In this document: one piece after another, positions 1 through 64,000 of the stretch
How the letters are laid out: the number at the start of each line of letters is the position of its first letter
Position numbering within the stretch: position 1 is the stretch's first letter
Origin: Pyrinomonadales bacterium
GTDB lineage: Bacteria; Acidobacteriota; Blastocatellia; Pyrinomonadales; Pyrinomonadaceae
Direction: 5' to 3'
Assembly (NCBI GenBank): GCA_038232235.1
Contig: JBBSIE010000002.1
Span: 24,572-88,571 of the forward strand
Length of the DNA stretch: 64,000 nucleotides
The notes under the pieces: generated by a model
What the model was told of the DNA's origin: nothing
What the model saw: the letters and a program-made list of their open reading frames with translations, nothing else
Databases searched by the model: none
Made by a program: the position numbers and the translations under genes

Positions 1-1
1 T

Positions 2-736
2 GACGAATCGCTCGACGACAGCCGACTTAACGGAAGCCGCGCCGAAGACAATTACACCGATCTTGCCAAAAATTTGGAGAACCAAACCGACGAATTGCGG
101 CGCGAATTTAATCGCAATGATTCTTATGCGGAAAATACGCCGAACGTGCGAAGCGTGGTAAATGCCGCGACCGATGTTGACCGCATTATGAAAAGACGAA
201 ATTTCGGCAGACAAACCGAGAATTTGTGGCTCGGACTTCGCGCCGATATTAATTCGCTGGCGAGAATTTATCGTGTGCCGGCGATTAGTTCGAGTTCTTA
301 TCGCGTTGTTTCGCGCGGAAATGCCGGTACTGTTCAAAGAAATCCGCGCGGACGAGCTTTTTCAAAACAGCAAGTCAAAGAATTAATCAAAAAAATCGAA
401 GAAGGAACGGACGCTTTTACCAAACGCTTTGACGAAACTCTGGACGACAGCCGTTTGAACGGAAGCCGCGCCGAAGACAATTACACCGACCGCGCCAGAG
501 ATTTGGAACACGCGGCGGACGAATTGCGGCGCGAATTTGATCAAAACGATCCGGGCGGTGAAAACAGAGAAAATGCCATCAAAGTTTTGACCGCGGCGAC
601 AGTTGTTGACCGCATAATGAAAAGCCGAAACTACGGCAATCAAACCGAAGCGGCGTGGCTCGGACTTCGCGCCGATATTAATTTGCTGGCTGGAATTTAC
701 CAAATTCCGGCAATCGGTTCTAAAAATTATCGCTAA
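2..736 (+). CDS. Hypothetical repeat protein, 5' partial (runs off the left edge)
   Basis: The frame of ORF 74..736 stays open back to nt 2. Nt 2-61 (DESLDDSRLNGSRAEDNYTD) repeats nt 431-490 (DETLDDSRLNGSRAEDNYTD), and the repeat continues as ELRREF..AATxVDRIMKxRNxGxQTExxWLGLRADINxLAxIYxxPAI. No family recognised. Confidence 0.6.
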   Translation, partial: DESLDDSRLNGSRAEDNYTDLAKNLENQTDELRREFNRNDSYAENTPNVRSVVNAATDVDRIMKRRNFGRQTENLWLGLRADINSLARIYRVPAISSSSYRVVSRGNAGTVQRNPRGRAFSKQQVKELIKKIEEGTDAFTKRFDETLDDSRLNGSRAEDNYTDRARDLEHAADELRREFDQNDPGGENRENAIKVLTAATVVDRIMKSRNYGNQTEAAWLGLRADINLLAGIYQIPAIGSKNYR

Positions 737-760
737 TTTCATCACAGTTTTTGAGTCAAA

Positions 761-792
761 AAAGACAGACAGTGAAAGACGTCTGTCTTTTT
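761..792 (+). terminator. Rho-independent terminator
   Basis: aaagacagac (761-770) pairs with gtctgtcttt (781-790) and is followed by T residues, 25 nt after the stop at 736. Confidence 0.7.
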
Positions 793-855
793 ATCATTTA
801 AACTCGCCTTTTAACTTTTTACATTCCACTTGATTTTGCCTAACATTAAATATAT

Positions 856-3285
856 ATGGACGAAACAGAAGATTTTTCCGCGAAATTGAACGAAGCCGAC
901 TTAAGCGACCCGCAAGTTCAAATTCCTTCGCAACTGCCCGTTTTGCCTCTGCGCGACATCGTGATTTACCCGTTTATGATTGTGCCGCTGTTCGTTTCGC
1001 GCGACCGTTCGATCAAAGCCGTTGACGAAGCATTGGGGCAAAATCGAATGATTATGCTCGTGTCGCAGAAAGACGTTGACAAGGAAGAACCCGAACAGGA
1101 AGATTTGTACGCGGTCGGCACAGTCGCCGTCATTATGCGAATGCTGAAACTTCCCGACGGACGAATTCGCATTTTAATTCAGGGACTTTCACGCGCCCGC
1201 GTTGATTCGATTTCGGCGAAGGGCGATTACGTCAAAGCGGATATCACGCCGCTTGCCGAACCGCTCGCGCCGACGAATTCGCTCGAAGTCGAAGCTCTCG
1301 TCCGCAATGTGCGCGGCTCGATGGAACGCGCTTCAAACTTGGGCAAAAACATCTCGCCCGAAGTTTTGGCGATTATTGCAAATTTGGATGAAGCCGGCAG
1401 ATTAGCCGATTTGTCCGCGTCAAATCTCGAATTAAAAGTCGAAAACGCGCAGAGCGTTTTAGATATTTCCGATCCGGTCAAACGTCTGCGGCGCGTCAAT
1501 GATTTACTGAGCAAAGAGATTGATGTTCTGACCGTTCAGCAGGAAATCAACACGCAGGCTCGGGGCGAAATTGACCGCTCGCAGCGCGAATATTTTTTGC
1601 GTCAGCAGTTAAAAGCGATTCAAGCCGAACTCGGCGAAGGCAACGAACTTTACGAGGAAATCGAGCAATACCGCGACAAAATTCTCAAAGTAAAAATGCC
1701 GCAGCACGCCGAAGAAGAAGCGTTGCGCCAACTGAAAAAACTCGAAAGAATGCACCCGGACACGGCGGAAACGGCGACTTTGCGAAACTGGCTCGACATT
1801 ATGACCGAACTGCCGTGGTCGAACGCTTCAAAAGATAATTTGAATTTGAAAAAAGCCGAGAAAATTCTCGACGAAGATCATTACGGATTGGAAAGAGTCA
1901 AAGAAAGAATGATCGAAGCGTTGGCGGTTCGCAAATTAAAGGAAAAACCGAAAGGTTCGATTTTGTGTCTCGTCGGACCTCCGGGAGTCGGAAAAACCTC
2001 GCTCGGACGCTCGATTGCGCGGGCTTTAAATCGGAAATTTTTCCGTCTTTCGCTTGGCGGACTGCACGACGAAGCCGAAATTCGCGGACACCGCCGCACC
2101 TACGTCGGCGCGATGCCGGGCAGAATTTTGCAGGCGATTCAGCAAGTCGGAACGAATAACCCGCTGATTATGCTCGACGAAATTGATAAAGTCGGCGCGG
2201 ATTTTCGCGGCGATCCGTCGTCGGCACTGCTCGAAGTTCTCGACCCCGAACAAAATTCGACGTTCCGCGACAATTATCTCGGCGTGACCTTCGATCTGTC
2301 GAACGTGATGTTTATGACGACGGCGAATGTGCTGGACACGATTCAACCGGCACTGCGCGACCGAATGGAGATTATTTCGCTGTCCGGCTACACGGAAGAA
2401 GAAAAGCTCGAAATCGCCAAACGCCATCTGCTGCCGAAACAAATCGAAGAAAACGGACTCGAAAAAGGAGACATCAAGTTTGACCGCAAAGCGTTGATGC
2501 AGATTATCAGCCAATACACGCAGGAAGCCGGTCTGCGCCATTTGGAACGCGAAATCGGCAAAGTCTGCCGCAAAGTGGCACGGCAAAAAGCCGAACTCGA
2601 AGACGAGTTCAAACCTGTCAGAATCACTGAAAACAACGTCAAAGATTTCCTTCGCGCGCCGCGAATTTTCCCCGAACAAGCGTTGAAAAAGGACGAAATC
2701 GGCATTGCGACGGGTTTGGCATGGACGGCGGTCGGCGGCGATATTTTGTTTATCGAAGCGATCAAAACTCGCGGCAAAGGCAAACTTCTTCTAACCGGAC
2801 AACTCGGTGAAGTGATGCAGGAATCGGCGCAAGCGGCGTTTTCATATGCCAAAGCGCGGGCTGAAGAACTCGATATTGACCAAGACCTTTTTGACCAATA
2901 CGATATTCACGTTCACCTGCCCGAAGGCGCGATTCCGAAAGACGGACCGAGCGCGGGAATTACGATGGCGACGGCGATTGTTTCCGTTTTATCGCAGCGT
3001 CCGATCAAAAAAGATTTGGCGATGACGGGTGAAATCACTTTAAGAGGCAACGTCCTACCTGTCGGCGGAGTCAAAGAAAAACTGTTGGCGGCAAGACGGG
3101 CGCACATTAAGACGGTAATTTTACCCGCGCCGAACGAGCGTGATCTTGAAGATTTATCTCAGGAAGTTTTGAACGATTTGACATTTATATTTGTAGAGAA
3201 CGTGCGCGAAGTTTTCAGCAAGGCACTTCTTGATAAAATTTCTCCAGCTGAGAAGTCCAGAAAAGCATCTGCCATGAATGTATGA
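856..3285 (+). CDS. lon: ATP-dependent Lon protease
   Basis: 809 aa with Walker A GPPGVGKTS, AAA+ core and the Lon catalytic Ser motif PKDGPSAGITMATAIVS. The N-terminal LON substrate domain reads LPVLPLRDIVIYPFMIVPLFV. Confidence 0.97.
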   Translation: MDETEDFSAKLNEADLSDPQVQIPSQLPVLPLRDIVIYPFMIVPLFVSRDRSIKAVDEALGQNRMIMLVSQKDVDKEEPEQEDLYAVGTVAVIMRMLKLPDGRIRILIQGLSRARVDSISAKGDYVKADITPLAEPLAPTNSLEVEALVRNVRGSMERASNLGKNISPEVLAIIANLDEAGRLADLSASNLELKVENAQSVLDISDPVKRLRRVNDLLSKEIDVLTVQQEINTQARGEIDRSQREYFLRQQLKAIQAELGEGNELYEEIEQYRDKILKVKMPQHAEEEALRQLKKLERMHPDTAETATLRNWLDIMTELPWSNASKDNLNLKKAEKILDEDHYGLERVKERMIEALAVRKLKEKPKGSILCLVGPPGVGKTSLGRSIARALNRKFFRLSLGGLHDEAEIRGHRRTYVGAMPGRILQAIQQVGTNNPLIMLDEIDKVGADFRGDPSSALLEVLDPEQNSTFRDNYLGVTFDLSNVMFMTTANVLDTIQPALRDRMEIISLSGYTEEEKLEIAKRHLLPKQIEENGLEKGDIKFDRKALMQIISQYTQEAGLRHLEREIGKVCRKVARQKAELEDEFKPVRITENNVKDFLRAPRIFPEQALKKDEIGIATGLAWTAVGGDILFIEAIKTRGKGKLLLTGQLGEVMQESAQAAFSYAKARAEELDIDQDLFDQYDIHVHLPEGAIPKDGPSAGITMATAIVSVLSQRPIKKDLAMTGEITLRGNVLPVGGVKEKLLAARRAHIKTVILPAPNERDLEDLSQEVLNDLTFIFVENVREVFSKALLDKISPAEKSRKASAMNV

Positions 3286-3549
3286 TAAACAAAACCGATA
3301 GAAACCATTACAATTCTAAATGATGAAGATATTTGCTAGGTTATATCGGGTTTCTATACGTTGACACCATATTTTTCGTGTGATATTTTGAAGAGGTTTT
3401 TGTCATTATAAATAATTGTTCAAGACAAATTAAAGAAACTTTTTTATACAATCGGCGTTAGATATTGCTAACGCTAACATTACTATTTAGGTCGTTTTAA
3501 CGATTCGCCCTAACCCTGAAAATTCATCAAAGGAGTATAGACGAACTCA

Positions 3550-5352
3550 ATGAAAACATACCTTTACAAGGTTTTTAATATAACCGCATTATTAATTTTT
3601 ATATCAGCATCATTTGCCGACGGACAAATTACCAGTTCGAGTTCGAGCGGAAGAAACGATTCCAAAACCAAGGAAGTTATACAAGCCGAAAAAGATATCA
3701 ATGATTTGATTGATAAATCCGGCGGGCATTTTAAAGCAGGTTTGGAAGCGTTTAGCCATAATCGCCGCTCAAAAGCTCGTGAAAATTTTGATAACTCAAT
3801 TGAAGAATTTCTAAAGTCACCCGTTGATGTCCAGAGAAATCAGAAATTGCGCGAATGTTACAATCAATTAATTGAAACTGTTTACCGCATCGAGTTTCCA
3901 GCCGACAACCAGCTTCCGCAAGTCCGCAGTCTTTCGGCAACCTGCAGTTGGGATATCAAAAACGAAACCGCCGACAATATTGCCAAATTCGTCAGAACAC
4001 AGCCAAATCAACCGGCAAGTAATGAATCTGTTGTTGCGACTGCCGGAAACGCAAATCAACCTGTCGAAACTCAAGTCGGATTTAACGAACAAAAATTCGA
4101 AGCGTCGCCGCTCGATGATCTGGCAAAACTCGAATTGACTCAGGACGAAGTAAATGTTGACACGCCCGAAGCGCAACAGCAGTATCAATACGCCGTTTAT
4201 GCGGTTGCCAACAAATCGCTCGGATTCAGCTTTCAAATGAGTCCGATGGTTCAGCAGTTCGTCAATTATTATCGCGGACGCGGACGCGCGACGATGGAAA
4301 CGGGACTTTATCGTTCTGGAATGTTTATGCGAATGGCGCGGCGCATTTTCCGCGAAGAAGGCGTTCCCGAAAACGTCGCGTGGCTCGCGCAGGTTGAAAG
4401 CGCGTGGAAACCGTCGGCTCTGTCGTGGGCGGCGGCTTCCGGTTTGTGGCAGTTTATTCCCGGAACGGGCGCGCGTTTCGGTCTTCGCCGCACGGCTTAC
4501 GTTGACGAAAGAAACAGTTTTGAAGAAGCAACGCGGGCTTCCGCCAAATATTTAAAGTTTTTGGCAAATCGCTACGGCGGAAATTGGGAATTGGCAATGG
4601 CGGCTTATAATTCCGGCGAAGGTAATGTTGACCGCGCTATCCGCCGCGCCGGAGTCGCAAATTTCTGGATCGCGTATCCGTATTTGCCGCAAGAAACACG
4701 CAATTATGTGCCGAATATTTTGGCGACGATTTTGATTGCCAACAGCCCCAACCAATATGGCTTTGGACATATCCGTCCCGCGCCGCAATTGACTTATGAT
4801 CGAATTCGCGTACCGCCTTCGACCAGTTTGAATTTAATGGCGCAGGCTTCGGACACGACGGTTGAGTACTTGCGTTATTTAAATCCGCATCTGCGAACAA
4901 ATATGACACCGCCCGAACCGTATATCATCAATGTTCCAGCCGGCAAAGCCAACGGAGTGGTCGCTTTGTTCAAAAGACTTCCGGCGGCAAGCCGAAATAC
5001 GGCGGTGGTCGCAAAAACCGTAACGGGTGAAAGCTGGCAGAATATTTCTAATAGAACCGGCATCAGCGTCGAAGATTTAATGGCGGCAAATCCCAAAATG
5101 CCCGTGCCGCGCGGCAAAGTCTTCGTTCCGCAAAAAGGCAACGGCGTAAATACTATAGTTTATTCGCGTCCGACCAATAATGTTCCGGTGCAAATCTCAA
5201 GCGTGCGCGTCGTCAAAGCCAAATCAGGCGATTCATTGACAAAGATTGCCGAACGCGAAGGCGTTTCGCTGGCTGAACTTGCCAAATTTAACGGTTTGTT
5301 GACCACATCTGCTTTACCGATTGGACGTGAAATCAAAATTCCGTCGAAATAA
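3550..5352 (+). CDS. Lytic murein transglycosylase (MltD-like) with C-terminal LysM repeats
   Basis: Signal peptide; SLT motifs ESAWKPSALSWAAASGLWQFIPGTG and AYNSGEGNV; LysM-like repeats at the C-terminus (VKAKSGDSLTKIAEREGVSLAELAKFNGL). Confidence 0.85.
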   Translation: MKTYLYKVFNITALLIFISASFADGQITSSSSSGRNDSKTKEVIQAEKDINDLIDKSGGHFKAGLEAFSHNRRSKARENFDNSIEEFLKSPVDVQRNQKLRECYNQLIETVYRIEFPADNQLPQVRSLSATCSWDIKNETADNIAKFVRTQPNQPASNESVVATAGNANQPVETQVGFNEQKFEASPLDDLAKLELTQDEVNVDTPEAQQQYQYAVYAVANKSLGFSFQMSPMVQQFVNYYRGRGRATMETGLYRSGMFMRMARRIFREEGVPENVAWLAQVESAWKPSALSWAAASGLWQFIPGTGARFGLRRTAYVDERNSFEEATRASAKYLKFLANRYGGNWELAMAAYNSGEGNVDRAIRRAGVANFWIAYPYLPQETRNYVPNILATILIANSPNQYGFGHIRPAPQLTYDRIRVPPSTSLNLMAQASDTTVEYLRYLNPHLRTNMTPPEPYIINVPAGKANGVVALFKRLPAASRNTAVVAKTVTGESWQNISNRTGISVEDLMAANPKMPVPRGKVFVPQKGNGVNTIVYSRPTNNVPVQISSVRVVKAKSGDSLTKIAEREGVSLAELAKFNGLLTTSALPIGREIKIPSK

Positions 5353-5373
5353 AATGATAATCAATTGAAAATT

Positions 5374-5416
5374 AAAAGGCGAGAAGTTTTGTAAAACTTC
5401 TCGCCTTTTAATTTTT
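5374..5416. terminator. Bidirectional intrinsic terminator
   Basis: ggcgagaag (5378-5386) pairs with cttctcgcc (5397-5405), flanked by an A-run and a T-run. It lies between convergent genes ending at 5352 (+) and 5467 (-). Confidence 0.8.
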
Positions 5417-5466
5417 GTAAATTTCCTATATGAATATTTCTTTTTACCGTTCACGATTTACGAACT

Positions 5467-5994
5467 TTATTTGCTTAATTCAACGCCGGATGCTTCAAAC
5501 GAAATCTCCGTTACAGTTCCGTCCTTGTTGATATTGTTGAACTTTGCGCCGTCTTCGTTCATCAGATGATTGACTTCCGCTTTGCTCAAAGTTTTTATGC
5601 TGAAAATGCCTTCGGCTTTCGCTTTCATTCCTGCCGAATCGAGCGGAATAAAAAAAGCGTGATCTTTAAACTTCACACGCACCGATTGCGAGTCTTTTGA
5701 CGGCGCGAGTTCCATCCAACAGCCTTCCATTTTGCAGGAACGAACAATTACACCTTCGACAGCAACGGTTTTGCCTTCGTATTTGTTCGGACTTTTCAAA
5801 ACCTCAGCCAGCGAAACCTTTTTCGCATTGCCGATTGCCGCGCCGCGTTTCATCATTCCGTTTTTGTCAAAACTGGCAACTTTGTCAGCTTCGGTCGGTT
5901 TCATCTCTTTTGACATTTTGTCCATTTTTTCCTGAGCGGAAACCGCGCCCGTTAAAGCTAAACTTAAAATCATTAAACTTAAATATTTTTTCAT
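5467..5994 (-). CDS. DUF4920-like secreted protein
   Basis: Signal peptide MKKYLSLMILSLALTGAVSAQ. The core GKTVAVEGVIVRSCKMEGCWMEL..VRVKFKDHAFFIP matches the DUF4920 pattern as I remember it. Confidence 0.7.
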   Translation of the reverse strand: MKKYLSLMILSLALTGAVSAQEKMDKMSKEMKPTEADKVASFDKNGMMKRGAAIGNAKKVSLAEVLKSPNKYEGKTVAVEGVIVRSCKMEGCWMELAPSKDSQSVRVKFKDHAFFIPLDSAGMKAKAEGIFSIKTLSKAEVNHLMNEDGAKFNNINKDGTVTEISFEASGVELSK

Positions 5995-6060
5995 AAAATT
6001 CCTCCAAATCTCAAATTTTCAAAATTATACCAGATAAATCTATCACAAACGGACTGCGAA

Positions 6061-7035
6061 TCAATAAATATCAAAACTGTATTCGACAACATTTGTGTTG
6101 CTGACAAGTTCATTATCTTTCTCTTGCGGAATAAATTTAATCCGCAAAGCCGAAAAAACCGCGTTTCGCAACAAGCCGTTCGGCAGACTTGAAAGAACAC
6201 CTATTTTAGAAATTCCACCATTCTCTGAAAACTTCAGACGAAGCCGGATAATGCCTTTGTCGCCTGCTTTTCGTGCTGCCTCAGTATAACTCGCTTTGGG
6301 TTTTGACAGAAAAAGAATGGGATTTTCAATTTTTTCTATCGGCTTGTTCGGTACGGCTGAGGGCTTATTGTCTTTGTTCGGTTCAATGACTTCGCCCATT
6401 TGCTCGATTGTAATCGGAGTCAATGAAGAAATATCAACAATTTTCGCACTGTTTGCTGAATTTGTCTGTGCCGAATTTAAACTGACCGATGAGAAAAACC
6501 GTTTAAAAGCTTCGGTTTTCGCACCGCGATTAGCTGCCGTCAGAACATAGAGATATTTTTTCGTAGTGATAAATTTTGTAATGTGGCTGATTTCTACATC
6601 TTTTTTATTTCTAAAGTCTTCAACCTTTTGCTGTTCTAATTGTTCGACCTTAAAACCCGCCATTGATTCGGAAGTTTCGGAAATTTCGGAATTTCTCGGT
6701 TTTTGGTCTTCGATCAATTCATTTACATATTTTTTGGGCGAATCAACTTCATAAATTTCAACTCTCATTACGGTTTTTTCCGCAGAAGCGTTGAACATTC
6801 GCATCTGTTCGTATTGATAAGCTTGGCTGCTGAAACCCGAACTGTGGGTCAGACGAAAACCGTCTTTATCATAAAAATAAAAAAAGTTTGAAGGCATTTC
6901 AAACGAAAATTCACCGTTGTCAAAACTTAGTCGAACCCATTCATCTGTCTGATTTGAAGTGTTTTTAATTTCCTGAGTGAAAGCCGAAACACAGAAAAAT
7001 ATAAGCAGAAACAATGTACTAAAAATCTTTTTCAT
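6061..7035 (-). CDS. Secreted protein with TonB-C-like C-terminal domain
   Basis: Signal peptide. The C-terminal roughly 80 aa (PKASYTEAARKAGDKGIIRLRLKFSENGGISKIGVLSSLPNGLLRNAVFSALRIKFIP) resemble an energy-transducer TonB C-terminal fold. Confidence 0.55.
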   Translation of the reverse strand: MKKIFSTLFLLIFFCVSAFTQEIKNTSNQTDEWVRLSFDNGEFSFEMPSNFFYFYDKDGFRLTHSSGFSSQAYQYEQMRMFNASAEKTVMRVEIYEVDSPKKYVNELIEDQKPRNSEISETSESMAGFKVEQLEQQKVEDFRNKKDVEISHITKFITTKKYLYVLTAANRGAKTEAFKRFFSSVSLNSAQTNSANSAKIVDISSLTPITIEQMGEVIEPNKDNKPSAVPNKPIEKIENPILFLSKPKASYTEAARKAGDKGIIRLRLKFSENGGISKIGVLSSLPNGLLRNAVFSALRIKFIPQEKDNELVSNTNVVEYSFDIY

Positions 7036-7086
7036 AATATTTTCCTCACAAATCGTGTATCCTTAAAGACGGGAACAATTATAGCA

Positions 7087-7614
7087 ATGAAGGAAAAATA
7101 TATCCACATTTTAAGTATTCTGCTCGCCGGATTTTATTTTGTACTTATTGCGTGGATTTATCTTGTCGAGCCAAAATCTTTGAGCGAAGTGCCGACCAAA
7201 GCGCAGACGACAGTCGAAAACGTAACAACCAAAGCACAGGTTATTACGAACACTTACGAAGTTGATAAAGCAAAATTTGACGGTGGTTTAAAGGCATTTC
7301 GCGCCGATAATTTTGTCGCGGCGCGTGATTATTTCGAACGTGCCGATCCCGAAGGGCGCGATGCGGAAACGCAGTTTTACATCGCTTACAGCTATTACAG
7401 ACAAGGTTTCGGCAAAGTTTATAATGACGATGAACTTTTCAAACAAGGTTTGGAAGAAGCAAATAAAGTTATTGCGATTGATAAAAATTTCGAAAGCGAC
7501 GACGCGAATTTGCAGATGAAAACGCCCGTCGAATTGAAAAACGAATTTGAAGAAGGCTTGAAAGTTACGACGGGCGATTTTAATCCGTTCAAAGTTTTGC
7601 GCGAGAGAAAATAA
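7087..7614 (+). CDS. Membrane-anchored hypothetical protein (TPR-like)
   Basis: One N-terminal TM helix (ILSILLAGFYFVLIAWIYLV) followed by a helical-repeat-like region. Clean ORF with no family motif. Confidence 0.5.
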   Translation: MKEKYIHILSILLAGFYFVLIAWIYLVEPKSLSEVPTKAQTTVENVTTKAQVITNTYEVDKAKFDGGLKAFRADNFVAARDYFERADPEGRDAETQFYIAYSYYRQGFGKVYNDDELFKQGLEEANKVIAIDKNFESDDANLQMKTPVELKNEFEEGLKVTTGDFNPFKVLRERK

Positions 7615-7634
7615 AGTAAAAAGTAAAAAGTAAG
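7614..7634. repeat. Tandem heptamer (aagtaaa x2 + aagtaag)
   Basis: Read directly. It fills the gap between the stop at 7614 and the ATG at 7635. Confidence 0.85.
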
Positions 7635-8435
7635 ATGGGAGAAGTAAAAATAGAAGAAAGAGAATCGGTGCAGTTGGATGGAGAAATCGAGGCGAAAAAT
7701 CTGCTGATTATTGAAGGCGAACTGCTCGAAATTCCAGCCGACGAAGAAATCGCAGTCAAGCGTCGCGCCGATTTAGCAAAGGATAAAGACCAAAGACCAA
7801 AAATCAAAAACCAAAAACTTCACCTGCAATACATCTTTTTGCCTTTGATTTTTTTAACCGTCGCGCTGCTCGGCGGCTTGCGCCTGAACGCGGCGGATGA
7901 TGCGTTGATTTTTTTGAAACCGCCGCTCGTTTGTTTGATTTTTGCCGTGATTTTGCTTGTTTTGTTTTTTCGTTCTGGCTTATTGAAACTCGAAGGTTGG
8001 TTTTCTGAGAGCTTTTCGACATTAAAAAACGTCGCCAACGGAACGCTTTTGCTGACTTTGTTTTTCGCTTCGACTCAGATTTTCAACTCGCTTTTGCCGG
8101 AAAAAGGCTTGCCGTTCTGGATTTTCGCATTCTGTTTTTTTTGGACGCTCTGGAACAATTTGTTTGTTGAATTTCAAGGCAAAAAACTCTTGCAAAGTTT
8201 GGGCAGCGTTTTCGGATTGGCGTTTGTCGCCAAATATTTAATTTTGGCTTATATGACTGCGCCAACGAGCGAAAACTGGTGGCGCGGAATCCTGGAAAAT
8301 CCGACGCAGGAATTTTTTACATATCTGTTTGATTTGCCAAGATTTGCCGCCGGAACAGGTTACATTCAATTTTTCGCCGTCATTTTTTATTTGCTCGGAT
8401 TATTTTTGCTTCCGCCAATTTCGGCAAAAAACTAA
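7635..8435 (+). CDS. Polytopic membrane protein, hypothetical
   Basis: 266 aa with an acidic N-terminal tail and at least 6 hydrophobic segments. Confidence 0.5.
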   Translation: MGEVKIEERESVQLDGEIEAKNLLIIEGELLEIPADEEIAVKRRADLAKDKDQRPKIKNQKLHLQYIFLPLIFLTVALLGGLRLNAADDALIFLKPPLVCLIFAVILLVLFFRSGLLKLEGWFSESFSTLKNVANGTLLLTLFFASTQIFNSLLPEKGLPFWIFAFCFFWTLWNNLFVEFQGKKLLQSLGSVFGLAFVAKYLILAYMTAPTSENWWRGILENPTQEFFTYLFDLPRFAAGTGYIQFFAVIFYLLGLFLLPPISAKN

Positions 8436-8651
8436 TTTTAAATCTGATATTAAAAACAAATTTTATCTGTTAGCAAAAAACTTTTTATTCGTTTTCAAAC
8501 CGAATTTCTTTTATCCGAGCTTCATTGCAATTTTTTACTGAATTAAGTGAGATTTTTCTAAGTTATTTTTTGTCACAAATCTTTATTCTGCGGTGTTTAT
8601 TTACTTGAAAGAAGCAAATTTCAAATAAAAATAAAAAATTGGGAGTAAATT

Positions 8652-9470
8652 ATGATTTGGAGAAATATATTTTTTTGTGCGGCGGTTTTATTTACCGTTT
8701 TGACTTTATCGGCTTTCAGCATTTCGGCGCAGGGAAAGCCGGATAGAGGAAGTAATTTTTGCTCGGACAACTGGAACTGGAACGGCAAAATTCCCGCCCG
8801 CGAATTGCGGAACATTGTTTTGCCGCTTCGAAACAGCCTCGAAGTTGACGGAAAAGGAAACGGCGCAATCTCGGTACGCGGTGAAAACCGCAATGATATT
8901 TTGATTCGCGCTTGTGTTATGGTGTGGAGCGAGTCAAAAGCGGAGTCGGAAAACGCCGTCCGGCAAATCAAAATTAAAACGGATTCGGTCGTTGAATTTG
9001 ACGATGTTTCAAACGAAGCGGTGGCAGTTTCGTATCAAATTTTCGTGCCGCTCAATATAAATTTGAAACTGACGGCGAACAACGGCGGTATTTTAGTCAG
9101 TTCGATTAACGGAACGATGGAGTTATCTACAACGAACGGCGGCTTAGATTTACGAGATTTAGCCGGAAGCGTTACCGTCAAAACTCTAAACGGCGGCGTT
9201 TCCATCGAACTTTCGGGCAATACATGGAACGGAAACGGACTGGATGTTGAAACGAGAAACGGCGGCATAAAACTCTTGATGTCCGAAAATTTTGCCGCCA
9301 CTATTGAAACCGGAACACGTAACGGCGAATTCAAAAGCAAAATTAACGGATTACAGATCGAAGGCAAAAGCAGATGGAGCAACAACCGGATCAGTAGAAA
9401 TTTCAACGGCGGCGGTGCGCCCGTCCGCTTATTTACAAGCAACGGCGAAATCAAAATTGTTGCGCGTTAA
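8652..9470 (+). CDS. DUF4097-like beta-strand repeat protein (putative adhesin fold)
   Basis: GGGAG RBS; signal peptide; repeated NGG(I/V/L) strands (TANNGGILVSSINGTMELSTTNGGLDLRDLAGSVTVKTLNGGVSIEL..TRNGGIKL..TSNGEIKI). Confidence 0.7.
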   Translation: MIWRNIFFCAAVLFTVLTLSAFSISAQGKPDRGSNFCSDNWNWNGKIPARELRNIVLPLRNSLEVDGKGNGAISVRGENRNDILIRACVMVWSESKAESENAVRQIKIKTDSVVEFDDVSNEAVAVSYQIFVPLNINLKLTANNGGILVSSINGTMELSTTNGGLDLRDLAGSVTVKTLNGGVSIELSGNTWNGNGLDVETRNGGIKLLMSENFAATIETGTRNGEFKSKINGLQIEGKSRWSNNRISRNFNGGGAPVRLFTSNGEIKIVAR

Positions 9471-9493
9471 ACTAACCGCCGATTTTAAGGTGA

Positions 9494-9549
9494 AAAAAGA
9501 GTTTGACGCTTGCTTTTATAATAACCGAGCAAGCGTCAAACTCTTTTTT
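9494..9549. terminator. Bidirectional intrinsic terminator
   Basis: The 20-nt arm aaaaagagtttgacgcttgc (9494-9513) is the exact complement of 9529-9548. A-run and T-run flanks. Confidence 0.85.
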
Positions 9550-9582
9550 AATGAATACACGAATAAATCCGAGTTATGTTTT

Positions 9583-9729
9583 TTAATCGAACCATTCGCT
9601 TCTGTAAGCGAGCCACCAACATAATAATAAAACAGGAATCGTTGCGATAATTGCCCAGAATAAAGGCAATATTAAATCGGCACCCGTTCCTAACAAAAAG
9701 AAACTTATCCAAAATACTTTTCGCTGCAT
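9583..9729 (-). CDS. Small (48 aa) two-TM membrane protein, not in the ORF track
   Basis: My translation: MQRKVFWISFFLLGTGADLILPLFWAIIATIPVLLLCWWLAYRSEWFD. GAGGAG lies 4 nt upstream of the ATG at 9729, and the terminator at 9494-9549 is downstream. Confidence 0.45.
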   Translation of the reverse strand: MQRKVFWISFFLLGTGADLILPLFWAIIATIPVLLLCWWLAYRSEWFD

Positions 9730-9773
9730 AAAACTCCTCGCTCAAGCATTTCAATTATGACACACAGGAAAGA

Positions 9774-10070
9774 TTAATCGGCAAGATTTATTTCAAAAGG
9801 TGTTTCTTCTTCCAAAATCTTTTCGGAAACTACTTGATAAAGTTTGTCGGCATCTTGCCGGGAAACTTGTTTTTTGGCGGGAATTTCCAAAACTTTTACT
9901 TTCGTCAAACGATTGTGCCGCTTGATTTCGATTTCATCATTCGTCTTTATTTCGCGCGAAGATTTTGCCGTCAGATTATTGACTTTAACCAATCTGGCAT
10001 CACAAAACTTTTGCGCCAAAGTCCGGCGCAAAATCAAACGGCTGGCTTTTAGAAAAAGGTCGAGACGCAT
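9774..10070 (-). CDS. S4-domain RNA-binding protein (Hsp15/YlmH-like)
   Basis: MRLDLFLKASRLILRRTLAQKFCDARLVKVNN..K.S.EIK..DEIEI is a typical S4 fold signature. Confidence 0.8.
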   Translation of the reverse strand: MRLDLFLKASRLILRRTLAQKFCDARLVKVNNLTAKSSREIKTNDEIEIKRHNRLTKVKVLEIPAKKQVSRQDADKLYQVVSEKILEEETPFEINLAD

Positions 10071-10076
10071 ATTCTT

Positions 10077-10168
10077 AAAGGCGAAAGGCGAATGTAAAAA
10101 AATTTTAAAAACGTAAATGTATGTTTTAATCGAATACTTTTTACCTTTGCCTTTTTACTTTTTACCTT
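10077..10168. repeat. Short-unit inverted repeat (aaaggcg/gtaaaaa units)
   Basis: aaaggcgaaaggcgaatgtaaaaaaa (10077-10102) lies opposite ctttttacctttgcctttttactttttacctt (10137-10168). It sits between the surA-like stop (10169) and the S4 gene start (10070). Confidence 0.7.
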
Positions 10169-11227
10169 CTATTTTTCACTTTTTTTAGCTTCGGCTTTCT
10201 TTTCGACGGATAAAAACGGCTCGACCGACGATTGATAATCCTTGTTGATTTTTATGTACGCTTCATTACGCAAAGTTGATAAATATTTTTTTCGTTCATC
10301 GGGAAGTTTTTCGTAAGTCATCGCTTTCCGCACTTCGGATTCATCAAAATATGATTCGCTGCTGGCGTTCGTTCGCTCGTCAACGCGCAAAACTTCCATA
10401 CCTTCGGTAACTTCAATCGGATCGGTTATGCCGCCGGCTTTGACACTTTGCAAAGGTTTGGCAAATCGCGGATCCATTTCTTTGACATTAATCGCTGTTC
10501 CGACTTTTCCCTTGTTCGCTGCGACATCGGGGCGCTCCGAATTTTCCACCGCGAGTTTGCCAAAATCAACACCGCTTCGCGCCTGAGCGACAATATCTTT
10601 AGCTTTTTCTCTAACCGCTTTTTCATCGCGTCCGGCGAAACTCAGGAAAATTTCACTGATCGAAATGGTTTCAGGTTTGGTGAACTGCGCTTTGTGCGCT
10701 TCGTAATAACTTTTGATTTCTTTTGATGTCCAACCGAAGTAGATTTTCGAATCAACTTCCTTTTGCAAAACCAAATCTTTGGTAAATTGTCTGCGCCGAT
10801 TTTCGCGGAATTCTTGCGGATCAATCCCGCTTTTTTCCATTTCTTTATACAAAACATCGAGCGTTTTGATGTTTTGCTGTTTCATAATCTCGGCGAGTGA
10901 TTCATTAACACGAGAGTCAACTTCGGAATCCAGTCCGAGGTCTTTGCCTTTTTGCAGAAGAAGTTCTTCGTTGATAATACTGGCGATAAGTTCGCCTTGC
11001 TTACCTTCGACTTCCGCCTGCGCCTGTTCGCGGGTTTTGCCTTCCAAAACGGACGTTTCGACAATTCCCTTTATTTCGCGTTTGACGCGCGAAAGCGTAA
11101 TTACGCCGTCGTTGACCTGCGCGATTACTTCGTCAACCACCTTCATTTCGGTTTCTTGCGCGGATACTGCGAAATTTGTTAAAAATAAAACTGCAATTAA
11201 AAAAATTGCTGAGTTGATATATCTCAT
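10169..11227 (-). CDS. SurA-like periplasmic chaperone / parvulin PPIase
   Basis: Signal peptide, SurA N-terminal-like region (VDEVIAQVNDGVITLSRVKRE) and a PpiC-type rotamase region (ISEIFLSF..AKDIVAQARSGVDFGKLAVENSE). Confidence 0.8.
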   Translation of the reverse strand: MRYINSAIFLIAVLFLTNFAVSAQETEMKVVDEVIAQVNDGVITLSRVKREIKGIVETSVLEGKTREQAQAEVEGKQGELIASIINEELLLQKGKDLGLDSEVDSRVNESLAEIMKQQNIKTLDVLYKEMEKSGIDPQEFRENRRRQFTKDLVLQKEVDSKIYFGWTSKEIKSYYEAHKAQFTKPETISISEIFLSFAGRDEKAVREKAKDIVAQARSGVDFGKLAVENSERPDVAANKGKVGTAINVKEMDPRFAKPLQSVKAGGITDPIEVTEGMEVLRVDERTNASSESYFDESEVRKAMTYEKLPDERKKYLSTLRNEAYIKINKDYQSSVEPFLSVEKKAEAKKSEK

Positions 11228-11431
11228 TTTATATTCCTTTTGATAAAAAAGCTTGATTGAAAATCTTAATCTTCTATAATGTGTTTGGCAACTTGAAAGT
11301 TTGATGCAAAAAAAGTTTTTTGAGTTTCTTGCCGCGTTAAAAATAAATTTTGGAAAGGAAAATTATTTACACTTTTCTTTAAACAGTGGTTCATTCCGCC
11401 GAAACATCGTCTCAAAATCAATGAAAAAAAG

Positions 11432-11629
11432 ATGCCCGAAATGTCAGTTGTTCGCGGTAATGACAACTGGCTCAACGCTTCGACAAAGTATGAAAACGCA
11501 TACGCGGCGACGAATTTCCCGATTGAAATAATGACAATTTACCCGGAATTTTTTACCGACACGCTTGACGACACCGAACGCGCCGCTATTCTTTTGCACG
11601 AAGCGCAGCACTTAAAAGGCGCAGAATGA
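11432..11629 (+). CDS. Hypothetical small protein with HExxH motif; possibly a gene remnant
   Basis: Ends in ...ERAAILLHEAQHLKGAE. The overlapping ORF 11301..11531 is in another frame across an A7 run, so a disrupted larger gene is possible. Confidence 0.25.
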   Translation: MPEMSVVRGNDNWLNASTKYENAYAATNFPIEIMTIYPEFFTDTLDDTERAAILLHEAQHLKGAE

Positions 11630-11630
11630 T

Positions 11631-11714
11631 ATAAAGGATGAAGGCGAAAGGATGAAGGATAAAGTAAAAGCTATTTCTTGTCCTTTATCCTTTCGCCTTC
11701 ATCCTTTCGCCTTT
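11631..11714. repeat. Heptamer-repeat hairpin (aagg-a/c-t/g-g/a units)
   Basis: 11633-11653 aaaggatgaaggcgaaaggat is the exact reverse complement of 11687-11707. The right arm lies inside the last 14 codons of lpxK. Confidence 0.9.
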
Positions 11715-12750
11715 CGGACGTGCGGGCTTCTGCCATATTTCTTAATAAATTACGAAATCCGCTTTCATTATCAAAAATCATTTCATTTTCAACTACAAAA
11801 CACGGCAAACCGAATTGTAAATCTTTCAATTTAACGGCATCTTTCGCCGTCGTCAGCAAAATTTCCGCACCGCTTTCACGAGCCTTTTTTTCAATTTTTG
11901 CGATGTCTTCTTTTTTGTAAAAATAATGATCGGGAAATTTTTGTGTTGCAGCTAAATCAAAATTTTCCAGTTTTAACTGTTCAAAAAAATTATTCGGATT
12001 GCCCAACGCACAAAACGACAAGACTTTTGTCCTTTGTTTTTCTTTCGTAATTAGCGGACTCTGCGCTTTTGCGTGAAAATCTTCTAAATTTATCAAACCG
12101 GAAATTTTGTTTTCCGCAATGAAAATCGGACAATCCAAATTATATTTCTTGACTTGAATTTTCAAATTTGAAACGTCTTCGCTCAAATTTGCCCGTGTAA
12201 CAAGAACCGCGTCGGCGCGTTCGAGATTTTTTAACGGTTCGCGCAAAATTCCCGACGGAAGTATTTTTTTATTGCCAAACGGGTTTGCCGCGTCAATCGT
12301 TACAATGTCCAAATCACGCTTAACTTTGCGATGCTGAAAAGCGTCATCAAGCACAAATGCCGTAATTCCAAATTTTTCACGCGCCCAACTTCCTGCCGAA
12401 ACACGATTTGCGTCGGCGACGACAATCGCTTTTCCCAAAAGTTTTCGGGCGAGTTCAAAAGGTTCATCGCCCGCTTGTTTCGCATCCGCCAAAATATTTT
12501 CGCCGTCGGACACCAGAACGCGGTTTTTCGGATTTTTCCGTCCGTAACCGCGCGAAATCACACAGACTTTTTCGCCCGATTCAGCCAAAACTTGCGCGAC
12601 AAAGGCAACTAGCGGAGTTTTTCCCGTTCCGCCAACCGTGATATTTCCCACGCTGACAACCGGAACGCCAAGCGAAAAAGATTTGAAAACACCTTTTTCA
12701 TACAGCGAATTACGCACTTCGATAATTGTTCCGTAAAACCGACTAAACAT
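11671..12750 (-). CDS. lpxK: Tetraacyldisaccharide 4'-kinase
   Basis: P-loop VGNITVGGTGKTP, ISRGYGRK, and LDDAFQH motifs are typical of LpxK. 359 aa including a repeat-encoded tail. Confidence 0.93.
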   Translation of the reverse strand: MFSRFYGTIIEVRNSLYEKGVFKSFSLGVPVVSVGNITVGGTGKTPLVAFVAQVLAESGEKVCVISRGYGRKNPKNRVLVSDGENILADAKQAGDEPFELARKLLGKAIVVADANRVSAGSWAREKFGITAFVLDDAFQHRKVKRDLDIVTIDAANPFGNKKILPSGILREPLKNLERADAVLVTRANLSEDVSNLKIQVKKYNLDCPIFIAENKISGLINLEDFHAKAQSPLITKEKQRTKVLSFCALGNPNNFFEQLKLENFDLAATQKFPDHYFYKKEDIAKIEKKARESGAEILLTTAKDAVKLKDLQFGLPCFVVENEMIFDNESGFRNLLRNMAEARTSERRKDEGERIKDKK

Positions 12751-12756
12751 ATTTTT

Positions 12757-12878
12757 CGTAAATCGTAATAAGAATTTTTCAAAATATTATTTTATAACTA
12801 ATTTAAGTCATAATTTACGCTCAAAATTCTATATCAAAAATCTATTTACGATTTACGATTTACGATTTACGATTTGTA
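12757..12878. repeat. (atttacg)x4 tandem heptamer with a distal inverted partner
   Basis: Four perfect atttacg units at 12844-12871, then atttgta. The inverted copy cgtaaatcgtaat is at 12757-12769, just upstream of the lpxK start. Confidence 0.9.
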
Positions 12879-13026
12879 GTTTGAATCAATCTTTCCAATT
12901 TAACCTGCGCCGAATGGCTGTCAATGCTTTGTTCGGCGAGGCGGGCAGCCAGCCTGTTTTCGGCATAAATATATCATATGCGCGGCATTTGGCGTTAAAC
13001 AAAATTGTCCGCTAAAATTTTAATTT

Positions 13027-13656
13027 TCAAAATTTCTTAAACGTATAACCGACGTAAATCAGATTATTATCAATTCCCGGATTTTGAACGCCGCGATTTC
13101 CGTTTGAAAGATGGAAATATTTGTAGCCGACTGTTACCGAACGGGCATTTTTTAACAGAAATTCCGCGCCCGCGCCGACATCCGCCGTGAAAGTAAAATG
13201 TGTTCCCAATTCATTCGGAATACGCTTGTCAAAATAAATAAAACCGCCTGAACCGTCAATGAACGGCTGAACTTTTTTGCGCGGGCGAAAATTTATCTGC
13301 AAGCCGACCGGAATAATGCCGAAAGCGTAAGAAGTACGCCGAAATTCGTCAATCCGAAAAGTATTTGCGTTTGTTTGTAAAAAACGAAAATCAGGATTTG
13401 ACAAAATTGCCGCCGGAACTAAATCGAGCGTATATTTCAAATTTACTTTGTTGTTATTGTTAAACCGCCGCGCGTAACGCACGGCGAGAAGTCCGAGACG
13501 CGCATCTTTGGTGCGTCCCGTTCCCGTGATAATTGTTGACGAATCAGGCGAAAAACCGCCCCACACGCTCAACTCGTTTTTTCCCGCTTCATCAGTTTGC
13601 GCCGCAGCCGACAATGCCAGAAACAAAACAATTAAACCCGAAATTATAATTTTCAT
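13027..13656 (-). CDS. Acyloxyacyl hydrolase / PagL-like outer-membrane lipid A deacylase
   Basis: Signal peptide and beta-barrel periodicity. The C-terminal YKYFHLSNGNRGVQNPGIDNNLIYVGYTF carries the HxSNG signature. Confidence 0.75.
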   Translation of the reverse strand: MKIIISGLIVLFLALSAAAQTDEAGKNELSVWGGFSPDSSTIITGTGRTKDARLGLLAVRYARRFNNNNKVNLKYTLDLVPAAILSNPDFRFLQTNANTFRIDEFRRTSYAFGIIPVGLQINFRPRKKVQPFIDGSGGFIYFDKRIPNELGTHFTFTADVGAGAEFLLKNARSVTVGYKYFHLSNGNRGVQNPGIDNNLIYVGYTFKKF

Positions 13657-13790
13657 AAATTAAGTGCGGAAATTTCAAAACGAATCCGAATTTTTACATA
13701 GTAATTTTTATTCACAGAAAAACAAATGTTCAAAACGAAAATATTCGAGTTGCCGGAGTAAATTTTTGTTGATAAAAGTTTTGAAAAATT

Positions 13791-14306
13791 CTATCGAAGC
13801 TGATTTTTATAAATTCGACTCAGCGATACATAATTTTGCCAAAACTTTTCCAGATTCTTTATTTCATCTTCGCCGAGTTTGCGTTTGACTTTTGCCGGAC
13901 TGCCCATCACAAGTGAACGCGGCGGAATTTGTGTATTCGGCGTGAGCAAACTTCCAGCCGCGACGAGCGAATTTCTGCCGACGCGAACTCCGTCCAATAA
14001 AATCGCGCCGATTCCGATTAAACAACCCGTTTCGACGTAGCAGCCGTGCAGAGTTACGCGATGTCCGAGCGTGATTTCGTCTTCCAAAACCGTCGGATGA
14101 GTTTTTGAAGAAACGTGAATGACGCTCGCGTCCTGAATATTTGTTCGTGCGCCGATGCGAATATAATTAACGTCGCCGCGCAGAATCGAACCGAACCAAA
14201 TGCTCGATTCCGCGCCGATTTCGACATCGCCGATGACGACGGCGTTTTCGGCGATAAATGCGGTTTCGTGAATTTTCGGAGCGAGATTTTCAAAAGATTT
14301 AATCAT
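13791..14306 (-). CDS. Gamma-class carbonic anhydrase-like hexapeptide-repeat protein
   Basis: Start taken at M32 (MIKSFENLAPKIH). Left-handed beta-helix repeats (AENAVVIGDVEIGAESSIWFGSILRGDVNYIRIGARTNIQD). Confidence 0.85.
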   Translation of the reverse strand: MIKSFENLAPKIHETAFIAENAVVIGDVEIGAESSIWFGSILRGDVNYIRIGARTNIQDASVIHVSSKTHPTVLEDEITLGHRVTLHGCYVETGCLIGIGAILLDGVRVGRNSLVAAGSLLTPNTQIPPRSLVMGSPAKVKRKLGEDEIKNLEKFWQNYVSLSRIYKNQLR

Positions 14307-14469
14307 TTTTGAATTATTATTTAACGCAAAGGCGCAAGGATGCAAAGGCGCAAAGTTTTTTATAAATCTATTGCGAATTTTAAATAAGTAAAAAGCCATA
14401 ATTGAAAGTTTCGTCCGGTTCGTGGCAAACTCAAAACATATTTAGATTTTACGATTGTGGAATAGTATT

Positions 14470-15046
14470 ATGGCAAAAAACCCAAAATTCTGGCTTTCGC
14501 GGGAAGTCTGCGAGAAAATTCATACAACAAACGAGTTGTCAAAACGGCAATCGAAGGCGCGAAAAAGGCGGGCGCGGAAGTTACATACGTTGATTTGAAA
14601 GATTATCCGATGCCGATTTACGACGCGGACGATCACGAAAAAAACGGTTTTGACGAAAACGCGCTGGCGTTTCAAAAACTTTTGGGCGAACACAACGGAT
14701 TTTTAATCGCGTCGCCCGAATATAACGGTTCGATTCCGGGCGGTTTGAAAAATGCGATTGACTGGGCTTCGCGCAAAAGCAAAAATTACGGAATGATCGA
14801 AGTTTTCAAAGGTAAAGTCGCGGCGGTCATGACGGCTTCGCCCGGCGCGTTCGCACGATTATGCTCGTTAATGTTCTGCCGTCGGAAATCGCGGTCGCCA
14901 ATGTCGGCAAAATGTTCGACGGCGAAGGCGAGACGATGACTGATGAAAAGATGAAAAAGATTCTCGAAGATTTGGGCGCGTCGCTTTCAGATATGCTCAA
15001 GAAAACTCACGGCGAAATCGAAGTCGTTGAAGAACCGGAACAGTAA
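14470..15046 (+). pseudogene. NAD(P)H-dependent FMN reductase, disrupted by two frameshifts
   Basis: The homologous sequence is spread over three frames. The ATG at 14470 is out of frame with KILAFAGSLRENSYNKR.. across the A6 run 14475-14480. ..LIASPEYNGSIPGGLKNAIDWASR..ASPGAF then shifts again at about 14845-14860 into ..MLVNVLPSEIAVANVGKMFDGEGETMTDE. Confidence 0.75.
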
Positions 15047-15054
15047 TTTTAAAA

Positions 15055-16512
15055 TCATCGCCAAATTTTCAAATATCGTCCGAACCATCTTTGGACGAAC
15101 GGCGATTTCAGCGTTTCGAGCGTTTTTTCCGTCGCCACGGCTTGCGTGATTTTCGATAAAGTCGGGTAAACGTGAATCGCTTTGTTCAAATCGTCGAGCG
15201 ATAAATTCAGCTTCATCGCCAGCACGAATTCGTGAATCAATTCTCCGGCGCGAAGTCCGACGATGTGTGCGCCGACAATTTTTTTGCCGTTTAAAATTAT
15301 CTTGGCAAATCCTGCGGTTTCGCCTTCGGCGTGGGCGCGGTCGTTGTCTTCAAACTGAACTTTTATCACATTTATCCCGTCTAATTTCTTTTTCGCTTCG
15401 ATTTGCGTCATTCCGACACGCGCAACTTCCGGTTCGGTAAAAGTCGTCCACGGCACGACTCTGAAATCGGTTTTTTTTGTAAAAGGATAAAACAAAAAAG
15501 CGTTTTGCAAAACAATTTGCGCTTCATAATCCGCCGTGTGCGTAAATTGAAAATGTCCGGTTACGTCGCCCGCCGCGTAGATATTTTTTTGCGACGTGCG
15601 AAGATATTCGTCCGTTTCGATTCGCTTTTTGTCATATTTCACATTTGCTTTTTCAAGGTCCAAATTTTCAATAGTTGGCTTTCTGCCAACCGCCGCGAGA
15701 ATTTCGTTTCCCACGATTTCATCGGTTTTTCCGTTTTTTTCGATTGTTACAATTTTTTCGCCTCTATTCTTTTTGCGAACTTTGACGGCTTTCGATTCGG
15801 TAAGAATTTCAACACCTTCTTTTTGCAGAAGATTTTCCATGAACTTGGAAACTTCCACATCTTCTTTCGACAAAATATGTTCCGCCATTTCGATAATTGA
15901 AACTTTCGCGCCTAATCGTTGAAAAGCCTGCGCCATTTCAACGCCGATTGCGCCGCCGCCAAGCACAATCAATCTTTCGGGCAAATCTTTTAAGTGAAAA
16001 ATTTCTTCGTTGGTAATAAATCCGGCTTCTTTTAAACCTTCAATCGGCGGAATTAACGGCGATGAACCTGTCGAAATACAAAAACGCTTGGCTTTTAATT
16101 TTTTAATCTCGCCGGAATCTTTCAGATTTATTTCGATTTCATTTTTATTAAGAAATTTTGCGTTGCCGAAAATAATTTCAACGCCCATTTTATCAAACAC
16201 TTCAGGCGCGTCGTGCGGTTCAATTTCTTTAATGACGTTTTGTACGCGATTTGAAATTGAAGCAAAATCGTTATCTTTGAATTTGAAATTCGGAACTTGA
16301 AAGCCGAAATCTCCGGCGCGTTTCATATCGTTTGCCAATTTCGCCGAGCGAATCAAAGATTTCGACGGCACACAACCAGTGTAAAGACAATCGCCGCCGA
16401 GTTTGTTTTTTTCAATCAAAGCGACTTTCGCGCCCAAAATTCCCGCGCCGCCCGCCGCAACCAAACCTGCCGAACCGCCGCCGATTACGATGAAATCGTA
16501 ATTTGTTTCCAT
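15055..16512 (-). CDS. Pyridine nucleotide-disulfide oxidoreductase (dihydrolipoamide dehydrogenase / mercuric reductase family)
   Basis: Start at M10 (METNYDFIVIGGGSAG); redox-active GGDCLYTGCVPSK; second Rossmann motif LGGGAIGVE; C-terminal dimerisation domain. Confidence 0.85.
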   Translation of the reverse strand: METNYDFIVIGGGSAGLVAAGGAGILGAKVALIEKNKLGGDCLYTGCVPSKSLIRSAKLANDMKRAGDFGFQVPNFKFKDNDFASISNRVQNVIKEIEPHDAPEVFDKMGVEIIFGNAKFLNKNEIEINLKDSGEIKKLKAKRFCISTGSSPLIPPIEGLKEAGFITNEEIFHLKDLPERLIVLGGGAIGVEMAQAFQRLGAKVSIIEMAEHILSKEDVEVSKFMENLLQKEGVEILTESKAVKVRKKNRGEKIVTIEKNGKTDEIVGNEILAAVGRKPTIENLDLEKANVKYDKKRIETDEYLRTSQKNIYAAGDVTGHFQFTHTADYEAQIVLQNAFLFYPFTKKTDFRVVPWTTFTEPEVARVGMTQIEAKKKLDGINVIKVQFEDNDRAHAEGETAGFAKIILNGKKIVGAHIVGLRAGELIHEFVLAMKLNLSLDDLNKAIHVYPTLSKITQAVATEKTLETLKSPFVQRWFGRYLKIWR

Positions 16513-16665
16513 AATTCCCAAGTTTATCTCACAACCCAAAACCCTGCTTGATTTTACTCAAAGCATTATTGCATAATCTAATTGACAAACATTTTTTGTT
16601 AGTTTGTTAAATGTTTTATACCGCGCTCTGGTTATTTTCTTTCCTTCCAATCTGAAAATTAGTGG

Positions 16666-17697
16666 ATGATTGACTCGGAATTGACGGAGAAGTTAGTTGC
16701 GTTGGCTTCGACGGGACATCTGCTTGAAGGCAAATCTGCCGATTTACGAATCGAAAGTGGTTTGAAATTGCTCGAAGTTGTTTTGCCGCTTTCCGAAGTA
16801 ATAGTTTTTCGCTTTACGCCAAACGGTGAATTTAATCCCATCGGACGAATGCAGAACGGAAATTTCAAAGACTGCGCCGTTTTGCGTCAATCTTCGTGGC
16901 GTGAAAACATCGGACTTTGCGAAGAATCTTTGCGTGAACGTCAAACGAAAGTTCAAACTGATGCGGACAATAAAGGCGCGGCGCAAATCGCCATTCCGCT
17001 GATTGACGAAGATTTGGCAGTCGGCGTTTTATTTGTCAAAATTCATCAACACTTTCAACCCGGCGATCAATATATTTTGGAAGCGTTCAGCGGACAATTG
17101 GCGCGAAATTTTCAACGCAAAGAACTGCGCGAAAAAAGTCTGCCGCACACTTCTTGGTGGAGTCCTTTTTGGACTCAATCGGCGGAAAATCGTCTGGATA
17201 TTATCAGCCTTATCAACGGTATTATTAAAGAACAATCCTTCAGCGCAATTGCCAGTTCCAATCTCAAAGAAGCCCACGCCATCGCTTATCTGGACGGAAC
17301 TCTGGCATATATGAACGGGAAAATGCGTCAATTCGCCAACCCGAATTCGCAAAAGTTTAATGAAACAGACCTTTTCAGTTTTTTGAATCGGTTCAAAACC
17401 GACGTTTTCAACGAACCGAACCTTGCTATTCGGCGCGTTTTGCAAACTGGCGAAACTTACAAAAGCGAGCTTTATTATCCTGAAAACAACAAAACTTTGG
17501 ATATGCAAATCTCTCTGGTAAAAGTTCCGTCCGACAACGCATCTATTCACGAAACAAGTATTGCGATGATACCGGCTTGTTTTTTAATCACATTTTCTGA
17601 CATTTCCGCCGTCAAGGAAAACGAAAAACTTCGCAGCGTCCGCCATAATCACGACGCAACCTGTTTAAATCTTGAACCGAAAAACGTCGTGCAATGA
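16666..17697 (+). CDS. GAF/PAS-like sensory protein with no output domain (possibly a truncated signalling protein)
   Basis: 343 aa. It ends ..DISAVKENEKLRSVRHNHDATCLNLEPKNVVQ, right where a kinase H-box or a GGDEF domain would normally begin. A convergent gene follows. Confidence 0.4.
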   Translation: MIDSELTEKLVALASTGHLLEGKSADLRIESGLKLLEVVLPLSEVIVFRFTPNGEFNPIGRMQNGNFKDCAVLRQSSWRENIGLCEESLRERQTKVQTDADNKGAAQIAIPLIDEDLAVGVLFVKIHQHFQPGDQYILEAFSGQLARNFQRKELREKSLPHTSWWSPFWTQSAENRLDIISLINGIIKEQSFSAIASSNLKEAHAIAYLDGTLAYMNGKMRQFANPNSQKFNETDLFSFLNRFKTDVFNEPNLAIRRVLQTGETYKSELYYPENNKTLDMQISLVKVPSDNASIHETSIAMIPACFLITFSDISAVKENEKLRSVRHNHDATCLNLEPKNVVQ

Positions 17698-17775
17698 CTT
17701 CTATGTCTATTATCAGCGGAAAATATCGCTTAAAGTCAATCATAATGAAAAATGGTTGTTAGATCAATAATTATT

Positions 17776-18558
17776 TCAATTCTCAAATTTTTTCAATCCC
17801 AAAAATTGAAGCATTACCAACCAAACAAAGCGCGGATTCAGAATCAAATATCTGCGCCAGAGCCTTTTCGGTTCTTGAAGCAGACGATAAAACCATTCGA
17901 GTCCGAATTTGCTCATCCATTCCGGCGATTCACTTGCATTTCCGGCGTAAAAATCAAATGCCGCGCCGACACCGAGCATCACCGACGACAATTTATTTTT
18001 GTGCTGTGCCATCCAACGCTCCTGTTTCGGACAACCCAAACCGACGAATAAAATATCCGTGCCTGAATTTTTTATATTTTCCGTAATTTCCGCGTCTTCC
18101 GCGTTTGTTAAAGGGTTAAAAGGCGGTGAAAATGAATAGCTGATTTTCAGTTTCGGATAATCTTTCACCAAACGCGCGGAAATTTCATCGAGAACTTTCT
18201 GCTGTCCGCCGTAAAATCCGACGGTCAAATTACTGCTTTCGGCAAAGGCAAAAAGTTTCATCATCAAGGTTGTGCCGCGCACCTGCGAGGCTTGTTTGCT
18301 GCCTTGCAGTTTCTGCATCCAAACAAGCGGCATTCCGTCGGGCGTAATTAAATCAGCCGCGTTGACCTGCGCGGCATAATTTGCGTTATCATAACTTTCC
18401 ATCACCATATGAACGGTTGAAACACAGACGTAACCGCCGTTTTTTCGCCGCGTTAATTCGGCAACACGCGCGATTGCCGAATCGTAATTGCAGACATTGA
18501 CGCGCAGCGCGACAATCTGAACGCGATCTTGATTTTTTATCAAATCAGCAGTTTTCAT
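17776..18558 (-). CDS. WecB/TagA/CpsF-family glycosyltransferase
   Basis: TPDGMPLVWMQK, FYGG, ILFVGLGCPKQERW and FGLEWFYRL motifs. Confidence 0.85.
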   Translation of the reverse strand: MKTADLIKNQDRVQIVALRVNVCNYDSAIARVAELTRRKNGGYVCVSTVHMVMESYDNANYAAQVNAADLITPDGMPLVWMQKLQGSKQASQVRGTTLMMKLFAFAESSNLTVGFYGGQQKVLDEISARLVKDYPKLKISYSFSPPFNPLTNAEDAEITENIKNSGTDILFVGLGCPKQERWMAQHKNKLSSVMLGVGAAFDFYAGNASESPEWMSKFGLEWFYRLLQEPKRLWRRYLILNPRFVWLVMLQFLGLKKFEN

Positions 18559-18585
18559 TTAATTTTTGACCGCCAAACTTTTCGT

Positions 18586-19650
18586 TTAAATGATTTCCGA
18601 GTATATTTTCTCAAGTTTTTTGATGTAATCGTCCAAATTAAAATTCTTTTTAATCGTTTCGCGGGCATTTCGGCGCAGACTTTCCCAATCTTTTTCGCCC
18701 GACAGCAAAGATTTTAGTTTTCCGACGAGCTGCGAAATATTTTTTGGCTCAATCAAGAAACCGTTCACTCCGTCATCAATAACCGCGCCGATTGAAGCCA
18801 TTTCGGACACGACGACGACGCAATCTGCCGCCATCGCTTCGAGCATCGCCATCGGCAAACCTTCGCCGTAGCGCGACGGAAGCAGAAAAATATCCGCTTC
18901 ATTTAACGCTTTTTCTTTTTGCTCGCCCGAAATAACGCCGCCGTAATAAAATTTTTCGTCGAGAATTTCAATCATTTTCGCTACAAAAAAATCTTTCAAA
19001 TCGCCCGCGCCGAAACAATTGAAACGGAACTCGAAATTTTCATTTTTCAAAGTACGGCACATTTGAATAATTTCATTCAAGCCTTTTGATTCGTGCAGTC
19101 TGCCGAGAAAAATAAGTGTTTTTTCGCCGGATTTGCGTTTTTGAGATTGTGTTTCGCTAACTTGAACGGCGTTTTCCAAAACTTTTACATTCAAATTTCG
19201 CCAACGCTTTTCGATAATTTCTTTTTCGAGTTCGCTTAAAACAACCACCACTCTTGCCGCTTTCAGCATTTTCTCTGAAATTCGTGCGAGAAATTTATTA
19301 TCAAACTCCCGCGCCAGAAATTTTCCGCCGTGCAGATGGAGCAAAACCGGACGTTTTGCCAGCCGCGCCATTTTTACCAAAGCCGCGTCGCGCATAATCG
19401 AAAGCGGATTGAGCGCGGTGTTGATATGAACAATGTCAATTTTTTCGCTGATGATCTTGCGGTAAAATCGCGGAATGCTCAAAATCTGTCTGAAAATCCA
19501 ACTGCTGTTCGCCTTTTCACCGTCTCGTCTGCCGGCGTGAAAATGATGAAATTCAAAACGGCTGTTTTCGATTATCTGGCGCACAACGGAAGAAATTCCG
19601 CTGACGTTTTCAATTATTTCAAGACTCGGCGCGGTTATCAAAATCTTCAT
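18586..19650 (-). CDS. GT4-family glycosyltransferase
   Basis: GT-B fold; C-terminal LLPSRYGEGLPMAMLEAMAADCVVVVS (E-x7-E). Confidence 0.85.
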   Translation of the reverse strand: MKILITAPSLEIIENVSGISSVVRQIIENSRFEFHHFHAGRRDGEKANSSWIFRQILSIPRFYRKIISEKIDIVHINTALNPLSIMRDAALVKMARLAKRPVLLHLHGGKFLAREFDNKFLARISEKMLKAARVVVVLSELEKEIIEKRWRNLNVKVLENAVQVSETQSQKRKSGEKTLIFLGRLHESKGLNEIIQMCRTLKNENFEFRFNCFGAGDLKDFFVAKMIEILDEKFYYGGVISGEQKEKALNEADIFLLPSRYGEGLPMAMLEAMAADCVVVVSEMASIGAVIDDGVNGFLIEPKNISQLVGKLKSLLSGEKDWESLRRNARETIKKNFNLDDYIKKLEKIYSEII

Positions 19651-19853
19651 TTAATTTTAGTTTAAAGCAGTGGAAAAAAAGTAAAAATTTATCCGATGTT
19701 TTTTTACAAATCGCATTGGAAAGAAATGCCGATCTTATACTAAACTAATTATTATTTGCCAAAGCAAAGCGAAACAATATAATTTTTTGTCCTATTCCAA
19801 AAATTATATAAATCAGAAAATGTAAAAACTTGTGGTTTCGCTTGAATTTACTG

Positions 19854-19883
19854 TTGACGAGTTAAAGTAACTTCTGATATTAT
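19854..19883 (+). promoter_or_regulatory. Candidate sigma-70-type promoter
   Basis: TTGACG (19854-19859), an 18-nt spacer, then TATTAT (19878-19883), about 75 nt upstream of the ATG at 19959. Confidence 0.3.
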
Positions 19884-19958
19884 CCTTTCAGTTTTGGTAA
19901 ATCGCAAATTTTTCCTGATCCTACAGAAACACTTTTCTGATTTTATTAGTTCAAAACT

Positions 19959-21260
19959 ATGAATTGTACCGTTTGTAATCGAACCAATTCCGTAATTTTA
20001 TCAGTTTGCCCGACCTGCGGAGCAATGTTAAATGACTCTGTTCGTAAAGAGTTAAATCCTAAAATTTCTCCCGCTGCAAAACAAATAAATTTTGAAATGA
20101 AAGAAAAATCGTCCGTGTCGAACAAATTAAATCATCAAATTGCAGTTTCTAATTCGTCTGAACCGAAACAACACACGACGGAAATCACGGTCAAAATGAC
20201 CAGTCCGACATTGGTTGATTTTCAAAATAAAGACGCGACCATTCCAGAATGGCGCTTAAAGGTGCAGAACGCCGTGCGAAAGCGGCAGGGACAGAGCGAA
20301 TTGGCGACGGAAATGGCGGTTTTGCCGTCCGTCCGTCAATCGGAAAATTCAAATTTACAGCCTGCCCTTCAAAAAAGATTGGCGATTAGCGGCGCAAACG
20401 CGCTGAAAGCCGAAATTGTTGCAGAAGAAATTCCGATTGAACAACAAAATGCGACTTTAAGCAGTGCGTTGCAGCGCATCGAAGAATCGCGCCGGAAATT
20501 TTTGGAGGAAGAAAAAAAGGAAGTTTCAGCGACAGTATTGACACCGCCGACAAACAATAAACATCCGTTTTATATTGCAACAAAGCAGGCGGAAGTTACG
20601 CCGACAGTCGTCAAAGCCTCGATAAATCCGCCGATCAAGCCGAAACTCGCGCCGCCGTTAAAATTAGACAGCGAACCGCTTGATACAAATAAACTGCCGC
20701 CTTTGCCGCAGGAAGTGAAATCCGCCTTTGGTTTTGCTCAACGTCTTATAAGTACTTTCGTCGGTGAAGTAAAAATTGGAAAAACTGAAGAAAAAACGAA
20801 AAACACAGACGCGGAAATTGTCGAATCTGAAGAAATCATTGAGGAAATAGATGATTGTGCGCCATTGGCAATGCGCTTTAACGCCGGACTTTTCGATTTA
20901 ATCATCGGTTCGTTTTTAAGTATGATTTTGATTGCGCCGTTTGTGATTTCCGGTAGAAGTTGGTTCACTTTTGAAGGCTTTCTCGCATTTTTGGCAATCA
21001 CCGCAATCGTAATGTTCATTTATCTGACGACTACCATCGGCTTCTATGGCAGAACTTTCGGAATGCGGCTTTTTTCGCTGGAAGTCGTTGACATCGAAGG
21101 CGAAAATTATCCGACGATGCACCAGGCGGCGGTTAGTTCAGCCGTCTATATTTTGTCTTTGCTTTTTTGCGGAATCGGTTTTTTAACGGTTTTTTTCAAT
21201 GAAGATAACCGCGCCGCGCACGATCTGATTTCAAAAACCATCGTCGTCAAAGAATTTTAA
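19959..21260 (+). CDS. RDD-family membrane protein with N-terminal zinc-ribbon
   Basis: CTVC..x12..CPTCG at the N-terminus. The C-terminal RDD domain reads RFNAGLFDLIIG..GRTFGMRLFSLEVVD..RAAHDLISKTIVV. Confidence 0.75.
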   Translation: MNCTVCNRTNSVILSVCPTCGAMLNDSVRKELNPKISPAAKQINFEMKEKSSVSNKLNHQIAVSNSSEPKQHTTEITVKMTSPTLVDFQNKDATIPEWRLKVQNAVRKRQGQSELATEMAVLPSVRQSENSNLQPALQKRLAISGANALKAEIVAEEIPIEQQNATLSSALQRIEESRRKFLEEEKKEVSATVLTPPTNNKHPFYIATKQAEVTPTVVKASINPPIKPKLAPPLKLDSEPLDTNKLPPLPQEVKSAFGFAQRLISTFVGEVKIGKTEEKTKNTDAEIVESEEIIEEIDDCAPLAMRFNAGLFDLIIGSFLSMILIAPFVISGRSWFTFEGFLAFLAITAIVMFIYLTTTIGFYGRTFGMRLFSLEVVDIEGENYPTMHQAAVSSAVYILSLLFCGIGFLTVFFNEDNRAAHDLISKTIVVKEF

Positions 21261-21261
21261 T

Positions 21262-21310
21262 TCGTCAATCGCACTTTTTTCTATTTACGATTTACGATTG
21301 ACGATTTACA
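21262..21310. repeat. atttacg-family tandem heptamers with a short inverted partner
   Basis: atttacg atttacg attgacg atttaca at 21283-21310. tcgtcaatcg (21262-21271) is complementary to cgattgacga (21294-21303). The unit is the same as at 12844. Confidence 0.8.
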
Positions 21311-21321
21311 ATTAGAGAACT

Positions 21322-22758
21322 TTGAACGAAAAAACTCTCGAAAAAATCAGTGCCGAACTTGCGCCGCGTTTAACCGGACAAAAGTTCGGCAAAATTTTTG
21401 CGCTCTCGCGTTTTCGGCTGGCGATTGACTTTCGTCTGCGCGATTCAAATTATCTTTACATCAGCGTTGAACCTTCCGCGCCGCGCGTTTATTTGATTAC
21501 CCGGCGTTTGCGCGATCTCGAAAAACAATCGAAAAATTCCACGCCGTTTATAATTTACCTGCGAAGCAAATTAGCCAATTCCGTTTTGCAGACAATCGAA
21601 AAATTAAAAAACGAACGCGTTTTACGTTTCGCTTTTTCGGCGCGAAATGAAATCGGGCAAACGGAAAATTACATTTTGATTCTGCAATTGACCGGACGTT
21701 CGGCGAATCTTTTTCTGCTCGATGCGAACGATTATATTCTCGATGCGATGCGTGAAAATTCGGGCGAAGGTCAGCAGGTCAACGAAAAATACGCGCCGCC
21801 GTTTCGTGATAGCGCGATTATCAGAAAACCGGAAGAAAGTTTTTCGCCGGGAAATTTTGAAAATTTATCCGAAGCGTTGGACGCGCATTATCTGGAAATC
21901 GAAGCGGAAAAGGCGTTTCAGTCAAAAGCGCACGCGGCGCGAAATAAACTCAATCAGGAAATAAAAAAGCGCGAAAAGTTACTGAAAAATCTCAATAAAG
22001 ATTTGGAAAATCACGGCGACGCGGAAAAATGGAAACGCTTCGGCGATTTACTGCTGGCAAATATCGCATTGGCGAAACGCGAAGGCGACGTGGTTTTCGT
22101 CACGGATTTTTACGACGAAAATACGCCGACGGTGGAAGTCGAAGTCGAAGAACATATTTCGCTGACCGAAGCCGCCGAAAGTTTTTTCAAACGCTATACG
22201 AAAGCGCGCAACGCGAAAGAAGAAGTTAGCAAACGTCTGCAAGTCGTCGAAGCGGAATTGAGCGATTTGAACGAGCAGAAACAACGACTCGAAGAAGCAA
22301 TTGACGAAAAAGACGAAAGCGTTTTGGACGAATTTTCAGCCAAAGAACAGGAGAAACCACGCGTCGGAAACAAGGAAAAACAGACGGCTGATTTCAAAGG
22401 CGCGAGACAATATTTTTCTTCCGAAGGTTTTGAAATTCTCGTCGGGAAAAAAGCAAAAGATAACGATTATCTGACTTTCCGCGTCGCCAAATCGCTCGAT
22501 TTATGGCTTCACGCGGCTGATTATCCGGGTTCGCACGTCGTCGTTAAAAATCCGAATCGCGCAGAAATTCCGCCGAAAACTCTGCTCGAAGCCGCGCAAA
22601 TCGCCGCCTTTTTCAGCCAAGCCGGATCGCAATCCAAAGTCGCCGTCCATTACACAAACAAAAAATACGTCGGCAAACCGAAAGGCGCGGCGGCGGGACT
22701 CGTCAGTTTGGCGAGCTTTAAAACGATTCTCGTTGAGCCTAAAATAATCGAACAATGA
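21322..22758 (+). CDS. NFACT-family protein (RqcH/FbpA-like ribosome quality-control factor)
   Basis: TTG start; NFACT-N (GQKFGKIF..RFRLAIDF..YLYISVEPSAPRVYL); coiled coil; NFACT-R/DUF814 (GFEILVGKKAKDNDYLTFRVAKSLDLWLHAADYPGSHVVV). Confidence 0.8.
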   Translation: MNEKTLEKISAELAPRLTGQKFGKIFALSRFRLAIDFRLRDSNYLYISVEPSAPRVYLITRRLRDLEKQSKNSTPFIIYLRSKLANSVLQTIEKLKNERVLRFAFSARNEIGQTENYILILQLTGRSANLFLLDANDYILDAMRENSGEGQQVNEKYAPPFRDSAIIRKPEESFSPGNFENLSEALDAHYLEIEAEKAFQSKAHAARNKLNQEIKKREKLLKNLNKDLENHGDAEKWKRFGDLLLANIALAKREGDVVFVTDFYDENTPTVEVEVEEHISLTEAAESFFKRYTKARNAKEEVSKRLQVVEAELSDLNEQKQRLEEAIDEKDESVLDEFSAKEQEKPRVGNKEKQTADFKGARQYFSSEGFEILVGKKAKDNDYLTFRVAKSLDLWLHAADYPGSHVVVKNPNRAEIPPKTLLEAAQIAAFFSQAGSQSKVAVHYTNKKYVGKPKGAAAGLVSLASFKTILVEPKIIEQ

Positions 22759-23507
22759 AAATTAATCTGAAACAAATTCTCGTCATCATCGCCACATTCG
22801 GCGTAATCGCCGTCAATTATTTCGCCGCGCAGGGTTACATCAACAACATCACGCCCGCCGCGATTTCCGACAAATATCCGACATTGATTACGCCCGCCGG
22901 TTACGCTTTTTCGATTTGGAGCTTGATTTATTTGGGTTTGATCGCTTTCAGCATTTATCAGGCACTGCCTTCAAACACGGAAAATCCGCTTTTCAAACGT
23001 ATTCGTTCGCTGTATATCGCCAACTGCGCGGCGAATTGTTTGTGGATTTATCTGTGGCATTACGACCAGATTACAGCGGCTCTCGGCGTGATGTTTATCA
23101 TTCTCGGAACGCTCGTTTTAATCAATCTTAATTTGCGAAATGTTGAAACAATGAATGAAACTTGGCTGGCGCGTGTTCCGTTCAGTCTTTATTTCGGCTG
23201 GATTACGGTGGCGACGATTTTAAATTTTTCCGTCGCGCTGGTTTTTCTCGGCGTGAACACGAGCGAAGGAAATTCGGTAATTTTAAGTTCAGTTTTAATC
23301 GTCGTCGCGGTTATTTTAGGAGTTTTGATTCATTTCAAACTTTCAATTTTCGCGTATCCGCTGGCAATCGCGTGGGCTTTAACGGCAATCGCTGTCAAAC
23401 AAAGCGGCAAAACTTCAATCGTCGTCTGCGCCGCGTTCGGCGTGATTGCGCTTTTAATTGCGGCGTTAACTGCATTTTTGAATTTGGGTAAAAAAAGCAA
23501 TGAATAA
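22755..23507 (+). CDS. TspO/MBR-related tryptophan-rich membrane protein
   Basis: ATGA overlap with the upstream stop. ISDKYPTLITPAGYAFSIWSLIYLGL plus a Trp-rich polytopic profile. Confidence 0.5.
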   Translation: MKINLKQILVIIATFGVIAVNYFAAQGYINNITPAAISDKYPTLITPAGYAFSIWSLIYLGLIAFSIYQALPSNTENPLFKRIRSLYIANCAANCLWIYLWHYDQITAALGVMFIILGTLVLINLNLRNVETMNETWLARVPFSLYFGWITVATILNFSVALVFLGVNTSEGNSVILSSVLIVVAVILGVLIHFKLSIFAYPLAIAWALTAIAVKQSGKTSIVVCAAFGVIALLIAALTAFLNLGKKSNE

Positions 23508-25005
23508 GGGAAAAATCTGCGTTTCGGTTTGCGCTGAAACTGCAAATGAAATGCTTGAACAAATTAAACGCGCCGAAGATTTAGCGGACGTTATCGAAAT
23601 TCGTTTTGATTGTTTGGATGAAATTGAAATTGAAAAATTTTACACAACACTTGACCGCAATTGGGAAATTTCAGATGTTCCGTTTATCTCAACATTTCGA
23701 CCAAAACTACAAGGCGGAAAACGCGAATTAACTTGGAAAGAACGTCAGGATTTCTGGAATAGCGGCAATGAAATTGGTTGGATTGATTGTGAAGAAGATT
23801 TTATCGAAGATTCTTTTTCGTGGCTTTGGGAAGAAAGAATTTGTTCTTATCACGATTTTGAAACAACACCGGAAAATCTTTCTACAATTTATCGCAGACT
23901 TAAAGGGACTGAGACTGACATCATAAAAATCGCCGTTCAAGCTGATGATATTACCAACACGATTCCAATCTGGAAACTTCTCGAACGTGCAAAGTCAGAA
24001 AACAAACAAATTATCCCAATCGCAATGGGCGAAGCCGGAAAATGGACGCGGATTTTGGGTTTGGCGCACGGCGCATTTATGACTTACGCTTCGCTCGAAT
24101 CAGGAAGTGAAACCGCGCCCGGACAAGTTTCAGCGGTAGATTTAATCGAAGTTTACCGCGCCAAAGAACTTGACGAACAAACCGCAATTTATGGAATAAT
24201 CGGCGGAAATACAAGTTATTCGATGTCGCCTTATATGCACAACACGGCTTTCAAATCTGCCGGATTAAATGCGGTTTTCGTGCCGCTTCAAGTCAATAAT
24301 TTAGACGAATTTATTGCGCGAATGGTCAAACCCGCGACGCGCGAAATCGAACTTAATTTCAGAGGTTTTTCGGTGACGAACCCGCACAAACAAAACATTA
24401 TCAAACATCTCGACGACATTGACGAAACGGCGCAAAAAATCGGCGCAGTCAACACGGTCAAAATTATTGACGGCAAACTTTACGGTTACAACACCGACGC
24501 GGGCGGCTTTATCGAACCGTTGAAAAACGCTTACGGCGATTTAAACGGCGCGAAAGTCGCCGTTTTTGGCGCGGGCGGCGCGTCGCGGGCTTGTGTTTAC
24601 GCGCTTACACAGGAAAATGCGGACGTGACGATTTTCGCGCGTGATATTGAAAAGTCGAAAAATTTAGCGGATGAGTTCACAGTAAAAAGTAAACAGTTCA
24701 AAGTTCAAGATAAAAACTACGGCGAATTTGATATTTTGGTGAATGCAATGCCGCTGGGAACAAAAGGTAAATTGGAAAATCTTTCGATTGCCGTCGCCGA
24801 ACAAATAAAAGACGTAAACTTAATTTACGATTTGATTTACAATCCTTTTCAAACGCGCCTGATGACGGAAGCCGACCGCGTTCACGTTCCGAAAATCGGC
24901 GGAATGGCGATGCTCGTCGCGCAGGGCGCGGAGCAATTTAGAATTTGGACGGGAAAAGACGCACCGCTCAAAGAAATGAGCGCGGCTGCGCTTCGCAGAC
25001 TTTAG
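23500..25005 (+). CDS. Bifunctional 3-dehydroquinate dehydratase (type I) / shikimate dehydrogenase
   Basis: The N-terminal half is AroD-like (ICVSVCA..IEIRFD..IKIAV). The C-terminal half is AroE-like (YGIIGGNTSYSMSPYMHNTAF, FSVTNPHKQ, GAVNT, NTDAGGF, GAGGASRA). Confidence 0.9.
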   Translation: MNKGKICVSVCAETANEMLEQIKRAEDLADVIEIRFDCLDEIEIEKFYTTLDRNWEISDVPFISTFRPKLQGGKRELTWKERQDFWNSGNEIGWIDCEEDFIEDSFSWLWEERICSYHDFETTPENLSTIYRRLKGTETDIIKIAVQADDITNTIPIWKLLERAKSENKQIIPIAMGEAGKWTRILGLAHGAFMTYASLESGSETAPGQVSAVDLIEVYRAKELDEQTAIYGIIGGNTSYSMSPYMHNTAFKSAGLNAVFVPLQVNNLDEFIARMVKPATREIELNFRGFSVTNPHKQNIIKHLDDIDETAQKIGAVNTVKIIDGKLYGYNTDAGGFIEPLKNAYGDLNGAKVAVFGAGGASRACVYALTQENADVTIFARDIEKSKNLADEFTVKSKQFKVQDKNYGEFDILVNAMPLGTKGKLENLSIAVAEQIKDVNLIYDLIYNPFQTRLMTEADRVHVPKIGGMAMLVAQGAEQFRIWTGKDAPLKEMSAAALRRL

Positions 25006-25087
25006 AATTGAAACAATAGAAGTTTTGAAGGAGTTCGCAAATAGAATCTTATTTGTTGAAAATAACAACGGCGCGTTGAATTATGAA

Positions 25088-25660
25088 CTATTTAGTCGTA
25101 TCAATTTCCGCATATTCCAGTTTCAAAAGATTGTTCTGACGTTTAAACAGCCAACTGTGATGATTCGGGTCTTTGCCCGCCGCTTTATTTTTGCTCGACG
25201 ACCCGTAGCTGTAACTTTTGACTAAACGATTATTCGCTTTCGCATCAGGAGTTGGAATAATCGTTAAATCAAACACAACGGCGGAAGTGTTCATTTCAGG
25301 AACAGTCAAACGTAAGATATTTTGAACTTCTTCAGGTAATTCGGCAAACTTTATGTTCGAACCTTCGATAATTGAACTCTGCGGCGAATTTCCCGTTTTC
25401 GCATTGCTTTTCTCTTTCGCACCAACAGGTTTTGAGTCGTCGAAGCATAATTCCTGCGGAATATTTACGCCCAACGGTAAACCGATTGCGCGTTTTTGTG
25501 AACATTCCGAAAGTTTCTTTTGAACGGGCGGTGTCGGCGCGGACTCCACGCTATTTTTATTGGAGTTATTGGAAACACTCGCCGACATTGACTGCATATT
25601 GAAATTAAAACAAGCCGATAAGATTAATCCGATCAAAATGAAAAGCAGTCTAAAAATCAT
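25088..25660 (-). CDS. Hypothetical lipoprotein
   Basis: Start at M26 with a GAGGGA RBS; lipobox-like LILSAC; no family motif. Confidence 0.45.
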   Translation of the reverse strand: MIFRLLFILIGLILSACFNFNMQSMSASVSNNSNKNSVESAPTPPVQKKLSECSQKRAIGLPLGVNIPQELCFDDSKPVGAKEKSNAKTGNSPQSSIIEGSNIKFAELPEEVQNILRLTVPEMNTSAVVFDLTIIPTPDAKANNRLVKSYSYGSSSKNKAAGKDPNHHSWLFKRQNNLLKLEYAEIDTTK

Positions 25661-26071
25661 AATTTCCCTCAATTCTCGGCATACCAACGCGACTGCACCA
25701 ACGTAATATTGGCGCGGTCGTGTTCGATTGTGCAAGACCCGCGCCTCAGGATATGTAAACGCTTACTAACAACATTTTTAATTTATTTTCTCCGTCTATG
25801 GATAATAAGTTCGTCTGTCGCACCAGTCAATGATTATTTTCGTTGTAAAGAGACTATAATTATTGCAGGTTTTTCCTTCGCATTTATCTTTTTCAAACCA
25901 TTATCTTCATCAACTCAGAAGCAACAATAGACTGTATGACTCACTGTGAGCTAATTGGCTTACTTTTTACAATTGAGTTAGTATTTTTTTAATAAGAATT
26001 TCCTTGATTGATGCGAATAACTTAAATAAAATATCGCCGAAATTCAGTAATCAAAAAGTTTAACCAAATAT

Positions 26072-26857
26072 ATGATTGAATACGGAAAAAATCCACAGCT
26101 TTCTTACAACGAATATCTAAAAGTTCCCGAATTGGTAAATTTACAGGAAACTTTGAGCGAGCCGGTCAGCCACGACGAACTGCTTTTCATCGTCATTCAT
26201 CAAACTTATGAACTTTGGTTCAAGCAGATTCTGCACGAAATTGACGCGACGATTGACTGGATGAACGAAAAACGAATGTTTCGCGCCAATCATTCGCTGA
26301 AATCGATCACGGCGATTGAACGGGTTATTATCACGCAGATTCACATTTTGGAAACGATGGCGCAGATCGGATTTTTAGAATTTCGGGATAAACTCAATCC
26401 GGCGAGCGGTTTCCAGTCAACGCAGTTCCGCGAACTCGAATTCGTTTCGGGCGCGAAGGACGAGAAAATTCTCAACTTTTTCAAGTTCGACGAATTCGCT
26501 TTCCAGCGTCTGACCGAAAGATACAACGCGCCGAGTTTGGCGGATACGTTTTGGAATTTGCTGAAAAGCGAAGATTTTAATGTTGAAAATACGGATGCAA
26601 AGGTCAAATCAATCGTCGAAATTTTGACGCATCCTGAAAAATACGCCGAGCTTTTTATAATGCAGGATTTGCTCATCGAACACGACGAAAACATCGCGCT
26701 CTGGCGTTATCATCACGTTTTAATGGTCGAACGAATGCTCGGAATGAAACGCGGCACGGGTGGTTCGGAAGGCGCGGGTTATCTGCGAACGACTTTGGAT
26801 AAGAAATTTTTCCCCGAATTGTGGGAAGCACGAACGCATCTTCAAGTAAAAAAGTAA
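26072..26857 (+). CDS. kynA: Tryptophan 2,3-dioxygenase
   Basis: YNEYLKVPELVNLQ..SHDELLFIVIHQTYELWFKQILHE and ..GTGGSEGAGYLR are typical of bacterial TDO. Confidence 0.88.
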   Translation: MIEYGKNPQLSYNEYLKVPELVNLQETLSEPVSHDELLFIVIHQTYELWFKQILHEIDATIDWMNEKRMFRANHSLKSITAIERVIITQIHILETMAQIGFLEFRDKLNPASGFQSTQFRELEFVSGAKDEKILNFFKFDEFAFQRLTERYNAPSLADTFWNLLKSEDFNVENTDAKVKSIVEILTHPEKYAELFIMQDLLIEHDENIALWRYHHVLMVERMLGMKRGTGGSEGAGYLRTTLDKKFFPELWEARTHLQVKK

Positions 26858-26861
26858 TGTT

Positions 26862-27491
26862 TTACGGTGCTTTTCGCGCAACTTCTCGAAAACTTTCGCC
26901 CGCGAAAATAGCGCGAATCGCATTAAAAATCCGTTTTAATGCGCGAATAACCTTCGGCGCGAACCAGATAAAGAAAATTCCGAACATTACTAAAACAAAC
27001 GCAATTAAAATCGGAGCAAAAACCGCTAAAAGCGTGCCGACAAATGCGATAATGTCTTCGGCAATTGATAAAACCCAATTGGAAAAAGGTTCGGGCGAAA
27101 GATTTGCGGTCGCCCGAACCGCCGCTTTAGTGCCGTGCGAAGAAAGCGCGAGTCCGCCGCCGAGCAATGTAGCAATCGTCATCACCGAAGTGTCGGTCTG
27201 ATTGGTCGCCGCGTAAGCCATCAACGCGCCAGCCGGAACGCGGATAAAAGTGTGGATCACATCCCAAACCGAATCAACGTAAGGAATTTTGTCGGCGAAA
27301 AACTCGATTGCATAAAGAAATCCGGCGATTCCGATAATCCACCAATTATCGAGAACGTCCAAACCGCCGGGCAAATGAGTCAGATTAAATTTCTGCAAAA
27401 GTCCCAAAACAGTCACGGTTGCATAAAGATTTATTCCCGAAGTCCACGCCGTGCCGAGTGCCAAACTCAATGTTGAAAACCATTCCATCAC
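26862..27491 (-). CDS. DUF4126-family membrane protein
   Basis: LALGTAWTSGINLYATVTVLG..FFADKIPYVDSVWDVIHTFIRVPAGA. Confidence 0.7.
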   Translation of the reverse strand: MMEWFSTLSLALGTAWTSGINLYATVTVLGLLQKFNLTHLPGGLDVLDNWWIIGIAGFLYAIEFFADKIPYVDSVWDVIHTFIRVPAGALMAYAATNQTDTSVMTIATLLGGGLALSSHGTKAAVRATANLSPEPFSNWVLSIAEDIIAFVGTLLAVFAPILIAFVLVMFGIFFIWFAPKVIRALKRIFNAIRAIFAGESFREVARKAP

Positions 27492-27527
27492 ATTTCCTCC
27501 GCAGTAAAAACTTTATTGCCTTTTTTA

Positions 27528-28874
27528 TTACGATTCTTCCTCTTCTTCAGTTCCGTCGCGTTTGATACCGAATTTTTCTAATCTGTATTGCAAAGTTCGG
27601 AAAGTCAAACCGAGCATTTTCGCTGATTTCGTGATGTTATTGTCGGTGCGTTCCATCGCCTGCATTATCAAACTGCGCTCGACATCTTCAAAATTTACGC
27701 CTTCGGGCGGCAGTTTGAAAAGTTCGTCGGCTGAAATGGGTTTTGATTCCTGTGTCATTTCCGGCGGCAAATCTTCAATCGTAATCGTGTCGTTTTCACA
27801 TAACAGCGTGGCGCGTTCGATTGCCGATTCTAGTTGGCGGACATTGCCCGGATAACTGTAATTTTCCAACAGACGCTTGGCTTCGGTGTTGATTTTTATG
27901 TCGCGTTTCGTGTCGCGTGTGTGTTTTTTGAGAAAATATTCCATCAAAACCGGAATATCCGAACGACGCTCACGAAGCGGCGGGATTTCGATGCTCAAAA
28001 CATTCAGGCGATAATATAAATCTTCGCGGAAACGTCCTTCCTGCGACATCTTTAACAAATCGCGGTTGGTCGCAGCGACGACGCGCACGTCAACATTTAA
28101 TTCCTTCGTGCCGCCGACGCGACGGATTTGTTTTTCCTGTAAAGCGCGGAGAATTTTCGCCTGCAAAGCGATGTCGAGTTCGCCGATTTCATCCAAAAAA
28201 AGCGTTCCGCGGTCGGCGACTTCAAAAAGACCTTTCTTTTCGCCGACCGCGCCGGTGAAACTCCCTTTTTCGTGTCCGAAAAGTTCGCTTTCAAGCAGAT
28301 TTTCGTTAATCGCCGCACAGTTGACGGCTTGAAAAACTTCATCTGTTCGCAGTGAATTATTGTGAATCGCCCGCGCAATCAATTCCTTTCCCGTTCCCGA
28401 TTCGCCGCGAATCAGCACCGTCGAACTGGATTTGGCGACCTTCAAAATCAGCTTTTTCACCTTGTCCATTTCCGGCGAATCGGAAATAATCTCCGCGTCG
28501 AGCGTCGTCAATTTATTCAAAGCGCGTGAAATCGTATCGAGCAGTTTTTCCGCATCGTATGGTTTTTGCAGATAATCAAACGCACCCAAACGCAAAGCGT
28601 CAACCGCCGAATCAACTGTTCCGTGCGCCGTTAAAAGCAGGACAATAATAGATTTATCAAAATCGGTTAATTCCTTCAACAAATCCAAACCGCTCATTCC
28701 CGTCATTTTAAAATCGGTCAAAACGAGATCAAAATGCCGGTCGGCGACAAATTTCATCGCCGCTTCGCCCGAACTCGCCGTCGTTACGTCATAACCTTCG
28801 CCCGACAAAATCATCTCCAAAATCTCGCGCTGAGATTTCTCGTCGTCCACTACTAATATGCTTTTCCTTGCCAT
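27528..28874 (-). CDS. Sigma-54-dependent response regulator (NtrC family)
   Basis: REC domain (ILVVDDE..DLVLTDFKMTGMSG), AAA+ (GESGTGKE, GAFTGA-like GSFTGA, ESELFGHEKG) and a C-terminal Fis-type HTH. Confidence 0.93.
   Translation of the reverse strand: MARKSILVVDDEKSQREILEMILSGEGYDVTTASSGEAAMKFVADRHFDLVLTDFKMTGMSGLDLLKELTDFDKSIIVLLLTAHGTVDSAVDALRLGAFDYLQKPYDAEKLLDTISRALNKLTTLDAEIISDSPEMDKVKKLILKVAKSSSTVLIRGESGTGKELIARAIHNNSLRTDEVFQAVNCAAINENLLESELFGHEKGSFTGAVGEKKGLFEVADRGTLFLDEIGELDIALQAKILRALQEKQIRRVGGTKELNVDVRVVAATNRDLLKMSQEGRFREDLYYRLNVLSIEIPPLRERRSDIPVLMEYFLKKHTRDTKRDIKINTEAKRLLENYSYPGNVRQLESAIERATLLCENDTITIEDLPPEMTQESKPISADELFKLPPEGVNFEDVERSLIMQAMERTDNNITKSAKMLGLTFRTLQYRLEKFGIKRDGTEEEEES
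28781..28874. repeat. Direct repeat copy A (5' end of the response-regulator gene)
   Basis: Aligns with 30985-31078 at a fixed offset of 2204 nt. The 68-nt core (28792-28859) has a single mismatch; both flanks are more divergent. Confidence 0.9.
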
Positions 28875-29055
28875 AAATTTTTCTTATAAATTTTTCTTTG
28901 CTTTTACAGTCAAATAAGAGTATAAACCAAATTATAAATAAATTCCGTGAAAATTCGTAAGTCCTCGAAAGTTTCCGCTTCTCAAGCTTGAGGCATTCAC
29001 AAAATCTTTTTATTTATCTTGAGAATCAAATCTAAACTTATTGGAGGTGAGTTAA

Positions 29056-30064
29056 ATGAGGAAAAAAAAACAACTTAGCGTTTTATACGCTTCTAATCGC
29101 AGGGCTTTTCAGCCTATTTACAATTAACATTTCGGCGCAAAACAAAGTTTTACCAAAAACTGACACTACAATTAAACCGTGTTCAGGTGAAAAGTTTGTA
29201 ATGCCCGCTTCAATAGCTCTCGGAAATGAAATCTTTTTCGATTATCTTAAAGTCGCAACTTTGACGAAAGATAAAAGAGGAGAAGTTTTTGAGAAATTTT
29301 CAAATGAACAAAAAGCCAATTTTATCAAAGTTAATTTAGCTTTACAGTTCATCAAGCATCCAGATATGACAAATGATCAAAAAGAGTTTGTTATGGATGC
29401 AATTTCAAAAGTTTCTACTGATTTATATGACAAATCTGATCCCGAAAAAGTAAGCCGTAGCGAACAAAGCGGTTTAGAGATAGAAAGTAGGGCTTTAGGG
29501 CTGTTTACGCAGAAGGATTTAGGCGATTTTGTTGAGCCTTTAATGACAAACAAAAATGAAGAGGTTGCACTCTTGCAAAAGTATGAAGATTTACTCAAGA
29601 ACGGGATGAAAGCAAGAAAGAAACTTGTTAAAGAAATGCCTGTAAATGACAGAGTAAATATCTGGAAGACTCAACTCGTCTACCATTTGATAACGGCAGA
29701 TTTATCACAGCCACAGAGAGAATTAATTCTGGGATTTCTGACGACGTTATCGCCCGACACTTTTATAAATTCTGCAAAGCAAACTAAAGAAGAATCGGCA
29801 AAAGCCACTGAAATACTTGACAAGAAAATTCGGTCGGTTTTTTCAAAGGAAGAGGAATTTGCAATTTTTGAAGCACTCGGTATTCAGAAAGTTGTAACCG
29901 ATCCTCCAAGAGAAATGAATAATCTACCATCACCATGGACATTTTGTGATTGCCGTTGGTATTGCGGCAGTACTGTAGGTACATGTGGTGGTGGTAGTTG
30001 CGATGTAGAGCCTCACGGCTGCGGTCCGTTCGGAGGATCGTATTGTACTAGCAAGTGCGGATGA
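29056..30064 (+). CDS. Secreted Cys-rich protein with fulvocin-C-like C-terminal module; start and signal peptide out of frame across an A9 tract
   Basis: GGAGGT RBS plus ATG at 29056, then A9 (29062-29070). The +1 frame encodes KKNNLAFYTLLIAGLFSLFTINISA|QNK.. and continues into ORF 29201..30064. The C-terminus is WTFCDCRWYCGSTVGTCGGGSCDVEPHGCGPFGGSYCTSKCG (8 Cys). Confidence 0.55.
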
Positions 30065-30125
30065 TAAAATCAATTTTCCTTGGTAACCGAGTAGGACATT
30101 CTAGCCTACTCGGTTACCTTTCCAT

Positions 30126-30983
30126 ATGAACTTCGGATCAGTTCTTACAGCTTATCTTACTTTACATATAGTTCTGATAATTATCGGACAGGTATCGCCG
30201 AACCGTAATTTTACTTTTATTTCTGGGATTCTTTTATTTTTTTGCTTTACAATTTATTACATTGGGCAATTCAATGAGAATGATGCGACTTGGGAAATAT
30301 TGTTCGTGCTTATTATGCTTCGCTTGCTGCTTTTAGGCGGTTATGATTTATACCAAGCAATTACTGAACTAAGTAATTTACCTGATTTAATACTCAACTT
30401 ACTCAGTATTATTTCGGGCTTTTTATATCTTCGCTTAGAAAACTCATTGAGATTACTGCCTTTTCTGATTAGCCTTATTTTCGCGTCGTTGTTTATATTT
30501 TTTAAAGGTTGGGATTATTTAGCTCATTATTATAATTTCGGCACGTTTACAGGTAAAACAAACGCTTATGGATTATCGCAAAAAGTTGAAGGAACTGACC
30601 AACAAAATACTAAAATAACTAATCAACTATTCGAGAATAAAATAGTTTTACTTGATTTTTGGATAAAAACTTGCGGATTGTGTTTCAAAAAATTTCCGCA
30701 AGTCCAAGCTGCTTACGACAAATACAAAAACGATCCATCCGTTGCAATTTATACAATTAATAAATCTGTTAAAGAAAACAAACCGAATCAAGTATTTGAA
30801 ATAATGAAAGAAGAAGGCTTTTCATTTCCCGTTGTGATTCCGACGGATGAAGAATTGCCCGAAAAGTTTGGAGTAAAAGGCTATCCGACAACTTTTGTCA
30901 TCAATCAAACCGGACAAATTGTTTATAAAGGCAACATCGAAGGCGCAGTTAAAATGGTTGACGAGTTGAAGAAAAATGATTAA
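30126..30983 (+). CDS. Polytopic membrane protein with C-terminal TlpA-like thioredoxin domain (CGLC)
   Basis: About 5 hydrophobic helices, then LLDFWIKTCGLCFKKFPQVQ..GFSFPVV..FGVKGYPTTFVINQTGQIVYKG. Confidence 0.75.
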   Translation: MNFGSVLTAYLTLHIVLIIIGQVSPNRNFTFISGILLFFCFTIYYIGQFNENDATWEILFVLIMLRLLLLGGYDLYQAITELSNLPDLILNLLSIISGFLYLRLENSLRLLPFLISLIFASLFIFFKGWDYLAHYYNFGTFTGKTNAYGLSQKVEGTDQQNTKITNQLFENKIVLLDFWIKTCGLCFKKFPQVQAAYDKYKNDPSVAIYTINKSVKENKPNQVFEIMKEEGFSFPVVIPTDEELPEKFGVKGYPTTFVINQTGQIVYKGNIEGAVKMVDELKKND

Positions 30984-31078
30984 GTTGTTATATCGTAACC
31001 TTCGCCCGACAAAATCATCTCCAAAATCTCGCGCTGAGATTTCTCATCGTCCACTACTAATATTGATTTTCGTGCCAT
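30980..31078 (-). pseudogene. 32-codon remnant of a response-regulator 5' end (direct repeat copy B)
   Basis: Translates to MARKSILVVDDEKSQREILEMILSGEGYDITT*, against MARKSILVVDDEKSQREILEMILSGEGYDVTT.. in the full gene at 28874. Confidence 0.85.
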
Positions 31079-31106
31079 ATTCTTATTTCGCCACAGAAAA
31101 AGATTA

Positions 31107-31180
31107 GCCACGAACAAACACGAACAAACACGAATAGAATTTAGTTAAATTTTCGTGAAATTTCGTGTTTGTTCGCGGCT
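31107..31180. repeat. Decamer-repeat hairpin (cgaacaaaca x2)
   Basis: gccacgaacaaacacgaa (31107-31124) pairs with ttcgtgtttgttcgcggc (31162-31179), 17 of 18. It lies immediately 3' of the kinase stop. Confidence 0.85.
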
Positions 31181-32681
31181 AAATTTCTTTTGCTTGCGGC
31201 AACTTCACCGTAAACAATGTTCCTTCATTCAAATTAGACGCGACTTCAATTGAGCCGTTGTGATCTTCGACGATTTTTTGCACAATCGCCAAACCCAAAC
31301 CCGTTCCGGTTTCTTTAGTGGAAAAATACGGCTCGAATATTTTCGACAAATGCTCCTCCGAAATTCCCACGCCTTTGTCGGCGACTTCGATTTTAACAAA
31401 ATTTTCGTCCGGCGAGATTGTCATATTGATATTTCCGCCGTTTTTTTCCATCGCCTGCATCGCGTTGGTCAGCAAATTATTAAATACCGAGCGCAAAACT
31501 GTCGCGTCGCCGAGAATTTGCGGGACGTTTTCGCGCTCAACGAGATTGATTTTTATATTCAATTCTTCGGCTTGCGGTTCGATGATGCGGCGCGAATCTT
31601 TGATGACTTCTCTGATGTCGAGCGGCTGTAAATCCAGTTTTGTCGGGCGCGAATAGCCGAGAAAATCAGTAACCTGCTGATTTATTCTGCCGACTTCGGT
31701 TTTTAATTGCGCGGTTAATTTTTCAAAGGTCGCGTGTTTTTCCGCGTCTTCAGGCGCAAATTTTCGGCGCAGATGGTCGAGCGTTAAGTTAATGTAATTT
31801 AACGGGTTGCGGATTTCGTGCGCGATTGCTGAAGCGAGTCTGCCAACGACCGCGCTTTTTTCCGTTTCCTGTAATTTAGCTTCAAGTTGGCGCGTTTTTT
31901 CCAGTTCAGCGGTCATTTCATTAAATTGATTGGTCAGTTTGCCGATTTCGTCGCTCCGTTTTGCGCCTTCGACGCGAACTCTTAAATCACCGGCGGCAAC
32001 GCGCTGCGCCGCATCGGAAAGATTGGCAATCGGGCGCGTAAAACGCCACACCAAAAAAATTGTGATAATTGTTGAAAGAAGTAATACTAAAAGTGTATAA
32101 ATAAGTGGCTTAGCAGCCTTAGCAGTAGCAGCTTTTTTGTCGGACTCAAGGATAATCATCACATACCAGCGTCCTTTTGAGGTTTGAACCGGAATTGCGT
32201 GGGCTTCGCCGTCGGCTTCGTTATTCAAGTCAGGATTCGCGTTCGGGAAATTTTTGATGTCTGCGCCGAGTTTTTTTTCGTCTTCGACAAGCGGCGGCAA
32301 ATCGGTCAATTCGCTTAACTTATGATATTTTGATGCGCCGTTTTCAGTTGTCGGCAAATAATCCGGTGAATTCAGAATGTCCCAAATTTGCCATTCGTTA
32401 TCAATAATTATGACATCTTTGATGCGCTGTGCGGTTTTTTCGTCATAAAACGGCTGTTTCCCGCCGTCCACCAAATCTTTCAAATATTCTCCCGAAGAAA
32501 CACCGCTAACGCCGAGAACCGTTCCCGCCACCAACGCCTGTTCCTGTATCGAGCGCAGTTCATTGTTTTCCCGCTGCGTTTTGAGATTAAGATAATACTG
32601 CACGCCGAGCGTCGTGACCAGGAGAAACGCTAAAATTATTAAAAGTCTGCCGCGAAATGTGTTGAAGAAATTCTCTCTCAT
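31179..32681 (-). CDS. Sensor histidine kinase (periplasmic loop, HAMP, HisKA, HATPase_c)
   Basis: Two TM segments, HAMP (RPIANLSDAAQRVAAGDLRVRV), H-box SAIAHEIRNPLN, and N/G boxes (NLLTNAMQAM, DKGVGI, GTGLGLAIV). Confidence 0.92.
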   Translation of the reverse strand: MRENFFNTFRGRLLIILAFLLVTTLGVQYYLNLKTQRENNELRSIQEQALVAGTVLGVSGVSSGEYLKDLVDGGKQPFYDEKTAQRIKDVIIIDNEWQIWDILNSPDYLPTTENGASKYHKLSELTDLPPLVEDEKKLGADIKNFPNANPDLNNEADGEAHAIPVQTSKGRWYVMIILESDKKAATAKAAKPLIYTLLVLLLSTIITIFLVWRFTRPIANLSDAAQRVAAGDLRVRVEGAKRSDEIGKLTNQFNEMTAELEKTRQLEAKLQETEKSAVVGRLASAIAHEIRNPLNYINLTLDHLRRKFAPEDAEKHATFEKLTAQLKTEVGRINQQVTDFLGYSRPTKLDLQPLDIREVIKDSRRIIEPQAEELNIKINLVERENVPQILGDATVLRSVFNNLLTNAMQAMEKNGGNINMTISPDENFVKIEVADKGVGISEEHLSKIFEPYFSTKETGTGLGLAIVQKIVEDHNGSIEVASNLNEGTLFTVKLPQAKEI

Positions 32682-32855
32682 TTTTTATTTTACTTTTTCC
32701 GGGAATTTTTCTTGGAGATTTTCCGCTGTCAATGTTATATTCTTATTTAGCTTTTGAAGCAAAGTTTGTGAGCATTTCAATCTTTTTTGATTTTGCGAGC
32801 ATTTCGATTTTCTCAAAAATCACTCTCCAAATTATATAATTCAGAGGTTTTTACG

Positions 32856-34427
32856 ATGTCAGTTTCCGCCGAAAAGTGTCTTATAAAATTCGCTGCCTTG
32901 TTTTTATTCGTTATTGCTTTGCTGTCCGTTAATGTTCCGGCGCAAAAGAAAAAACCAGCTGCCAAATCAAATAATAAATCAAGTCAAACCGTTTCTAAAA
33001 ATAAAGCTGACAAAACCGTTGATAAAAAATCAGCGGCAACTGACAAGAAAACTTCTCAGGCAAAAGGAAAAACGGCGAAAAGCAAAGCCGATTTTCAAAA
33101 GGAAGCGGAAGCCGAACGGCAGGCAAAAATAGAAGAAGCGAAGCAACGCGCCGCGCAGGAAGCGCGTCGGCAAGCGGCTTTGGAAGAACAACGCCGCAGG
33201 CAGCAGGCAATTCGTGAAGCTAGAGAGCGAAAACTCGCTTTTGAACGCGGTCTTCGCATTACAACTGTCGAAAACATCACCAACGACGACACCGAAGGCG
33301 AAGATTTGGAAGTGCGCCGTGCCGCCGTCAACGCTCTCGGAACACGCGCCGGAACGGTTGTCGTGCTTGAACCGCAGACGGGCAAAGTTTTGACGATTGT
33401 TAATCAGGATTGGGCGATTCGCAAAAGTTTCAAACCGTGTTCGACCATCAAACTCGTTACGGCGATTGCCGGAATTAACGAAAATGTCATTGACAAAGAC
33501 GGCAATATTTCAACACGCCGGTTTCCGATGAATCTCGACGACGCGCTTGCCTATTCAAATAACAGCTATTTTCAAAATGTCGGCGCGGGGTTAGGAAACG
33601 ATAAAATGATTTCCTACGCGCAAAAACTCGGTTTAGGACAACCTACGGGCATCAATGCCGAAGGCGAAACAAGCGGAAAACTTCCCTTTGGCAATAATAA
33701 CGCGAGAATTTATTCGCACGGCGACGATTTTGAAGTTACGCCTTTGCAGCTTGCGGTTCTTGTTTCAGCGATTTCCAACGGCGGAAAAGTCATTGTGCCG
33801 AAAATTCCGCGCACAAAAATCGAACAGGCGAATTTTCGCGGTCAAATGCGAAGGACAATCAATCTTCCGCAGGAAAATATTAGAGAAGTCATTCCCGGAA
33901 TGATCGGCGCAGCGACTTATGGCACGGCGCGCCGCGGCGTTGATTCTGCAATGGAAGTTGCGGGGAAAACCGGCTCGTGCATCGCGCAGGGTTCGTGGGT
34001 CGGACTTTTCGCGTCGGTTGCGCCGATTGAAAATCCGAAATTCGCCGTCATCGTCATCACGCGCGGCGAAGGCGAACGCGGAAAATATGCGGCGGCAGTT
34101 GCCGGAAAAGTTTATGCTTCATTACGAAACCGTTTTGACGTAAAAGATAATAAAAATCTCGCCCAAATTCCTCTCGAACTAAAACCGCAATCAAAAGTCA
34201 ACGCTAACGCCTCAGCTCAAATAGATACGGCTGAAGGTGAAGATTCAGACGAAGGCGACACCTTGACGGCGAAAGGCAAAAAAGGCGGCGCGGATAAAAT
34301 TTCAAGCCCGAAATCGGACGTTAAAAAAGCCGAAAAGCCGGAATCTCTGTTTCCGCCCGTAATTGTCGAGGTCAAAAAAAGGTCAACAAATGAAATATCG
34401 CGTCCGCGAATCGTATCTAATAATTGA
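32856..34427 (+). CDS. Penicillin-binding transpeptidase-domain protein with a long Lys/Ala/Glu/Arg-rich N-terminal region
   Basis: Start at M24 (AGAGG RBS); signal anchor; SxxK (CSTIK), SxN (YSNNS), KTG (GKTGS). Low-complexity charged segments at both ends. Confidence 0.75.
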   Translation: MSVSAEKCLIKFAALFLFVIALLSVNVPAQKKKPAAKSNNKSSQTVSKNKADKTVDKKSAATDKKTSQAKGKTAKSKADFQKEAEAERQAKIEEAKQRAAQEARRQAALEEQRRRQQAIREARERKLAFERGLRITTVENITNDDTEGEDLEVRRAAVNALGTRAGTVVVLEPQTGKVLTIVNQDWAIRKSFKPCSTIKLVTAIAGINENVIDKDGNISTRRFPMNLDDALAYSNNSYFQNVGAGLGNDKMISYAQKLGLGQPTGINAEGETSGKLPFGNNNARIYSHGDDFEVTPLQLAVLVSAISNGGKVIVPKIPRTKIEQANFRGQMRRTINLPQENIREVIPGMIGAATYGTARRGVDSAMEVAGKTGSCIAQGSWVGLFASVAPIENPKFAVIVITRGEGERGKYAAAVAGKVYASLRNRFDVKDNKNLAQIPLELKPQSKVNANASAQIDTAEGEDSDEGDTLTAKGKKGGADKISSPKSDVKKAEKPESLFPPVIVEVKKRSTNEISRPRIVSNN

Positions 34428-34553
34428 TTTTTTGCAAACTTCCGTTTTGGAAAAGTCTAAAATAGAACCTCACAAATTCAAAAAACAGAGCATCTTGACG
34501 AATTTCAACAAAAAAGTCCGGCGAACAAAAATTCGCGGCTCGCTATGTAATGT

Positions 34554-34742
34554 TCAACTAAGAAACTTCGCCTTCCTGACCAAAAGCTGCTCTGTTTCGG
34601 TAGCTAACGATTTTTTTAGCGGAAAATTAAAAGAAGTCGAGAAAAAGATTTTTGAGTTTTCAGGCAGTTTCTTAGGTACAGCAAACAAAACTTTGATATG
34701 ATTCCATTGGCTGTCGGTTAAATCGGCTGGATATTTTTTCAC
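34554..34742 (-). pseudogene. Remnant of an IS5/IS4-superfamily (DUF4096-type) transposase N-terminus
   Basis: MKKYPADLTDSQWNHIKVLF matches the conserved YPSDLTDxQWxxIxPL opening of these transposases. The similarity is lost after about 25 aa, and no intact tnp ORF is nearby. Confidence 0.45.
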
Positions 34743-34908
34743 AAAAATAATTTACCAAAACTGATCGCCTGATAATGAAAACTCCTTTATCTTGAGTTTT
34801 CAAGCAGCTTCTAAATGGAAAGCAAATCTCGCAAATTCTACGCTGATTGGTGGAACATTAAAAAAACTACGGTTTACGTTATCATTGCCGGAATTGTGTT
34901 TTTGTGAA

Positions 34909-35005
34909 TTAGATATTAGATGTTAGATTGAAGAGTTATGAGTTAAATTTATCATTTATCAATTCAGTTTGAAATCCGAAAACTGACATCTAAAATCTGA
35001 CATCC
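34909..35005. repeat. Heptamer repeats (ttagat-n x3) with an imperfect inverted partner
   Basis: ttagata ttagatg ttagatt at 34909-34929. gacatctaaaatctgacatc at about 34985-35004 is a near-complement. Confidence 0.7.
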
Positions 35006-35016
35006 ACACATAAAAA

Positions 35017-35991
35017 TTGAGCCATCAACACACACATACACACGAAAGACGCTCGGCACAGAGTTTAACAAAACTAAAATTCGCGCTCGGCTTAACATTT
35101 GTTTATATGCTGGCGGAAGCCGTCGGCGGCTGGCTGGCGAATTCGCTCGCGCTGCTTGCCGATGCCGGACATATGTTGACGGACGTTGCCGCTTTGTGTC
35201 TAACTCTGGCGGCAATTTGGTTTGCGGCGCGTCCGGCAACCGATAAGAAAACATTCGGCTATTATCGCTACGAAATTCTCGCCGCCTTTGTCAACGGAAT
35301 CGCGCTGGTTTTGATTTCTTTATGGGTGATTTACGAAGCGTTTGCGCGTTGGCAAACGCCGCAAAATGTCAAAGGTTTCGAGATGACAGCGGTCGCCGTC
35401 GGCGGTTTAGTCGTCAATATCATCGCTGCTTTTCTACTGCACGGCGGACACGAACACGATTTGAATATGCGCGGCGCATGGCTTCACGTGATGGGCGATT
35501 TGCTCGGTTCAATAGCAGCAATTATCGCCGGCGCGTTGATTCTCGCGTTCGGCTGGACTTGGGCTGATGCCGCCTCCAGCGTTTTGATAAGTTTAATTAT
35601 AATTTTCGGCGCGTGGAATCTTATCAAAGAATCGGTCAATGTTCTGCTCGAAGGCACACCCGCGCATATTAATTTAACGGCGGTTGAACAAACGATTTTG
35701 CAGACGGAAAACGTCGCAAACGTCCACGATCTTCACGTTTGGACGATAACTTCGGGAATGGAAGCCTTGAGCGTTCACATCGTTCATCAGGAAAATGTTT
35801 TGCAAGCCGACCTTTTACAAAAAATCAGAGAAAAACTGCACGACGAATTCGGCATTGACCATTTGACGATTCAGATGGAAACATTCGCCGAAGAAATGAT
35901 AGACGCGCATCAATGTTTTTCGGGCGCAAACTGTTTCGCACCGGCGGAGATTTCTAAAGTCCAAAGTCCAAAGTCCAAAGCCCAAAGTTAA
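35017..35991 (+). CDS. Cation diffusion facilitator (CzcD/ZitB-like) efflux transporter
   Basis: His-rich N-terminus; TM motifs LADAGHMLTD and HVMGDLLGS; C-terminal cytoplasmic domain VHDLHVW. Confidence 0.88.
   Translation: MSHQHTHTHERRSAQSLTKLKFALGLTFVYMLAEAVGGWLANSLALLADAGHMLTDVAALCLTLAAIWFAARPATDKKTFGYYRYEILAAFVNGIALVLISLWVIYEAFARWQTPQNVKGFEMTAVAVGGLVVNIIAAFLLHGGHEHDLNMRGAWLHVMGDLLGSIAAIIAGALILAFGWTWADAASSVLISLIIIFGAWNLIKESVNVLLEGTPAHINLTAVEQTILQTENVANVHDLHVWTITSGMEALSVHIVHQENVLQADLLQKIREKLHDEFGIDHLTIQMETFAEEMIDAHQCFSGANCFAPAEISKVQSPKSKAQS
35954..35988. repeat. (ccaaagt)-family tandem heptamer x5 inside the 3' end of a CDS
   Basis: ctaaagt ccaaagt ccaaagt ccaaagc ccaaagt, then TAA. It encodes the tail ..SKVQSPKSKAQS. 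Confidence 0.9.
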
Positions 35992-36043
35992 GATTGCAAT
36001 TTTGATTAACTTGTCGTCAACCGAATTTTTCCGCATAAAATAA

Positions 36044-37300
36044 ATGTCTGAAATCAAATTAGCTTACGGAAAAACCTTCATCAGCTTTGCCTTTGATGAA
36101 AATAAATTCGGTATTTTAGGTAGAACAGAATCTGAATTTGCGTTGACGGACGCAGAAATCGGCGCGAAACTCGACAGTCCGATTGATTCGCCGAAAATTG
36201 AAGAAATTGTCGGTCAAGGCGAAAGCGTTTTAATCGTCGTGCCGGACGCGACGCGCCAAACGGCAAGCGGTCAAATCGCTAATTTGTTAATTCGCCTCCT
36301 GATTGCAAACGGCACGATGCCTTTTGATATTCGCATAATTTTCGCAACCGGCATTCACCGCAAAGTTACCGAAGCCGAAAAGCAAATTCTGCTCACGCCG
36401 TTTATCAATCAACGCATCAAAACACTCGACCATAATCCGCGCGATTTGGCGCAAATTGTCAATTTCGGCGAAACTTCCGGCGGCATTCCGATTCAGCTTA
36501 ATCGCGCTTTGACCGAACACGATCACGTTATTATTATCGGCGGCATTTCGTTTCATTATTTCGCCGGATTTACAGGCGGCAGAAAGTTGATTTGTCCCGG
36601 ACTCGCTTCGACGCGGACGATTTCCGCGACACATAAATTAGCTTTTGACTGCGAAATAAGATCGCGGCGCGAAGGCGTTGATACGGGAATTCTTGACGGA
36701 AACGCCGTTCACGAAGCGTTTGTGGAAGTCGTTAAAAAAATTCCGCCGTCTTTTTCGATAAATACAGTCGTCAATGAAAACGGCGAAGCGGTAGATTTAT
36801 TTTGCGGCGACTGGATTTCATCGCATAAAAAAGCGTGTGAATTTTACGCTTCGAAGCACACGGTTGAAATTGCCGAAAAACGCGATTATGTAATAGTTTC
36901 CTGCGGCGGATTTCCGCACGATATAAATATGATTCAGGCGCACAAATCTCTTGATATGGCTTCACGCGCCTGTAACGAGGGCGGAACGATTATTCTTCTT
37001 GCCGAATGCGCCGACGGTTTGGGGAGAAACGATTTTTTATCGTGGTTTGAAGCGGAAAATTCAAACGCTTTAGCCGAAAAACTTTGCGAAAGTTATCAGG
37101 TTAACGGTCAAACGGCGTGGAATTTGTTACGCAAAGCCGAAAAATTCCACGTCCGAATCATCACTTCCTTATCTGAAAACGAAACGCGCCTGATGCGCCT
37201 TCAAAAAGCACGTTCCTTGGATGAAATTTTGACGGAAATTGATAAAACCTCAAATGGTTATATTCTGCCTTTCGGCGCGAAATTCTTGGTAAAAAAATAA
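36044..37300 (+). CDS. LarA-like (DUF2088) lactate-racemase-family protein
   Basis: VPDATRQTA, FATGIHR, GGISFHYFAGFTGGRK and the 418-aa length fit the nickel-pincer racemase/epimerase family. Confidence 0.7.
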   Translation: MSEIKLAYGKTFISFAFDENKFGILGRTESEFALTDAEIGAKLDSPIDSPKIEEIVGQGESVLIVVPDATRQTASGQIANLLIRLLIANGTMPFDIRIIFATGIHRKVTEAEKQILLTPFINQRIKTLDHNPRDLAQIVNFGETSGGIPIQLNRALTEHDHVIIIGGISFHYFAGFTGGRKLICPGLASTRTISATHKLAFDCEIRSRREGVDTGILDGNAVHEAFVEVVKKIPPSFSINTVVNENGEAVDLFCGDWISSHKKACEFYASKHTVEIAEKRDYVIVSCGGFPHDINMIQAHKSLDMASRACNEGGTIILLAECADGLGRNDFLSWFEAENSNALAEKLCESYQVNGQTAWNLLRKAEKFHVRIITSLSENETRLMRLQKARSLDEILTEIDKTSNGYILPFGAKFLVKK

Positions 37301-37323
37301 TATCGCTTACCGTTTTCACCACG

Positions 37324-38358
37324 TTATTCGGCTTTTTTGGCGGGCGGAAAAATAAGTGAAAGTATTATCGAAAGCAAGATTGTGCCAACGACGATTCCAA
37401 GCGAAATATTGATGACGATTTGCTCAAAGTCGTGATGCACGTATTTTTGCAGAAACACGCTGACAGCCGAATCGCTTTCGCCCGTCGCCATCAGCAAACC
37501 TTCCGCAATCAGCGGCAAAAGCATTTTGAAGCCGATAAAACTCAAAACAAAAGCCAGTCCGTATTTGAGAAAATGAAATTTGTCCGCCATTTCGACCAAC
37601 AGAAAAAAGAACGTCCGCAAACCCAAAATTGCGAATATATTTGAAGTGTAAACGATAAATCTGTCGGTCGTAATTCCGAAAATCGCCGGTATCGAATCAA
37701 CGGCGAAAACCAAATCGGCGACATTTATCACGACTAAAACAAGCAGAAGCATCGTTCCGAGACGCTTTCCGTCTTTGACGACCAAAAACTTTTCGCCCTC
37801 GAAGGTTTTCGTGATCGGAATAAATCGCGTCGTCAGCCGAACTATCAGGCTTTCTTCAGGATTAAAATCTTCGTCGTCGCTGAACATTTTAATTCCCGTA
37901 TAAACAAGAAACGCGCCGAAGAAATAAAGAATCCAGTGGAATCTTTCGACCATCTCCGCGCCCGCAAAAATCATTATCATTCGCAGCACGAGTGCCATAA
38001 AAATTCCCCAAAACAGTGCGCGATGCTGATATTTTTTGGGAACTTTGAAGTAATTGAAAATCAGCAGAAAGACAAATAAATTATCAATCGAAAGTGAAAG
38101 TTCGATCAAATATCCGGTGAAAAATTCTTTAGCTTTGTGCGAAGCCAAAGCCCAATCCTGATTGTGTGTGCCGACGTGCCAGTAAATAAAACCGTTAAAA
38201 GCGAGCGCGAGCGAAATCCAAACGATGCTCCAGCCGATTGTTTCCCGGCGCGTCGGCGTATGCGCGTGCCGGTTGACGATGCCGATGTCAACAAACAGCG
38301 CGATCAGAACGACGGCAAAGAAAAAAATCCAAACCCACATCGGGTAATCAATATTCAT
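37324..38358 (-). CDS. TerC-family integral membrane protein
   Basis: SLSIDNLFVFLLIF and AVDSIPAIFGIT repeats; about 9 TM segments. Confidence 0.85.
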   Translation of the reverse strand: MNIDYPMWVWIFFFAVVLIALFVDIGIVNRHAHTPTRRETIGWSIVWISLALAFNGFIYWHVGTHNQDWALASHKAKEFFTGYLIELSLSIDNLFVFLLIFNYFKVPKKYQHRALFWGIFMALVLRMIMIFAGAEMVERFHWILYFFGAFLVYTGIKMFSDDEDFNPEESLIVRLTTRFIPITKTFEGEKFLVVKDGKRLGTMLLLVLVVINVADLVFAVDSIPAIFGITTDRFIVYTSNIFAILGLRTFFFLLVEMADKFHFLKYGLAFVLSFIGFKMLLPLIAEGLLMATGESDSAVSVFLQKYVHHDFEQIVINISLGIVVGTILLSIILSLIFPPAKKAE

Positions 38359-38390
38359 ACTAAATTAAAATATAGGGTTTGAGGCTCAAA

Positions 38391-38458
38391 AGTCCAAAGT
38401 CCAAAGTCCAAAGTTCAAAATTGGTTTGTCTTAAACATTGGACTTTGGACTTTGGACT
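38391..38458. repeat. Heptamer-repeat hairpin (agtccaa x3), perfect 21-bp stem
   Basis: 38391-38411 agtccaaagtccaaagtccaa is the exact reverse complement of 38438-38458, with a 26-nt loop. It lies between the FHA-gene stop (38465) and the TerC-gene start (38358). Confidence 0.95.
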
Positions 38459-38464
38459 CGCAAT

Positions 38465-39412
38465 TTACATCGGCTGAATTCTGAGCAAATAGCTGCAAAC
38501 GGCAATCGGAACGCCGGGAGAAACCGAAATTCGCTGCCCGACGGGAAGTTCGTAATTATTGATCATCGCCGGGTTGCGCCCTTCGTTGAGAAGCGAGAAA
38601 TTTCCCTGTGAGTCGTATATCAAACTCAAATGACGGCGGCTGATTTCAGGATCGCCGGTTAGTGCAACGTCAACCGGCTTTGATTTTGAACCGCGCCCGA
38701 TGCTGATTTCGTTTTGATAAATTGGTAAAACCGTCTGACGTACGCCGTCGCGCCAAATTTCCAATTTATAAAGTTCTTTCGCCGGACGCTTCTGAACGTG
38801 CGTCAGTTCTTCAGCATCGCCGGTTTGATATTGGGAAACTTGCGGCACGTTTGTCTGCGGAATTGTCGGCAAAGGTTGATTTGAACGAGTCGTTTGATGC
38901 TGCACAAAATTCGGCGATTGCAAAACCGGAGCATTTTCTTTCGGCGGCGCAACGGATAGAGTTTTCGGGCGCGCCAGAATGCTTGTTTTATTGCTTGAAG
39001 CGTCGTCCCAACTGTGCTGAACGCGCACATCGCCTTGTTCGAGCGTCCCGTCAACACGCAATTCGACGGCGAAAGACTGCGTTTCCAGTTTTCTTTTGCC
39101 CGCAATTTCCTTCGCCCGTTCCGCCAGAATGTGATAAAGCCCTTGTTCCAAACCTTTACGTTTCACGCCCTGCCAATCTTTATCGTCGGCTTCGCTCAAA
39201 AAAATTATGTATTCGGTCGGAATAATCGTCGTGCCTTGCGGTAGCGGAACGAGTTCGCGCTGCATAACTTCTTCGACGGCTTTGGCAATTTTCACGATAA
39301 ATTCTTCCGCCTGACTGCGCGGTTTAACCTGCGCGTCGCGGGCGGCTTCTTCCAAAACGAGTTCCGCCGATTCGCCGTCTATCCAATGTCTTACTTTATC
39401 CAATACGCTCAC
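38465..39412 (-). CDS. FhaA-like protein (DUF3662-like N-terminus + C-terminal FHA domain)
   Basis: C-terminal ISIGRGSKSKPVDVALTGDPEISRRHLSLIYDSQGNFSLLNEGRNPAMINN is an FHA signature. Confidence 0.8.
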   Translation of the reverse strand: MSVLDKVRHWIDGESAELVLEEAARDAQVKPRSQAEEFIVKIAKAVEEVMQRELVPLPQGTTIIPTEYIIFLSEADDKDWQGVKRKGLEQGLYHILAERAKEIAGKRKLETQSFAVELRVDGTLEQGDVRVQHSWDDASSNKTSILARPKTLSVAPPKENAPVLQSPNFVQHQTTRSNQPLPTIPQTNVPQVSQYQTGDAEELTHVQKRPAKELYKLEIWRDGVRQTVLPIYQNEISIGRGSKSKPVDVALTGDPEISRRHLSLIYDSQGNFSLLNEGRNPAMINNYELPVGQRISVSPGVPIAVCSYLLRIQPM

Positions 39413-39419
39413 TGATTTT

Positions 39420-40943
39420 TCACCTCGAAATTTTTATTGTATCGTCGCCCGCTCTGGCTTTGCCGCTGATCCAGCCGCGCGACGGTGCGTTATTATTCTC
39501 CGGTATGATGCGACCTTGTTCGATTATATCAACTTCATACCAATTGCCGTCGGTATTGACGATTCTCAATTTTGAGTCCTGCGTTACAACGCCGAGCCGG
39601 TCATTATTCGTGCTTGAATCGGAACGTAAATTTATATCCGTCAGCGCGACGGCTTCCGGTTTTGAAAACGGACTCGAAAAATCAGGCAAAACGCCGCGTC
39701 CACGCAAGTAATTATGCGTCCCGTAAAGAATTCCCGCGAATAATCCGATAAAAATTACAAAAATTGCGAACCGGCGCGGAAAATTCCACTGTCGCTTTTG
39801 TTTCGGCTGAACAAATATTTCTTGTTCTTGAACAGGCTTGTATTCGATAACCGGCGGTTGTTTAATCGGAGTTTGATAATTATTGTCCAATTTAACAACC
39901 AACGGCAGACGATTAGCCGCAGATAGATTCGGATTTACTTTGAAATCTTTGGAAGTGCTAAACTGCGGAAGCTGCGGCGCGAGCGGCGTGTAACCTTTTG
40001 AAATATGCGGCTGCGGAATTGTGTGCGGAGAAATTTCAGTCAAATTTTCGCCGTCTTCGGCTTCGGCGAGAAGTTTGATGCGCGATAAATCCTGCCAGAA
40101 TTCGGTTACGTTTTGATGTCGTTCCTTCGGATTGTTTTGTGTCGCTTTGTTCAAAACTTTAACTAATTCGTTCGCCCAAGGCTTTTGCCGCATATCGAAC
40201 GGCAATTCGGTAATCGGATTATTTGTAAAAAATCGCGGCGATTCGCAGGTTATCAAAACATACGCCGATTTCGCCAGCGAATAAATATCGGCGGCGGGCG
40301 TAAGTTCCGCAACGGTCAAAGTTCCCGTATTTCCGCTAAACATCGGACTGTGTTCGGGCGGCGCGAACATATTCGTGCCGACGCGCGTGATCGGCGAATC
40401 CGACTGCGACATTCGCGCCACGCCGAAATCGGCGATTTTCACCGTTTGCCGATCTTCGGTAAGCAGCAGATTTTGCGGCTTTATATCGCGGTGAATAACG
40501 CCCATTTTGTGCGCGTGTCCTAATCCGGCGCAAACTTGTTCGAGATAAAACAGAGCCTTCGACAAATTCAAACTTTTTTCACGACACGCCCGCGCCAAAT
40601 CGCCGCCGGGAAGATATTCAAGCACGAGATAATGAAAAATCGTATTCCGCAAATCACGCGCAGTGCCGTGTCCCAGACGGCTGATGACGTTCGGATGCCG
40701 CACGCGGTCAAGCGCAATCGCTTCGTTTTGAAAATTTTCAACTAACGTGCGCTCTAAATCAAGGTCTAAATCGTTCTGCATAAAGACGTTGAGAGCTTTG
40801 ATAACAACCAGACTATGCGGCGATTGCGGCGAAGCCGGCAAATCTTTGGCGACATAAATCTCGGCATAACTTCCGCGCCCCAAAAGCGATTGGATGTCAT
40901 AGCGTCCGTCGAGCCGTGTGTTATTTAACGAGAGTTCTTTCAT
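39420..40943 (-). CDS. Ser/Thr protein kinase with TM segment and SH3b-like extracytoplasmic domain
   Basis: Hanks motifs (GRGSYAEIY, VVIK, HRDIKPQNLL, DFG, APE); TM FAIFVIFIGLFAGILYG; C-terminal LRSDSS..GVVTQDSKLRIVNTDGNWYEVDI..RGWISG. Confidence 0.9.
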   Translation of the reverse strand: MKELSLNNTRLDGRYDIQSLLGRGSYAEIYVAKDLPASPQSPHSLVVIKALNVFMQNDLDLDLERTLVENFQNEAIALDRVRHPNVISRLGHGTARDLRNTIFHYLVLEYLPGGDLARACREKSLNLSKALFYLEQVCAGLGHAHKMGVIHRDIKPQNLLLTEDRQTVKIADFGVARMSQSDSPITRVGTNMFAPPEHSPMFSGNTGTLTVAELTPAADIYSLAKSAYVLITCESPRFFTNNPITELPFDMRQKPWANELVKVLNKATQNNPKERHQNVTEFWQDLSRIKLLAEAEDGENLTEISPHTIPQPHISKGYTPLAPQLPQFSTSKDFKVNPNLSAANRLPLVVKLDNNYQTPIKQPPVIEYKPVQEQEIFVQPKQKRQWNFPRRFAIFVIFIGLFAGILYGTHNYLRGRGVLPDFSSPFSKPEAVALTDINLRSDSSTNNDRLGVVTQDSKLRIVNTDGNWYEVDIIEQGRIIPENNNAPSRGWISGKARAGDDTIKISR

Positions 40944-41093
40944 TTTTTGGAAATAGAATGAAAATTGTCATCAAAAAAGAACATACGAAACCGAAATGTT
41001 CAATGTTCTGTGATAAATAATATATGATAATGCGGAAATGTTGAAAGATTGGCGCGGTTTATTCTTTCAATTGCAGTTCTTTTCAGCTAAAAT

Positions 41094-42071
41094 ATGGCAA
41101 AAATGTCTGAAATAAACAACACGACGACAAAAAAAACACCATCGCCCGACTGGTTTGTGCGCGGAATTTTGACCAAACTCGGCGAAATGTTCGACCAATT
41201 TACGGGCAGAAACTGGAAACCGTCGAGCAGTTTGGCGACCAGCGAATTGATTGAAAAATTAAAAAAACTCCTCGACGCGGAAGCCAGAGACGAAGGCGCG
41301 CGCGGCAAATTCGTGCCGCACAACATCAAACTTTTAATGCAGTGGGATAAATTTTCGACGGATTCGGAGAATGCGATGAAAAAACTCGAAGACGAATTAT
41401 TAATCGCCGCGATTGACCACATCAACGACAGGCGTTATCACACTTTCGCGCCGATGAAACTGGAAATAAAAAACGATTATTTCACCGAAGGTGTGAAACT
41501 TCAGGCGAGTTTCGGCGGCTTTGCCGAAAATAACGAGCGCGATGTTGCCGTCAATGTAACCGTTCCCGATTTGAAAAATGTGATTCTTAATCCGGTTGCG
41601 GAAGAAATCGTCGAACCGGAAAAGGAAATCTTCGTTGCGGAATTCGCTCTCAACGGCGCGGCGAAAAAAGTAAAATTGACGTTTGATGAAAAAGAGAGAA
41701 AAAGTGTCGGCAGAACAAAGGAAAATGATTTGGCGATTGACGACGCGAGCGTTTCAAAAATACACGCCGCGCTCGTTTTGAATTCCGACCGGCAATTAAT
41801 GGTCGCCGACACGGGTTCGACCAACGGAACATTTATCAACGGCGAACGTATCGCTTACGGCAGAGCATTTGTAATAAAAGACGGCGATAAATTGAAATTC
41901 GGCACGGTTGAAGTCGCGCTCGGACACATCGCAGCCGAAGCCGCTGAATCAATCGCCGCCGAAGATTTTTCGACTAATGACGATGTGCAAATTCCTGAAA
42001 ATTCTGCGGCGGAAAGCGATTTAAATTTAACGAAACGGATTGTCGTATCGAACTTCGACGACGGCAAATAA
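41094..42071 (+). CDS. FhaA-like protein (DUF3662 + FHA)
   Basis: The N-terminal FVRGILTKLGEMFD..FVPHNIKLLMQWDKF is DUF3662-like. The C-terminal FHA domain reads SVGRTKENDLAIDDASVSKIHAALVLNSDRQLMVADTGSTNGTFING. Confidence 0.85.
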   Translation: MAKMSEINNTTTKKTPSPDWFVRGILTKLGEMFDQFTGRNWKPSSSLATSELIEKLKKLLDAEARDEGARGKFVPHNIKLLMQWDKFSTDSENAMKKLEDELLIAAIDHINDRRYHTFAPMKLEIKNDYFTEGVKLQASFGGFAENNERDVAVNVTVPDLKNVILNPVAEEIVEPEKEIFVAEFALNGAAKKVKLTFDEKERKSVGRTKENDLAIDDASVSKIHAALVLNSDRQLMVADTGSTNGTFINGERIAYGRAFVIKDGDKLKFGTVEVALGHIAAEAAESIAAEDFSTNDDVQIPENSAAESDLNLTKRIVVSNFDDGK

Positions 42072-42080
42072 TTCAATTGA

Positions 42081-43979
42081 ATGAAAATTCTACTTTTTTT
42101 ATTACAATTCGACTGGGAGAAACTTCGTCCCGAAAACCTTTTCGGCAGACAGGTTTTGGAACGAACTCCGGCGGGTTTGAGTGTTTTTTATCTGATCGGA
42201 ATCGCCGTTTTGCTTGTGTTTCTGCTCATTTCCTTTTTCGACAATTTTCGCCGCCCGAAATTCAATTTTGAAAAAGATTTGCCGCGCGAAGTCAAAAGCA
42301 AATTAACCAAAACCGTGACAAATCGCAGTTTGCGCGTCTGGCAGTTTGTTTTTATCGCGCTGGCATTTTTCGTCTACGGTTTTCACGTTTACTGGAGTTA
42401 TTACGCCGACGATTACAACGACCAGTTTCAGGCGTTGAGTTACAAAGATTTGCGAAATCGCCGCGCGACGGCGGCGCGGCTGCGCGGTTGGATGCTGGAT
42501 CGTTCGGGAAATTTGGGCAGTGCGCTGGCTTATTATAAATTGGACAAAGACGGCGATATTACGCGCACTTTTGCTTTCGATAAGGAAATGTCGCACTTGC
42601 TCGGAACCGAGCGCGGAACGCCCGGACTCGAACGTACACTTTACAAAACGGGCGACGATCCGACACCCGAAGCGTGGGAAATTTTGACGAAAATAAAACG
42701 CCCGGAAGAAGAACAGCGCGATGTTCGCATCACTATTGACCGCGATTTGCAGGCGTTCGCCGCGCAGCAGTTGAAAGATAAAAAAGGCGCGATTGTCGTT
42801 TTAAATCCGCAAACCGGCGACGTTTTGGCGATATATTCAAATCCGTCATTTAACATTTCGGAAGCGCAGACGCTCGACGGTTATTTGAAACTAGAAGGAA
42901 ATTCACGCGACAAACCGCTTTTGAATCGGGCGACGCGCGAATATTATGTTCCCGGCTCGACCTTTAAAACTTTTACGATGCTTTCGGCATTTCGCGCCGG
43001 AAAACAAAACACGACTTTTACGAGTTTGCCCGGCGGTTTCGTCCCGTTTCGCGGTTCGCGCGCAATTTCGGATGCCAACGGCGGCTGCGAATCGCCCTAC
43101 GGCTGCACGACTTTAAATATCGCGCAGGCTTACGAGGCTTCGAGCAATCAATATTTCGCGCAGATGGCGGTCGAACTCGGACGCGAAAGAATCCGCGAAA
43201 CTGCCGGAGCAGTCGGCATTTTGGCGGTTGACACGCCGGAAGACGCTTTGCAGAACAATTTTTTCTCCGACATCTGGAATATGAGCAACAATCGCATCGC
43301 CAACGCGCTCGCGCCGGAACAGTCAACAATTGTAACGGGCAAACAAATTTCGGCGTATGATTTAGGTTTAGAAGGAATGGGACAAGGTTACGCCGGACAA
43401 ATGACACCATTTCAGATGGCTTTAATCGCGTCCGCGCCCGCCAATTTACAGGGAAATTTGATGAAACCGAAAATCGAAGCCGACCAATCGCCGCAAATCT
43501 TTTCTCCGGTCGTTTCACCACCGCAAGCCGCTCAAATCCGCGAAATTATGGGACTTGTCACTGAAGGCAGCGGCGGCACGGCGACCAGAGTTTTCGCCAA
43601 CGTCCGCGCCGCCGGAATTCGTTCGGGCGGAAAAACCGGCACGGCGGAAAAACTCGCGCCCGTTTACGACGAAAAAACAGGAAAACTGAAAACTATCACA
43701 AAAAAACGCAAAAACGACGCGGGCGAAATGGAAGAATACAAAGTTCCGCAAATGTATGAACGCACGGACAGTTGGTATATTTCGATTGCGCCGCTCGAAA
43801 AACCGCAACTGGCGATTGCCGTCGTCGTCGAAGCCGGCGGTTACGGCGCGGCGGTTTCCGCGCCGATTGCCGCCAACATCATCCTAAAAGCGCGTGATTT
43901 GGGACTTTTGGGCGATCAGTACAAACCGAGAACGCAGATTCCGACACCAACAAAGAAAAACAACAAAACTAAAAAATGA
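42081..43979 (+). CDS. Class B penicillin-binding protein (PbpA/PBP2-like transpeptidase)
   Basis: N-terminal TM; SxxK (GSTFKTFT), SxN (ASSNQY), KTG (GGKTGTAE). Confidence 0.88.
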   Translation: MKILLFLLQFDWEKLRPENLFGRQVLERTPAGLSVFYLIGIAVLLVFLLISFFDNFRRPKFNFEKDLPREVKSKLTKTVTNRSLRVWQFVFIALAFFVYGFHVYWSYYADDYNDQFQALSYKDLRNRRATAARLRGWMLDRSGNLGSALAYYKLDKDGDITRTFAFDKEMSHLLGTERGTPGLERTLYKTGDDPTPEAWEILTKIKRPEEEQRDVRITIDRDLQAFAAQQLKDKKGAIVVLNPQTGDVLAIYSNPSFNISEAQTLDGYLKLEGNSRDKPLLNRATREYYVPGSTFKTFTMLSAFRAGKQNTTFTSLPGGFVPFRGSRAISDANGGCESPYGCTTLNIAQAYEASSNQYFAQMAVELGRERIRETAGAVGILAVDTPEDALQNNFFSDIWNMSNNRIANALAPEQSTIVTGKQISAYDLGLEGMGQGYAGQMTPFQMALIASAPANLQGNLMKPKIEADQSPQIFSPVVSPPQAAQIREIMGLVTEGSGGTATRVFANVRAAGIRSGGKTGTAEKLAPVYDEKTGKLKTITKKRKNDAGEMEEYKVPQMYERTDSWYISIAPLEKPQLAIAVVVEAGGYGAAVSAPIAANIILKARDLGLLGDQYKPRTQIPTPTKKNNKTKK

Positions 43980-45643
43980 AAAATCGCACTTCATCGCACG
44001 TTTTTATACTTCTTTTAATTGTCGCGCTGACGGCAATCGCGCATTATTCGATTCATTACGGCGCGTTGATTCGCGGTTATGAAACTTCATATTTAACGGC
44101 GGAAAGAAATCTTTTTTTGCTTTTTATACTCGCCGTTTTGCCGATTTTTCTTAAAAGGTTCGCAAAATTTCAGGGAAACTGGACGCTTTACACTTCCGCT
44201 GTTTTGCTGTTTTCAATCGGTTTGACCGTGCAGTATCGCCTGTTTTCCGATCCCGAATATATTTCCAAAAAAGATAAAGCCGAAGCGCGGCAGGCAAAGA
44301 TCAAAACTTTGCAGATGCACTATATTCAGGAAAATTATTCGGCGGAAAAGAAACAAATGATGGGACTTCCCGCCACGCCGCCGTCGCCGGTTGATTTGGA
44401 CAAAGAAACGCCGCGTCCGGCAAATGAAGATTTGAGCGACGTTTTTTTGTCGGGCAAAACAATGATTCCGCTGTTTGCAATTGCCTGTTTTGTCGGCGTG
44501 TTTATTTTATTTAAGCGCGACGATGTTCTGGAAATTTTGCAGAGAAACGGCTTTTTGATTGTTTTACTGACGCTTGTGCCGTTGCTTTTGGCGGCGATTA
44601 CGTCAAAGGCAGGAAAATCAATCGGCAATATGACACCTTGGGAGCCGTCGAAAATTCCTTTTTTAATCGGCTTCGCGGCTATTTTGTCGGTTTTATATAA
44701 AAATCTGGCGCGGACTTATTGGGGCGTGCCGCGTGCAAAAGATGTTATTCCGCTGGTCTTTATGGCGATTCTGCCGTTTGTGCCGTTTTTCGTTTTGAAG
44801 GATTTCGGGCAAATGATGGTTTTCAGTTCGGTTTACGCGACGCTTTATCTGATCGCCGTGCGCCGCTTGCCACAGAGAATCGTTCTGGTCGGAAGCGTTG
44901 CATTGCTCATCAGCATTTTAGTTGTCGGCGCATTGCCGGATAAAACACAGGAAAAAATTCCGCTGCTTCCGACGCTGGCAAGTCCGGTCAAAAAAGTTTT
45001 GCCTGATAGAATTCAGCAGCGTTTTCATCTGTGGCTCGACGGTTTCAATCCTCCTTCTCCTGATACGAGTTGGTGGAAGGAAGATTACGACGATTATTAT
45101 GCCGATTTGGTTAAGCGCGACCCGAATCTGCCGCAGATGCTGGAAGAAGAACCGAATTTGCAGAAATCAATCAATGTTGATGCGTGGTTTGACGTTCTGG
45201 CGTTTCAACCGGCGCAGGCGACGTTCGGCGTGGCTTCCGGCGGCACGACCGGACGCGGTTTGGGTTTGGGTTACGTCGAACTGATTCCGGTTTCCGATTC
45301 CGATTATATTTACGCCGCGATTGCCGAAGAACTTGGACTTTTCGGCGGTTTATTGCTAATCTTTGCGCTGATAACTTTTGTCAGCGCGGGAGTTCGCACG
45401 GCTCTGGATGCCAGAGATATGTTCAGCAAACTTTGCGCGATTGGGTTGACGGCGTTTATCGGTTTTCAAGCCCTGGTCAATATGGGCGGCATCACGCGGG
45501 CGTTGCCGATGACCGGAATTACGCTGCCGTTTGTCAGCCACGGCGGTTTCAGTTTAATCACGAGTTTCGTTATGCTCGGAATGCTGATGGCTTTTTCGCA
45601 TCGCAACGCGGTTGATATTCTTCAAGTTCAAAGTTCAAAGTAA
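43976..45643 (+). CDS. FtsW/RodA/SpoVE-family (SEDS) peptidoglycan polymerase
   Basis: ATGA overlap with the PBP gene; polytopic; SDSDYIYAAIAEELGLFGG and GITLPFVSHGGFSL motifs. Confidence 0.88.
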   Translation: MKNRTSSHVFILLLIVALTAIAHYSIHYGALIRGYETSYLTAERNLFLLFILAVLPIFLKRFAKFQGNWTLYTSAVLLFSIGLTVQYRLFSDPEYISKKDKAEARQAKIKTLQMHYIQENYSAEKKQMMGLPATPPSPVDLDKETPRPANEDLSDVFLSGKTMIPLFAIACFVGVFILFKRDDVLEILQRNGFLIVLLTLVPLLLAAITSKAGKSIGNMTPWEPSKIPFLIGFAAILSVLYKNLARTYWGVPRAKDVIPLVFMAILPFVPFFVLKDFGQMMVFSSVYATLYLIAVRRLPQRIVLVGSVALLISILVVGALPDKTQEKIPLLPTLASPVKKVLPDRIQQRFHLWLDGFNPPSPDTSWWKEDYDDYYADLVKRDPNLPQMLEEEPNLQKSINVDAWFDVLAFQPAQATFGVASGGTTGRGLGLGYVELIPVSDSDYIYAAIAEELGLFGGLLLIFALITFVSAGVRTALDARDMFSKLCAIGLTAFIGFQALVNMGGITRALPMTGITLPFVSHGGFSLITSFVMLGMLMAFSHRNAVDILQVQSSK

Positions 45644-45674
45644 GATTTGAATTTTGAACTTTAAACTTTGAACT
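45623..45674. repeat. Heptamer-repeat hairpin (gttcaaa units) spanning the ftsW-like stop and the PP2C start
   Basis: agttcaaagttcaaagt (45625-45641) pairs with the right arm within gaactttaaactttgaact (45656-45674), 16 of 17. The ATG of the next gene is at 45675. Confidence 0.85.
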
Positions 45675-47272
45675 ATGGAAAATAACTTTCAAATTGATTC
45701 GGCTTCGGTTTCGGACAGAGGTTTAAGCAAAAAACGTCCTCAGAATGAAGATTCGTTTTTAGAAATGAATTCACGCGGTCTTTTTGCGGTTGCCGACGGC
45801 GTTGGCGGAGCGCAAGCCGGCGATGTCGCCTCGCAGATGGCGATGGAAATTCTCGGTGAAGCCTTTGTCAATTTGCAGGAAAACGGCGATGTCGAAGAAT
45901 TGATGAAAGTTGCGATTAAACGCGCTAACGAAGCGATTTATCAAATGTCGCACGACATGAAACAGCTTTCGACAATGGCAACAACGATTGTCGCGCTTCA
46001 CATCGCGGGCAATATTGCAACCATTGGTCACGTCGGCGATTCACGTCTTTACCGGCTCGACCCGAATGGAAGACTTTATCGTGAAACGCAGGATCATTCG
46101 GTGGTCGAGGAAGAAGTTCGTGCCGGACGAATGACTGCCGCGCAAGCCGCGACGCATCCGAGCCGCAACGTCATCAGCCGTGCGCTCGGCGCAGATTATG
46201 CGGTTGAAATTGATATGAAAACGATTATGTTCGAGCCACACACGACATTTTTTCTCTGCTCGGACGGCATCACGCGCCATATTGACGATTTTGAACTGCG
46301 CGACCTTTTACTCTCCGGCGATAAACCCGCGAATATCGTGCAAAAAATGAAAGATATTTGCTATCAACGCGGCGCGGAAGACAATTTGACCGCCGTTGTC
46401 GCCAAAGTAACAGATGTCGCTGCAGAAAAGTTTAACGGCGCGAAAAACGAAATTCCCGCCGAATATGAAGAAGCGACGATTGCAACAGCGCGTCCTCCGG
46501 CAGTTGTTGAAGATGCAGTTTTTGCCGAACAATCTTTGCCGGACGAAGAAGTGCCGACTCAAAATCTTCAATCGCCGATGTCTGAAGAACTACAAACGCG
46601 TGAAGTTGTTCAGACAAACCAAAATGAAAATCCCGAAACCGAAAAAAATCGAAATATATTTTCTTTTCCGGCTGAAAGTGCGGATAATAAGCCGATTCAA
46701 AGAAACGAAATTGTCAGAGAGGACAAAACTTATTTTGCAGAAGAAAAAGCCGAAAGCAGTATTCTCGGCAAAATAATAACGCCTTTGCTGACATTTTTTT
46801 TGGGCGGAATTTTATTTGCGGGAATCTATCATTTGTGGGCGCAAAACAATGTCGAACCGCAAGTTCCACAATTAGTTCAGCAATCGCCCGACATTCCGTT
46901 TAAAGCTTTTGAAGACAATCGGCGCAATGTTGACGGAAATCCGCGGCAATATATTGCAACCAATTTAACTTCAACACCGGAAGATGCCGAAGATTTTTAT
47001 CTGATGGGACGTGCTTATCTGCTGATCGGTAAATTTCCCGAAGCTAAAGAGATGTTTTTACAGGCAAAAGACCGCCTTGCACAGACGAGCGAAGTAAATA
47101 ACAGAGTTTTGGCAAATGATATTATTTTGAGTCTGGCTGTTATCAATGACGAATTTGCCAAAAGAGAAGTTGCAAAAGAATTAAATTTGAATATATCCAA
47201 CACAAATACGCAAACTAATTCTAATAATAGCGCAAATTCTCTTCGCGGAACTCAAAATTTTAACGGAAGGTA

Positions 47273-47273
<1 letters not shown>
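45675..47273 (+). CDS. PP2C-family Ser/Thr phosphatase with TM segment and C-terminal TPR-like region
   Basis: NEDSF, FAVADGVGG, GDSRLY and CSDGIT motifs; TM IITPLLTFFLGGILFAGIYHLW. Confidence 0.9.
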
Positions 47274-48181
<908 letters not shown>

Positions 48182-48318
48182 TTTTGATGTCTTTACAAAT
48201 AAACGAATAGCCGATTATAAAGCAAAGGTTTAAAATCAGGAATAGTCTAAATAAAAAGTTTGCCAAACAATGAAATCCGTAATTTGTATTACAGCCAAAA
48301 AGTGATAAATTTTACAGA

Positions 48319-49767
48319 ATGCGAAGAGCAAAAATTTTAGCCACACTCGGACCCGCTTCAACCACATCTGAAATAATCGAACAACTTATCAACGCCGGAA
48401 TGAATGCCGTGCGGATAAATATGTCGCACGGAACTCAGGAAGAACACGCCGAAACCATAAAAATTGTGCGAATTGTTTCGGGAAAATTGGACAAGCCGCT
48501 TTCTGTTCTGGTTGATTTGTCAGGACCGAAAATCCGCACGGGTTTATTGCAAAATGCCGCGCCCGTTGTGCTTGAAATGAATGCTGAATTTATCATAACT
48601 TCTCGCGACATCAGCGGAAATTTGAATGAAGTTTCGACAAATTTTAAGGAACTGCCGAAACTCGTCGAAAAGGGCGCGAGAATTTTGCTCGACGACGGCG
48701 CGATTGAACTGAAAGTCAAAAAAGTTACAAAAACCGATGTTGTTACAACCGTCGTCAACGGCGGCGTTTTGTCGGAGCGCAAAGGCATCAATCTGCCGAA
48801 TACAAAACTTCCGATTCCTTCTTTGACCAAAAAAGACCGCGAAGATTTGGAATGGGCGATGACACAGGACGTTGATTACATCGCGCTTTCTTTTGTCAGA
48901 CGCGCCGAAGATTGCACGGAAGTTAAAGAAATCATTAAAAAGCTGAACAAACGCAAAATGGGCAGACCGCTTCTCGTCGCCAAAATCGAAAAGGCGGAAG
49001 CGATTGAAAATCTGGACGAAATTATCAAAGCAACCGACGGTTTGATGGTCGCCCGCGGAGATTTAGGCGTGGAAACCAGTCCCGAACTCGTTCCGGTTTA
49101 TCAAAAACAAATCATCGAAAAATCGGTTTTGAACGATAAATTCGTGATTACGGCAACGCAAATGCTGCAATCAATGGTTGATAATCCGCGCCCGACACGA
49201 GCCGAAGCGTCCGACGTTGCCAACGCGGTTTGGGACGGAACGGATGCCGTAATGCTTTCGGCGGAAACGGCGGCGGGCAAATATCCGGTCGAATCGGTGG
49301 CAACAATGAAACGAATTATTGATTCGGCGGAAACGGTCAAGACAATGAAATTGAAACGTCCGGTCAAATTCAGCGAAGAACCGACGGGCAGAACTTCGCA
49401 GGCACTTTGCAAAGCCACCGCCATTTGCGCCCGCGAAATATTAACCGATAAAGTTGCGGTTTTCACCGAATCCGGCGTGATGGCGCGTCGTTTGTCGAGC
49501 GTTCGGTCAGGTTTGCAGACTTTTGCATTGACTTCGACAAACGATGTCCGCAATCAATTGGCTTTAATTTGGGGCGTTGAACCGCTTTGCCATAAAAGCG
49601 CGGAAACCACCGAAGCGATGCTCAAAGACGGAGAAAAAACTTTGCTCGATGCGAAAGTCGTAGAAAAAGGAGAAACGATGGTGATGATGGCTGGTCGCCT
49701 GTCCGGTCTCGGACTTTCAAGTTCGATTGTCGTCTGGACGGTTGGTGAAAATGTGCCGCGACGATAG
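48319..49767 (+). CDS. pyk: Pyruvate kinase
   Basis: RRAKILATLGPAS, GMNAVRINMSHG, MVARGDLGVE and MLSAETAAGKYP motifs. Confidence 0.96.
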   Translation: MRRAKILATLGPASTTSEIIEQLINAGMNAVRINMSHGTQEEHAETIKIVRIVSGKLDKPLSVLVDLSGPKIRTGLLQNAAPVVLEMNAEFIITSRDISGNLNEVSTNFKELPKLVEKGARILLDDGAIELKVKKVTKTDVVTTVVNGGVLSERKGINLPNTKLPIPSLTKKDREDLEWAMTQDVDYIALSFVRRAEDCTEVKEIIKKLNKRKMGRPLLVAKIEKAEAIENLDEIIKATDGLMVARGDLGVETSPELVPVYQKQIIEKSVLNDKFVITATQMLQSMVDNPRPTRAEASDVANAVWDGTDAVMLSAETAAGKYPVESVATMKRIIDSAETVKTMKLKRPVKFSEEPTGRTSQALCKATAICAREILTDKVAVFTESGVMARRLSSVRSGLQTFALTSTNDVRNQLALIWGVEPLCHKSAETTEAMLKDGEKTLLDAKVVEKGETMVMMAGRLSGLGLSSSIVVWTVGENVPRR

Positions 49768-49814
49768 AAAGTTAAAATTTAAAAGTTTGATTTTCTTTAA
49801 CTTTGAACTTTGAG
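49768..49814. repeat. aactttg-family short repeat with a 9-bp inverted partner
   Basis: aaagttaaa (49768-49776) pairs with tttaacttt (49796-49804); aactttg aactttg at 49799-49812. It lies directly after the pyk stop. Confidence 0.6.
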
Positions 49815-50101
49815 AATTATTGACATATTTTGATTAGTATTTTGTCTTGCACAAGCTGTTAAAAGCATTGCAACAGACAAAAAAGCGGCAGCGTAAAATT
49901 TTTCACCATAAATTCCTCTGCCGCATTTGTTAAAAAGAAAAGTTCTAAATCCAAACTTTGCAGCGAAAACAACATAACGCATATGTTATATTATTTTCTT
50001 AAAAAATCTAAAACTCTTCATATACTTTCGTTGAGTTTTATTTTCAAACAAAAAGCTCCGCAAAATTTTGCAGAGCTTTTTGTTTAATTAGTTTTTGATG
50101 A

Positions 50102-52135
50102 CTAAACCGAAGCGGTTTTCGAGTCATCTTTTTTACTGCGTTTTAGTCCACCGATTTGCACCAAATTTTCACCTTTGATTTCATTTTTCTCTAACACCAT
50201 CTGCTGATAAAGTTTACGCATCATCTGCATTTCTTCAGCGGCGGTTTTCGGTCCTTCCATATCCGGCTTGTTCGGGCGTTCCAAATCAATCGGATTCAAT
50301 TTCAAACCGTGATCGGTGTTGTCGAGTTCGACTTCCTTACCGCGCGCGAAAATTTCGTGGCGACCATTGTCTTTATACCATTGTGCAACCGTCGCGTTTT
50401 GGTGCATATGTTCGATAATGTTTCTCCAACCGATTCCCGTATTATAAGCACAAAAGGAAATTTCACCTTCCTGTGTTCCGTAAGGAATGATGCACATTTC
50501 GGTGCGCCGGAAATCATAATTGAACAAATCCTGAAACCACATTCCCGCAATAAACAAGAAATTCCAAGGGTCTTGACGGCGTTTTTCAATATCTTCAATC
50601 GTCCGCGTTCCATCAACTTTTCCGTAATCTTTACCCGACAAGCCGAACGATTTATCGAACTTTTTCAAGATTCCGCCCAAAGTCAAACTTTTCGGTGCGC
50701 CATACGGATTATAATTTTTAAGCAGTGCCATTCCCATCATAAAATTGGAAAACCATTTTCCGCGAGCCGTGTCGGTGATGTGTTTCATATCTTCGACCAG
50801 TCCGGGAATGCTCAAAAATTCGGGAACGGGAGCCATTTCCTTTGTTTCTTTATTAATCATCACGGCGGTTCCGACACCGCAGTTCGGATGACAGCCGCAG
50901 GAAACTTGTCCCCAATCAGCTTCCGGTCCGTGAACCAAATCGGCAAAATCGGCGAACGCGCCCATCAATGAAAGCGGAAACCAATCACGCAGCGGCTCGG
51001 TAATACCGACCTGTTTCTGAACGTCTTGAGCCAGATGCGAAAGCGTATAACGCTGCTGCAAACGTCTTTGTTCTGTAATATGCTCGTCGCGTCCGGTGAA
51101 AGAAACGGGTTGAAATGACACAAATGAAACTTTTTTTGGATTTTCCAATGCGAAACGGACAATTGAGCCGACTTGATCGTTATTTACTCCATTAACTAAT
51201 GTTGTCACGAGAACAATATCAACTCCGGCTTCGTGCAAGTTGTTGATCGCGCGTAATTTAACATCAAAAAGATTGCCGACTTGTCTGTGCGAGTTAGCAT
51301 CGTTGCCAACGCCGTCGAATTGCAGGTAAACAAATCTCAAACCGGCTTCAGCGGCTTCGCGGCAAAATTCTTTTGATTTTGCAAACTCGATTCCGTTAGT
51401 TGCGGCTTGCACCGAATTGTAGCCGACTTCGCGCGAATAACGCACAGCTTCGAGAAAATAAGGTGAAAGCGTCGGTTCGCCGCCCGAAAACTGCACCGAC
51501 ATCTGACGACGCGGTTTGATCGAAATCGCGTTGTCGAGAATTTCCTTGACATCTTCCATCGAAAGTTCGTGAACAAAACCGACTTGATTCGCGTCCATAA
51601 AACACGGGTCGCACATCATATTGCAGCGATTTGTCAGATCAACCGTCAGAACCGCGCCGCGTCCGTATTTAATAGTTGATGAGCCGTGATTGTGCAGTTT
51701 TTCGTCGTTGTGCGATTGAATGTCGCGTCCGGGAAAATTGGCTTCGATGTGCTGCAAAAACTTTGAATCAATCGCCATTAAATCTTCAAAATGTCCGTGA
51801 TCGGGACAATCTTTAATCATCCAGATTTCACCGTCGCGTTCAATAATTTGTGCTTTGATCTCGCCGACTTTTTCATTAACTAATATGCCGACTTCTTTTT
51901 TGCCGGCTAAAATATCTTCACGCGCTTCAATTACACAGTTTGGGCAGAGCGAATCGGTCGTGCGCGGAAAACCGAGCGTTGGTTTGGTCTTCTGCCAAGA
52001 TTTAAGCAATGGCTTATCCGACCATTTCGGCGTAAAAGACGGATTCGGTTTGTATTTATTAACGGCTTTGACAGCGTTGAAAACACCGCCGGCAATATAC
52101 GTCAAGCCTTTTTCAAAATGTTTAACAGGTGTCAT
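50102..52135 (-). CDS. Large radical SAM enzyme (COG1964 / MJ0619-type); candidate membrane-spanning-lipid synthase (Tes/Mss) homologue
   Basis: 677 aa; N-terminal CPNC..x~50..CPDHGH metal site; radical SAM CNMMCDPC; SVQFSGGEPTL; a long Cys-containing C-terminal extension (GQVSCGCHPNCG). Confidence 0.6.
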   Translation of the reverse strand: MTPVKHFEKGLTYIAGGVFNAVKAVNKYKPNPSFTPKWSDKPLLKSWQKTKPTLGFPRTTDSLCPNCVIEAREDILAGKKEVGILVNEKVGEIKAQIIERDGEIWMIKDCPDHGHFEDLMAIDSKFLQHIEANFPGRDIQSHNDEKLHNHGSSTIKYGRGAVLTVDLTNRCNMMCDPCFMDANQVGFVHELSMEDVKEILDNAISIKPRRQMSVQFSGGEPTLSPYFLEAVRYSREVGYNSVQAATNGIEFAKSKEFCREAAEAGLRFVYLQFDGVGNDANSHRQVGNLFDVKLRAINNLHEAGVDIVLVTTLVNGVNNDQVGSIVRFALENPKKVSFVSFQPVSFTGRDEHITEQRRLQQRYTLSHLAQDVQKQVGITEPLRDWFPLSLMGAFADFADLVHGPEADWGQVSCGCHPNCGVGTAVMINKETKEMAPVPEFLSIPGLVEDMKHITDTARGKWFSNFMMGMALLKNYNPYGAPKSLTLGGILKKFDKSFGLSGKDYGKVDGTRTIEDIEKRRQDPWNFLFIAGMWFQDLFNYDFRRTEMCIIPYGTQEGEISFCAYNTGIGWRNIIEHMHQNATVAQWYKDNGRHEIFARGKEVELDNTDHGLKLNPIDLERPNKPDMEGPKTAAEEMQMMRKLYQQMVLEKNEIKGENLVQIGGLKRSKKDDSKTASV

Positions 52136-52296
52136 AATTATATTTTCTCCAAATAAACTTCAATGTTGTACTGTTAGAGTTTCATCTCCGCTTGAAGTTA
52201 AGCAATAAAAAAGTAAAATTTATGCAATTAAAATAGCTTTTGATAAAATAGCATCAGTTTGGCAAAAACGAAACTCTATCATTAGTTTTTAAAGTA

Positions 52297-52312
52297 TGCA
52301 AAAATTGTGCCG
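52297..52312 (-). promoter_or_regulatory. Sigma-54 (-24/-12) promoter facing the radical SAM gene
   Basis: The minus strand reads cGGCAC-AATTT-TTGCA, against the consensus TGGCAC-N5-TTGCW. It lies about 160 nt upstream of the ATG at 52135. Confidence 0.6.
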
Positions 52313-52871
52313 TTGGGTAAATGCTGGTTATCTTATTTATTATCAACTAATTATGGGAATCTCATATTTATAAATAGGTTGAAAACTTGGGGCAAATTGA
52401 CACAACTAATTAGACAATCATTGTAAAACGACATTATGACACAACAATAATATTGTATCGAACTTGATTTTAGGTTTTTTTGAAAATTGAAACTTAAAAA
52501 TTAAACTCCTGTTTAAAAAACACTTCTAAAAATATATAAATTATGTATTGAAATTTTTCATTACTGCCTTAAAAAACAAAGCTCAAAGGAAATTTTGCAC
52601 AGGTTCGTGGATTTTCGTTCTCTTTTTGTTCACCTTTAAGCACTTAGCTTAACGAACACTTTAAGGAAACCTCATAACTCATTGCCAACAAAGAGTTTTC
52701 TATTATTAAAATAATACTTTACATCTATTTTTCTTTGTGATAAATTTGCATTCACCTTACGAGAGAATTTACGGACGGAAAAATTTTATTCTCTCGTTTC
52801 AAGAATCACAAAAGACAATTCGGTTTTTATTTTGGAGGTTAGTGATAATAAAAACTACTTCTAAATGATTT

Positions 52872-54263
52872 ATGGATATACGCTTCGGAACATCGGGTTG
52901 GAGGGCAATCATTGCCGACGATTTCACATTTACAAATGTGCGGCTTGTAACCGAAGCAATTTGCAGATATTTGACAAAAAATTCAAGTGAAAGTCAAAAA
53001 ACTTTGATAATCGGACACGATTCGCGCTTTATGGGTGAAAAGTTTTCCGAAGTTGCCGCTGAAATTTCTAAACAAAAAGGTTTTTGGGTTTTGCTTTGCA
53101 ATCATCCGACACCGACACCGACGATTTCGTTTGCCATCAGAAATGAAAAAGCAGTTGGCGCGATGAATTTTACGGCTTCACATAATCCGCCGGAATATCA
53201 GGGAATTAAATTTTCGACATCCGACGGCGCACCGGCTTTGCCTGAAGTTACGAAGCAAATTGAAGAAAATATTAAAAATGATGTTCAGGCTGAAGATAAA
53301 GACGGCGGAACAATTGAAAATTATGATGCGCGTCCGGCTTATCTGGAAGATTTGAAAACTAAAGTTCGATTTGACCAAATTGCTAAAGCCAACGGCAAGT
53401 ATGCTTACGACGCACTTTGGGGAACAGGACGCGGATATTTGGACAAGATTCTGCGCGACAATGGTTTGGAAGTTGAAACAATTCACGATTGGCGCGATGT
53501 AACATTCGGCGGACAAGCACCTGAACCGGGCGCGGAACATCTTGACGAACTTCGTCAAACTGTCAAAACAAAAAATTTGACGCTCGGACTTGCCACGGAT
53601 GGCGACGGCGACAGATTTGGAGTAATTGACAGTAATGGCGAATTTATCACGCCGAACGAATTAATTCCACTTTTATCGGATTATCTGGCGGAAAGCCGCG
53701 GTTGGACGGAAGGTTTGGCGAGAAGTGTCGCAACGACACACTTAGTTGACAGGGTTGCCGAAAATCGCGGATTGAAATTATACGAAACGCCGGTTGGATT
53801 CAAATTTATCGGCGAATTGATAAACGAAGACAAGATTATTTTGGGCGGAGAAGAATCCGCAGGTCTCTCAATCAAAGGACATTATCCCGAAAAAGACGGC
53901 ATCATCGCTTGTTTATTGGCGGCTGAAGCAGTCGCCGTGCGCGGAAAGAGTTTGACCGAACAGTTAAACGAACTTTACAGCCGCATCGGAAAGCTCGAAT
54001 CAGGCAGAATCGGAGTGAAATTGACCGATGAAATTGCCAAAAGTTTGAAAGAAAAATTGTCGCAGGAACCGTCGGAAATCGGCGGGAAAAAGATTGAAAA
54101 AATAAACAGATTAGACGGCGTGAAATTTGTTTTCACAGACGGAAGCTGGATGCTGATGCGCCCGTCGGGGACGGAGCCGTTAGTCAGAATTTACGCCGAA
54201 ACTGAAAAGTTACAAGATTTGGAGGTGTTACTTGAACAAGGTCGTAACTACTTATTGGGATAA
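52872..54263 (+). CDS. Alpha-D-phosphohexomutase (phosphoglucomutase/phosphomannomutase family)
   Basis: FGTSGWR; catalytic TASHNPPEYQGIK; Mg site ATDGDGDRFG; GEESAG; RPSGTEP. Confidence 0.92.
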   Translation: MDIRFGTSGWRAIIADDFTFTNVRLVTEAICRYLTKNSSESQKTLIIGHDSRFMGEKFSEVAAEISKQKGFWVLLCNHPTPTPTISFAIRNEKAVGAMNFTASHNPPEYQGIKFSTSDGAPALPEVTKQIEENIKNDVQAEDKDGGTIENYDARPAYLEDLKTKVRFDQIAKANGKYAYDALWGTGRGYLDKILRDNGLEVETIHDWRDVTFGGQAPEPGAEHLDELRQTVKTKNLTLGLATDGDGDRFGVIDSNGEFITPNELIPLLSDYLAESRGWTEGLARSVATTHLVDRVAENRGLKLYETPVGFKFIGELINEDKIILGGEESAGLSIKGHYPEKDGIIACLLAAEAVAVRGKSLTEQLNELYSRIGKLESGRIGVKLTDEIAKSLKEKLSQEPSEIGGKKIEKINRLDGVKFVFTDGSWMLMRPSGTEPLVRIYAETEKLQDLEVLLEQGRNYLLG

Positions 54264-54279
54264 TAATTCGGTGGTTTTA

Positions 54280-54594
54280 ATGCCAGCCGGAAACCGCGCG
54301 AAAGCTGCGGAACGCACTGAAACCGCCACTTCACAGTGGTTTGTTTTCGCCATCATTACATCAGTTACTTTTATGCTCTGTTTAGCGATAAACTTACGCG
54401 CTTTTTCGGAAATGAACGCAGAAATGCAACAAAATCAGGTTTTAAGCGTTCAACTTGAACAATTGAGTAATGGAAACCTGACTATTCAAGAAGAAATTCA
54501 TAATTTGAAAACTGACTCGCGCGCGATTGAACGCGAAGCCCGAAAAATCGGGATGAGTCGTCCGAACGAAAAGATTTTAGTGCCGGTTAATTAA
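54280..54594 (+). CDS. ftsB: Septum formation initiator (FtsB/DivIC family)
   Basis: Start moved to M17, after the upstream stop. TM plus coiled coil, then ..AIEREARKIGMSRPNEKILV. Confidence 0.75.
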   Translation: MPAGNRAKAAERTETATSQWFVFAIITSVTFMLCLAINLRAFSEMNAEMQQNQVLSVQLEQLSNGNLTIQEEIHNLKTDSRAIEREARKIGMSRPNEKILVPVN

Positions 54595-54697
54595 CTTACG
54601 GAGAGTTTTTTTATCAGCACATTATGCCTGCCCGCTAATTATCTGCCTTTTGCCTATCAACTCCGTATTTGCCTACAGATAAAACCATCCGAAAATC

Positions 54698-54726
54698 GCG
54701 GCTTATGTTTCCCGAACGTAAGCCGC
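54698..54726. terminator. Hairpin between convergent genes (possible bidirectional terminator)
   Basis: gcggctta (54698-54705) pairs with taagccgc (54719-54726). The T-tracts on both sides are weak. Confidence 0.4.
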
Positions 54727-54799
54727 ACTTCCCTTTTTAATAGTCGTTTTACAGGAGCGAAACTTTCCGTGTTGATGTTTTTCGCACTTTGTAATTACT

Positions 54800-55171
54800 T
54801 TACTCATTCAAACGAGCCACAACTTTTCCCTTGATATATTCTCTTGTAACTGCTCCGAAATGGCGGCTGTCGTTGCTGTCTGCTAAATTATCGCCGACTA
54901 AAAAATAATATCCGCGTTCGTTGATTCGCCCGACTCTTTTAACGACTTCGCTATTTTGTTCAACCGGATGCTTGGCAACCACGATGTCGCCGACATTGAT
55001 TTCGGAATTTCGATTAACCAAAACTATTTCACCATCTTTTAACGTCGGATTCATTGATTTGCCTTCGCAAATATATTTATGCCGATAGCCCAAGAAAATT
55101 AAGGCGATTTCGTAAAAATTTGCTTTGGGTAAGTCCTTCACTGTATTTTTTGGAGCAAGACTCTTTCTCAA
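54800..55171 (-). CDS. Short S26-family signal-peptidase-like serine protease
   Basis: GKSMNPTLKDGEIVLV, GDIVV, VKRV, GDN..S.DSR motifs; 123 aa. Confidence 0.7.
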   Translation of the reverse strand: MRKSLAPKNTVKDLPKANFYEIALIFLGYRHKYICEGKSMNPTLKDGEIVLVNRNSEINVGDIVVAKHPVEQNSEVVKRVGRINERGYYFLVGDNLADSNDSRHFGAVTREYIKGKVVARLNE

Positions 55172-55217
55172 TCAAAAATTATGAAAACATTTTATCATTC
55201 GCAAGCCAAATTATCGT

Positions 55218-55246
55218 TTGACAAATCTTTTTCAATTCTCTAAGTT
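55218..55246 (+). promoter_or_regulatory. Candidate sigma-70-type promoter for the cysM leader
   Basis: TTGACA (55218-55223), a 17-nt spacer, then TAAGTT (55241-55246). This would give a leader of about 200 nt. Confidence 0.3.
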
Positions 55247-55392
55247 CAGAATATAGACTTTTATGTAAAGATTCAAAATATGAGTAAATTTCAGCCGAAA
55301 AAGAAAAATTGTCGTTGCTGCAAAACACATCGGGTGAGATCCGGCGTAAAATTTCAGTGAAATGAAAACGCTAAAGTTTTAAAAAATCTCGC

Positions 55393-55439
55393 CGGTCGTG
55401 AAAGCTGGAAATATAAACTTCACGACCGACTTTCTTTTT
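55393..55439 (+). promoter_or_regulatory. Terminator-like hairpin inside the cysM 5' leader (candidate attenuator or riboswitch expression platform)
   Basis: cggtcgtgaa (55393-55402) pairs with ttcacgaccg (55419-55428), followed by actttcttttt. The upstream ccggcg (55342-55347) can instead pair with cgccgg (55390-55395). Confidence 0.45.
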
Positions 55440-55458
55440 GACGAACAAGGGAAACAAA

Positions 55459-56403
55459 ATGCAAACGGCAGTATTAGAAGCAAATACACCAACGAAAGAT
55501 CATTCACTCGAGGCAAACATCGGCAACACGCCTTTGATTCGTCTGCGAAGCGTAACGAAAGATTTGCCTGCAAATATTGAGATTTATGCAAAGGCAGAAT
55601 TTATGAATCCGGGCGGTTCGGTCAAAGACCGCGCAGCTTTGGCGATGATTTTGGCGGGCGAAAAATCTGGCGAACTCAACAAAAATAAAACGATTTTGGA
55701 CGCGACGAGCGGAAATACGGGAATTGCCTACGCGATGATCGGCGCGGCGCGCGGTTATAAAGTTTGTCTGACTTTGCCGAAAAATGCGGGCGCGGAGCGC
55801 AAACAGATTTTGAAACTCTACGGCGCGGAAATCATCGAAACCGACCGGATGAACGGAACGGACGGCGCACAAATTAAAGCGAAAGAATTGGTCGCCGAAT
55901 TTCCCGACAAATATTTTTATCCCGATCAATACAACAACGAAAATAACTGGAAAGCGCATTACAATACGACTGCGCCGGAAATTTGGGAACAGACAAACGG
56001 ACGCATCACGCATTTTCTCGCCGGACTCGGAACGACGGGAACTTTCGTCGGAACTTCGCGCCGTTTGAAAAAATTCAACCCGAAAATTCAAGCGATTTCG
56101 ATGCAGCCCGCGTCGCCTCTGCACGGTTTGGAGGGAATGAAACATCTTGCAACGGCGATTGTGCCGGGAATTTATGACGCGAATATTGCCAATCAAAACG
56201 TCGAAGTTACAACTGAAGACGCGCAGAAAATGACGCGGCGTTTGGCGCGTGAAGAAGGTTTATTCGTCGGTGTCAGCGCGGGCGCAAATGTTTTCGCCGC
56301 GCTTCTTCTGGCGCGTGAATTAAAAGAAAATGCCGTCATTATCACGATTCTGTGCGACGGCGGCGGCAAATATCTGAGCGAAGATTTTTGGGACGAAGCG
56401 TAA
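55459..56403 (+). CDS. cysM: Cysteine synthase, CysM-like (PLP-dependent)
   Basis: Start at M8 (AAGGGA RBS). NPGGSVKDR (PLP Lys), TSGNTGIA, and GTTGT motifs. Confidence 0.85.
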   Translation: MQTAVLEANTPTKDHSLEANIGNTPLIRLRSVTKDLPANIEIYAKAEFMNPGGSVKDRAALAMILAGEKSGELNKNKTILDATSGNTGIAYAMIGAARGYKVCLTLPKNAGAERKQILKLYGAEIIETDRMNGTDGAQIKAKELVAEFPDKYFYPDQYNNENNWKAHYNTTAPEIWEQTNGRITHFLAGLGTTGTFVGTSRRLKKFNPKIQAISMQPASPLHGLEGMKHLATAIVPGIYDANIANQNVEVTTEDAQKMTRRLAREEGLFVGVSAGANVFAALLLARELKENAVIITILCDGGGKYLSEDFWDEA

Positions 56404-56431
56404 ATCAGATTTTAGTAATTCTTTTTGTAAA

Positions 56432-56728
56432 ATGATTTATTCAGCGGGTTGGTGTTCAATATACGGAGATGGAGGGGATTTATTTTTCTTGAAAAATATT
56501 CGCTCTGGTAAAATTTTTTTCGCTTGTGATGCTTGTGGTTGCGCTTGGAAAGATTCGCCTGATATTGAAGAAAATTGGGAAATTTTGCAACCTATTGATC
56601 TTGCGCCTAATGGTTTTTCATTAGCTACAAAGCCCGATATTGAAATTGTCAGTCTTGCTCATCTTATTTTTAGAAACTATTCTGATTATAATTTTTTATT
56701 TAACGATAAAGATGGTTTTATTCCATAA
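56432..56728 (+). CDS. Hypothetical small protein
   Basis: 98 aa, AT-rich codon usage, with a CDACGC motif. No family recognised. Confidence 0.35.
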   Translation: MIYSAGWCSIYGDGGDLFFLKNIRSGKIFFACDACGCAWKDSPDIEENWEILQPIDLAPNGFSLATKPDIEIVSLAHLIFRNYSDYNFLFNDKDGFIP

Positions 56729-56782
56729 ATTACAAATCTTTGAAGCATAAAGCTAAATAATTGCCTCCGACATTAATTACAT

Positions 56783-56815
56783 TTGACACATTTCGATTTT
56801 ATCCTGTAAATTGCG
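56783..56815 (+). repeat. Promoter-like direct repeat, copy 1 (upstream of the antitoxin)
   Basis: ttgacacatttcgattttatcctgtaaattgcg is 29/33 identical to 57505-57537. It contains TTGACA-N17-GTAAAT. Confidence 0.8.
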
Positions 56816-56849
56816 CGACGTGCTATACTGCTAAAGAAAGTAAATAATT

Positions 56850-57089
56850 ATGCCGACACAAACAATAAATCTCGATAAAGTTGAAAAGCAGTTAGCTGAA
56901 TTGTTGGCGATTGTTGAAGATAATGGCGAAATCATGATTGCTCAAAACGGCAAACCTCTGGCGCGTTTAGAACTTGTTGCACAGCCGAAGAAAAAGAAGC
57001 GCATTGCCGGTCTGAATCGCGGGATGATTTGGACGAGCGAGGATTTTGACGCGCCCTTGCCGGATGAGTTTTGGCTTGGAAAAGAATGA
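56850..57089 (+). CDS. Type II antitoxin (Phd/YefM-like)
   Basis: 79 aa. The stop overlaps the toxin start (ATGA). The C-terminal GLNRGMIWTSEDFDAPLPDEFW is typical of VapC-partner antitoxins. Confidence 0.7.
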   Translation: MPTQTINLDKVEKQLAELLAIVEDNGEIMIAQNGKPLARLELVAQPKKKKRIAGLNRGMIWTSEDFDAPLPDEFWLGKE

Positions 57090-57478
57090 ATTCGGATTTG
57101 CTTTTCGATACGCACAGCTTTATTTAGTGGGCGGACGCTTCCAAAAAACTTTCGCCTGACGCATTAGCCGCGCTCGAAGATGAAAACAATCGTTTATTTT
57201 TGAGCGATGTCAGCATTTGGGAAATGCAAATCAAGGTTCAACTTGGCAAGATGAAGTTAAAACTGCCGTTGCCGGATTTGATCGAAAGCCAGAAAACCAA
57301 CAACGACTTAGAAATTCTGCACATTACAACCGAACATATTTTGGAGTTGGATAAATTGCCTTTTCATCACAGAGACCCGTTTGACCGTTTATTGATAGCA
57401 CAAAGTATTTTTGAAAATTATGCAATCGTAACTGTAGATTCAGAGTTTACCGCTTATCCGGCAAAGTTACTTTGGTAA
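57086..57478 (+). pseudogene. vapC: PIN-domain VapC toxin interrupted by an in-frame amber codon
   Basis: MNSDLLFDTHSFI*WADASKKLS..LFLSDVSIWEMQIKVQLGKMKL..LPFHHRDPFDRLLIAQS. TAG at 57125-57127 sits where the family has the conserved Trp (TGG). Confidence 0.8.
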
Positions 57479-57504
57479 CGAATAACCATTAAAATCACTT
57501 CGAC

Positions 57505-57537
57505 TTGACACACTTTGAGTTTATCCTGTAAATTTCG
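57505..57537 (+). repeat. Promoter-like direct repeat, copy 2 (downstream of vapC, upstream of the metY-like gene)
   Basis: ttgacacactttgagtttatcctgtaaatttcg, 722 nt from copy 1. Confidence 0.8.
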
Positions 57538-57647
57538 TTCTAGTTCTTTAAGTAACTTTCAAAATTTTGAAAGCTTAAAAAGTGGCGATTTAAGGTAACT
57601 TGCTCCACTTCAAAAAACTGCTAAACGCCGCAAAGAGAATTTTTCAA

Positions 57648-57690
57648 AAACTCTCGTGCTACAAGGTTTAGCACGAGAGTTTCTTATTTT
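57648..57690 (+). promoter_or_regulatory. Intrinsic-terminator-like hairpin 14 nt upstream of the metY-like ATG (attenuator, or terminator of the TA module)
   Basis: aaactctcgtgct (57648-57660) pairs with agcacgagagttt (57670-57682), followed by cttatttt. Confidence 0.5.
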
Positions 57691-57703
57691 GTAAAATAAT
57701 GTT

Positions 57704-58888
57704 ATGATCGATTTTTCGATAAACACAAAACTCGTCCACGCGGGCGAACGTCGGACACAGCCGACTGGAAAGCCGGTTGCCACGCCGCTTTATGCGACGG
57801 CGACTTATACTTACGATTCGATGGCGGAAATGGACGCGGCTTTTGCGGGCGAAGGCGGCGATTATATTTATTCGCGTTACGGAAATCCGACGGTTGCGGC
57901 ACTTGAAGACGCGCTCGCGGCGATTGAAAACGGTAAGGTTGCGGTGGCTTTCGGTTCGGGAATGGCGGCGATTCACGCGGCTTTGTTTGCCTGCGAAATC
58001 ACGAACGGTTCGATTGTGCTTGCGTCGCAGGATTTATACGGCGCGTCGTATGATTTGCTGAATAAAATTTTCGGCGTTTACGGCGTGAAAACGAAAACTG
58101 CCGATTTTAATAATTTGGATGAATTGAAAAATAAAGTTTTAGAATTGAAACCGCGTGTTTTGTTGGCGGAAACGATTTCAAATCCGCTTTTGAAGATTTG
58201 CGATATTGAAAAAGTCGCGGAAATCGCACACGACGTGGGCGCGAAATTGATTGTTGACAATACTTTCGCATCGCCTTTTTTATGTCAGCCGCTGACGTTG
58301 GGCGCAGATTTTTCGGTTCATTCGGCGACGAAATATCTAAGCGGACACGCCGACGCAACCGGCGGAATTGTCGTTTCAAACGATGAATTTGACCGTCCGA
58401 TGCTCGACGGAATAAAGAAACTCGTCGGCGGCATTTTGAGTGTTTGGGAAGCGCATCAGATTTTGCGCGGCGTGAAAACGCTCGGTTTGCGGCAGGAAAA
58501 ACAATGTCGAAACGCCGAAATATTGGTGAAAACGCTGGCGAAAAATGAATTTATAAAAAAGGTTTATTATCCGCTCACTGACGATAAAGAATTGACAAAA
58601 AAAGTTTTGCGCGACGATTTCGGCGGCGCGTTGGTTTCGATAAAATTGAAAAACGAGACCAGAGAAGCGGCTTGGAAATTTATGGATTCGTTAAAACTAT
58701 GCGTTCGCGCCACGAGTTTGGGCGATGTCTATACGCTCGTTTCGCATTCGGCTTCGTCGTCGCACCGCGAACTTTCGCCGAAACGCCGCGCCGATCTTGG
58801 GATTTCCGACGGACTCGTGCGAATTTCGGTTGGGATTGAAGACTTGAAAGATATTATTGAAGACATTGAGCAGGCTTTAAGAAAATAA
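57704..58888 (+). CDS. Cys/Met-metabolism PLP enzyme (O-acetyl/succinyl-homoserine sulfhydrylase or cystathionine gamma-synthase-like)
   Basis: PVATPLYATATY, YSRYGNPT and HSATKYLSGHAD (PLP Lys). 394 aa. Confidence 0.85.
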   Translation: MIDFSINTKLVHAGERRTQPTGKPVATPLYATATYTYDSMAEMDAAFAGEGGDYIYSRYGNPTVAALEDALAAIENGKVAVAFGSGMAAIHAALFACEITNGSIVLASQDLYGASYDLLNKIFGVYGVKTKTADFNNLDELKNKVLELKPRVLLAETISNPLLKICDIEKVAEIAHDVGAKLIVDNTFASPFLCQPLTLGADFSVHSATKYLSGHADATGGIVVSNDEFDRPMLDGIKKLVGGILSVWEAHQILRGVKTLGLRQEKQCRNAEILVKTLAKNEFIKKVYYPLTDDKELTKKVLRDDFGGALVSIKLKNETREAAWKFMDSLKLCVRATSLGDVYTLVSHSASSSHRELSPKRRADLGISDGLVRISVGIEDLKDIIEDIEQALRK

Positions 58889-58891
58889 TTA

Positions 58892-58977
58892 TCCACAGAT
58901 AAACACAGATGAAGTCAGATATTTTGAAAAATTTTATCAAATAAAAATTATTTTTCTTATCTGTGTTTATCTGTGGA
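58892..58977. repeat. cagataaac-family hairpin, perfect 19-bp stem
   Basis: 58892-58910 tccacagataaacacagat is the exact reverse complement of 58959-58977, with a 48-nt AT-rich loop. Confidence 0.95.
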
Positions 58978-58991
58978 CAAAAAATAATATT

Positions 58992-59423
58992 ATGATTTCG
59001 ATCAGTGAAGAATTAATCGAGCAAATCAAAAAGCACGGCGAAAAGACTTATCCGCACGAGTGCGGCGGAATGTTAATCGGACATTTTGATGCTGAGAAAG
59101 GCAAACAAATCGTCGAACTTTTGCCGATGGAAAATGCGATGGACAAAGCCGAACAGCATAATCGCGTTTTGATTTTGCCGAAAGACGTGCTTCGCGCCGA
59201 ACGGCAAGCGCGTGAAAAAAAACTCGATGTCGTCGGTTATTATCATTCGCACCCGGACGATAAAGCTGTGCCGTCGCAGTTTGATTTAGAACATGCGCTT
59301 CCGGTTTGGTCATATATTATTGTGTCGGTTTTACAAGGCAAAGCGGTTGATGTGCGCTCGTGGCAAATGGAAAATGACCGCTCGAAATTTAATGAAGAAG
59401 AAATAAAAAGGGAAGAAATTTAG
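58992..59423 (+). CDS. JAMM/MPN+ metalloprotease (Mec/HcyD/QbsD-like)
   Basis: YPHECGG (Glu) and the YYHSHPDDKAVPSQFD JAMM motif. 143 aa. Confidence 0.88.
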   Translation: MISISEELIEQIKKHGEKTYPHECGGMLIGHFDAEKGKQIVELLPMENAMDKAEQHNRVLILPKDVLRAERQAREKKLDVVGYYHSHPDDKAVPSQFDLEHALPVWSYIIVSVLQGKAVDVRSWQMENDRSKFNEEEIKREEI

Positions 59424-59510
59424 CCGCAGATAAACGCAGATAATTTAAGAAAGATAAATCAAATGCGAAGCAATCTATAAATTGGAATAAAATCTGCATT
59501 TATCTGCGGC
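59423..59510. repeat. cagataaac-family hairpin, 18/19-bp stem
   Basis: gccgcagataaacgcagat (59423-59441) pairs with atctgcatttatctgcggc (59492-59510), with a 50-nt loop. Confidence 0.92.
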
Positions 59511-59537
59511 TATTAAATGGTTTAAGGAGTAAATTTT

Positions 59538-60986
59538 ATGGCAGTGACAATAGTAATTCCGACACCTTTGCGACAGTTCGCTGGCGGAAAATCCGAAATT
59601 GAGGTCGAAGCGACAACGGCGGGCGAAGCGTTGGAAAAATTGACAACGAAACACGCCGAGTTAAAAAAACATCTTTATAACGACGGCGGAAATTTGCGAA
59701 ATTTCGTTAATGTCTATGTCGGCGATGAAGATATTCGTGATTTGGACGGACTTGAAACGCAAGTTAAAAGCGGCGGCGAAATTTTGATTGTGCCTTCGAT
59801 TGCGGGCGGAAATCTCGCGGCACAACCTAAAACATCGGAAGAATTGCCGACGCTTTCGACTGAAGAATACGCCAGATATTCGCGGCATTTGATTTTGCCC
59901 GAAGTCGGTATGGAAGGACAGAGAAAATTAAAAGCGGCGCGTGTTTTGATGATCGGTACGGGCGGTTTGGGTTCGCCTTTGGGCTTATATTTGGCGGCGG
60001 CGGGCATCGGCACAATCGGTTTGGTTGATTTCGATGTCGTTGACGAGTCGAATCTCCAACGCCAAATTATTCACGGCACAAAAGATGTCGGACGACCAAA
60101 AATCGAATCGGCGCAAGACCGTTTGAAAGATATCAATCCGAATACAAAAATCGAAGCACACGAAACTCGTCTGACGAGCGGAAATGCGCTTGAATTGTTT
60201 AAAGATTTTGATGTCGTCGTTGACGGAACGGACAACTTTCCGACGCGCTATTTGGTTAATGACGCTTGTGTTTTGACCGGAAAGCCGAATGTTTACGGTT
60301 CTATTTTCCGTTTTGAAGGACAGGCGAGTGTTTTTTGGGCGGAAAAAGGCGCGTGTTACAGATGTTTGTATCCTGAACCGCCGCCGCCGGGACTTGTTCC
60401 GAGCTGCGCGGAAGGCGGAGTTTTGGGCGTTTTGCCCGGAATTGTCGGCACGATTCAGGCGAATGAAGTCTTAAAAGTTATTTTGGGCGCGGAAGGAATT
60501 TTATTAAATCGGCTTTTGCTTTTCGATGCGTGGAAAATGAAATTCCGCGAATTGAAACTCAAGAAAAATCCCGATTGCCCGATTTGCGGCGACAATCCGA
60601 CGATCAAGGAATTGATTGATTATGAAGCATTTTGCGGTTTAAATTTGCCGACTGAAACTCCCGTTTTAGAAGAAATTACAGTAACGGAATTAAACGATTT
60701 GATAAAAAATAACAGCGAAGTTCAGATTATTGATGTGCGCGAACCGCACGAATTTGAAATTGCCAAAATTCCGAATACAAAACTTATTCCGCTCGCGCAA
60801 GTTGTCAATCGCGCTAAGGAAATTGACCAATCGCGTACGGCAATTATTCACTGCAAAGCCGGCGGACGCAGCGCGAAAGCAATTCAAGCGTTGCAGGAAA
60901 ACGGTTATAAAGGCAAATTATTGAATTTGAAAGGTGGAATTACGGCTTGGTCGGACGAAATTGATTCGAGCGTTCCCAAATATTAA
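59538..60986 (+). CDS. Fusion: CysO/ThiS/MoaD-like beta-grasp (ending GG at aa 90-91) + MoeB/ThiF-type E1 adenylyltransferase + rhodanese (MoeZ-like)
   Basis: Aa 1-91 read MAVTIVIPTPLRQFAGGK...GGEILIVPSIAGG. Then YSRHLILPEVG, GTGGLGSP and CxxC pairs (CYRC, CPIC). The rhodanese active site is HCKAGGRS. Confidence 0.85.
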   Translation: MAVTIVIPTPLRQFAGGKSEIEVEATTAGEALEKLTTKHAELKKHLYNDGGNLRNFVNVYVGDEDIRDLDGLETQVKSGGEILIVPSIAGGNLAAQPKTSEELPTLSTEEYARYSRHLILPEVGMEGQRKLKAARVLMIGTGGLGSPLGLYLAAAGIGTIGLVDFDVVDESNLQRQIIHGTKDVGRPKIESAQDRLKDINPNTKIEAHETRLTSGNALELFKDFDVVVDGTDNFPTRYLVNDACVLTGKPNVYGSIFRFEGQASVFWAEKGACYRCLYPEPPPPGLVPSCAEGGVLGVLPGIVGTIQANEVLKVILGAEGILLNRLLLFDAWKMKFRELKLKKNPDCPICGDNPTIKELIDYEAFCGLNLPTETPVLEEITVTELNDLIKNNSEVQIIDVREPHEFEIAKIPNTKLIPLAQVVNRAKEIDQSRTAIIHCKAGGRSAKAIQALQENGYKGKLLNLKGGITAWSDEIDSSVPKY

Positions 60987-61014
60987 TTTAACGAACAGTA
61001 TAAAATATAAATTT

Positions 61015-61049
61015 CCGCTCTCAAATTACGAATGAGAGCGGATTTTTTT
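61015..61049 (+). terminator. Rho-independent terminator
   Basis: ccgctctca (61015-61023) pairs with tgagagcgg (61033-61041), followed by T7. Confidence 0.85.
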
Positions 61050-61103
61050 CATACTCAAATCCGAATTCACATAATCCGCTGCAAATGGCATAATTTATTA
61101 GCG

Positions 61104-62036
61104 ATGAACGATTACCGAATTTTTTATTCACCTTATTATTATGCCGAAATCGGCGAAAATCACGTTTTTCCGATAAAGAAATTTGAACTTGTGCGCGATA
61201 AACTTCTCGCCGAAGGAACTTTGCGAGAAAATGAAATTATTGAGCCGCAACCGGCGAAAATCGAAGATTTGTTGCTCGTTCACACGGAAGATTACATAAC
61301 GCATCTGCGCGCCGGAACGCTTGATAAAAAAGAAGTTCGACGGCTCGGTTTGCCTTGGTCTGAATCGCTCGTTCGGCGAACATTTCTTGCAGTTTCGGGA
61401 ACGATCAACGCTTCACTTCACGCGCTCGAAACCGGAATTGCGTCAAACCTCGCGGGCGGAACGCATCATTCTTTTCCTGATCGCGGCGAAGGTTTTTGCG
61501 TTCTAAATGATGTTGCCGTTGCGATTAGAGTTTTGCAGCGCGAAAATCTGGCAAGCAGATTTTTGATTATTGACTGCGACGTTCATCAAGGCAACGGCAC
61601 GGCGTTTATTTTTCAAAACGAAGAAGAAATTTTTACATTTTCGATGCACGGCGAGAAAAATTATCCGCTGTTTAAGGAAAAATCCAATCTCGACATCGAA
61701 TTGCGCGACGGAACTTCCGACGCGGAATATCTCGAAACCTTGAGCGAAGCACTGCCGCGAATTTTTATGCACGATCCCGATATTGTTTTTTATCTCGGCG
61801 GCGCAGACCCGTTTGAAAAAGACAAACTCGGACGGCTTAAACTTACGATGGAAGGTTTGATGAAACGCGACGAAATGGTCTTGGAATTTGCCAAACAACG
61901 CGAAGTGCCGATTGTTACGGTAATGTCGGGCGGTTATGCGAAAGACATAAACGACACGGTTGAAATCCATTCAAACACAATTCGCGCGGTGAAAAAAGTT
62001 TTCGGTCAATCGCAGAGTCAGAATGCTTTCGCCTAA
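61104..62036 (+). CDS. Histone deacetylase-family (HDAC/AcuC-like) deacetylase
   Basis: Start at M25, after the terminator. GGTHHSFPDRGEGFCVLNDVAVA, IDCDVHQGNGT and GGADPF motifs. Confidence 0.88.
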   Translation: MNDYRIFYSPYYYAEIGENHVFPIKKFELVRDKLLAEGTLRENEIIEPQPAKIEDLLLVHTEDYITHLRAGTLDKKEVRRLGLPWSESLVRRTFLAVSGTINASLHALETGIASNLAGGTHHSFPDRGEGFCVLNDVAVAIRVLQRENLASRFLIIDCDVHQGNGTAFIFQNEEEIFTFSMHGEKNYPLFKEKSNLDIELRDGTSDAEYLETLSEALPRIFMHDPDIVFYLGGADPFEKDKLGRLKLTMEGLMKRDEMVLEFAKQREVPIVTVMSGGYAKDINDTVEIHSNTIRAVKKVFGQSQSQNAFA

Positions 62037-62049
62037 ATGTTTTGCCGGA

Positions 62050-62622
62050 TTATTTTGCATTTGCAGATTCTTCGACGGTTTTGTCCAAACGATTTTTGAC
62101 CGTCAAATCATAGCCGACAAATTTTTGTGTTAACTTGCCGTTGCGGTCAAAAACGGCAGTTTGCGGAATTTCGTCTCGAGTCGCAAAAACAAACTGCATT
62201 AAGGCATCTTCGGGAGTTGCCAAAACGTAATTTATCTTCAATTTTTCGGCAAACGCGGGAATTTTCGGACGATCATCTTCGCCGCCGACATTTAATCCGA
62301 CGATCTGCATATTCTCTGCGCCGTATTTTGCTTGTAGTTCATTCAAATGTGGGATTTCCTCCAAACACGGCGGGCAGTAAGTTGCCCAAAAATCCAACAC
62401 GACGACTTTTCCCTGCAAATCTTTGAGTTTTTGCTCTTTGCCATCGAGCGTCGTCCAACTCATTTCGCCCAACGGTTTCGACGGCGGCAGCGGCACATTT
62501 GTCTGCGGAACGCTGTTAATTGAAACGGGTTTGTTGGAAACGGAAACCGGCGCGGCTGCCGGACGACACGCTAAAGCAAGTAAAAAGTAAAAAGTAAAAA
62601 GTAAAAAGTAAAAATATCTCAT
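62050..62622 (-). CDS. TlpA/ResA-like thiol-disulfide oxidoreductase lipoprotein
   Basis: LALAC lipobox; VLDFWATYCPPCLEEIP; thioredoxin fold. The signal peptide is encoded by the gtaaaaa repeat. Confidence 0.85.
   Translation of the reverse strand: MRYFYFLLFTFYFLLALACRPAAAPVSVSNKPVSINSVPQTNVPLPPSKPLGEMSWTTLDGKEQKLKDLQGKVVVLDFWATYCPPCLEEIPHLNELQAKYGAENMQIVGLNVGGEDDRPKIPAFAEKLKINYVLATPEDALMQFVFATRDEIPQTAVFDRNGKLTQKFVGYDLTVKNRLDKTVEESANAK
62580..62614. repeat. (gtaaaaa)x5 tandem heptamer inside the 5' end of a CDS
   Basis: Read directly. On the coding strand it gives MRYFYFLLFTFYFLL. Confidence 0.95.
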
Positions 62623-62633
62623 AGAAAGTTATT

Positions 62634-62714
62634 GTTAAATGTTAAATCGTAAATTGTAGAATGTAAATCTTTAACCGTTTGTTCTTCATTTACCATTTAC
62701 CATTTACCATTTAC
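62634..62714. repeat. Opposed heptamer arrays (gttaaat-family x5 and catttac x4)
   Basis: gttaaat gttaaat cgtaaat tgtagaa tgtaaat at 62634-62668; catttac x4 at 62687-62714. The two arms are imperfectly complementary. Confidence 0.8.
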
Positions 62715-62724
62715 CATTAAACCT

Positions 62725-63330
62725 GTGAGTTTTTATCCGCCGAAAATTAACGAAAGGTTTCAACATCCGCGAAATGTCGGGAAATTGTCCGATGCAAATG
62801 CTGTCGGAACGAGCGCGAGTTTTATTTGCGGCGCGTTTGTGCGCGTATTTTTGCGGGTTGAATTGAAAACGAAGGAAATTCTCGAAGCAAAATTTAAGTC
62901 AAACGCTTGCGGATTTGCGATCGCGGCGGCGGATGTTTTAACGGAAAAAATCGTCGGAAAACGATTAATTGAAATTCACAAATTAGACAGGAAAATTTTG
63001 CAGTTGCAAGTTGAAGAAGAACTCGGAAAATTTTCGGCGCGTCGCGTGCATTGTCTGCTGTTGTGTTTGGACGCGATGCAAGCGGCGTTTGCTGATTTTC
63101 GCGCTTTTCAGATTGAAGAATTTACGGGCGAAAAAGCTCTGATTTGCACTTGTTTCGGTGTTTCGGAGGAAACTATCGAGAATGTAATTAAGAAAAATTC
63201 GCTTGAAACCGTCGAAGAAGTTTCCGAAATTTGCAGCGCGGGCAGCGGCTGCGGTTCGTGTCAGCCTTTGATTCAGGAAATTCTGGATGTTTTACACGAA
63301 GAAAATTATGTTATAATCGAAAACTATTGA
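62725..63330 (+). CDS. NifU-N/IscU-like domain fused to a BFD-like [2Fe-2S]-binding domain
   Basis: GTG start. FQHPRNVGKL..GTSASFICGAFVRVFL..SNACGFAIAA, then CTCFGVSEETI..CSAGSGCGSC. Confidence 0.7.
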   Translation: MSFYPPKINERFQHPRNVGKLSDANAVGTSASFICGAFVRVFLRVELKTKEILEAKFKSNACGFAIAAADVLTEKIVGKRLIEIHKLDRKILQLQVEEELGKFSARRVHCLLLCLDAMQAAFADFRAFQIEEFTGEKALICTCFGVSEETIENVIKKNSLETVEEVSEICSAGSGCGSCQPLIQEILDVLHEENYVIIENY

Positions 63331-63421
63331 CCGCAACAAAAGCGGCAAAATTAAATTTTTTGGAGAAAATAAGAGCAGTTTTTCAAAAGAAAATCTTTAT
63401 CTGCTAACTAATACTCAAATA

Positions 63422-64000
63422 ATGGACGACCCTGCCAGTAGTTTTTTACTTTTACTTCAAGTCGGCGAAACGACTGCATCAATCTCATTGACTGAAATAT
63501 TTATCGAATTTCTTTTAATTTTTTTTATCGTCGGACTAAACGCATTTTTTGTCGCATCGGAATTTGCGCTGGTTTCCGTGCGTAAACCGCGCGTCGAAAC
63601 ACGCGCCGAAGAAGGCGGCAAAAGCGCAAAAGCGGCGTTGCGTCTTCTCAATAATCCGACGCGATTTATTTCCGCCGTTCAGCTTGGCGTAACACTCGCT
63701 TCGCTCGCTCTCGGTTGGATTGGCGAACCGACAGTTGCCAGAATTCTCGAACCTTTGGCTGAAAGAATTGCCAGCGAAGGCACTGCCGGATACATTGCAC
63801 ACGGGGCGGCGATTGTTATTTCATTCAGTATTATTACTTTTCTGCACGTTGTTTTGGGCGAACTCGTGCCGAAAATGTTCGCGCTCGAAAAAGCGGAAAC
63901 TTTCGCGTTGTTTGCTTCGCGTCCTCTGGAGTTGTTTGCAAAAGTTTTTTCGCCGATACTTTGGGTTTTGAACAAAGCGGGCGGCGCAATCGGTAAGATT
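63422..64000 (+). CDS. CNNM/DUF21-domain (TlyC/CorC-like) membrane protein, 3' partial
   Basis: Open to the window end, so not in the ORF track. My translation: ..LLIFFIVGLNAFFVASEFALVSVRKPRVE..RFISAVQLGVTLASLALGWIGEP..VVLGELVPKMFAL. The start could be the downstream TTG. Confidence 0.8.
   Translation, partial: MDDPASSFLLLLQVGETTASISLTEIFIEFLLIFFIVGLNAFFVASEFALVSVRKPRVETRAEEGGKSAKAALRLLNNPTRFISAVQLGVTLASLALGWIGEPTVARILEPLAERIASEGTAGYIAHGAAIVISFSIITFLHVVLGELVPKMFALEKAETFALFASRPLELFAKVFSPILWVLNKAGGAIGKI

What the first reader, a model, noticed from the sequence alone, without database searches (positions are those of the whole stretch)
50102..52312. Tes/Mss-like giant radical SAM enzyme under an apparent sigma-54 promoter
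The 677-aa protein combines an N-terminal CPNC...CPDHGH metal site and a CNMMCDPC radical SAM cluster motif with a long Cys-bearing C-terminal region. This is the architecture I associate with the COG1964/MJ0619 group, which includes the archaeal tetraether synthase (Tes/GDGT-MAS). Bacterial homologues of that enzyme were proposed as membrane-spanning lipid synthases (Mss) in Thermotogae and Acidobacteria. If the assignment is correct, the gene would make tail-to-tail coupled (diabolic-acid or brGDGT-type) lipids. About 160 nt upstream, the coding strand reads cGGCAC-AATTT-TTGCA, a near-perfect -24/-12 element. This implies dependence on an enhancer-binding protein and regulated, not constitutive, expression. 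I do not know of sigma-54 control of such a lipid-remodelling gene having been reported.
Basis: partly seen in the sequence, partly recalled or inferred. Interest (0 to 1): 0.62.

Follow-up and report, generated by a model that had tools for sequence, protein, structure and literature searches.

The report
Sigma-54-switched Tes-like lipid synthase gene
A soil acidobacterium (Pyrinomonadaceae) carries a bacterial relative of the archaeal enzyme that welds two lipid tails into a membrane-spanning lipid. The gene sits behind a sigma-54 promoter and a pair of activator-binding sites that are conserved across the family, so it is probably switched on by a signal, but the enzyme's activity is untested.

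Summary

**Enzyme.** It is a true Tes/GDGT-MAS homologue: PDB 7TOL E 1.5e-64, and 7TOM/7TOL are the top fold matches. It belongs to a separate bacterial sister clade.
- It scores below NCBI's Tes cut-off (326 against 450 bits).
- It has lost the three Cys ligands of the N-terminal [4Fe-4S] cluster.
- It keeps the radical SAM cluster, the SAM-binding residues, the rubredoxin-like site, the C-terminal cluster cysteines, and the Met439 and Tyr459 equivalents.

**Correction.** Thermotoga Mss is not a Tes homologue.

**Promoter.** In this window alone the match is no better than chance. However, GGCA[CT]-N5-TTGC lies on the coding strand upstream of the gene in 36 of 40 related species, against 0 of 40 on the other strand and about 1% of control windows. 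Two 17-bp dyads (TGTGTCA-N3-TGACACA, 39-40 bp apart) lie about 90-145 bp further upstream in 35 of 41 loci. The window also encodes an NtrC-type activator.

**Open points.** The lipid function, the cognate activator and the signal are unknown.

The parts
50102..52135 (-). Gene for a 677-aa Tes/GDGT-MAS-family radical SAM enzyme (bacterial clade without the N-terminal cluster).
   Evidence: ORF. Pfam Radical_SAM at residues 167-329 and PF23545 zinc ribbon at 56-121. NF045702 Tes 326 bits, cut-off 450. 7TOL E 1.5e-64. Foldseek top hits 7TOM/7TOL, E 4e-23. Ligand mapping.
52146..52150 (-). Ribosome-binding site GGAGA, 10 nt upstream of the ATG.
   Evidence: Read directly from the sequence.
52284..52288 (-). 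Predicted transcription start, about 12 nt downstream of the -12 GC. This would give a leader of about 150 nt.
   Evidence: Inferred from the usual sigma-54 promoter geometry; not mapped. The leader shows no significant fold (z -1.29) and no Rfam match.
52297..52312 (-). Sigma-54 promoter, -24/-12 element CGGCAC-AATTT-TTGCA.
   Evidence: Conserved on the coding strand in 36 of 40 related species, against 0 of 40 on the other strand and 16 of 1708 control windows.
52341..52353 (+). IHF-consensus match TATCAACTAATTA in the AT-rich spacer between the enhancer and the promoter. A possible DNA-bending site.
   Evidence: The strict consensus is present in only 3 of 41 loci, against about 0.006 expected per locus. 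The spacer averages 57% A+T against 47% for the loci. This is weak evidence.
52388..52404 (-). Proximal activator-binding dyad (UAS 1). In gene orientation it reads TGTGTCAATTTGCCCCA, 10 of 12 matches to TGTGTC-N5-GACACA. Its centre is about -110 from the predicted start.
   Evidence: A site of at least 9 of 12 matches lies at -160..-70 from the -24 element in 35 of 41 loci; the background rate is 0.018 per 90 nt.
52427..52443 (-). Distal activator-binding dyad (UAS 2). It reads TGTGTCATAATGTCGTT, 8 of 12 matches with the left half intact. It lies 39 bp upstream of UAS 1, with its centre about -149.
   Evidence: Of the 13 loci with two sites of at least 9 of 12 matches, 11 have them 39-40 bp apart.
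50044..50087 (.). Bidirectional intrinsic terminator: a 20-bp hairpin flanked by A and U runs, between the converging pyruvate kinase and tes genes. It makes tes monocistronic.
   Evidence: -27.7 kcal/mol, z -9.3, and none of 200 shuffles folds as well.
27528..28874 (-). NtrC-type sigma-54 activator (receiver domain, AAA+ domain with a GSFTGA loop, and HTH_8). It shows that the organism uses sigma-54. It is NOT shown to be the activator of tes.
   Evidence: Sigma54_activat 242 bits. There are no UAS copies near it. Its HTH differs from those of activators that sit next to TGTGTC-type sites elsewhere.

Best explanation
**Enzyme.** The gene encodes a bacterial sister-clade member of the Tes/GDGT-MAS radical SAM family. 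It keeps the parts that the archaeal enzyme uses to join two unactivated terminal carbons:
- the SAM-cleaving [4Fe-4S] cluster and the SAM-binding residues;
- the C-terminal [4Fe-4S] cluster, which in Tes holds the first substrate radical as a C-S adduct, together with its labile Met and the conserved Tyr;
- the rubredoxin-like iron site.

It has lost the N-terminal auxiliary cluster. In its place stands an invariant His triad, and two further invariant Cys have appeared next to the C-terminal cluster.

**Most likely activity (inferred, not shown).** It couples the omega ends of two iso-branched chains of membrane glycerolipids. This would give iso-diabolic-acid-type membrane-spanning lipids, the skeleton of brGDGTs. 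Subdivision-4 Acidobacteria make such lipids, yet the Acidobacteria examined have no Mss.

**Expression (sequence conservation shown; mechanism inferred).**
- The gene is a single-gene unit that ends at a strong hairpin terminator.
- It is transcribed by RNA polymerase carrying sigma-54 from a -24/-12 promoter.
- That promoter needs an NtrC-family activator bound at two 17-bp dyads (TGTGTCA-N3-TGACACA), centred about 110 and 150 bp upstream of the start.
- The intervening DNA is AT-rich and probably bends to bring activator and polymerase together.
- The gene is therefore switched on by a signal and is not constitutive. The activator and the signal are unknown.
For: **Family**
- 32% identity to MJ0619 over 496 residues, E 1e-72.

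**Catalytic residues** (numbering from PMC9433317; mapped)
- C98/C102/C105 map to C171/C175/C178.
- F106, Q268, S271 and R275 map to F179, Q342, S345 and R349.
- Met439 maps to M532 and Tyr459 to Y552.
- C338, C455/456 and C470 map to C419, C548 and C562.
- C33 and H36 map to C110 and H113.
- All of these are invariant in 43 bacterial sequences of at least 69% identity.
- The mechanism of Tes is taken from PMC13459092.

**Context**
- The organism is a Pyrinomonadaceae acidobacterium.
- Subdivision-4 Acidobacteria make iso-diabolic acid, and the Acidobacteria examined lack mss (PMC13159169; PMC13274423).
- Bacterial Tes homologues have been proposed for brGDGT synthesis (PMC8941075; PMC10087280).

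**Promoter and enhancer**
- The upstream neighbour gene changes within the family, but the promoter and enhancer stay with tes.
- A collection-wide scan for enhancer plus promoter returned 12 hits labelled Pyrinomonadaceae, Blastocatellia or Chloracidobacterium. All 12 are linked to tes.
- The module is absent from 20 of 20 distant orthologues.
- Sigma-70-like matches are not enriched.
- A terminator follows the gene.
- An NtrC-type activator is encoded in the window.
Against: **Function**
- No bacterial Tes homologue has a demonstrated activity (PMC11868695).
- A distant Tes homologue of Thermoanaerobacter ethanolicus, expressed in E. coli, made no membrane-spanning lipid (preprint 10.1101/2022.04.21.487849).
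- Tes homologues were detected in only 3 of 14 acidobacteria that make iso-diabolic acid, under stringent search criteria.
- The protein scores below NCBI's Tes cut-off, lies in a sister clade and lacks one cluster.
- No lipid gene is a conserved neighbour.
- The clade also occurs in Gemmatimonadota, Acidimicrobiia and Eisenbacteria. To my own knowledge no such lipids are documented in those groups.

**Regulation**
- No transcription start is mapped. Only fragments of relatives' coding sequence were found in metatranscriptomes.
- The activator is unidentified.
- In this window the right halves of both dyads are degenerate (10 of 12 and 8 of 12 matches).
Confidence: 0.6

Rival explanations
1. 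The family and the regulation are as described, but the chemistry or the substrate is different. The enzyme would then perform another radical reaction on a hydrophobic substrate, for example a mid-chain cross-link, a cyclisation, or coupling of non-glycerolipid chains. Iso-diabolic acid in these bacteria would be made by a different, unknown enzyme.
For: - The protein sits in a sister clade separated from canonical Tes by a long, fully supported branch.
- It scores below the Tes cut-off.
- The N-terminal cluster is lost, and a His triad plus two extra invariant Cys have appeared.
- Only 3 of 14 acidobacteria that make iso-diabolic acid had Tes homologues.
- The Terriglobus roseus member of the same broad clade lacks even the C-terminal cluster cysteines.
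- The T. ethanolicus homologue was inactive in E. coli.
- In some lineages a second, uncharacterised radical SAM gene is co-transcribed or adjacent.
Against: - All residues tied to C-C coupling in Tes are invariant here, including the Met439 and Tyr459 equivalents, which are completely conserved in 1000 archaeal homologues.
- The Acidobacteria examined have no mss homologue, so no other candidate coupling enzyme is known in this phylum.
Confidence: 0.3
2. The GGCAC-N5-TTGC element is a chance match or has another role, and the gene is transcribed from an ordinary sigma-70-type promoter.
For: - In the window alone the match is at chance level: 1 found against 1.47 expected.
- No transcription start is mapped, and rpoN was not located.
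Against: - Strand-specific conservation in 36 of 40 species, with variable flanks.
- A position-locked pair of dyads upstream in 35 of 41 loci.
- No enrichment of sigma-70-like sites, and none better than 9 of 12 matches.
- A sigma-54 activator is encoded in the window.
Confidence: 0.05
3. The protein is a 7,8-dihydro-6-hydroxymethylpterin dimethyltransferase. This is the older annotation of MJ0619, which JGI still attaches to many relatives.
For: Name given by a source to many close homologues. The Pfam domain name 'HMPTM' derives from the same annotation.
Against: MJ0619 itself was shown by structure and assay to be the tetraether/macrocyclic archaeol synthase (PMC9433317). From general knowledge, methanopterin biosynthesis is not expected in Acidobacteria.
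Confidence: 0.02

Closest known systems
GDGT-MAS / Tes of Methanocaldococcus jannaschii (MJ0619; PDB 7TOL, 7TOM; NCBIfam NF045702)
   Same: - Same overall fold (Foldseek E 4e-23, TM-score 0.66-0.68 normalised to the target).
- 32% sequence identity.
- Same CX3CX2C cluster and SAM-binding residues.
- Same rubredoxin-like CX2C...CX2H site.
- Same C-terminal cluster cysteines, labile Met and conserved Tyr.
   Different: - Bacterial sister clade.
- 326 bits against a cut-off of 450.
- A 10-residue deletion removes C73, C77 and C80 of [4Fe-4S]N.
- An invariant His triad H142/H148/H150, and extra invariant C413, C415 and H416.
- A 42-residue spacer in the rubredoxin motif where MJ0619 has 20.
- About 55 extra N-terminal residues (a predicted helix at 3-28) and about 100 extra C-terminal residues.
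- The presumed substrate is a bacterial iso-branched lipid, not archaeol.
Bacterial Tes homologues of Candidatus Solibacter usitatus, Candidatus Koribacter versatilis and Edaphobacter aggregans (Zeng 2022; Chen 2022; Halamka 2023)
   Same: Acidobacterial Tes homologues proposed, without a functional test, as brGDGT or membrane-spanning lipid synthases. The E. aggregans protein is as distant from archaeal Tes (32%, 4e-61) as this one.
   Different: - The Solibacter and Koribacter proteins are much closer to archaeal Tes (40-42% identity, 1e-139 to 1e-149). They may belong to the canonical clade that keeps the N-terminal cluster, but I could not fetch them to test this.
- No regulation has been described for any of them.
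Mss, membrane-spanning lipid synthase of Thermotoga maritima (Tmari_0825) and Thermoanaerobacter ethanolicus
   Same: [quoted passage not shown]
   Different: - It is a different radical SAM family, found precisely because Thermotoga has no Tes homologue.
- It is active only anaerobically.
- No mss homologue was detected in the Acidobacteria examined.
glnAp2 with NtrC, the classic enhancer-dependent sigma-54 promoter of enteric bacteria
   Same: - A -24 GG and -12 GC promoter.
- Two 17-bp dyads with 6-N5-6 geometry, about 100-150 bp upstream.
- An AT-rich, bendable spacer.
- A Fis-type HTH activator family.

The glnAp2 details are from my own knowledge; the geometry here is.
   Different: - The half-site is TGTGTC, not TGCACC.
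- The two sites are 39-40 bp apart.
- The target is a lipid-modifying enzyme.
- The activator is unknown.
- The site also differs from the NmpR low-oxygen enhancer GCGCA-N5-TGCGC (PMC11841059).
TrsS radical SAM (seleno)protein (NCBIfam NF045646)
   Same: Second-best NCBIfam match, 217 bits, covering the N-terminal half.
   Different: It scores far below its own cut-off (490 bits) and far below the Tes match. The C-terminal domain does not match.

Membership tests
Tes / GDGT-MAS (NF045702; PDB 7TOL) | Radical SAM CX3CX2C cluster and the residues that bind SAM / 5'-deoxyadenosine | tested here: met
   C171/C175/C178. F179, Q342, S345 and R349 align with F106, Q268, S271 and R275. All are invariant in 43 sequences.
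Tes / GDGT-MAS (NF045702; PDB 7TOL) | Rubredoxin-like mononuclear iron site with 3 Cys + 1 His (C9X2C12X20C33X2H36) | tested here: met
   C64X2C67X42C110X2H113. PF23545 E 9.3e-14. C110 and H113 align with C33 and H36.
Tes / GDGT-MAS (NF045702; PDB 7TOL) | N-terminal auxiliary [4Fe-4S] cluster ligated by C73, C77, C80 and a His | tested here: not met
   The three Cys fall in a 10-residue deletion in 44 of 44 bacterial sequences; only the His (H150) remains. Every representative in this protein's clade lacks the motif, whereas 13 of 19 rows in the clade containing 7TOL have it.
Tes / GDGT-MAS (NF045702; PDB 7TOL) | C-terminal [4Fe-4S] cluster (3 Cys + labile Met439) and the conserved Tyr459 | tested here: met
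   C419, C548, C562, M532 and Y552 align with them and are invariant. Metal content itself is not testable here.
Tes / GDGT-MAS (NF045702; PDB 7TOL) | Whole-protein score at or above NCBI's curated equivalog cut-off (450 bits) | tested here: not met
   326.2 bits.
Tes / GDGT-MAS (NF045702; PDB 7TOL) | Placement inside the clade of characterised enzymes | tested here: not met
   Sister clade separated by a branch with 100/100 support.
Tes / GDGT-MAS (NF045702; PDB 7TOL) | Same fold | tested here: met
   AlphaFold2 model with pTM 0.76 and pLDDT 66. Foldseek 7TOM/7TOL E 4e-23 to 6e-22, TM-score 0.66-0.68 normalised to the target; the next hit is at 1.5e-5.
Tes / GDGT-MAS (NF045702; PDB 7TOL) | Catalyses C(sp3)-C(sp3) coupling of two lipid tails | not testable with these tools
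   Needs lipid analysis of a mutant or an expression host, or an in vitro assay.
Mss (Thermotoga/Thermoanaerobacter membrane-spanning lipid synthase) | Sequence homology to Tmari_0825 / WP_129545148.1 | not tested
   I had no Mss sequence to hand. The paper states that Mss is not a Tes homologue and that no mss homologue was detected in the Acidobacteria examined.
Enhancer-dependent sigma-54 promoter | -24 GG and -12 GC separated by 10 nt, with the flanking consensus TGGCAC-N5-TTGC | tested here: met
   CGGCACAATTTTTGCA, 10 of 11 matches.
Enhancer-dependent sigma-54 promoter | Element conserved, on the right strand, in orthologous regions of related species | tested here: met
   36 of 40 on the coding strand, 0 of 40 on the other strand, 16 of 1708 in controls. 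Information is confined to GGCAC and TTGC.
Enhancer-dependent sigma-54 promoter | Upstream activator sequences at about -100 to -150 | tested here: met
   TGTGTC-N5-GACACA dyads in 35 of 41 loci, in two positions 39-40 bp apart.
Enhancer-dependent sigma-54 promoter | The organism encodes sigma-54 (rpoN) and at least one AAA+ activator | tested here: inconclusive
   An activator with a GSFTGA loop is present in the window.
Enhancer-dependent sigma-54 promoter | Transcription starts about 12 nt downstream of the -12 element and depends on rpoN and the activator | not testable with these tools
   No RNA run holds this organism. Only fragments of relatives' coding sequence were found.

The most novel reading that the evidence does not exclude
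In subdivision-4 Acidobacteria (Pyrinomonadaceae), this Tes-like enzyme without the N-terminal cluster may be the long-sought synthase that makes iso-diabolic-acid-type membrane-spanning lipids in aerobic bacteria. Its synthesis would be a regulated response, switched by a dedicated NtrC-family activator working with sigma-54 through a TGTGTCA-N3-TGACACA enhancer. In other Acidobacteria (Bryobacterales, Solibacteraceae, Acidobacteriia) the same kind of enhancer drives a conserved, uncatalogued small RNA. If so, the amount of brGDGT-type lipid in soils would reflect a signalling decision (for example on oxygen, temperature, pH or envelope stress). It would not be only passive membrane adaptation or a shift in community composition.
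Probability: 0.27. Interest if true: 0.78.

Novelty: new variant of a known kind. Interest (0 to 1): 0.55.

Why it matters
**The open question.** Branched GDGTs and their iso-diabolic-acid precursors are widely used to reconstruct past temperature and pH. The enzyme that couples the two chains in Acidobacteria is still unproven, and so is whatever controls its production.

**What this locus offers.**
- A well-defined candidate enzyme variant. The catalytic core is kept and one electron-transfer cluster is lost.
- The first concrete regulatory handle I could find for any such gene: a conserved sigma-54 promoter with a defined enhancer sequence.

**What becomes testable.**
- The enhancer sequence can be used to fish out the activator.
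- The activator's sensory partner would say which environmental signal turns membrane-spanning lipid synthesis on.
- This bears on why oxygen limitation raises brGDGT production in culture (cited), and on how lipid proxies should be read.

If the enzyme turns out not to make these lipids, the finding reduces to one more sigma-54 regulon member of unknown function.

Tried and rejected
1. **Whole-genome search for rpoN, ether-lipid genes and further regulon members.** rpoN and elb/plsA therefore remain unchecked beyond the 64-kb window. The window holds neither an RpoN box nor any lipid gene.
2. **Mapping the transcription start with public RNA data.** No RNA run holds this organism. Two 'ice metagenome' metatranscriptomes hold only fragments, about 88-92% alike, of relatives' coding sequence.
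3. **Leader RNA element.** No Rfam match, no significant fold, and no conserved small ORF in the long leaders.
4. **Sigma-70 promoter as an alternative.** Matches are not enriched.
5. **Conserved gene neighbours as a clue to function.** None is shared across lineages.
6. **Activator next to tes.** No GAFTGA-type gene lies within 6 kb in any of 80 loci.
7. **The window's own NtrC-type activator as the cognate one.** No dyad lies near it. Its HTH is unlike those of activators adjacent to TGTGTC-type sites. It is only 43% identical to the acidobacterial activator that sits beside such a site.
8. **Orthologues of that activator (L085) in Pyrinomonadaceae.** Nothing above 49% identity was found, and none in that family.
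9. **Identity with the NmpR low-oxygen enhancer.** Earlier notes suggested this, but the motif is different: GCGCA-N5-TGCGC.
10. **One literature search was wasted.** 'bacterial Tes' also matched 'bacterial testing'.
11. **Supplementary table S21 of PMC13159169** (which acidobacteria have Tes homologues) is not held.
Full report
**1. What is there**

The ORF at 50102-52135 (minus strand) is real. It is 677 aa long, starts at ATG and has a GGAGA ribosome-binding site 10 nt upstream. Further cysteines are at 413, 415, 419, 548 and 562.

Immediately after the stop codon lies a 20-bp hairpin flanked by A and U runs (-27.7 kcal/mol, z -9.3). It is shared with the converging pyruvate kinase gene. 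Upstream is a 736-bp AT-rich spacer and then a divergent phosphohexomutase gene. The gene is therefore a single-gene unit.

The rest of the window holds housekeeping genes: Lon, LpxK, SurA, PBPs, shikimate enzymes and others. It also holds one two-component operon whose regulator is an NtrC-type sigma-54 activator with receiver, AAA+ (GSFTGA loop) and HTH_8 domains.

The nearest relatives of the protein (97-100% identical) come from Pyrinomonadales/Pyrinomonadaceae metagenome-assembled genomes. The organism is therefore a soil acidobacterium of subdivision 4.

**2. The protein is a Tes/GDGT-MAS homologue**

- Pfam finds Radical_SAM plus the 'HMPTM' N-terminal zinc ribbon, which is named after MJ0619.
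- The best NCBIfam model is tetraether lipid synthase Tes, at 326 bits. The next is TrsS at 217 bits, and all others are below 80 bits.
- The best solved structure by sequence is GDGT-MAS of M. jannaschii (7TOL), E 1.5e-64 over residues 92-566. BLASTP gives 32% identity over 496 residues.
- An AlphaFold2 model (pTM 0.76, pLDDT 66; low confidence around the metal-binding loops) matches 7TOM/7TOL first. Foldseek E is 4e-23 and the TM-score normalised to the target is 0.66-0.68. The next hit, SkfB, is at 1.5e-5.

**3. It is not a canonical Tes**

The score is below NCBI's curated cut-off of 450 bits.

I built a tree from 35 full-length representatives taken from 1.84 billion proteins, a few fetched loci and 7TOL. 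It shows a deep split with 100/100 support:
- One side holds 7TOL and the sequences with the CPxxCGxCxxH motif (13 of 19 rows have it).
- The other side holds this protein and 23 others, none of which has the motif.

I then mapped the published ligands of MJ0619 (Lloyd et al. 2022, PMC9433317) onto my alignment. The numbering offset was checked against eight known Cys and His positions.

| Site in MJ0619 | Residues in MJ0619 | Residues here | Status |
|---|---|---|---|
| Radical SAM cluster | C98, C102, C105 | C171, C175, C178 | kept |
| SAM-binding residues | F106, Q268, S271, R275 | F179, Q342, S345, R349 | kept |
| Rubredoxin-like site | C33, H36 (with C9, C12) | C110, H113 (with C64, C67) | kept |
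| C-terminal cluster Cys | C338, C455/456, C470 | C419, C548, C562 | kept |
| Labile Met and conserved Tyr | Met439, Tyr459 | M532, Y552 | kept |
| N-terminal cluster | C73, C77, C80 | none (10-residue deletion) | lost in 44 of 44 bacterial sequences |
| N-terminal cluster His | His | H150 | kept |

H150 now forms an invariant triad with H142 and H148. Two extra invariant Cys and a His (C413, C415, H416) have appeared next to C419.

In the published mechanism, the radical SAM cluster and the C-terminal cluster do the chemistry. The first substrate radical is parked as a C-S adduct on the C-terminal cluster (PMC13459092). The bond-forming apparatus is therefore intact here. What is lost is probably part of the electron-supply path; that last point is my inference.

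Earlier notes of this scan on other genomes reached the same 'one cluster missing' reading. I reached it first from the alignment and then tested it as described above.

**4. Correction on Mss**

Sahonero-Canavesi et al. (PMC13159169) found Mss precisely because Thermotoga has no Tes homologue. They detected no mss homologue in the Acidobacteria they examined. Under stringent criteria they found Tes homologues in only 3 of 14 acidobacteria that make iso-diabolic acid. Mss is therefore a functional analogue, not a relative.

Their preprint adds a negative result. A distant Tes homologue of T. ethanolicus (24% identity) made no membrane-spanning lipid when expressed in E. coli.

The idea that bacterial Tes homologues make brGDGT-type lipids comes from Zeng et al. 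2022. It guided the discovery that S. usitatus makes brGDGTs and is used by Halamka et al.. As of 2025 it was still called experimentally unconfirmed.

One member of this protein's broad clade is from a cultured strain: Terriglobus roseus WP_014786616.1, 39-41% identical to this protein. It lacks even the C-terminal cluster cysteines, so the clade is functionally heterogeneous.

**5. The sigma-54 promoter**

In the window alone the match proves nothing: one match against 1.47 expected. I therefore fetched the orthologous loci of 80 species.

- Within 500 nt upstream of the gene, the core GGCA[CT]-N5-TTGC lies on the coding strand in 36 of 40 Pyrinomonadaceae/Blastocatellia species.
- It never lies on the other strand, and it is in 0.9% of control windows.
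- When the sequences are anchored on the element, information content is confined to GGCAC and TTGC. The N5 spacer, the flanks and the distance to the ATG (49-421 nt) all vary. This is the signature of selection on the element itself.
- The upstream neighbour gene differs between sub-lineages (phosphohexomutase, or two other families), but the element always stays with tes.
- It is absent upstream of the more distant orthologues in Terriglobia, Gemmatimonadota and other groups.

**6. The enhancer**

K-mer counting in the 350 nt upstream of the promoters brought up GTGTGTC/GACACAC. The full site is a 17-bp dyad, TGTGTC-N5-GACACA, often TGTGTCA-N3-TGACACA.

- Sites with at least 9 of 12 matches cluster almost exclusively 80-160 nt upstream of the -24 element: 49 of 54 hits in a 600-nt scan.
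- They are present in 35 of 41 loci, against a background of 0.018 per 90 nt.
- They occupy two positions, 39-40 bp apart in 11 of the 13 loci that have two sites.
- None of 20 distant orthologues has such a site.

In this window the sites are at 52388-52404 (10 of 12 matches) and 52427-52443 (8 of 12, left half intact). Their centres are about 110 and 149 bp upstream of the predicted start. The spacer between them and the promoter is AT-rich and contains one exact IHF-consensus match, which is weak evidence.

This is the classic architecture of an NtrC-type enhancer. The half-site differs from NtrC's, and from the NmpR low-oxygen enhancer that earlier notes had suggested for other Pyrinomonadaceae regulons.

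**7. A wider scan**

I scanned 185,579 species genomes for a perfect left half-site, a near-perfect right half-site and the promoter core at the right distance.
- All 12 hits labelled Pyrinomonadaceae, Chloracidobacterium or Blastocatellia are linked to tes.
- In one Blastocatellia lineage (L103, L180) the module drives a two-gene operon: an uncharacterised 369-aa radical SAM gene followed by tes.

Other hits are described under 'noticed in passing'.

**8. What I could not settle**

The activator encoded in the window is good indirect evidence that the organism uses sigma-54.
- The cognate activator is unknown. None lies within 6 kb of tes in any of 80 loci. The window's own activator has no dyads nearby and a different HTH. 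Orthologues of an acidobacterial activator that sits beside such a dyad were not found in Pyrinomonadaceae.
- No transcription start could be mapped.
- The lipid function is inferred only.

**9. Verdict**

The enzyme is a new variant, without the N-terminal cluster, of a known family whose bacterial members are already hypothesised to make membrane-spanning lipids. The conserved sigma-54 promoter with a defined enhancer is new as far as I could find. It fits the general link between sigma-54 and the cell envelope (PMC3162934).

My estimates are:
- about 0.97 that it belongs to the Tes family in the broad sense;
- about 0.9 that the sigma-54 promoter and enhancer are functional;
- about 0.55 that the enzyme couples lipid tails.

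Noticed in passing
L091:6330-6536 (-), L100:4382-4588 (+), L106:3305-3511 (-), L112:4142-4348 (+), L119:4757-4963 (+), L139:5393-5599 (+), L189:4630-4836 (-), L193:3804-4010 (-); also L124, L167, L182, L196: In Bryobacterales, Solibacteraceae, Acidobacteriia and other Terriglobia, the same TGTGTCA-N3-TGACACA dyad plus a sigma-54 promoter is followed by no ORF. Instead there is a conserved stretch of about 150-190 nt. It has a single-stranded 5' part (GAATTGATGAAGTCACTC...AAACCTG), then a long closing stem CCCTCTGYTGCAAC...GTTGCARCAGAGGG and a U run. This is a candidate sigma-54-dependent small RNA. It has no Rfam match at gathering threshold, and the sequence is not in this window.
   Followed up: partly
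L115, L148 (and, with ORFs of similar length, L125, L136, L157, L158; L088 in Selenomonadaceae): In L115 and L148 (Spirochaetes) the same dyad plus a sigma-54 promoter sits in front of a sigma-70-family factor of about 285 aa that looks like RpoS. This recalls the Rrp2-RpoN-RpoS cascade of Borrelia. The dyad may be a widespread recognition site of one large subgroup of NtrC-type activators. In 22 of the 120 scan hits an activator gene lies in the same 8-kb locus, often directly beside the site.
   Followed up: partly
L180:6720-7826 (+) and L103 (ORF starting about 201 nt after the promoter at 3927-4041): In one Blastocatellia lineage (L103 is labelled 'Clostridia', probably a mislabelled bin) the enhancer and sigma-54 promoter drive an uncharacterised radical SAM gene of 368-369 aa (motif CNLSCVYC). 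In L103 the tes homologue follows about 120 nt later; in L180 the locus ends just after the radical SAM gene. NCBIfam and PDB give only generic radical SAM matches. It could be a second lipid-modifying enzyme.
   Followed up: partly
L049:2310-3491 (+), L056:4528-5697 (+), L057, L066: In Gemmatimonadota a different uncharacterised radical SAM gene of about 390 aa lies directly upstream of the tes homologue on the same strand, with a gap of 60-120 nt. It has no sigma-54 element.
   Followed up: partly
P0133 = WP_014786616.1, Terriglobus roseus DSM 18391: This cultured subdivision-1 acidobacterium has a member of the same N-cluster-less clade (39-41% identical). It also lacks all three cysteines of the C-terminal cluster. 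By the Tes mechanism it should not be able to form the C-S intermediate.
   Followed up: partly
window 52444-52456: A 13-nt palindrome ACAATAATATTGT directly abuts the distal activator site. An earlier first-reader note on this spacer also reported it. It may be a further operator, for example for the divergent phosphohexomutase gene. I did not check whether it is conserved.
   Followed up: no
window 50300-52000, runs X25 and X26: Two 'ice metagenome' metatranscriptomes hold many short contigs about 88-92% identical to conserved parts of this gene. Relatives of the gene are therefore transcribed in nature.
   Followed up: partly
window 25731-25746 (-): A second, weaker sigma-54-like match, AGGCGCGGGTCTTGCA (9 of 11), overlaps the annotated start of the 215-aa ORF 25088-25735, which has no Pfam match. 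It is too close to that start to serve it as drawn.
   Followed up: no
L085:3054-4400 (-) and L170: In two Acidobacteriota genomes an NtrC-type activator gene ends about 25 nt before a perfect TGTGTCA-N3-TGACACA dyad. A sigma-54 promoter follows and drives a secreted Gly/Ser-rich protein (499 aa in L085; the ORF is cut off at the locus end in L170). This is a compact activator-and-target pair that could serve to define the DNA-binding specificity.
   Followed up: partly

Follow-up and report, generated by a model that had tools for sequence, protein, structure and literature searches.

Among the closest described systems is the Mec/CysO/CysM/MoeZ cycle of Mycobacterium tuberculosis (Burns et al. 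2005, summarised in PMC3227635). An operon type described by Iyer, Burroughs and Aravind (2006), 4c, encodes ThiS/MoaD together with JAB, E1-rhodanese and cysteine synthase; the sections of that survey cited here (PMC1779556) place the type in Rubrobacter, Solibacter, Salinibacter, Chloroflexus and other genomes, and already propose a cut by JAB as the means of exposing the C-terminus of fused ThiS/MoaD. The same sections describe variant thiamine fusions of ThiS and ThiF in Campylobacter and Clostridium tetani (~265 aa), which lack rhodanese and JAB and are accompanied by thiG/thiH/thiE and an extra free ThiS. The experimental precedent for a carrier fusion cleaved after Gly-Gly (GG) is MoaX, the fused MoaD-MoaE of M. 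tuberculosis, in which a cut at Gly82-Ser83 is needed for activity (PMC4326299). Removal of residues beyond GG by a JAMM enzyme is cited for QbsD/QbsE and put forward for CxnF/CxnE (PMC5925218), and in the Streptomyces MetM/MetO route the carrier extension is removed by JAMM (GapMind 2026 preprint). Such precursors, reported or proposed, are HcyS-Ala (HcyD, Wolinella succinogenes), QbsE-CF (QbsD, thioquinolobactin), CxnE with a decapeptide (CxnF) and MetO (Mec), from which JAMM strips the post-GG residues before E1 adenylation.

In the soil acidobacterium studied here all four ORFs of interest sit on the plus strand, where the first-pass annotation had placed them, within a window of 64 kb (the whole stretch of DNA that was analysed). 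The features are as follows:

55459-56403, plus strand: CysM-type PLP cysteine synthase, 314 aa from ATG
57648-57682, plus strand: terminator-like hairpin with a 14-bp stem and T-run, from a pattern scan alone
57704-58888, plus strand: Cys/Met-metabolism gamma-family PLP enzyme, 394 aa, MGL/MetB/MetZ-like
58992-59423, plus strand: JAMM/MPN+ metalloprotease, Mec/QbsD/HcyD-like, 143 aa
59538-60986, plus strand: ThiS/CysO-ThiF-rhodanese fusion, 482 aa
59538-59810, plus strand: CysO-type ThiS/MoaD beta-grasp carrier domain, residues 1-91, ending ...VPSIAGG (Pfam, NCBIfam, PDB)
59808-59813, plus strand: predicted JAMM scissile bond, Gly91-Asn92
59811-59852, plus strand: flexible linker, residues 92 to ~105 (low conservation, variable length, low pLDDT)
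59877-60581, plus strand: E1-like MoeB/ThiF/MoeZ adenylation domain, Pfam 114-348 (Pfam, NCBIfam, PDB)
60678-60956, plus strand: rhodanese domain, residues 381-473 (Pfam), active-site loop H-C439-KAGGRS

All four proteins gave Pfam matches, and the recommended domain search returned ThiS, ThiF, Rhodanese and Prok-JAB, so that the parts list is indeed that of a CysO-CysM-Mec-MoeZ type system, with the same four protein families. Shared with CysO-CysM-Mec(+)-MoeZ of M. tuberculosis are a GG-ending carrier, an E1 with C-terminal rhodanese, a JAMM protease and a CysM-type synthase. However, moeZ is unlinked to mec-cysO-cysM there, while here all genes lie in one cluster and the E1 polypeptide has the carrier as its N-terminal domain; an additional obligatory processing step after Gly91 would therefore be needed. 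The ClpS and helical-protein genes of the actinobacterial operon type 4d are absent. The gene set is that of type 4c, and the order matches that of Rubrobacter xylanophilus, CysM, JAB, ThiS (91 aa), E1 (392 aa), but ThiS and E1 are separate genes in the 2006 examples, and the sections of PMC1779556 cited here hold no description of a ThiS-E1-rhodanese fusion. As in MoaX, a ThiS/MoaD-type carrier precedes a partner enzyme in one polypeptide; in MoaX this enzyme is MoaE, which accepts the sulfur in the molybdopterin pathway, and here it is E1, in a putative cysteine pathway. The variant thiamine fusions likewise carry a beta-grasp N-terminal to an E1-like domain (PMC1779556, same sections), whereas the present one is CysO-like with invariant GG, adjoins JAMM and CysM, and has no free carrier in its operon. 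Novelty is thus less than had been implied, since the operon type and the JAB cleavage idea date from 2006 (PMC1779556, in the sections cited) and MoaX is a precedent (PMC4326299), although no biochemical study of precisely this fusion was found in the literature.

The claim that the carrier is fused in frame to its own E1-rhodanese held, as a single 482-aa ORF matches ThiS at residues 6-91 (E=5.8e-10), ThiF at 114-348 (E=1.3e-84) and Rhodanese at 381-473 (E=5.6e-16). Residues 1-91 align full-length to the stand-alone ThiS/MoaD family protein 4n6e_B (E=5.6e-17) and to M. tuberculosis CysO (3dwg_C, E=3.4e-13), and score 42.2 bits with moaD_arch. In the AF2 model, of moderate quality only (mean pLDDT 64), this domain has beta-grasp-like secondary structure at pLDDT 65-90, and residues 87-124 fall below 50. 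The E1 domain matches MoeB PRK07411 (573 bits), MoeZ PRK07878 (506 bits) and PRK08762 (460 bits, cut-off 449), and among structures Uba4 (6yub, 4.2e-65), ThiF (1zfn) and MoeB (1jw9). Its motifs, GTGGLGS at 140-146, the CxxC pairs C273/C276 and C347/C350, and Cys290 in PSCAEGG, are at least 98% conserved in the fusion alignment, as are C439, G442, R444 and S445 of the rhodanese loop HCKAGGRS (Cys439 codon at 60852-60854).

Neither a frameshift nor misassembly accounts for the fusion: at least 120 homologues, all of those among the matches listed, have it (PF02597, PF00899 and PF00581 together, 481-502 aa), and of the 80 best independent assemblies 73 keep the frame uninterrupted. The best 80 genome loci span Acidobacteriota, Gemmatimonadota, Ignavibacteria and others. 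As judged from these sequences, it is a real and widespread variant of a known pathway. Seven relatives (L063, L068, L069, L071, L072, L078 and L080) encode the carrier as a separate ORF ending in GG plus 1-9 residues, the same kind of tail as in the JAMM-trimmed precursors, and their E1 starts at its own Met-Ala, ~5-35 residues past the GG position. In the E1 tree they are scattered among fused proteins, at four or more positions; the two states are therefore functionally interchangeable. Carriers ending exactly at GG make up only 7 of 127 representatives with a recognisable ...GG end, and carriers of this clade normally extend past GG. Public annotations already name relatives 'sulfur-carrier protein adenylyltransferase/sulfurtransferase'.

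The junction reads ...VPSIAGG(91)/NLAAQ..., with Gly91 at nt 59808-59810. Over 74 sequences the mean top-residue frequency is 0.97 across the last six positions of the carrier, PSIAGG being near-invariant and GG invariant among fused proteins, and P1' is S, A or N in 65 of 74. The linker is far more variable (mean top-residue frequency 0.39 vs 0.84 for E1), the distance from GG to RYSRH ranging from 12 to 46 aa. By established MoeB/ThiF/Uba4 chemistry, E1 can adenylate the terminal Gly only when its alpha-carboxylate is free, and use of the carrier in cis without release, which the first-pass annotation had offered as an alternative, is for this reason chemically implausible. Since the carrier is the front end of its E1, cleavage by the adjoining protease would almost certainly be required. 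Chemistry and comparative genomics together suggest that JAMM cleavage after Gly91 releases the carrier, the comparative part being the GG end, the linker, the tails of unfused relatives and a JAMM gene in 72 of 72 informative loci (those with 1.5 kb or more of sequence upstream).

We therefore consider it likely that the locus is a CysO/CysM/Mec/MoeZ-type cysteine operon in which carrier and E1 are merged in one ORF and JAMM releases the carrier. Adjacent carrier and E1 genes would have merged, giving a 52.5-kDa precursor composed of the CysO-like domain (1-91), a disordered linker (92 to ~105), E1 and rhodanese. JAMM would first hydrolyse the Gly91-Asn92 bond, leaving two products: a carrier of 9.7 kDa whose Gly-Gly carboxylate is free, and an E1-rhodanese of 42.8 kDa. 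By homology to MoeZ/Uba4/MOCS3, E1 would then adenylate Gly91, which the rhodanese would turn into a thiocarboxylate through its Cys439 persulfide. By homology to M. tuberculosis, CysM would make aminoacrylate from O-phosphoserine or O-acetylserine, to which the carrier thiocarboxylate would add, an S-to-N acyl shift giving carrier-Gly-Gly-Cys; the same JAMM would hydrolyse this to cysteine and recycled carrier. Precursor processing and the step of each cycle would be the same post-GG hydrolysis, and the fusion would therefore cost nothing new, even though the 'extension' is a 391-residue functional enzyme instead of the 1-10 residues of known precursors. The 42.8-kDa fragment is about the size of stand-alone MoeZ.

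It is unlikely that the fused beta-grasp is a permanent non-catalytic Ubl (regulatory, autoinhibitory or docking), with the true carrier free-standing elsewhere and trimmed or recycled by JAMM. The Campylobacter/Clostridium fusions do coexist with separate ThiS, and their Ubl is called distinct from ThiS (PMC1779556, in the sections cited). Three relatives (L042, L053 and L061) also encode an additional free carrier close to the operon, but each of these is paired with its own ThrC-like MetM-type enzyme. The fused domain is itself nearest to bona fide CysO carriers over its full length, a non-carrier domain would have no reason to keep PSIAGG, and unfused relatives place their separate carrier gene at the same position. 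The proposed check for a stand-alone CysO-like gene came out negative within the 64-kb window, which is the inspected part of this genome; no moa or thi genes were found in it either.

A comparably low probability is given to release after Gly91 by an unlinked housekeeping protease or by autocatalysis, JAMM being only a Mec-type carrier-Cys hydrolase. No JAMM adjoins MoaX, unlike here; the enzyme that cuts MoaX is described as 'as yet unidentified', in E. coli the cut is made incorrectly (PMC4326299), and the present fusion might likewise depend on a protease encoded elsewhere. The JAMM protein matches Prok-JAB (E=1.9e-25) and, as closest solved structure, 2kcq ('Mov34/MPN/PAD-1 family', 2.2e-22), which we take to be a protein of Salinibacter ruber, one of the 4c genomes. 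Its motif E23...H85-S-H87...S95..D98 (core at nt 59244-59285) is at least 97% conserved over 78 loci, and a catalytically intact copy adjoins the fusion on the same strand in all 72 informative loci. This adjacency does not speak specifically for processing of the precursor, because Mec-type recycling explains it equally (PMC3227635). Against another protease stand the JAMM kin reported or proposed to strip post-GG extensions (QbsD/QbsE, CxnF/CxnE, Mec for MetO), the GG-X bond, identical to the one cut in the carrier-Cys adduct, and the small P1' residue, resembling the known C/A substrates; no second protease is conserved in the operon.

Still less probable is that the system serves, primarily or additionally, SAMP/TtuB/Urm1-type protein conjugation, the carrier being attached to target lysines and JAMM acting as deconjugase. 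Iyer et al. raised this for JAB-associated operons (PMC1779556, in the sections cited), and SAMP1/HvJAMM1 control enzyme activity through reversible conjugation (PMC4443979). In NCBIfam the archaeal SAMP system gives the best matches (isolated 91-aa domain, SAMP1 58.4 bits, cut-off 60; JAMM, desampylase; E1, UbaA 339.6 bits), yet all lie under curated cut-offs, no E2-like gene was found at the locus, and CysM linkage (5' of the fusion in 62 of 72 informative loci) and the rhodanese fusion indicate sulfur transfer. If it occurs, conjugation would probably come on top of sulfur transfer and not replace it. Two proteins made from one ORF by internal E1 initiation and termination or drop-off past the carrier are very unlikely, in spite of the separate E1 start in split relatives and a TTG codon (Leu103) after GGAAGAA in this linker, as fused forms have no stop codon or conserved Met there, no sequence sign of programmed termination was seen, and the carrier would be left without a free Gly91 carboxylate.

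CysM matches PALP (E=1.2e-72) and passes TIGR01136 cysKM (359.6 bits, cut-off 344.15), and lies under the cut-off of TIGR01138 cysM (370.9 vs 394.2 bits). Being no nearer to the M. tuberculosis enzyme (3dwg_A, 4.3e-55) than to E. coli CysM (2bhs, 3.7e-72), it leaves carrier dependence and acceptor substrate unproven.

Of the MetY/MetB-type assignment made earlier for the second PLP enzyme (Cys_Met_Meta_PP, E=4.6e-114), the gamma-family, MGL/MetB-like part stood; a MetY orthologue was ruled out (TIGR01326 OAH sulfhydrylase, 315 bits vs cut-off 495). The protein is under every NCBIfam equivalog cut-off (MGL 348/666, OSHS 339/510), and with PDB scores of 307 bits for MGL, ~250 for CGS/CGL and ~230 for MetY it is closest to methionine gamma-lyase and CGS-type enzymes. 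It could make homocysteine from the same thiocarboxylate or act in transsulfuration, which accounts for it equally well. As it is not MetY and is inside the operon in only 27 of 72 loci, the suggested sharing of one carrier by Cys and Met arms is speculation. W. succinogenes has a MetY-type sulfhydrylase and adjoining sulfate-assimilation genes, neither of which was found in the 64-kb window.

The hairpin lies directly 5' of the gamma-family gene, and from the PLP gene through JAMM to the fusion the pattern scan gave no similar one between genes. At the hairpin the cluster may divide into two transcription units, cysM (with a TA insert) and PLP-JAMM-fusion. A TTG at 55438, 5' of the CysM ATG, is a possible alternative start.

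The cluster comprises four genes on the forward strand, and the Pfam assignments agree with the first-pass annotation on the presence and position of each:

55459-56403, forward strand: CysM (Pfam PALP), above the NCBIfam cysKM subfamily cut-off
57704-58888, forward strand: gamma-family PLP enzyme of 394 aa (Pfam Cys_Met_Meta_PP)
58992-59423, forward strand: JAMM protein of 143 aa (Pfam Prok-JAB, 1.9e-25)
59538-60986, forward strand: fusion protein of 482 aa (Pfam ThiS at residues 6-91, ThiF at 114-348, Rhodanese at 381-473)

The last protein had been read as a beta-grasp sulfur carrier joined in frame to an adenylyltransferase (E1) and a rhodanese domain, and this reading holds. Of the solved structures, the stand-alone carrier 4n6e_B matches residues 1-91 over their whole length (E=5.6e-17), as does M. 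tuberculosis CysO, 3dwg_C (E=3.4e-13); in isolation these residues reach 58.4 bits with the NCBIfam model SAMP1, the cut-off of which is 60. The domain is a ThiS/MoaD-family beta-grasp with a Gly-Gly end, and in the fusion this end is internal, Gly91 (codon 59808-59810) being residue 91 of 482 and not the C-terminus. An AlphaFold2 model of moderate quality (pLDDT 64, pTM 0.48), for which the alignment was shallow (sequences at 85% identity or more) and which was used solely for the secondary structure of the N-terminal domain and for linker disorder, gave a beta-grasp-like order of strands and helices for residues 1-86 (pLDDT 65-90) and values under pLDDT 50 for residues 87-124.

The remainder of the fusion is an adenylyltransferase (ThiF, E=1.3e-84) with a C-terminal rhodanese (E=5.6e-16), in which the active-site loop reads HC(439)KAGGRS. 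The nearest NCBIfam models of the E1 are MoeB/MoeZ and its nearest solved structures are Uba4, ThiF and MoeB. The fusion passes the cut-off of PRK08762 (460 vs 449 bits); the E1 scores 505.6 bits with the MoeZ equivalog PRK07878, under the cut-off of 647 and thus too low for a strict assignment as a MoeZ orthologue. Conservation reaches 98% or more for the GxGxxG motif, the two CxxC pairs, Cys290 and Cys439. The JAMM protein, with 2kcq as its closest solved structure, has an intact E...HxH...S..D motif and a gene linked to that of the carrier, and its catalytic residues E23, H85, H87, S95 and D98 show conservation of 97% or more. A CysM-type PLP cysteine synthase lies within the same cluster, scoring no nearer to CysM of M. 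tuberculosis than to that of E. coli. As judged from sequence, all catalytic modules of the M. tuberculosis CysO/CysM/Mec/MoeZ cycle are present and intact.

All three Pfam domains occur together, within 481-502 aa, in the best 120 database clusters (85-100% identity), where the relatives are named 'MoeB' or 'sulfur-carrier protein adenylyltransferase/sulfurtransferase'. Scanning a single genome for each species gave 589 related loci, the best 80 of which were inspected; they belong to Pyrinomonadaceae (91% identity), other Blastocatellia, Bryobacterales, Terriglobia and Vicinamibacteria, and also to Gemmatimonadota, Ignavibacteria, a Bacteroidetes MAG and others. The frame across the junction is uninterrupted in 73 of these 80, and an assembly or frameshift artefact is ruled out by a frame common to 73 independent assemblies and to the best 120 database clusters. 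On this comparison of sequences the fusion is a genuine, conserved variant of a known pathway.

In the other seven loci (L063, L068, L069, L071, L072, L078 and L080) the carrier and the E1 are encoded separately. Here the carrier ORF stops one to nine residues past GG (GGR*, GGTA*, GGLRGENIGD* etc.), and the E1 starts afresh from a Met-Ala of its own. Since these loci occupy four or more separate positions, each amid fused relatives, in a neighbour-joining tree built on the E1 region, the fused and split states have been interconverted repeatedly and must be functionally equivalent. In all seven, both ORFs share a reading frame with 1-2 stop codons between them (junction near locus position 8290), which could reflect a recent split through a nonsense mutation within the linker, or readthrough; it could also reflect a bias in the tblastn ranking of loci, because in-frame pairs yield a single long HSP. 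The carrier/E1 pair of Solibacter usitatus listed in the supplement of PMC1779556 is out of frame with a 4-nt overlap. An exact stop at GG was found in only 7 of 127 carrier-clade representatives with a recognisable ...GG end, a set rich in contig-end fragments and frameshifted products that serves qualitatively and yields no fused/unfused ratio.

The same carrier clade contains further candidate architectures, each seen in single metagenomic representatives (database proteins P0121, P0219, P0154, P0245, P0235 and P0238). They include a tandem, polyubiquitin-like carrier-GG-linker-carrier, a PALP enzyme whose C-terminal part is a carrier that stops at GG, a carrier-rhodanese lacking the E1, and a carrier joined to a DSP-type phosphatase or to a glyoxalase-fold domain.

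For 72 loci the sequence extends 1.5 kb or more upstream; all of them have a JAMM gene on the same strand no further than 2 kb away, and 62 have CysM upstream. The gamma-family PLP gene is present in 27 of the 72 and restricted to the Pyrinomonadaceae-like branch; it is always inside the operon, in the order CysM-PLP-JAMM-fusion or PLP-CysM-JAMM-fusion. In the window the PLP gene is preceded by a strong hairpin that resembles a terminator. Rfam returned no match at gathering thresholds, and no riboswitch, for the whole window, and a regulatory RNA upstream of the cluster is ruled out on this basis. In relatives such as locus L005 cysM and the PLP gene adjoin; here a gap of ~1.3 kb between them is occupied by a Cys-containing ORF of 98 aa (56432-56728, 28 nt past cysM, no Pfam match) and by an inserted toxin-antitoxin pair (region 56850-57478) made up of a Phd/YefM antitoxin (56850-57089) and a PIN/VapC toxin. 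The toxin frame begins near 57086 (MNSDLLFDTHSFI) and carries an in-frame TAG ~13 codons in, ahead of the ORF 57200-57478, so it is probably a pseudogene, or else contains a sequencing error.

The gene content corresponds to operon type 4c of Iyer, Burroughs and Aravind (2006), that is ThiS/MoaD, JAB, E1-rhodanese and cysteine synthase, a type that includes an acidobacterium (PMC1779556). The Rubrobacter entry in its supplement has the gene order identical to that of the window, but unfused. The ThiS+ThiF fusions described in PMC1779556 differ from the present protein: they are ~265 aa long, lack the rhodanese and lie in thiG/thiH/thiE operons with an extra free ThiS, whereas the window protein is 482 aa long, includes the rhodanese and is partnered by CysM and JAMM. 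Our search found no paper characterising a CysO-MoeZ fusion; the 2009 E1 review by Burroughs, Iyer and Aravind lay outside it and may list the architecture. The fusion merits a biochemical test, though it would not greatly surprise a specialist.

It is established that the last glycine of the carrier is adenylated on its free alpha-carboxylate by E1-type enzymes, that the rhodanese persulfide converts the adenylate to a thiocarboxylate, that CysM adds this to aminoacrylate, and that Mec hydrolyses the carrier-Cys amide so formed (PMC3227635); CysM of M. tuberculosis is O-phosphoserine-dependent. Because Gly91 sits in a peptide linkage, the bond past it would have to be broken first, ahead of every other step. 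The suggestion that the fusion works in cis, with no release of the carrier, fails at this point, given that adenylation requires a free alpha-carboxylate.

The adjacent JAMM protein is probably the enzyme that cuts. Hydrolysis past Gly91 would free a carrier of predicted mass 9,720.9 Da and an E1-rhodanese of 42,770.7 Da, the latter having by computed mass the size of stand-alone MoeZ. Several lines of evidence argue for the JAMM protein: GG-X hydrolysis is the same reaction that Mec performs in every cycle; for kindred JAMM enzymes, trimming of residues beyond GG has been reported or proposed (QbsD/QbsE-CF and CxnF/CxnE, PMC5925218; Mec in MetO maturation, GapMind 2026 preprint); the unfused relatives bear just such short tails; and the JAMM protein is the sole protease conserved in the operon. 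The scissile region is, in addition, an unconstrained linker of low model confidence. In 74 fused sequences the mean top-residue frequency is 0.97 over the six residues through GG (PSIAGG), 0.84 in the E1, 0.69 in the whole carrier and 0.39 in the stretch past GG; the spacing from GG to the E1 motif RYSRH varies from 12 to 46 residues, and 65 of the 74 have S, A or N directly past GG. The main uncertainties are that the recycling role already accounts for the adjacency of the JAMM gene, and that for the analogous fusion MoaX (MoaD-MoaE) the protease is as yet unidentified (PMC4326299). Such release was foreseen in general terms in 2006 (PMC1779556), and MoaX is its experimental analogue.

A more far-reaching proposal, improbable when its parts are taken jointly, is that the fusion is zymogen-like, that the JAMM cut is a regulated commitment step and that in Pyrinomonadaceae one carrier feeds both CysM, for cysteine, and the MGL/MetB-like enzyme, for homocysteine. 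The cut would then unmask the carrier and free the carrier-binding site of the E1 at once, on a trigger such as oxidative stress or sulfur supply, and the fusion would be a bacterial counterpart of ubiquitin precursors. Ubiquitin is made only as fusion precursors.

The PLP enzyme is not of the MetY type of W. succinogenes. It reaches no NCBIfam equivalog cut-off, with the MetY-type model TIGR01326 scoring 315 bits vs a cut-off of 495 in a match split into two stretches, and among solved structures MGL is nearest (307 bits), followed by CGS/CGL (~250), OSHS (242) and MetY-type enzymes (~230, fragmented). The operon position of the enzyme is compatible with carrier-dependent homocysteine synthesis and equally with transsulfuration from newly made cysteine. 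The idea that one carrier serves both the Cys and the Met arm agrees with gene position, but is weakened by dedicated second homocysteine carriers in related lineages. Three Blastocatellia loci (L042:3531-5098; L053, about 3408-5000; L061:1620-3176, minus strand) encode, ~4 kb away from their CysM-JAMM-fusion operon, a free carrier that terminates in ...AIAGGC and shares 46-47% identity with the fused domain. Directly next to it is a threonine-synthase-like (ThrC-like) PLP enzyme of 414-418 aa, which bears a Cys-rich motif at its N-terminus. By analogy, this pair looks like the MetM/MetO route from O-phosphohomoserine to homocysteine, a thiocarboxylate route described in Streptomyces (Hasebe 2024, as given in the GapMind 2026 preprint), and it would need the JAMM and E1 of the operon.

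Other pathways fare less well in the window. The MetM/MetO route lacks a ThrC-like gene and a second carrier there; indeed, the check for a free-standing carrier found none within the 64 kb (best non-self HMM match E=0.22). For the HcyS/HcyF/HcyD/MetY pathway (operon type 4e) both the MetY-type enzyme and a sulfate/sulfite-assimilation linkage are absent, with no sulfite reductase, PAPS reductase or ATP sulfurylase among the scanned ORFs of the window. Pfam detected no moa, thi, cysE or sulfate-assimilation genes among the larger ORFs across 64 kb, which speaks against an E1 dedicated to molybdopterin or thiamin: a dedicated MoeB is disfavoured also by the adjacent JAMM and CysM, and a variant-thiamine ThiS+ThiF fusion by the length of 482 aa, the rhodanese and the same two partners. 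The E1 may have an added MoCo role after release, by analogy with MoeZR (PMC3227635). Just downstream of the cluster, at 62050-63330, are a redoxin of secreted or lipoprotein-like type on the minus strand and a NifU-N + BFD [2Fe-2S] protein; a cysteine desulfurase beside this NifU gene, as sulfur donor, is absent, the window ending in a CNNM/DUF21-like membrane protein.

If the JAMM protein excises the carrier from its own E1, the two form a natural, genetically linked protease-substrate pair for GG-exposing processing of bacterial Ubls, one that bears on MoaX and would be relevant to the origin of ubiquitin precursor processing. To our knowledge, the protein-thiocarboxylate cysteine route has been studied almost only in M. 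tuberculosis; our reading, if true, means that it is common among soil Acidobacteriota and in several more phyla, and corrects the generic 'MoeB' label that these genes usually get. The practical consequence is modest: pathway-reconstruction tools should count ThiS-ThiF-rhodanese beside JAMM and CysM as CysO+MoeZ. Were the one-carrier reading true, this would be a two-amino-acid thiocarboxylate pathway; we know of no member of the MGL/MetB-like PLP class that accepts protein thiocarboxylates.

A histone-deacetylase-family gene (acetoin/acetylpolyamine amidohydrolase-like; 61032-62036, forward strand) starts 45 nt past the fusion gene, from which no terminator separates it; it lies beside the operon in none of the best 80 related loci and is ruled out as a member of the system. 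Upstream, an unusually large radical SAM protein of 677 aa (50102-52135, minus strand) carries an HMPTM-type N-terminal zinc ribbon (PF23545). Finally, 38465-47273 holds an envelope/signalling block with two FHA-domain proteins, a Ser/Thr kinase with an SH3 domain, a PBP transpeptidase, FtsW/RodA and a PP2C phosphatase, an arrangement best known from Actinobacteria and found here in an acidobacterium.
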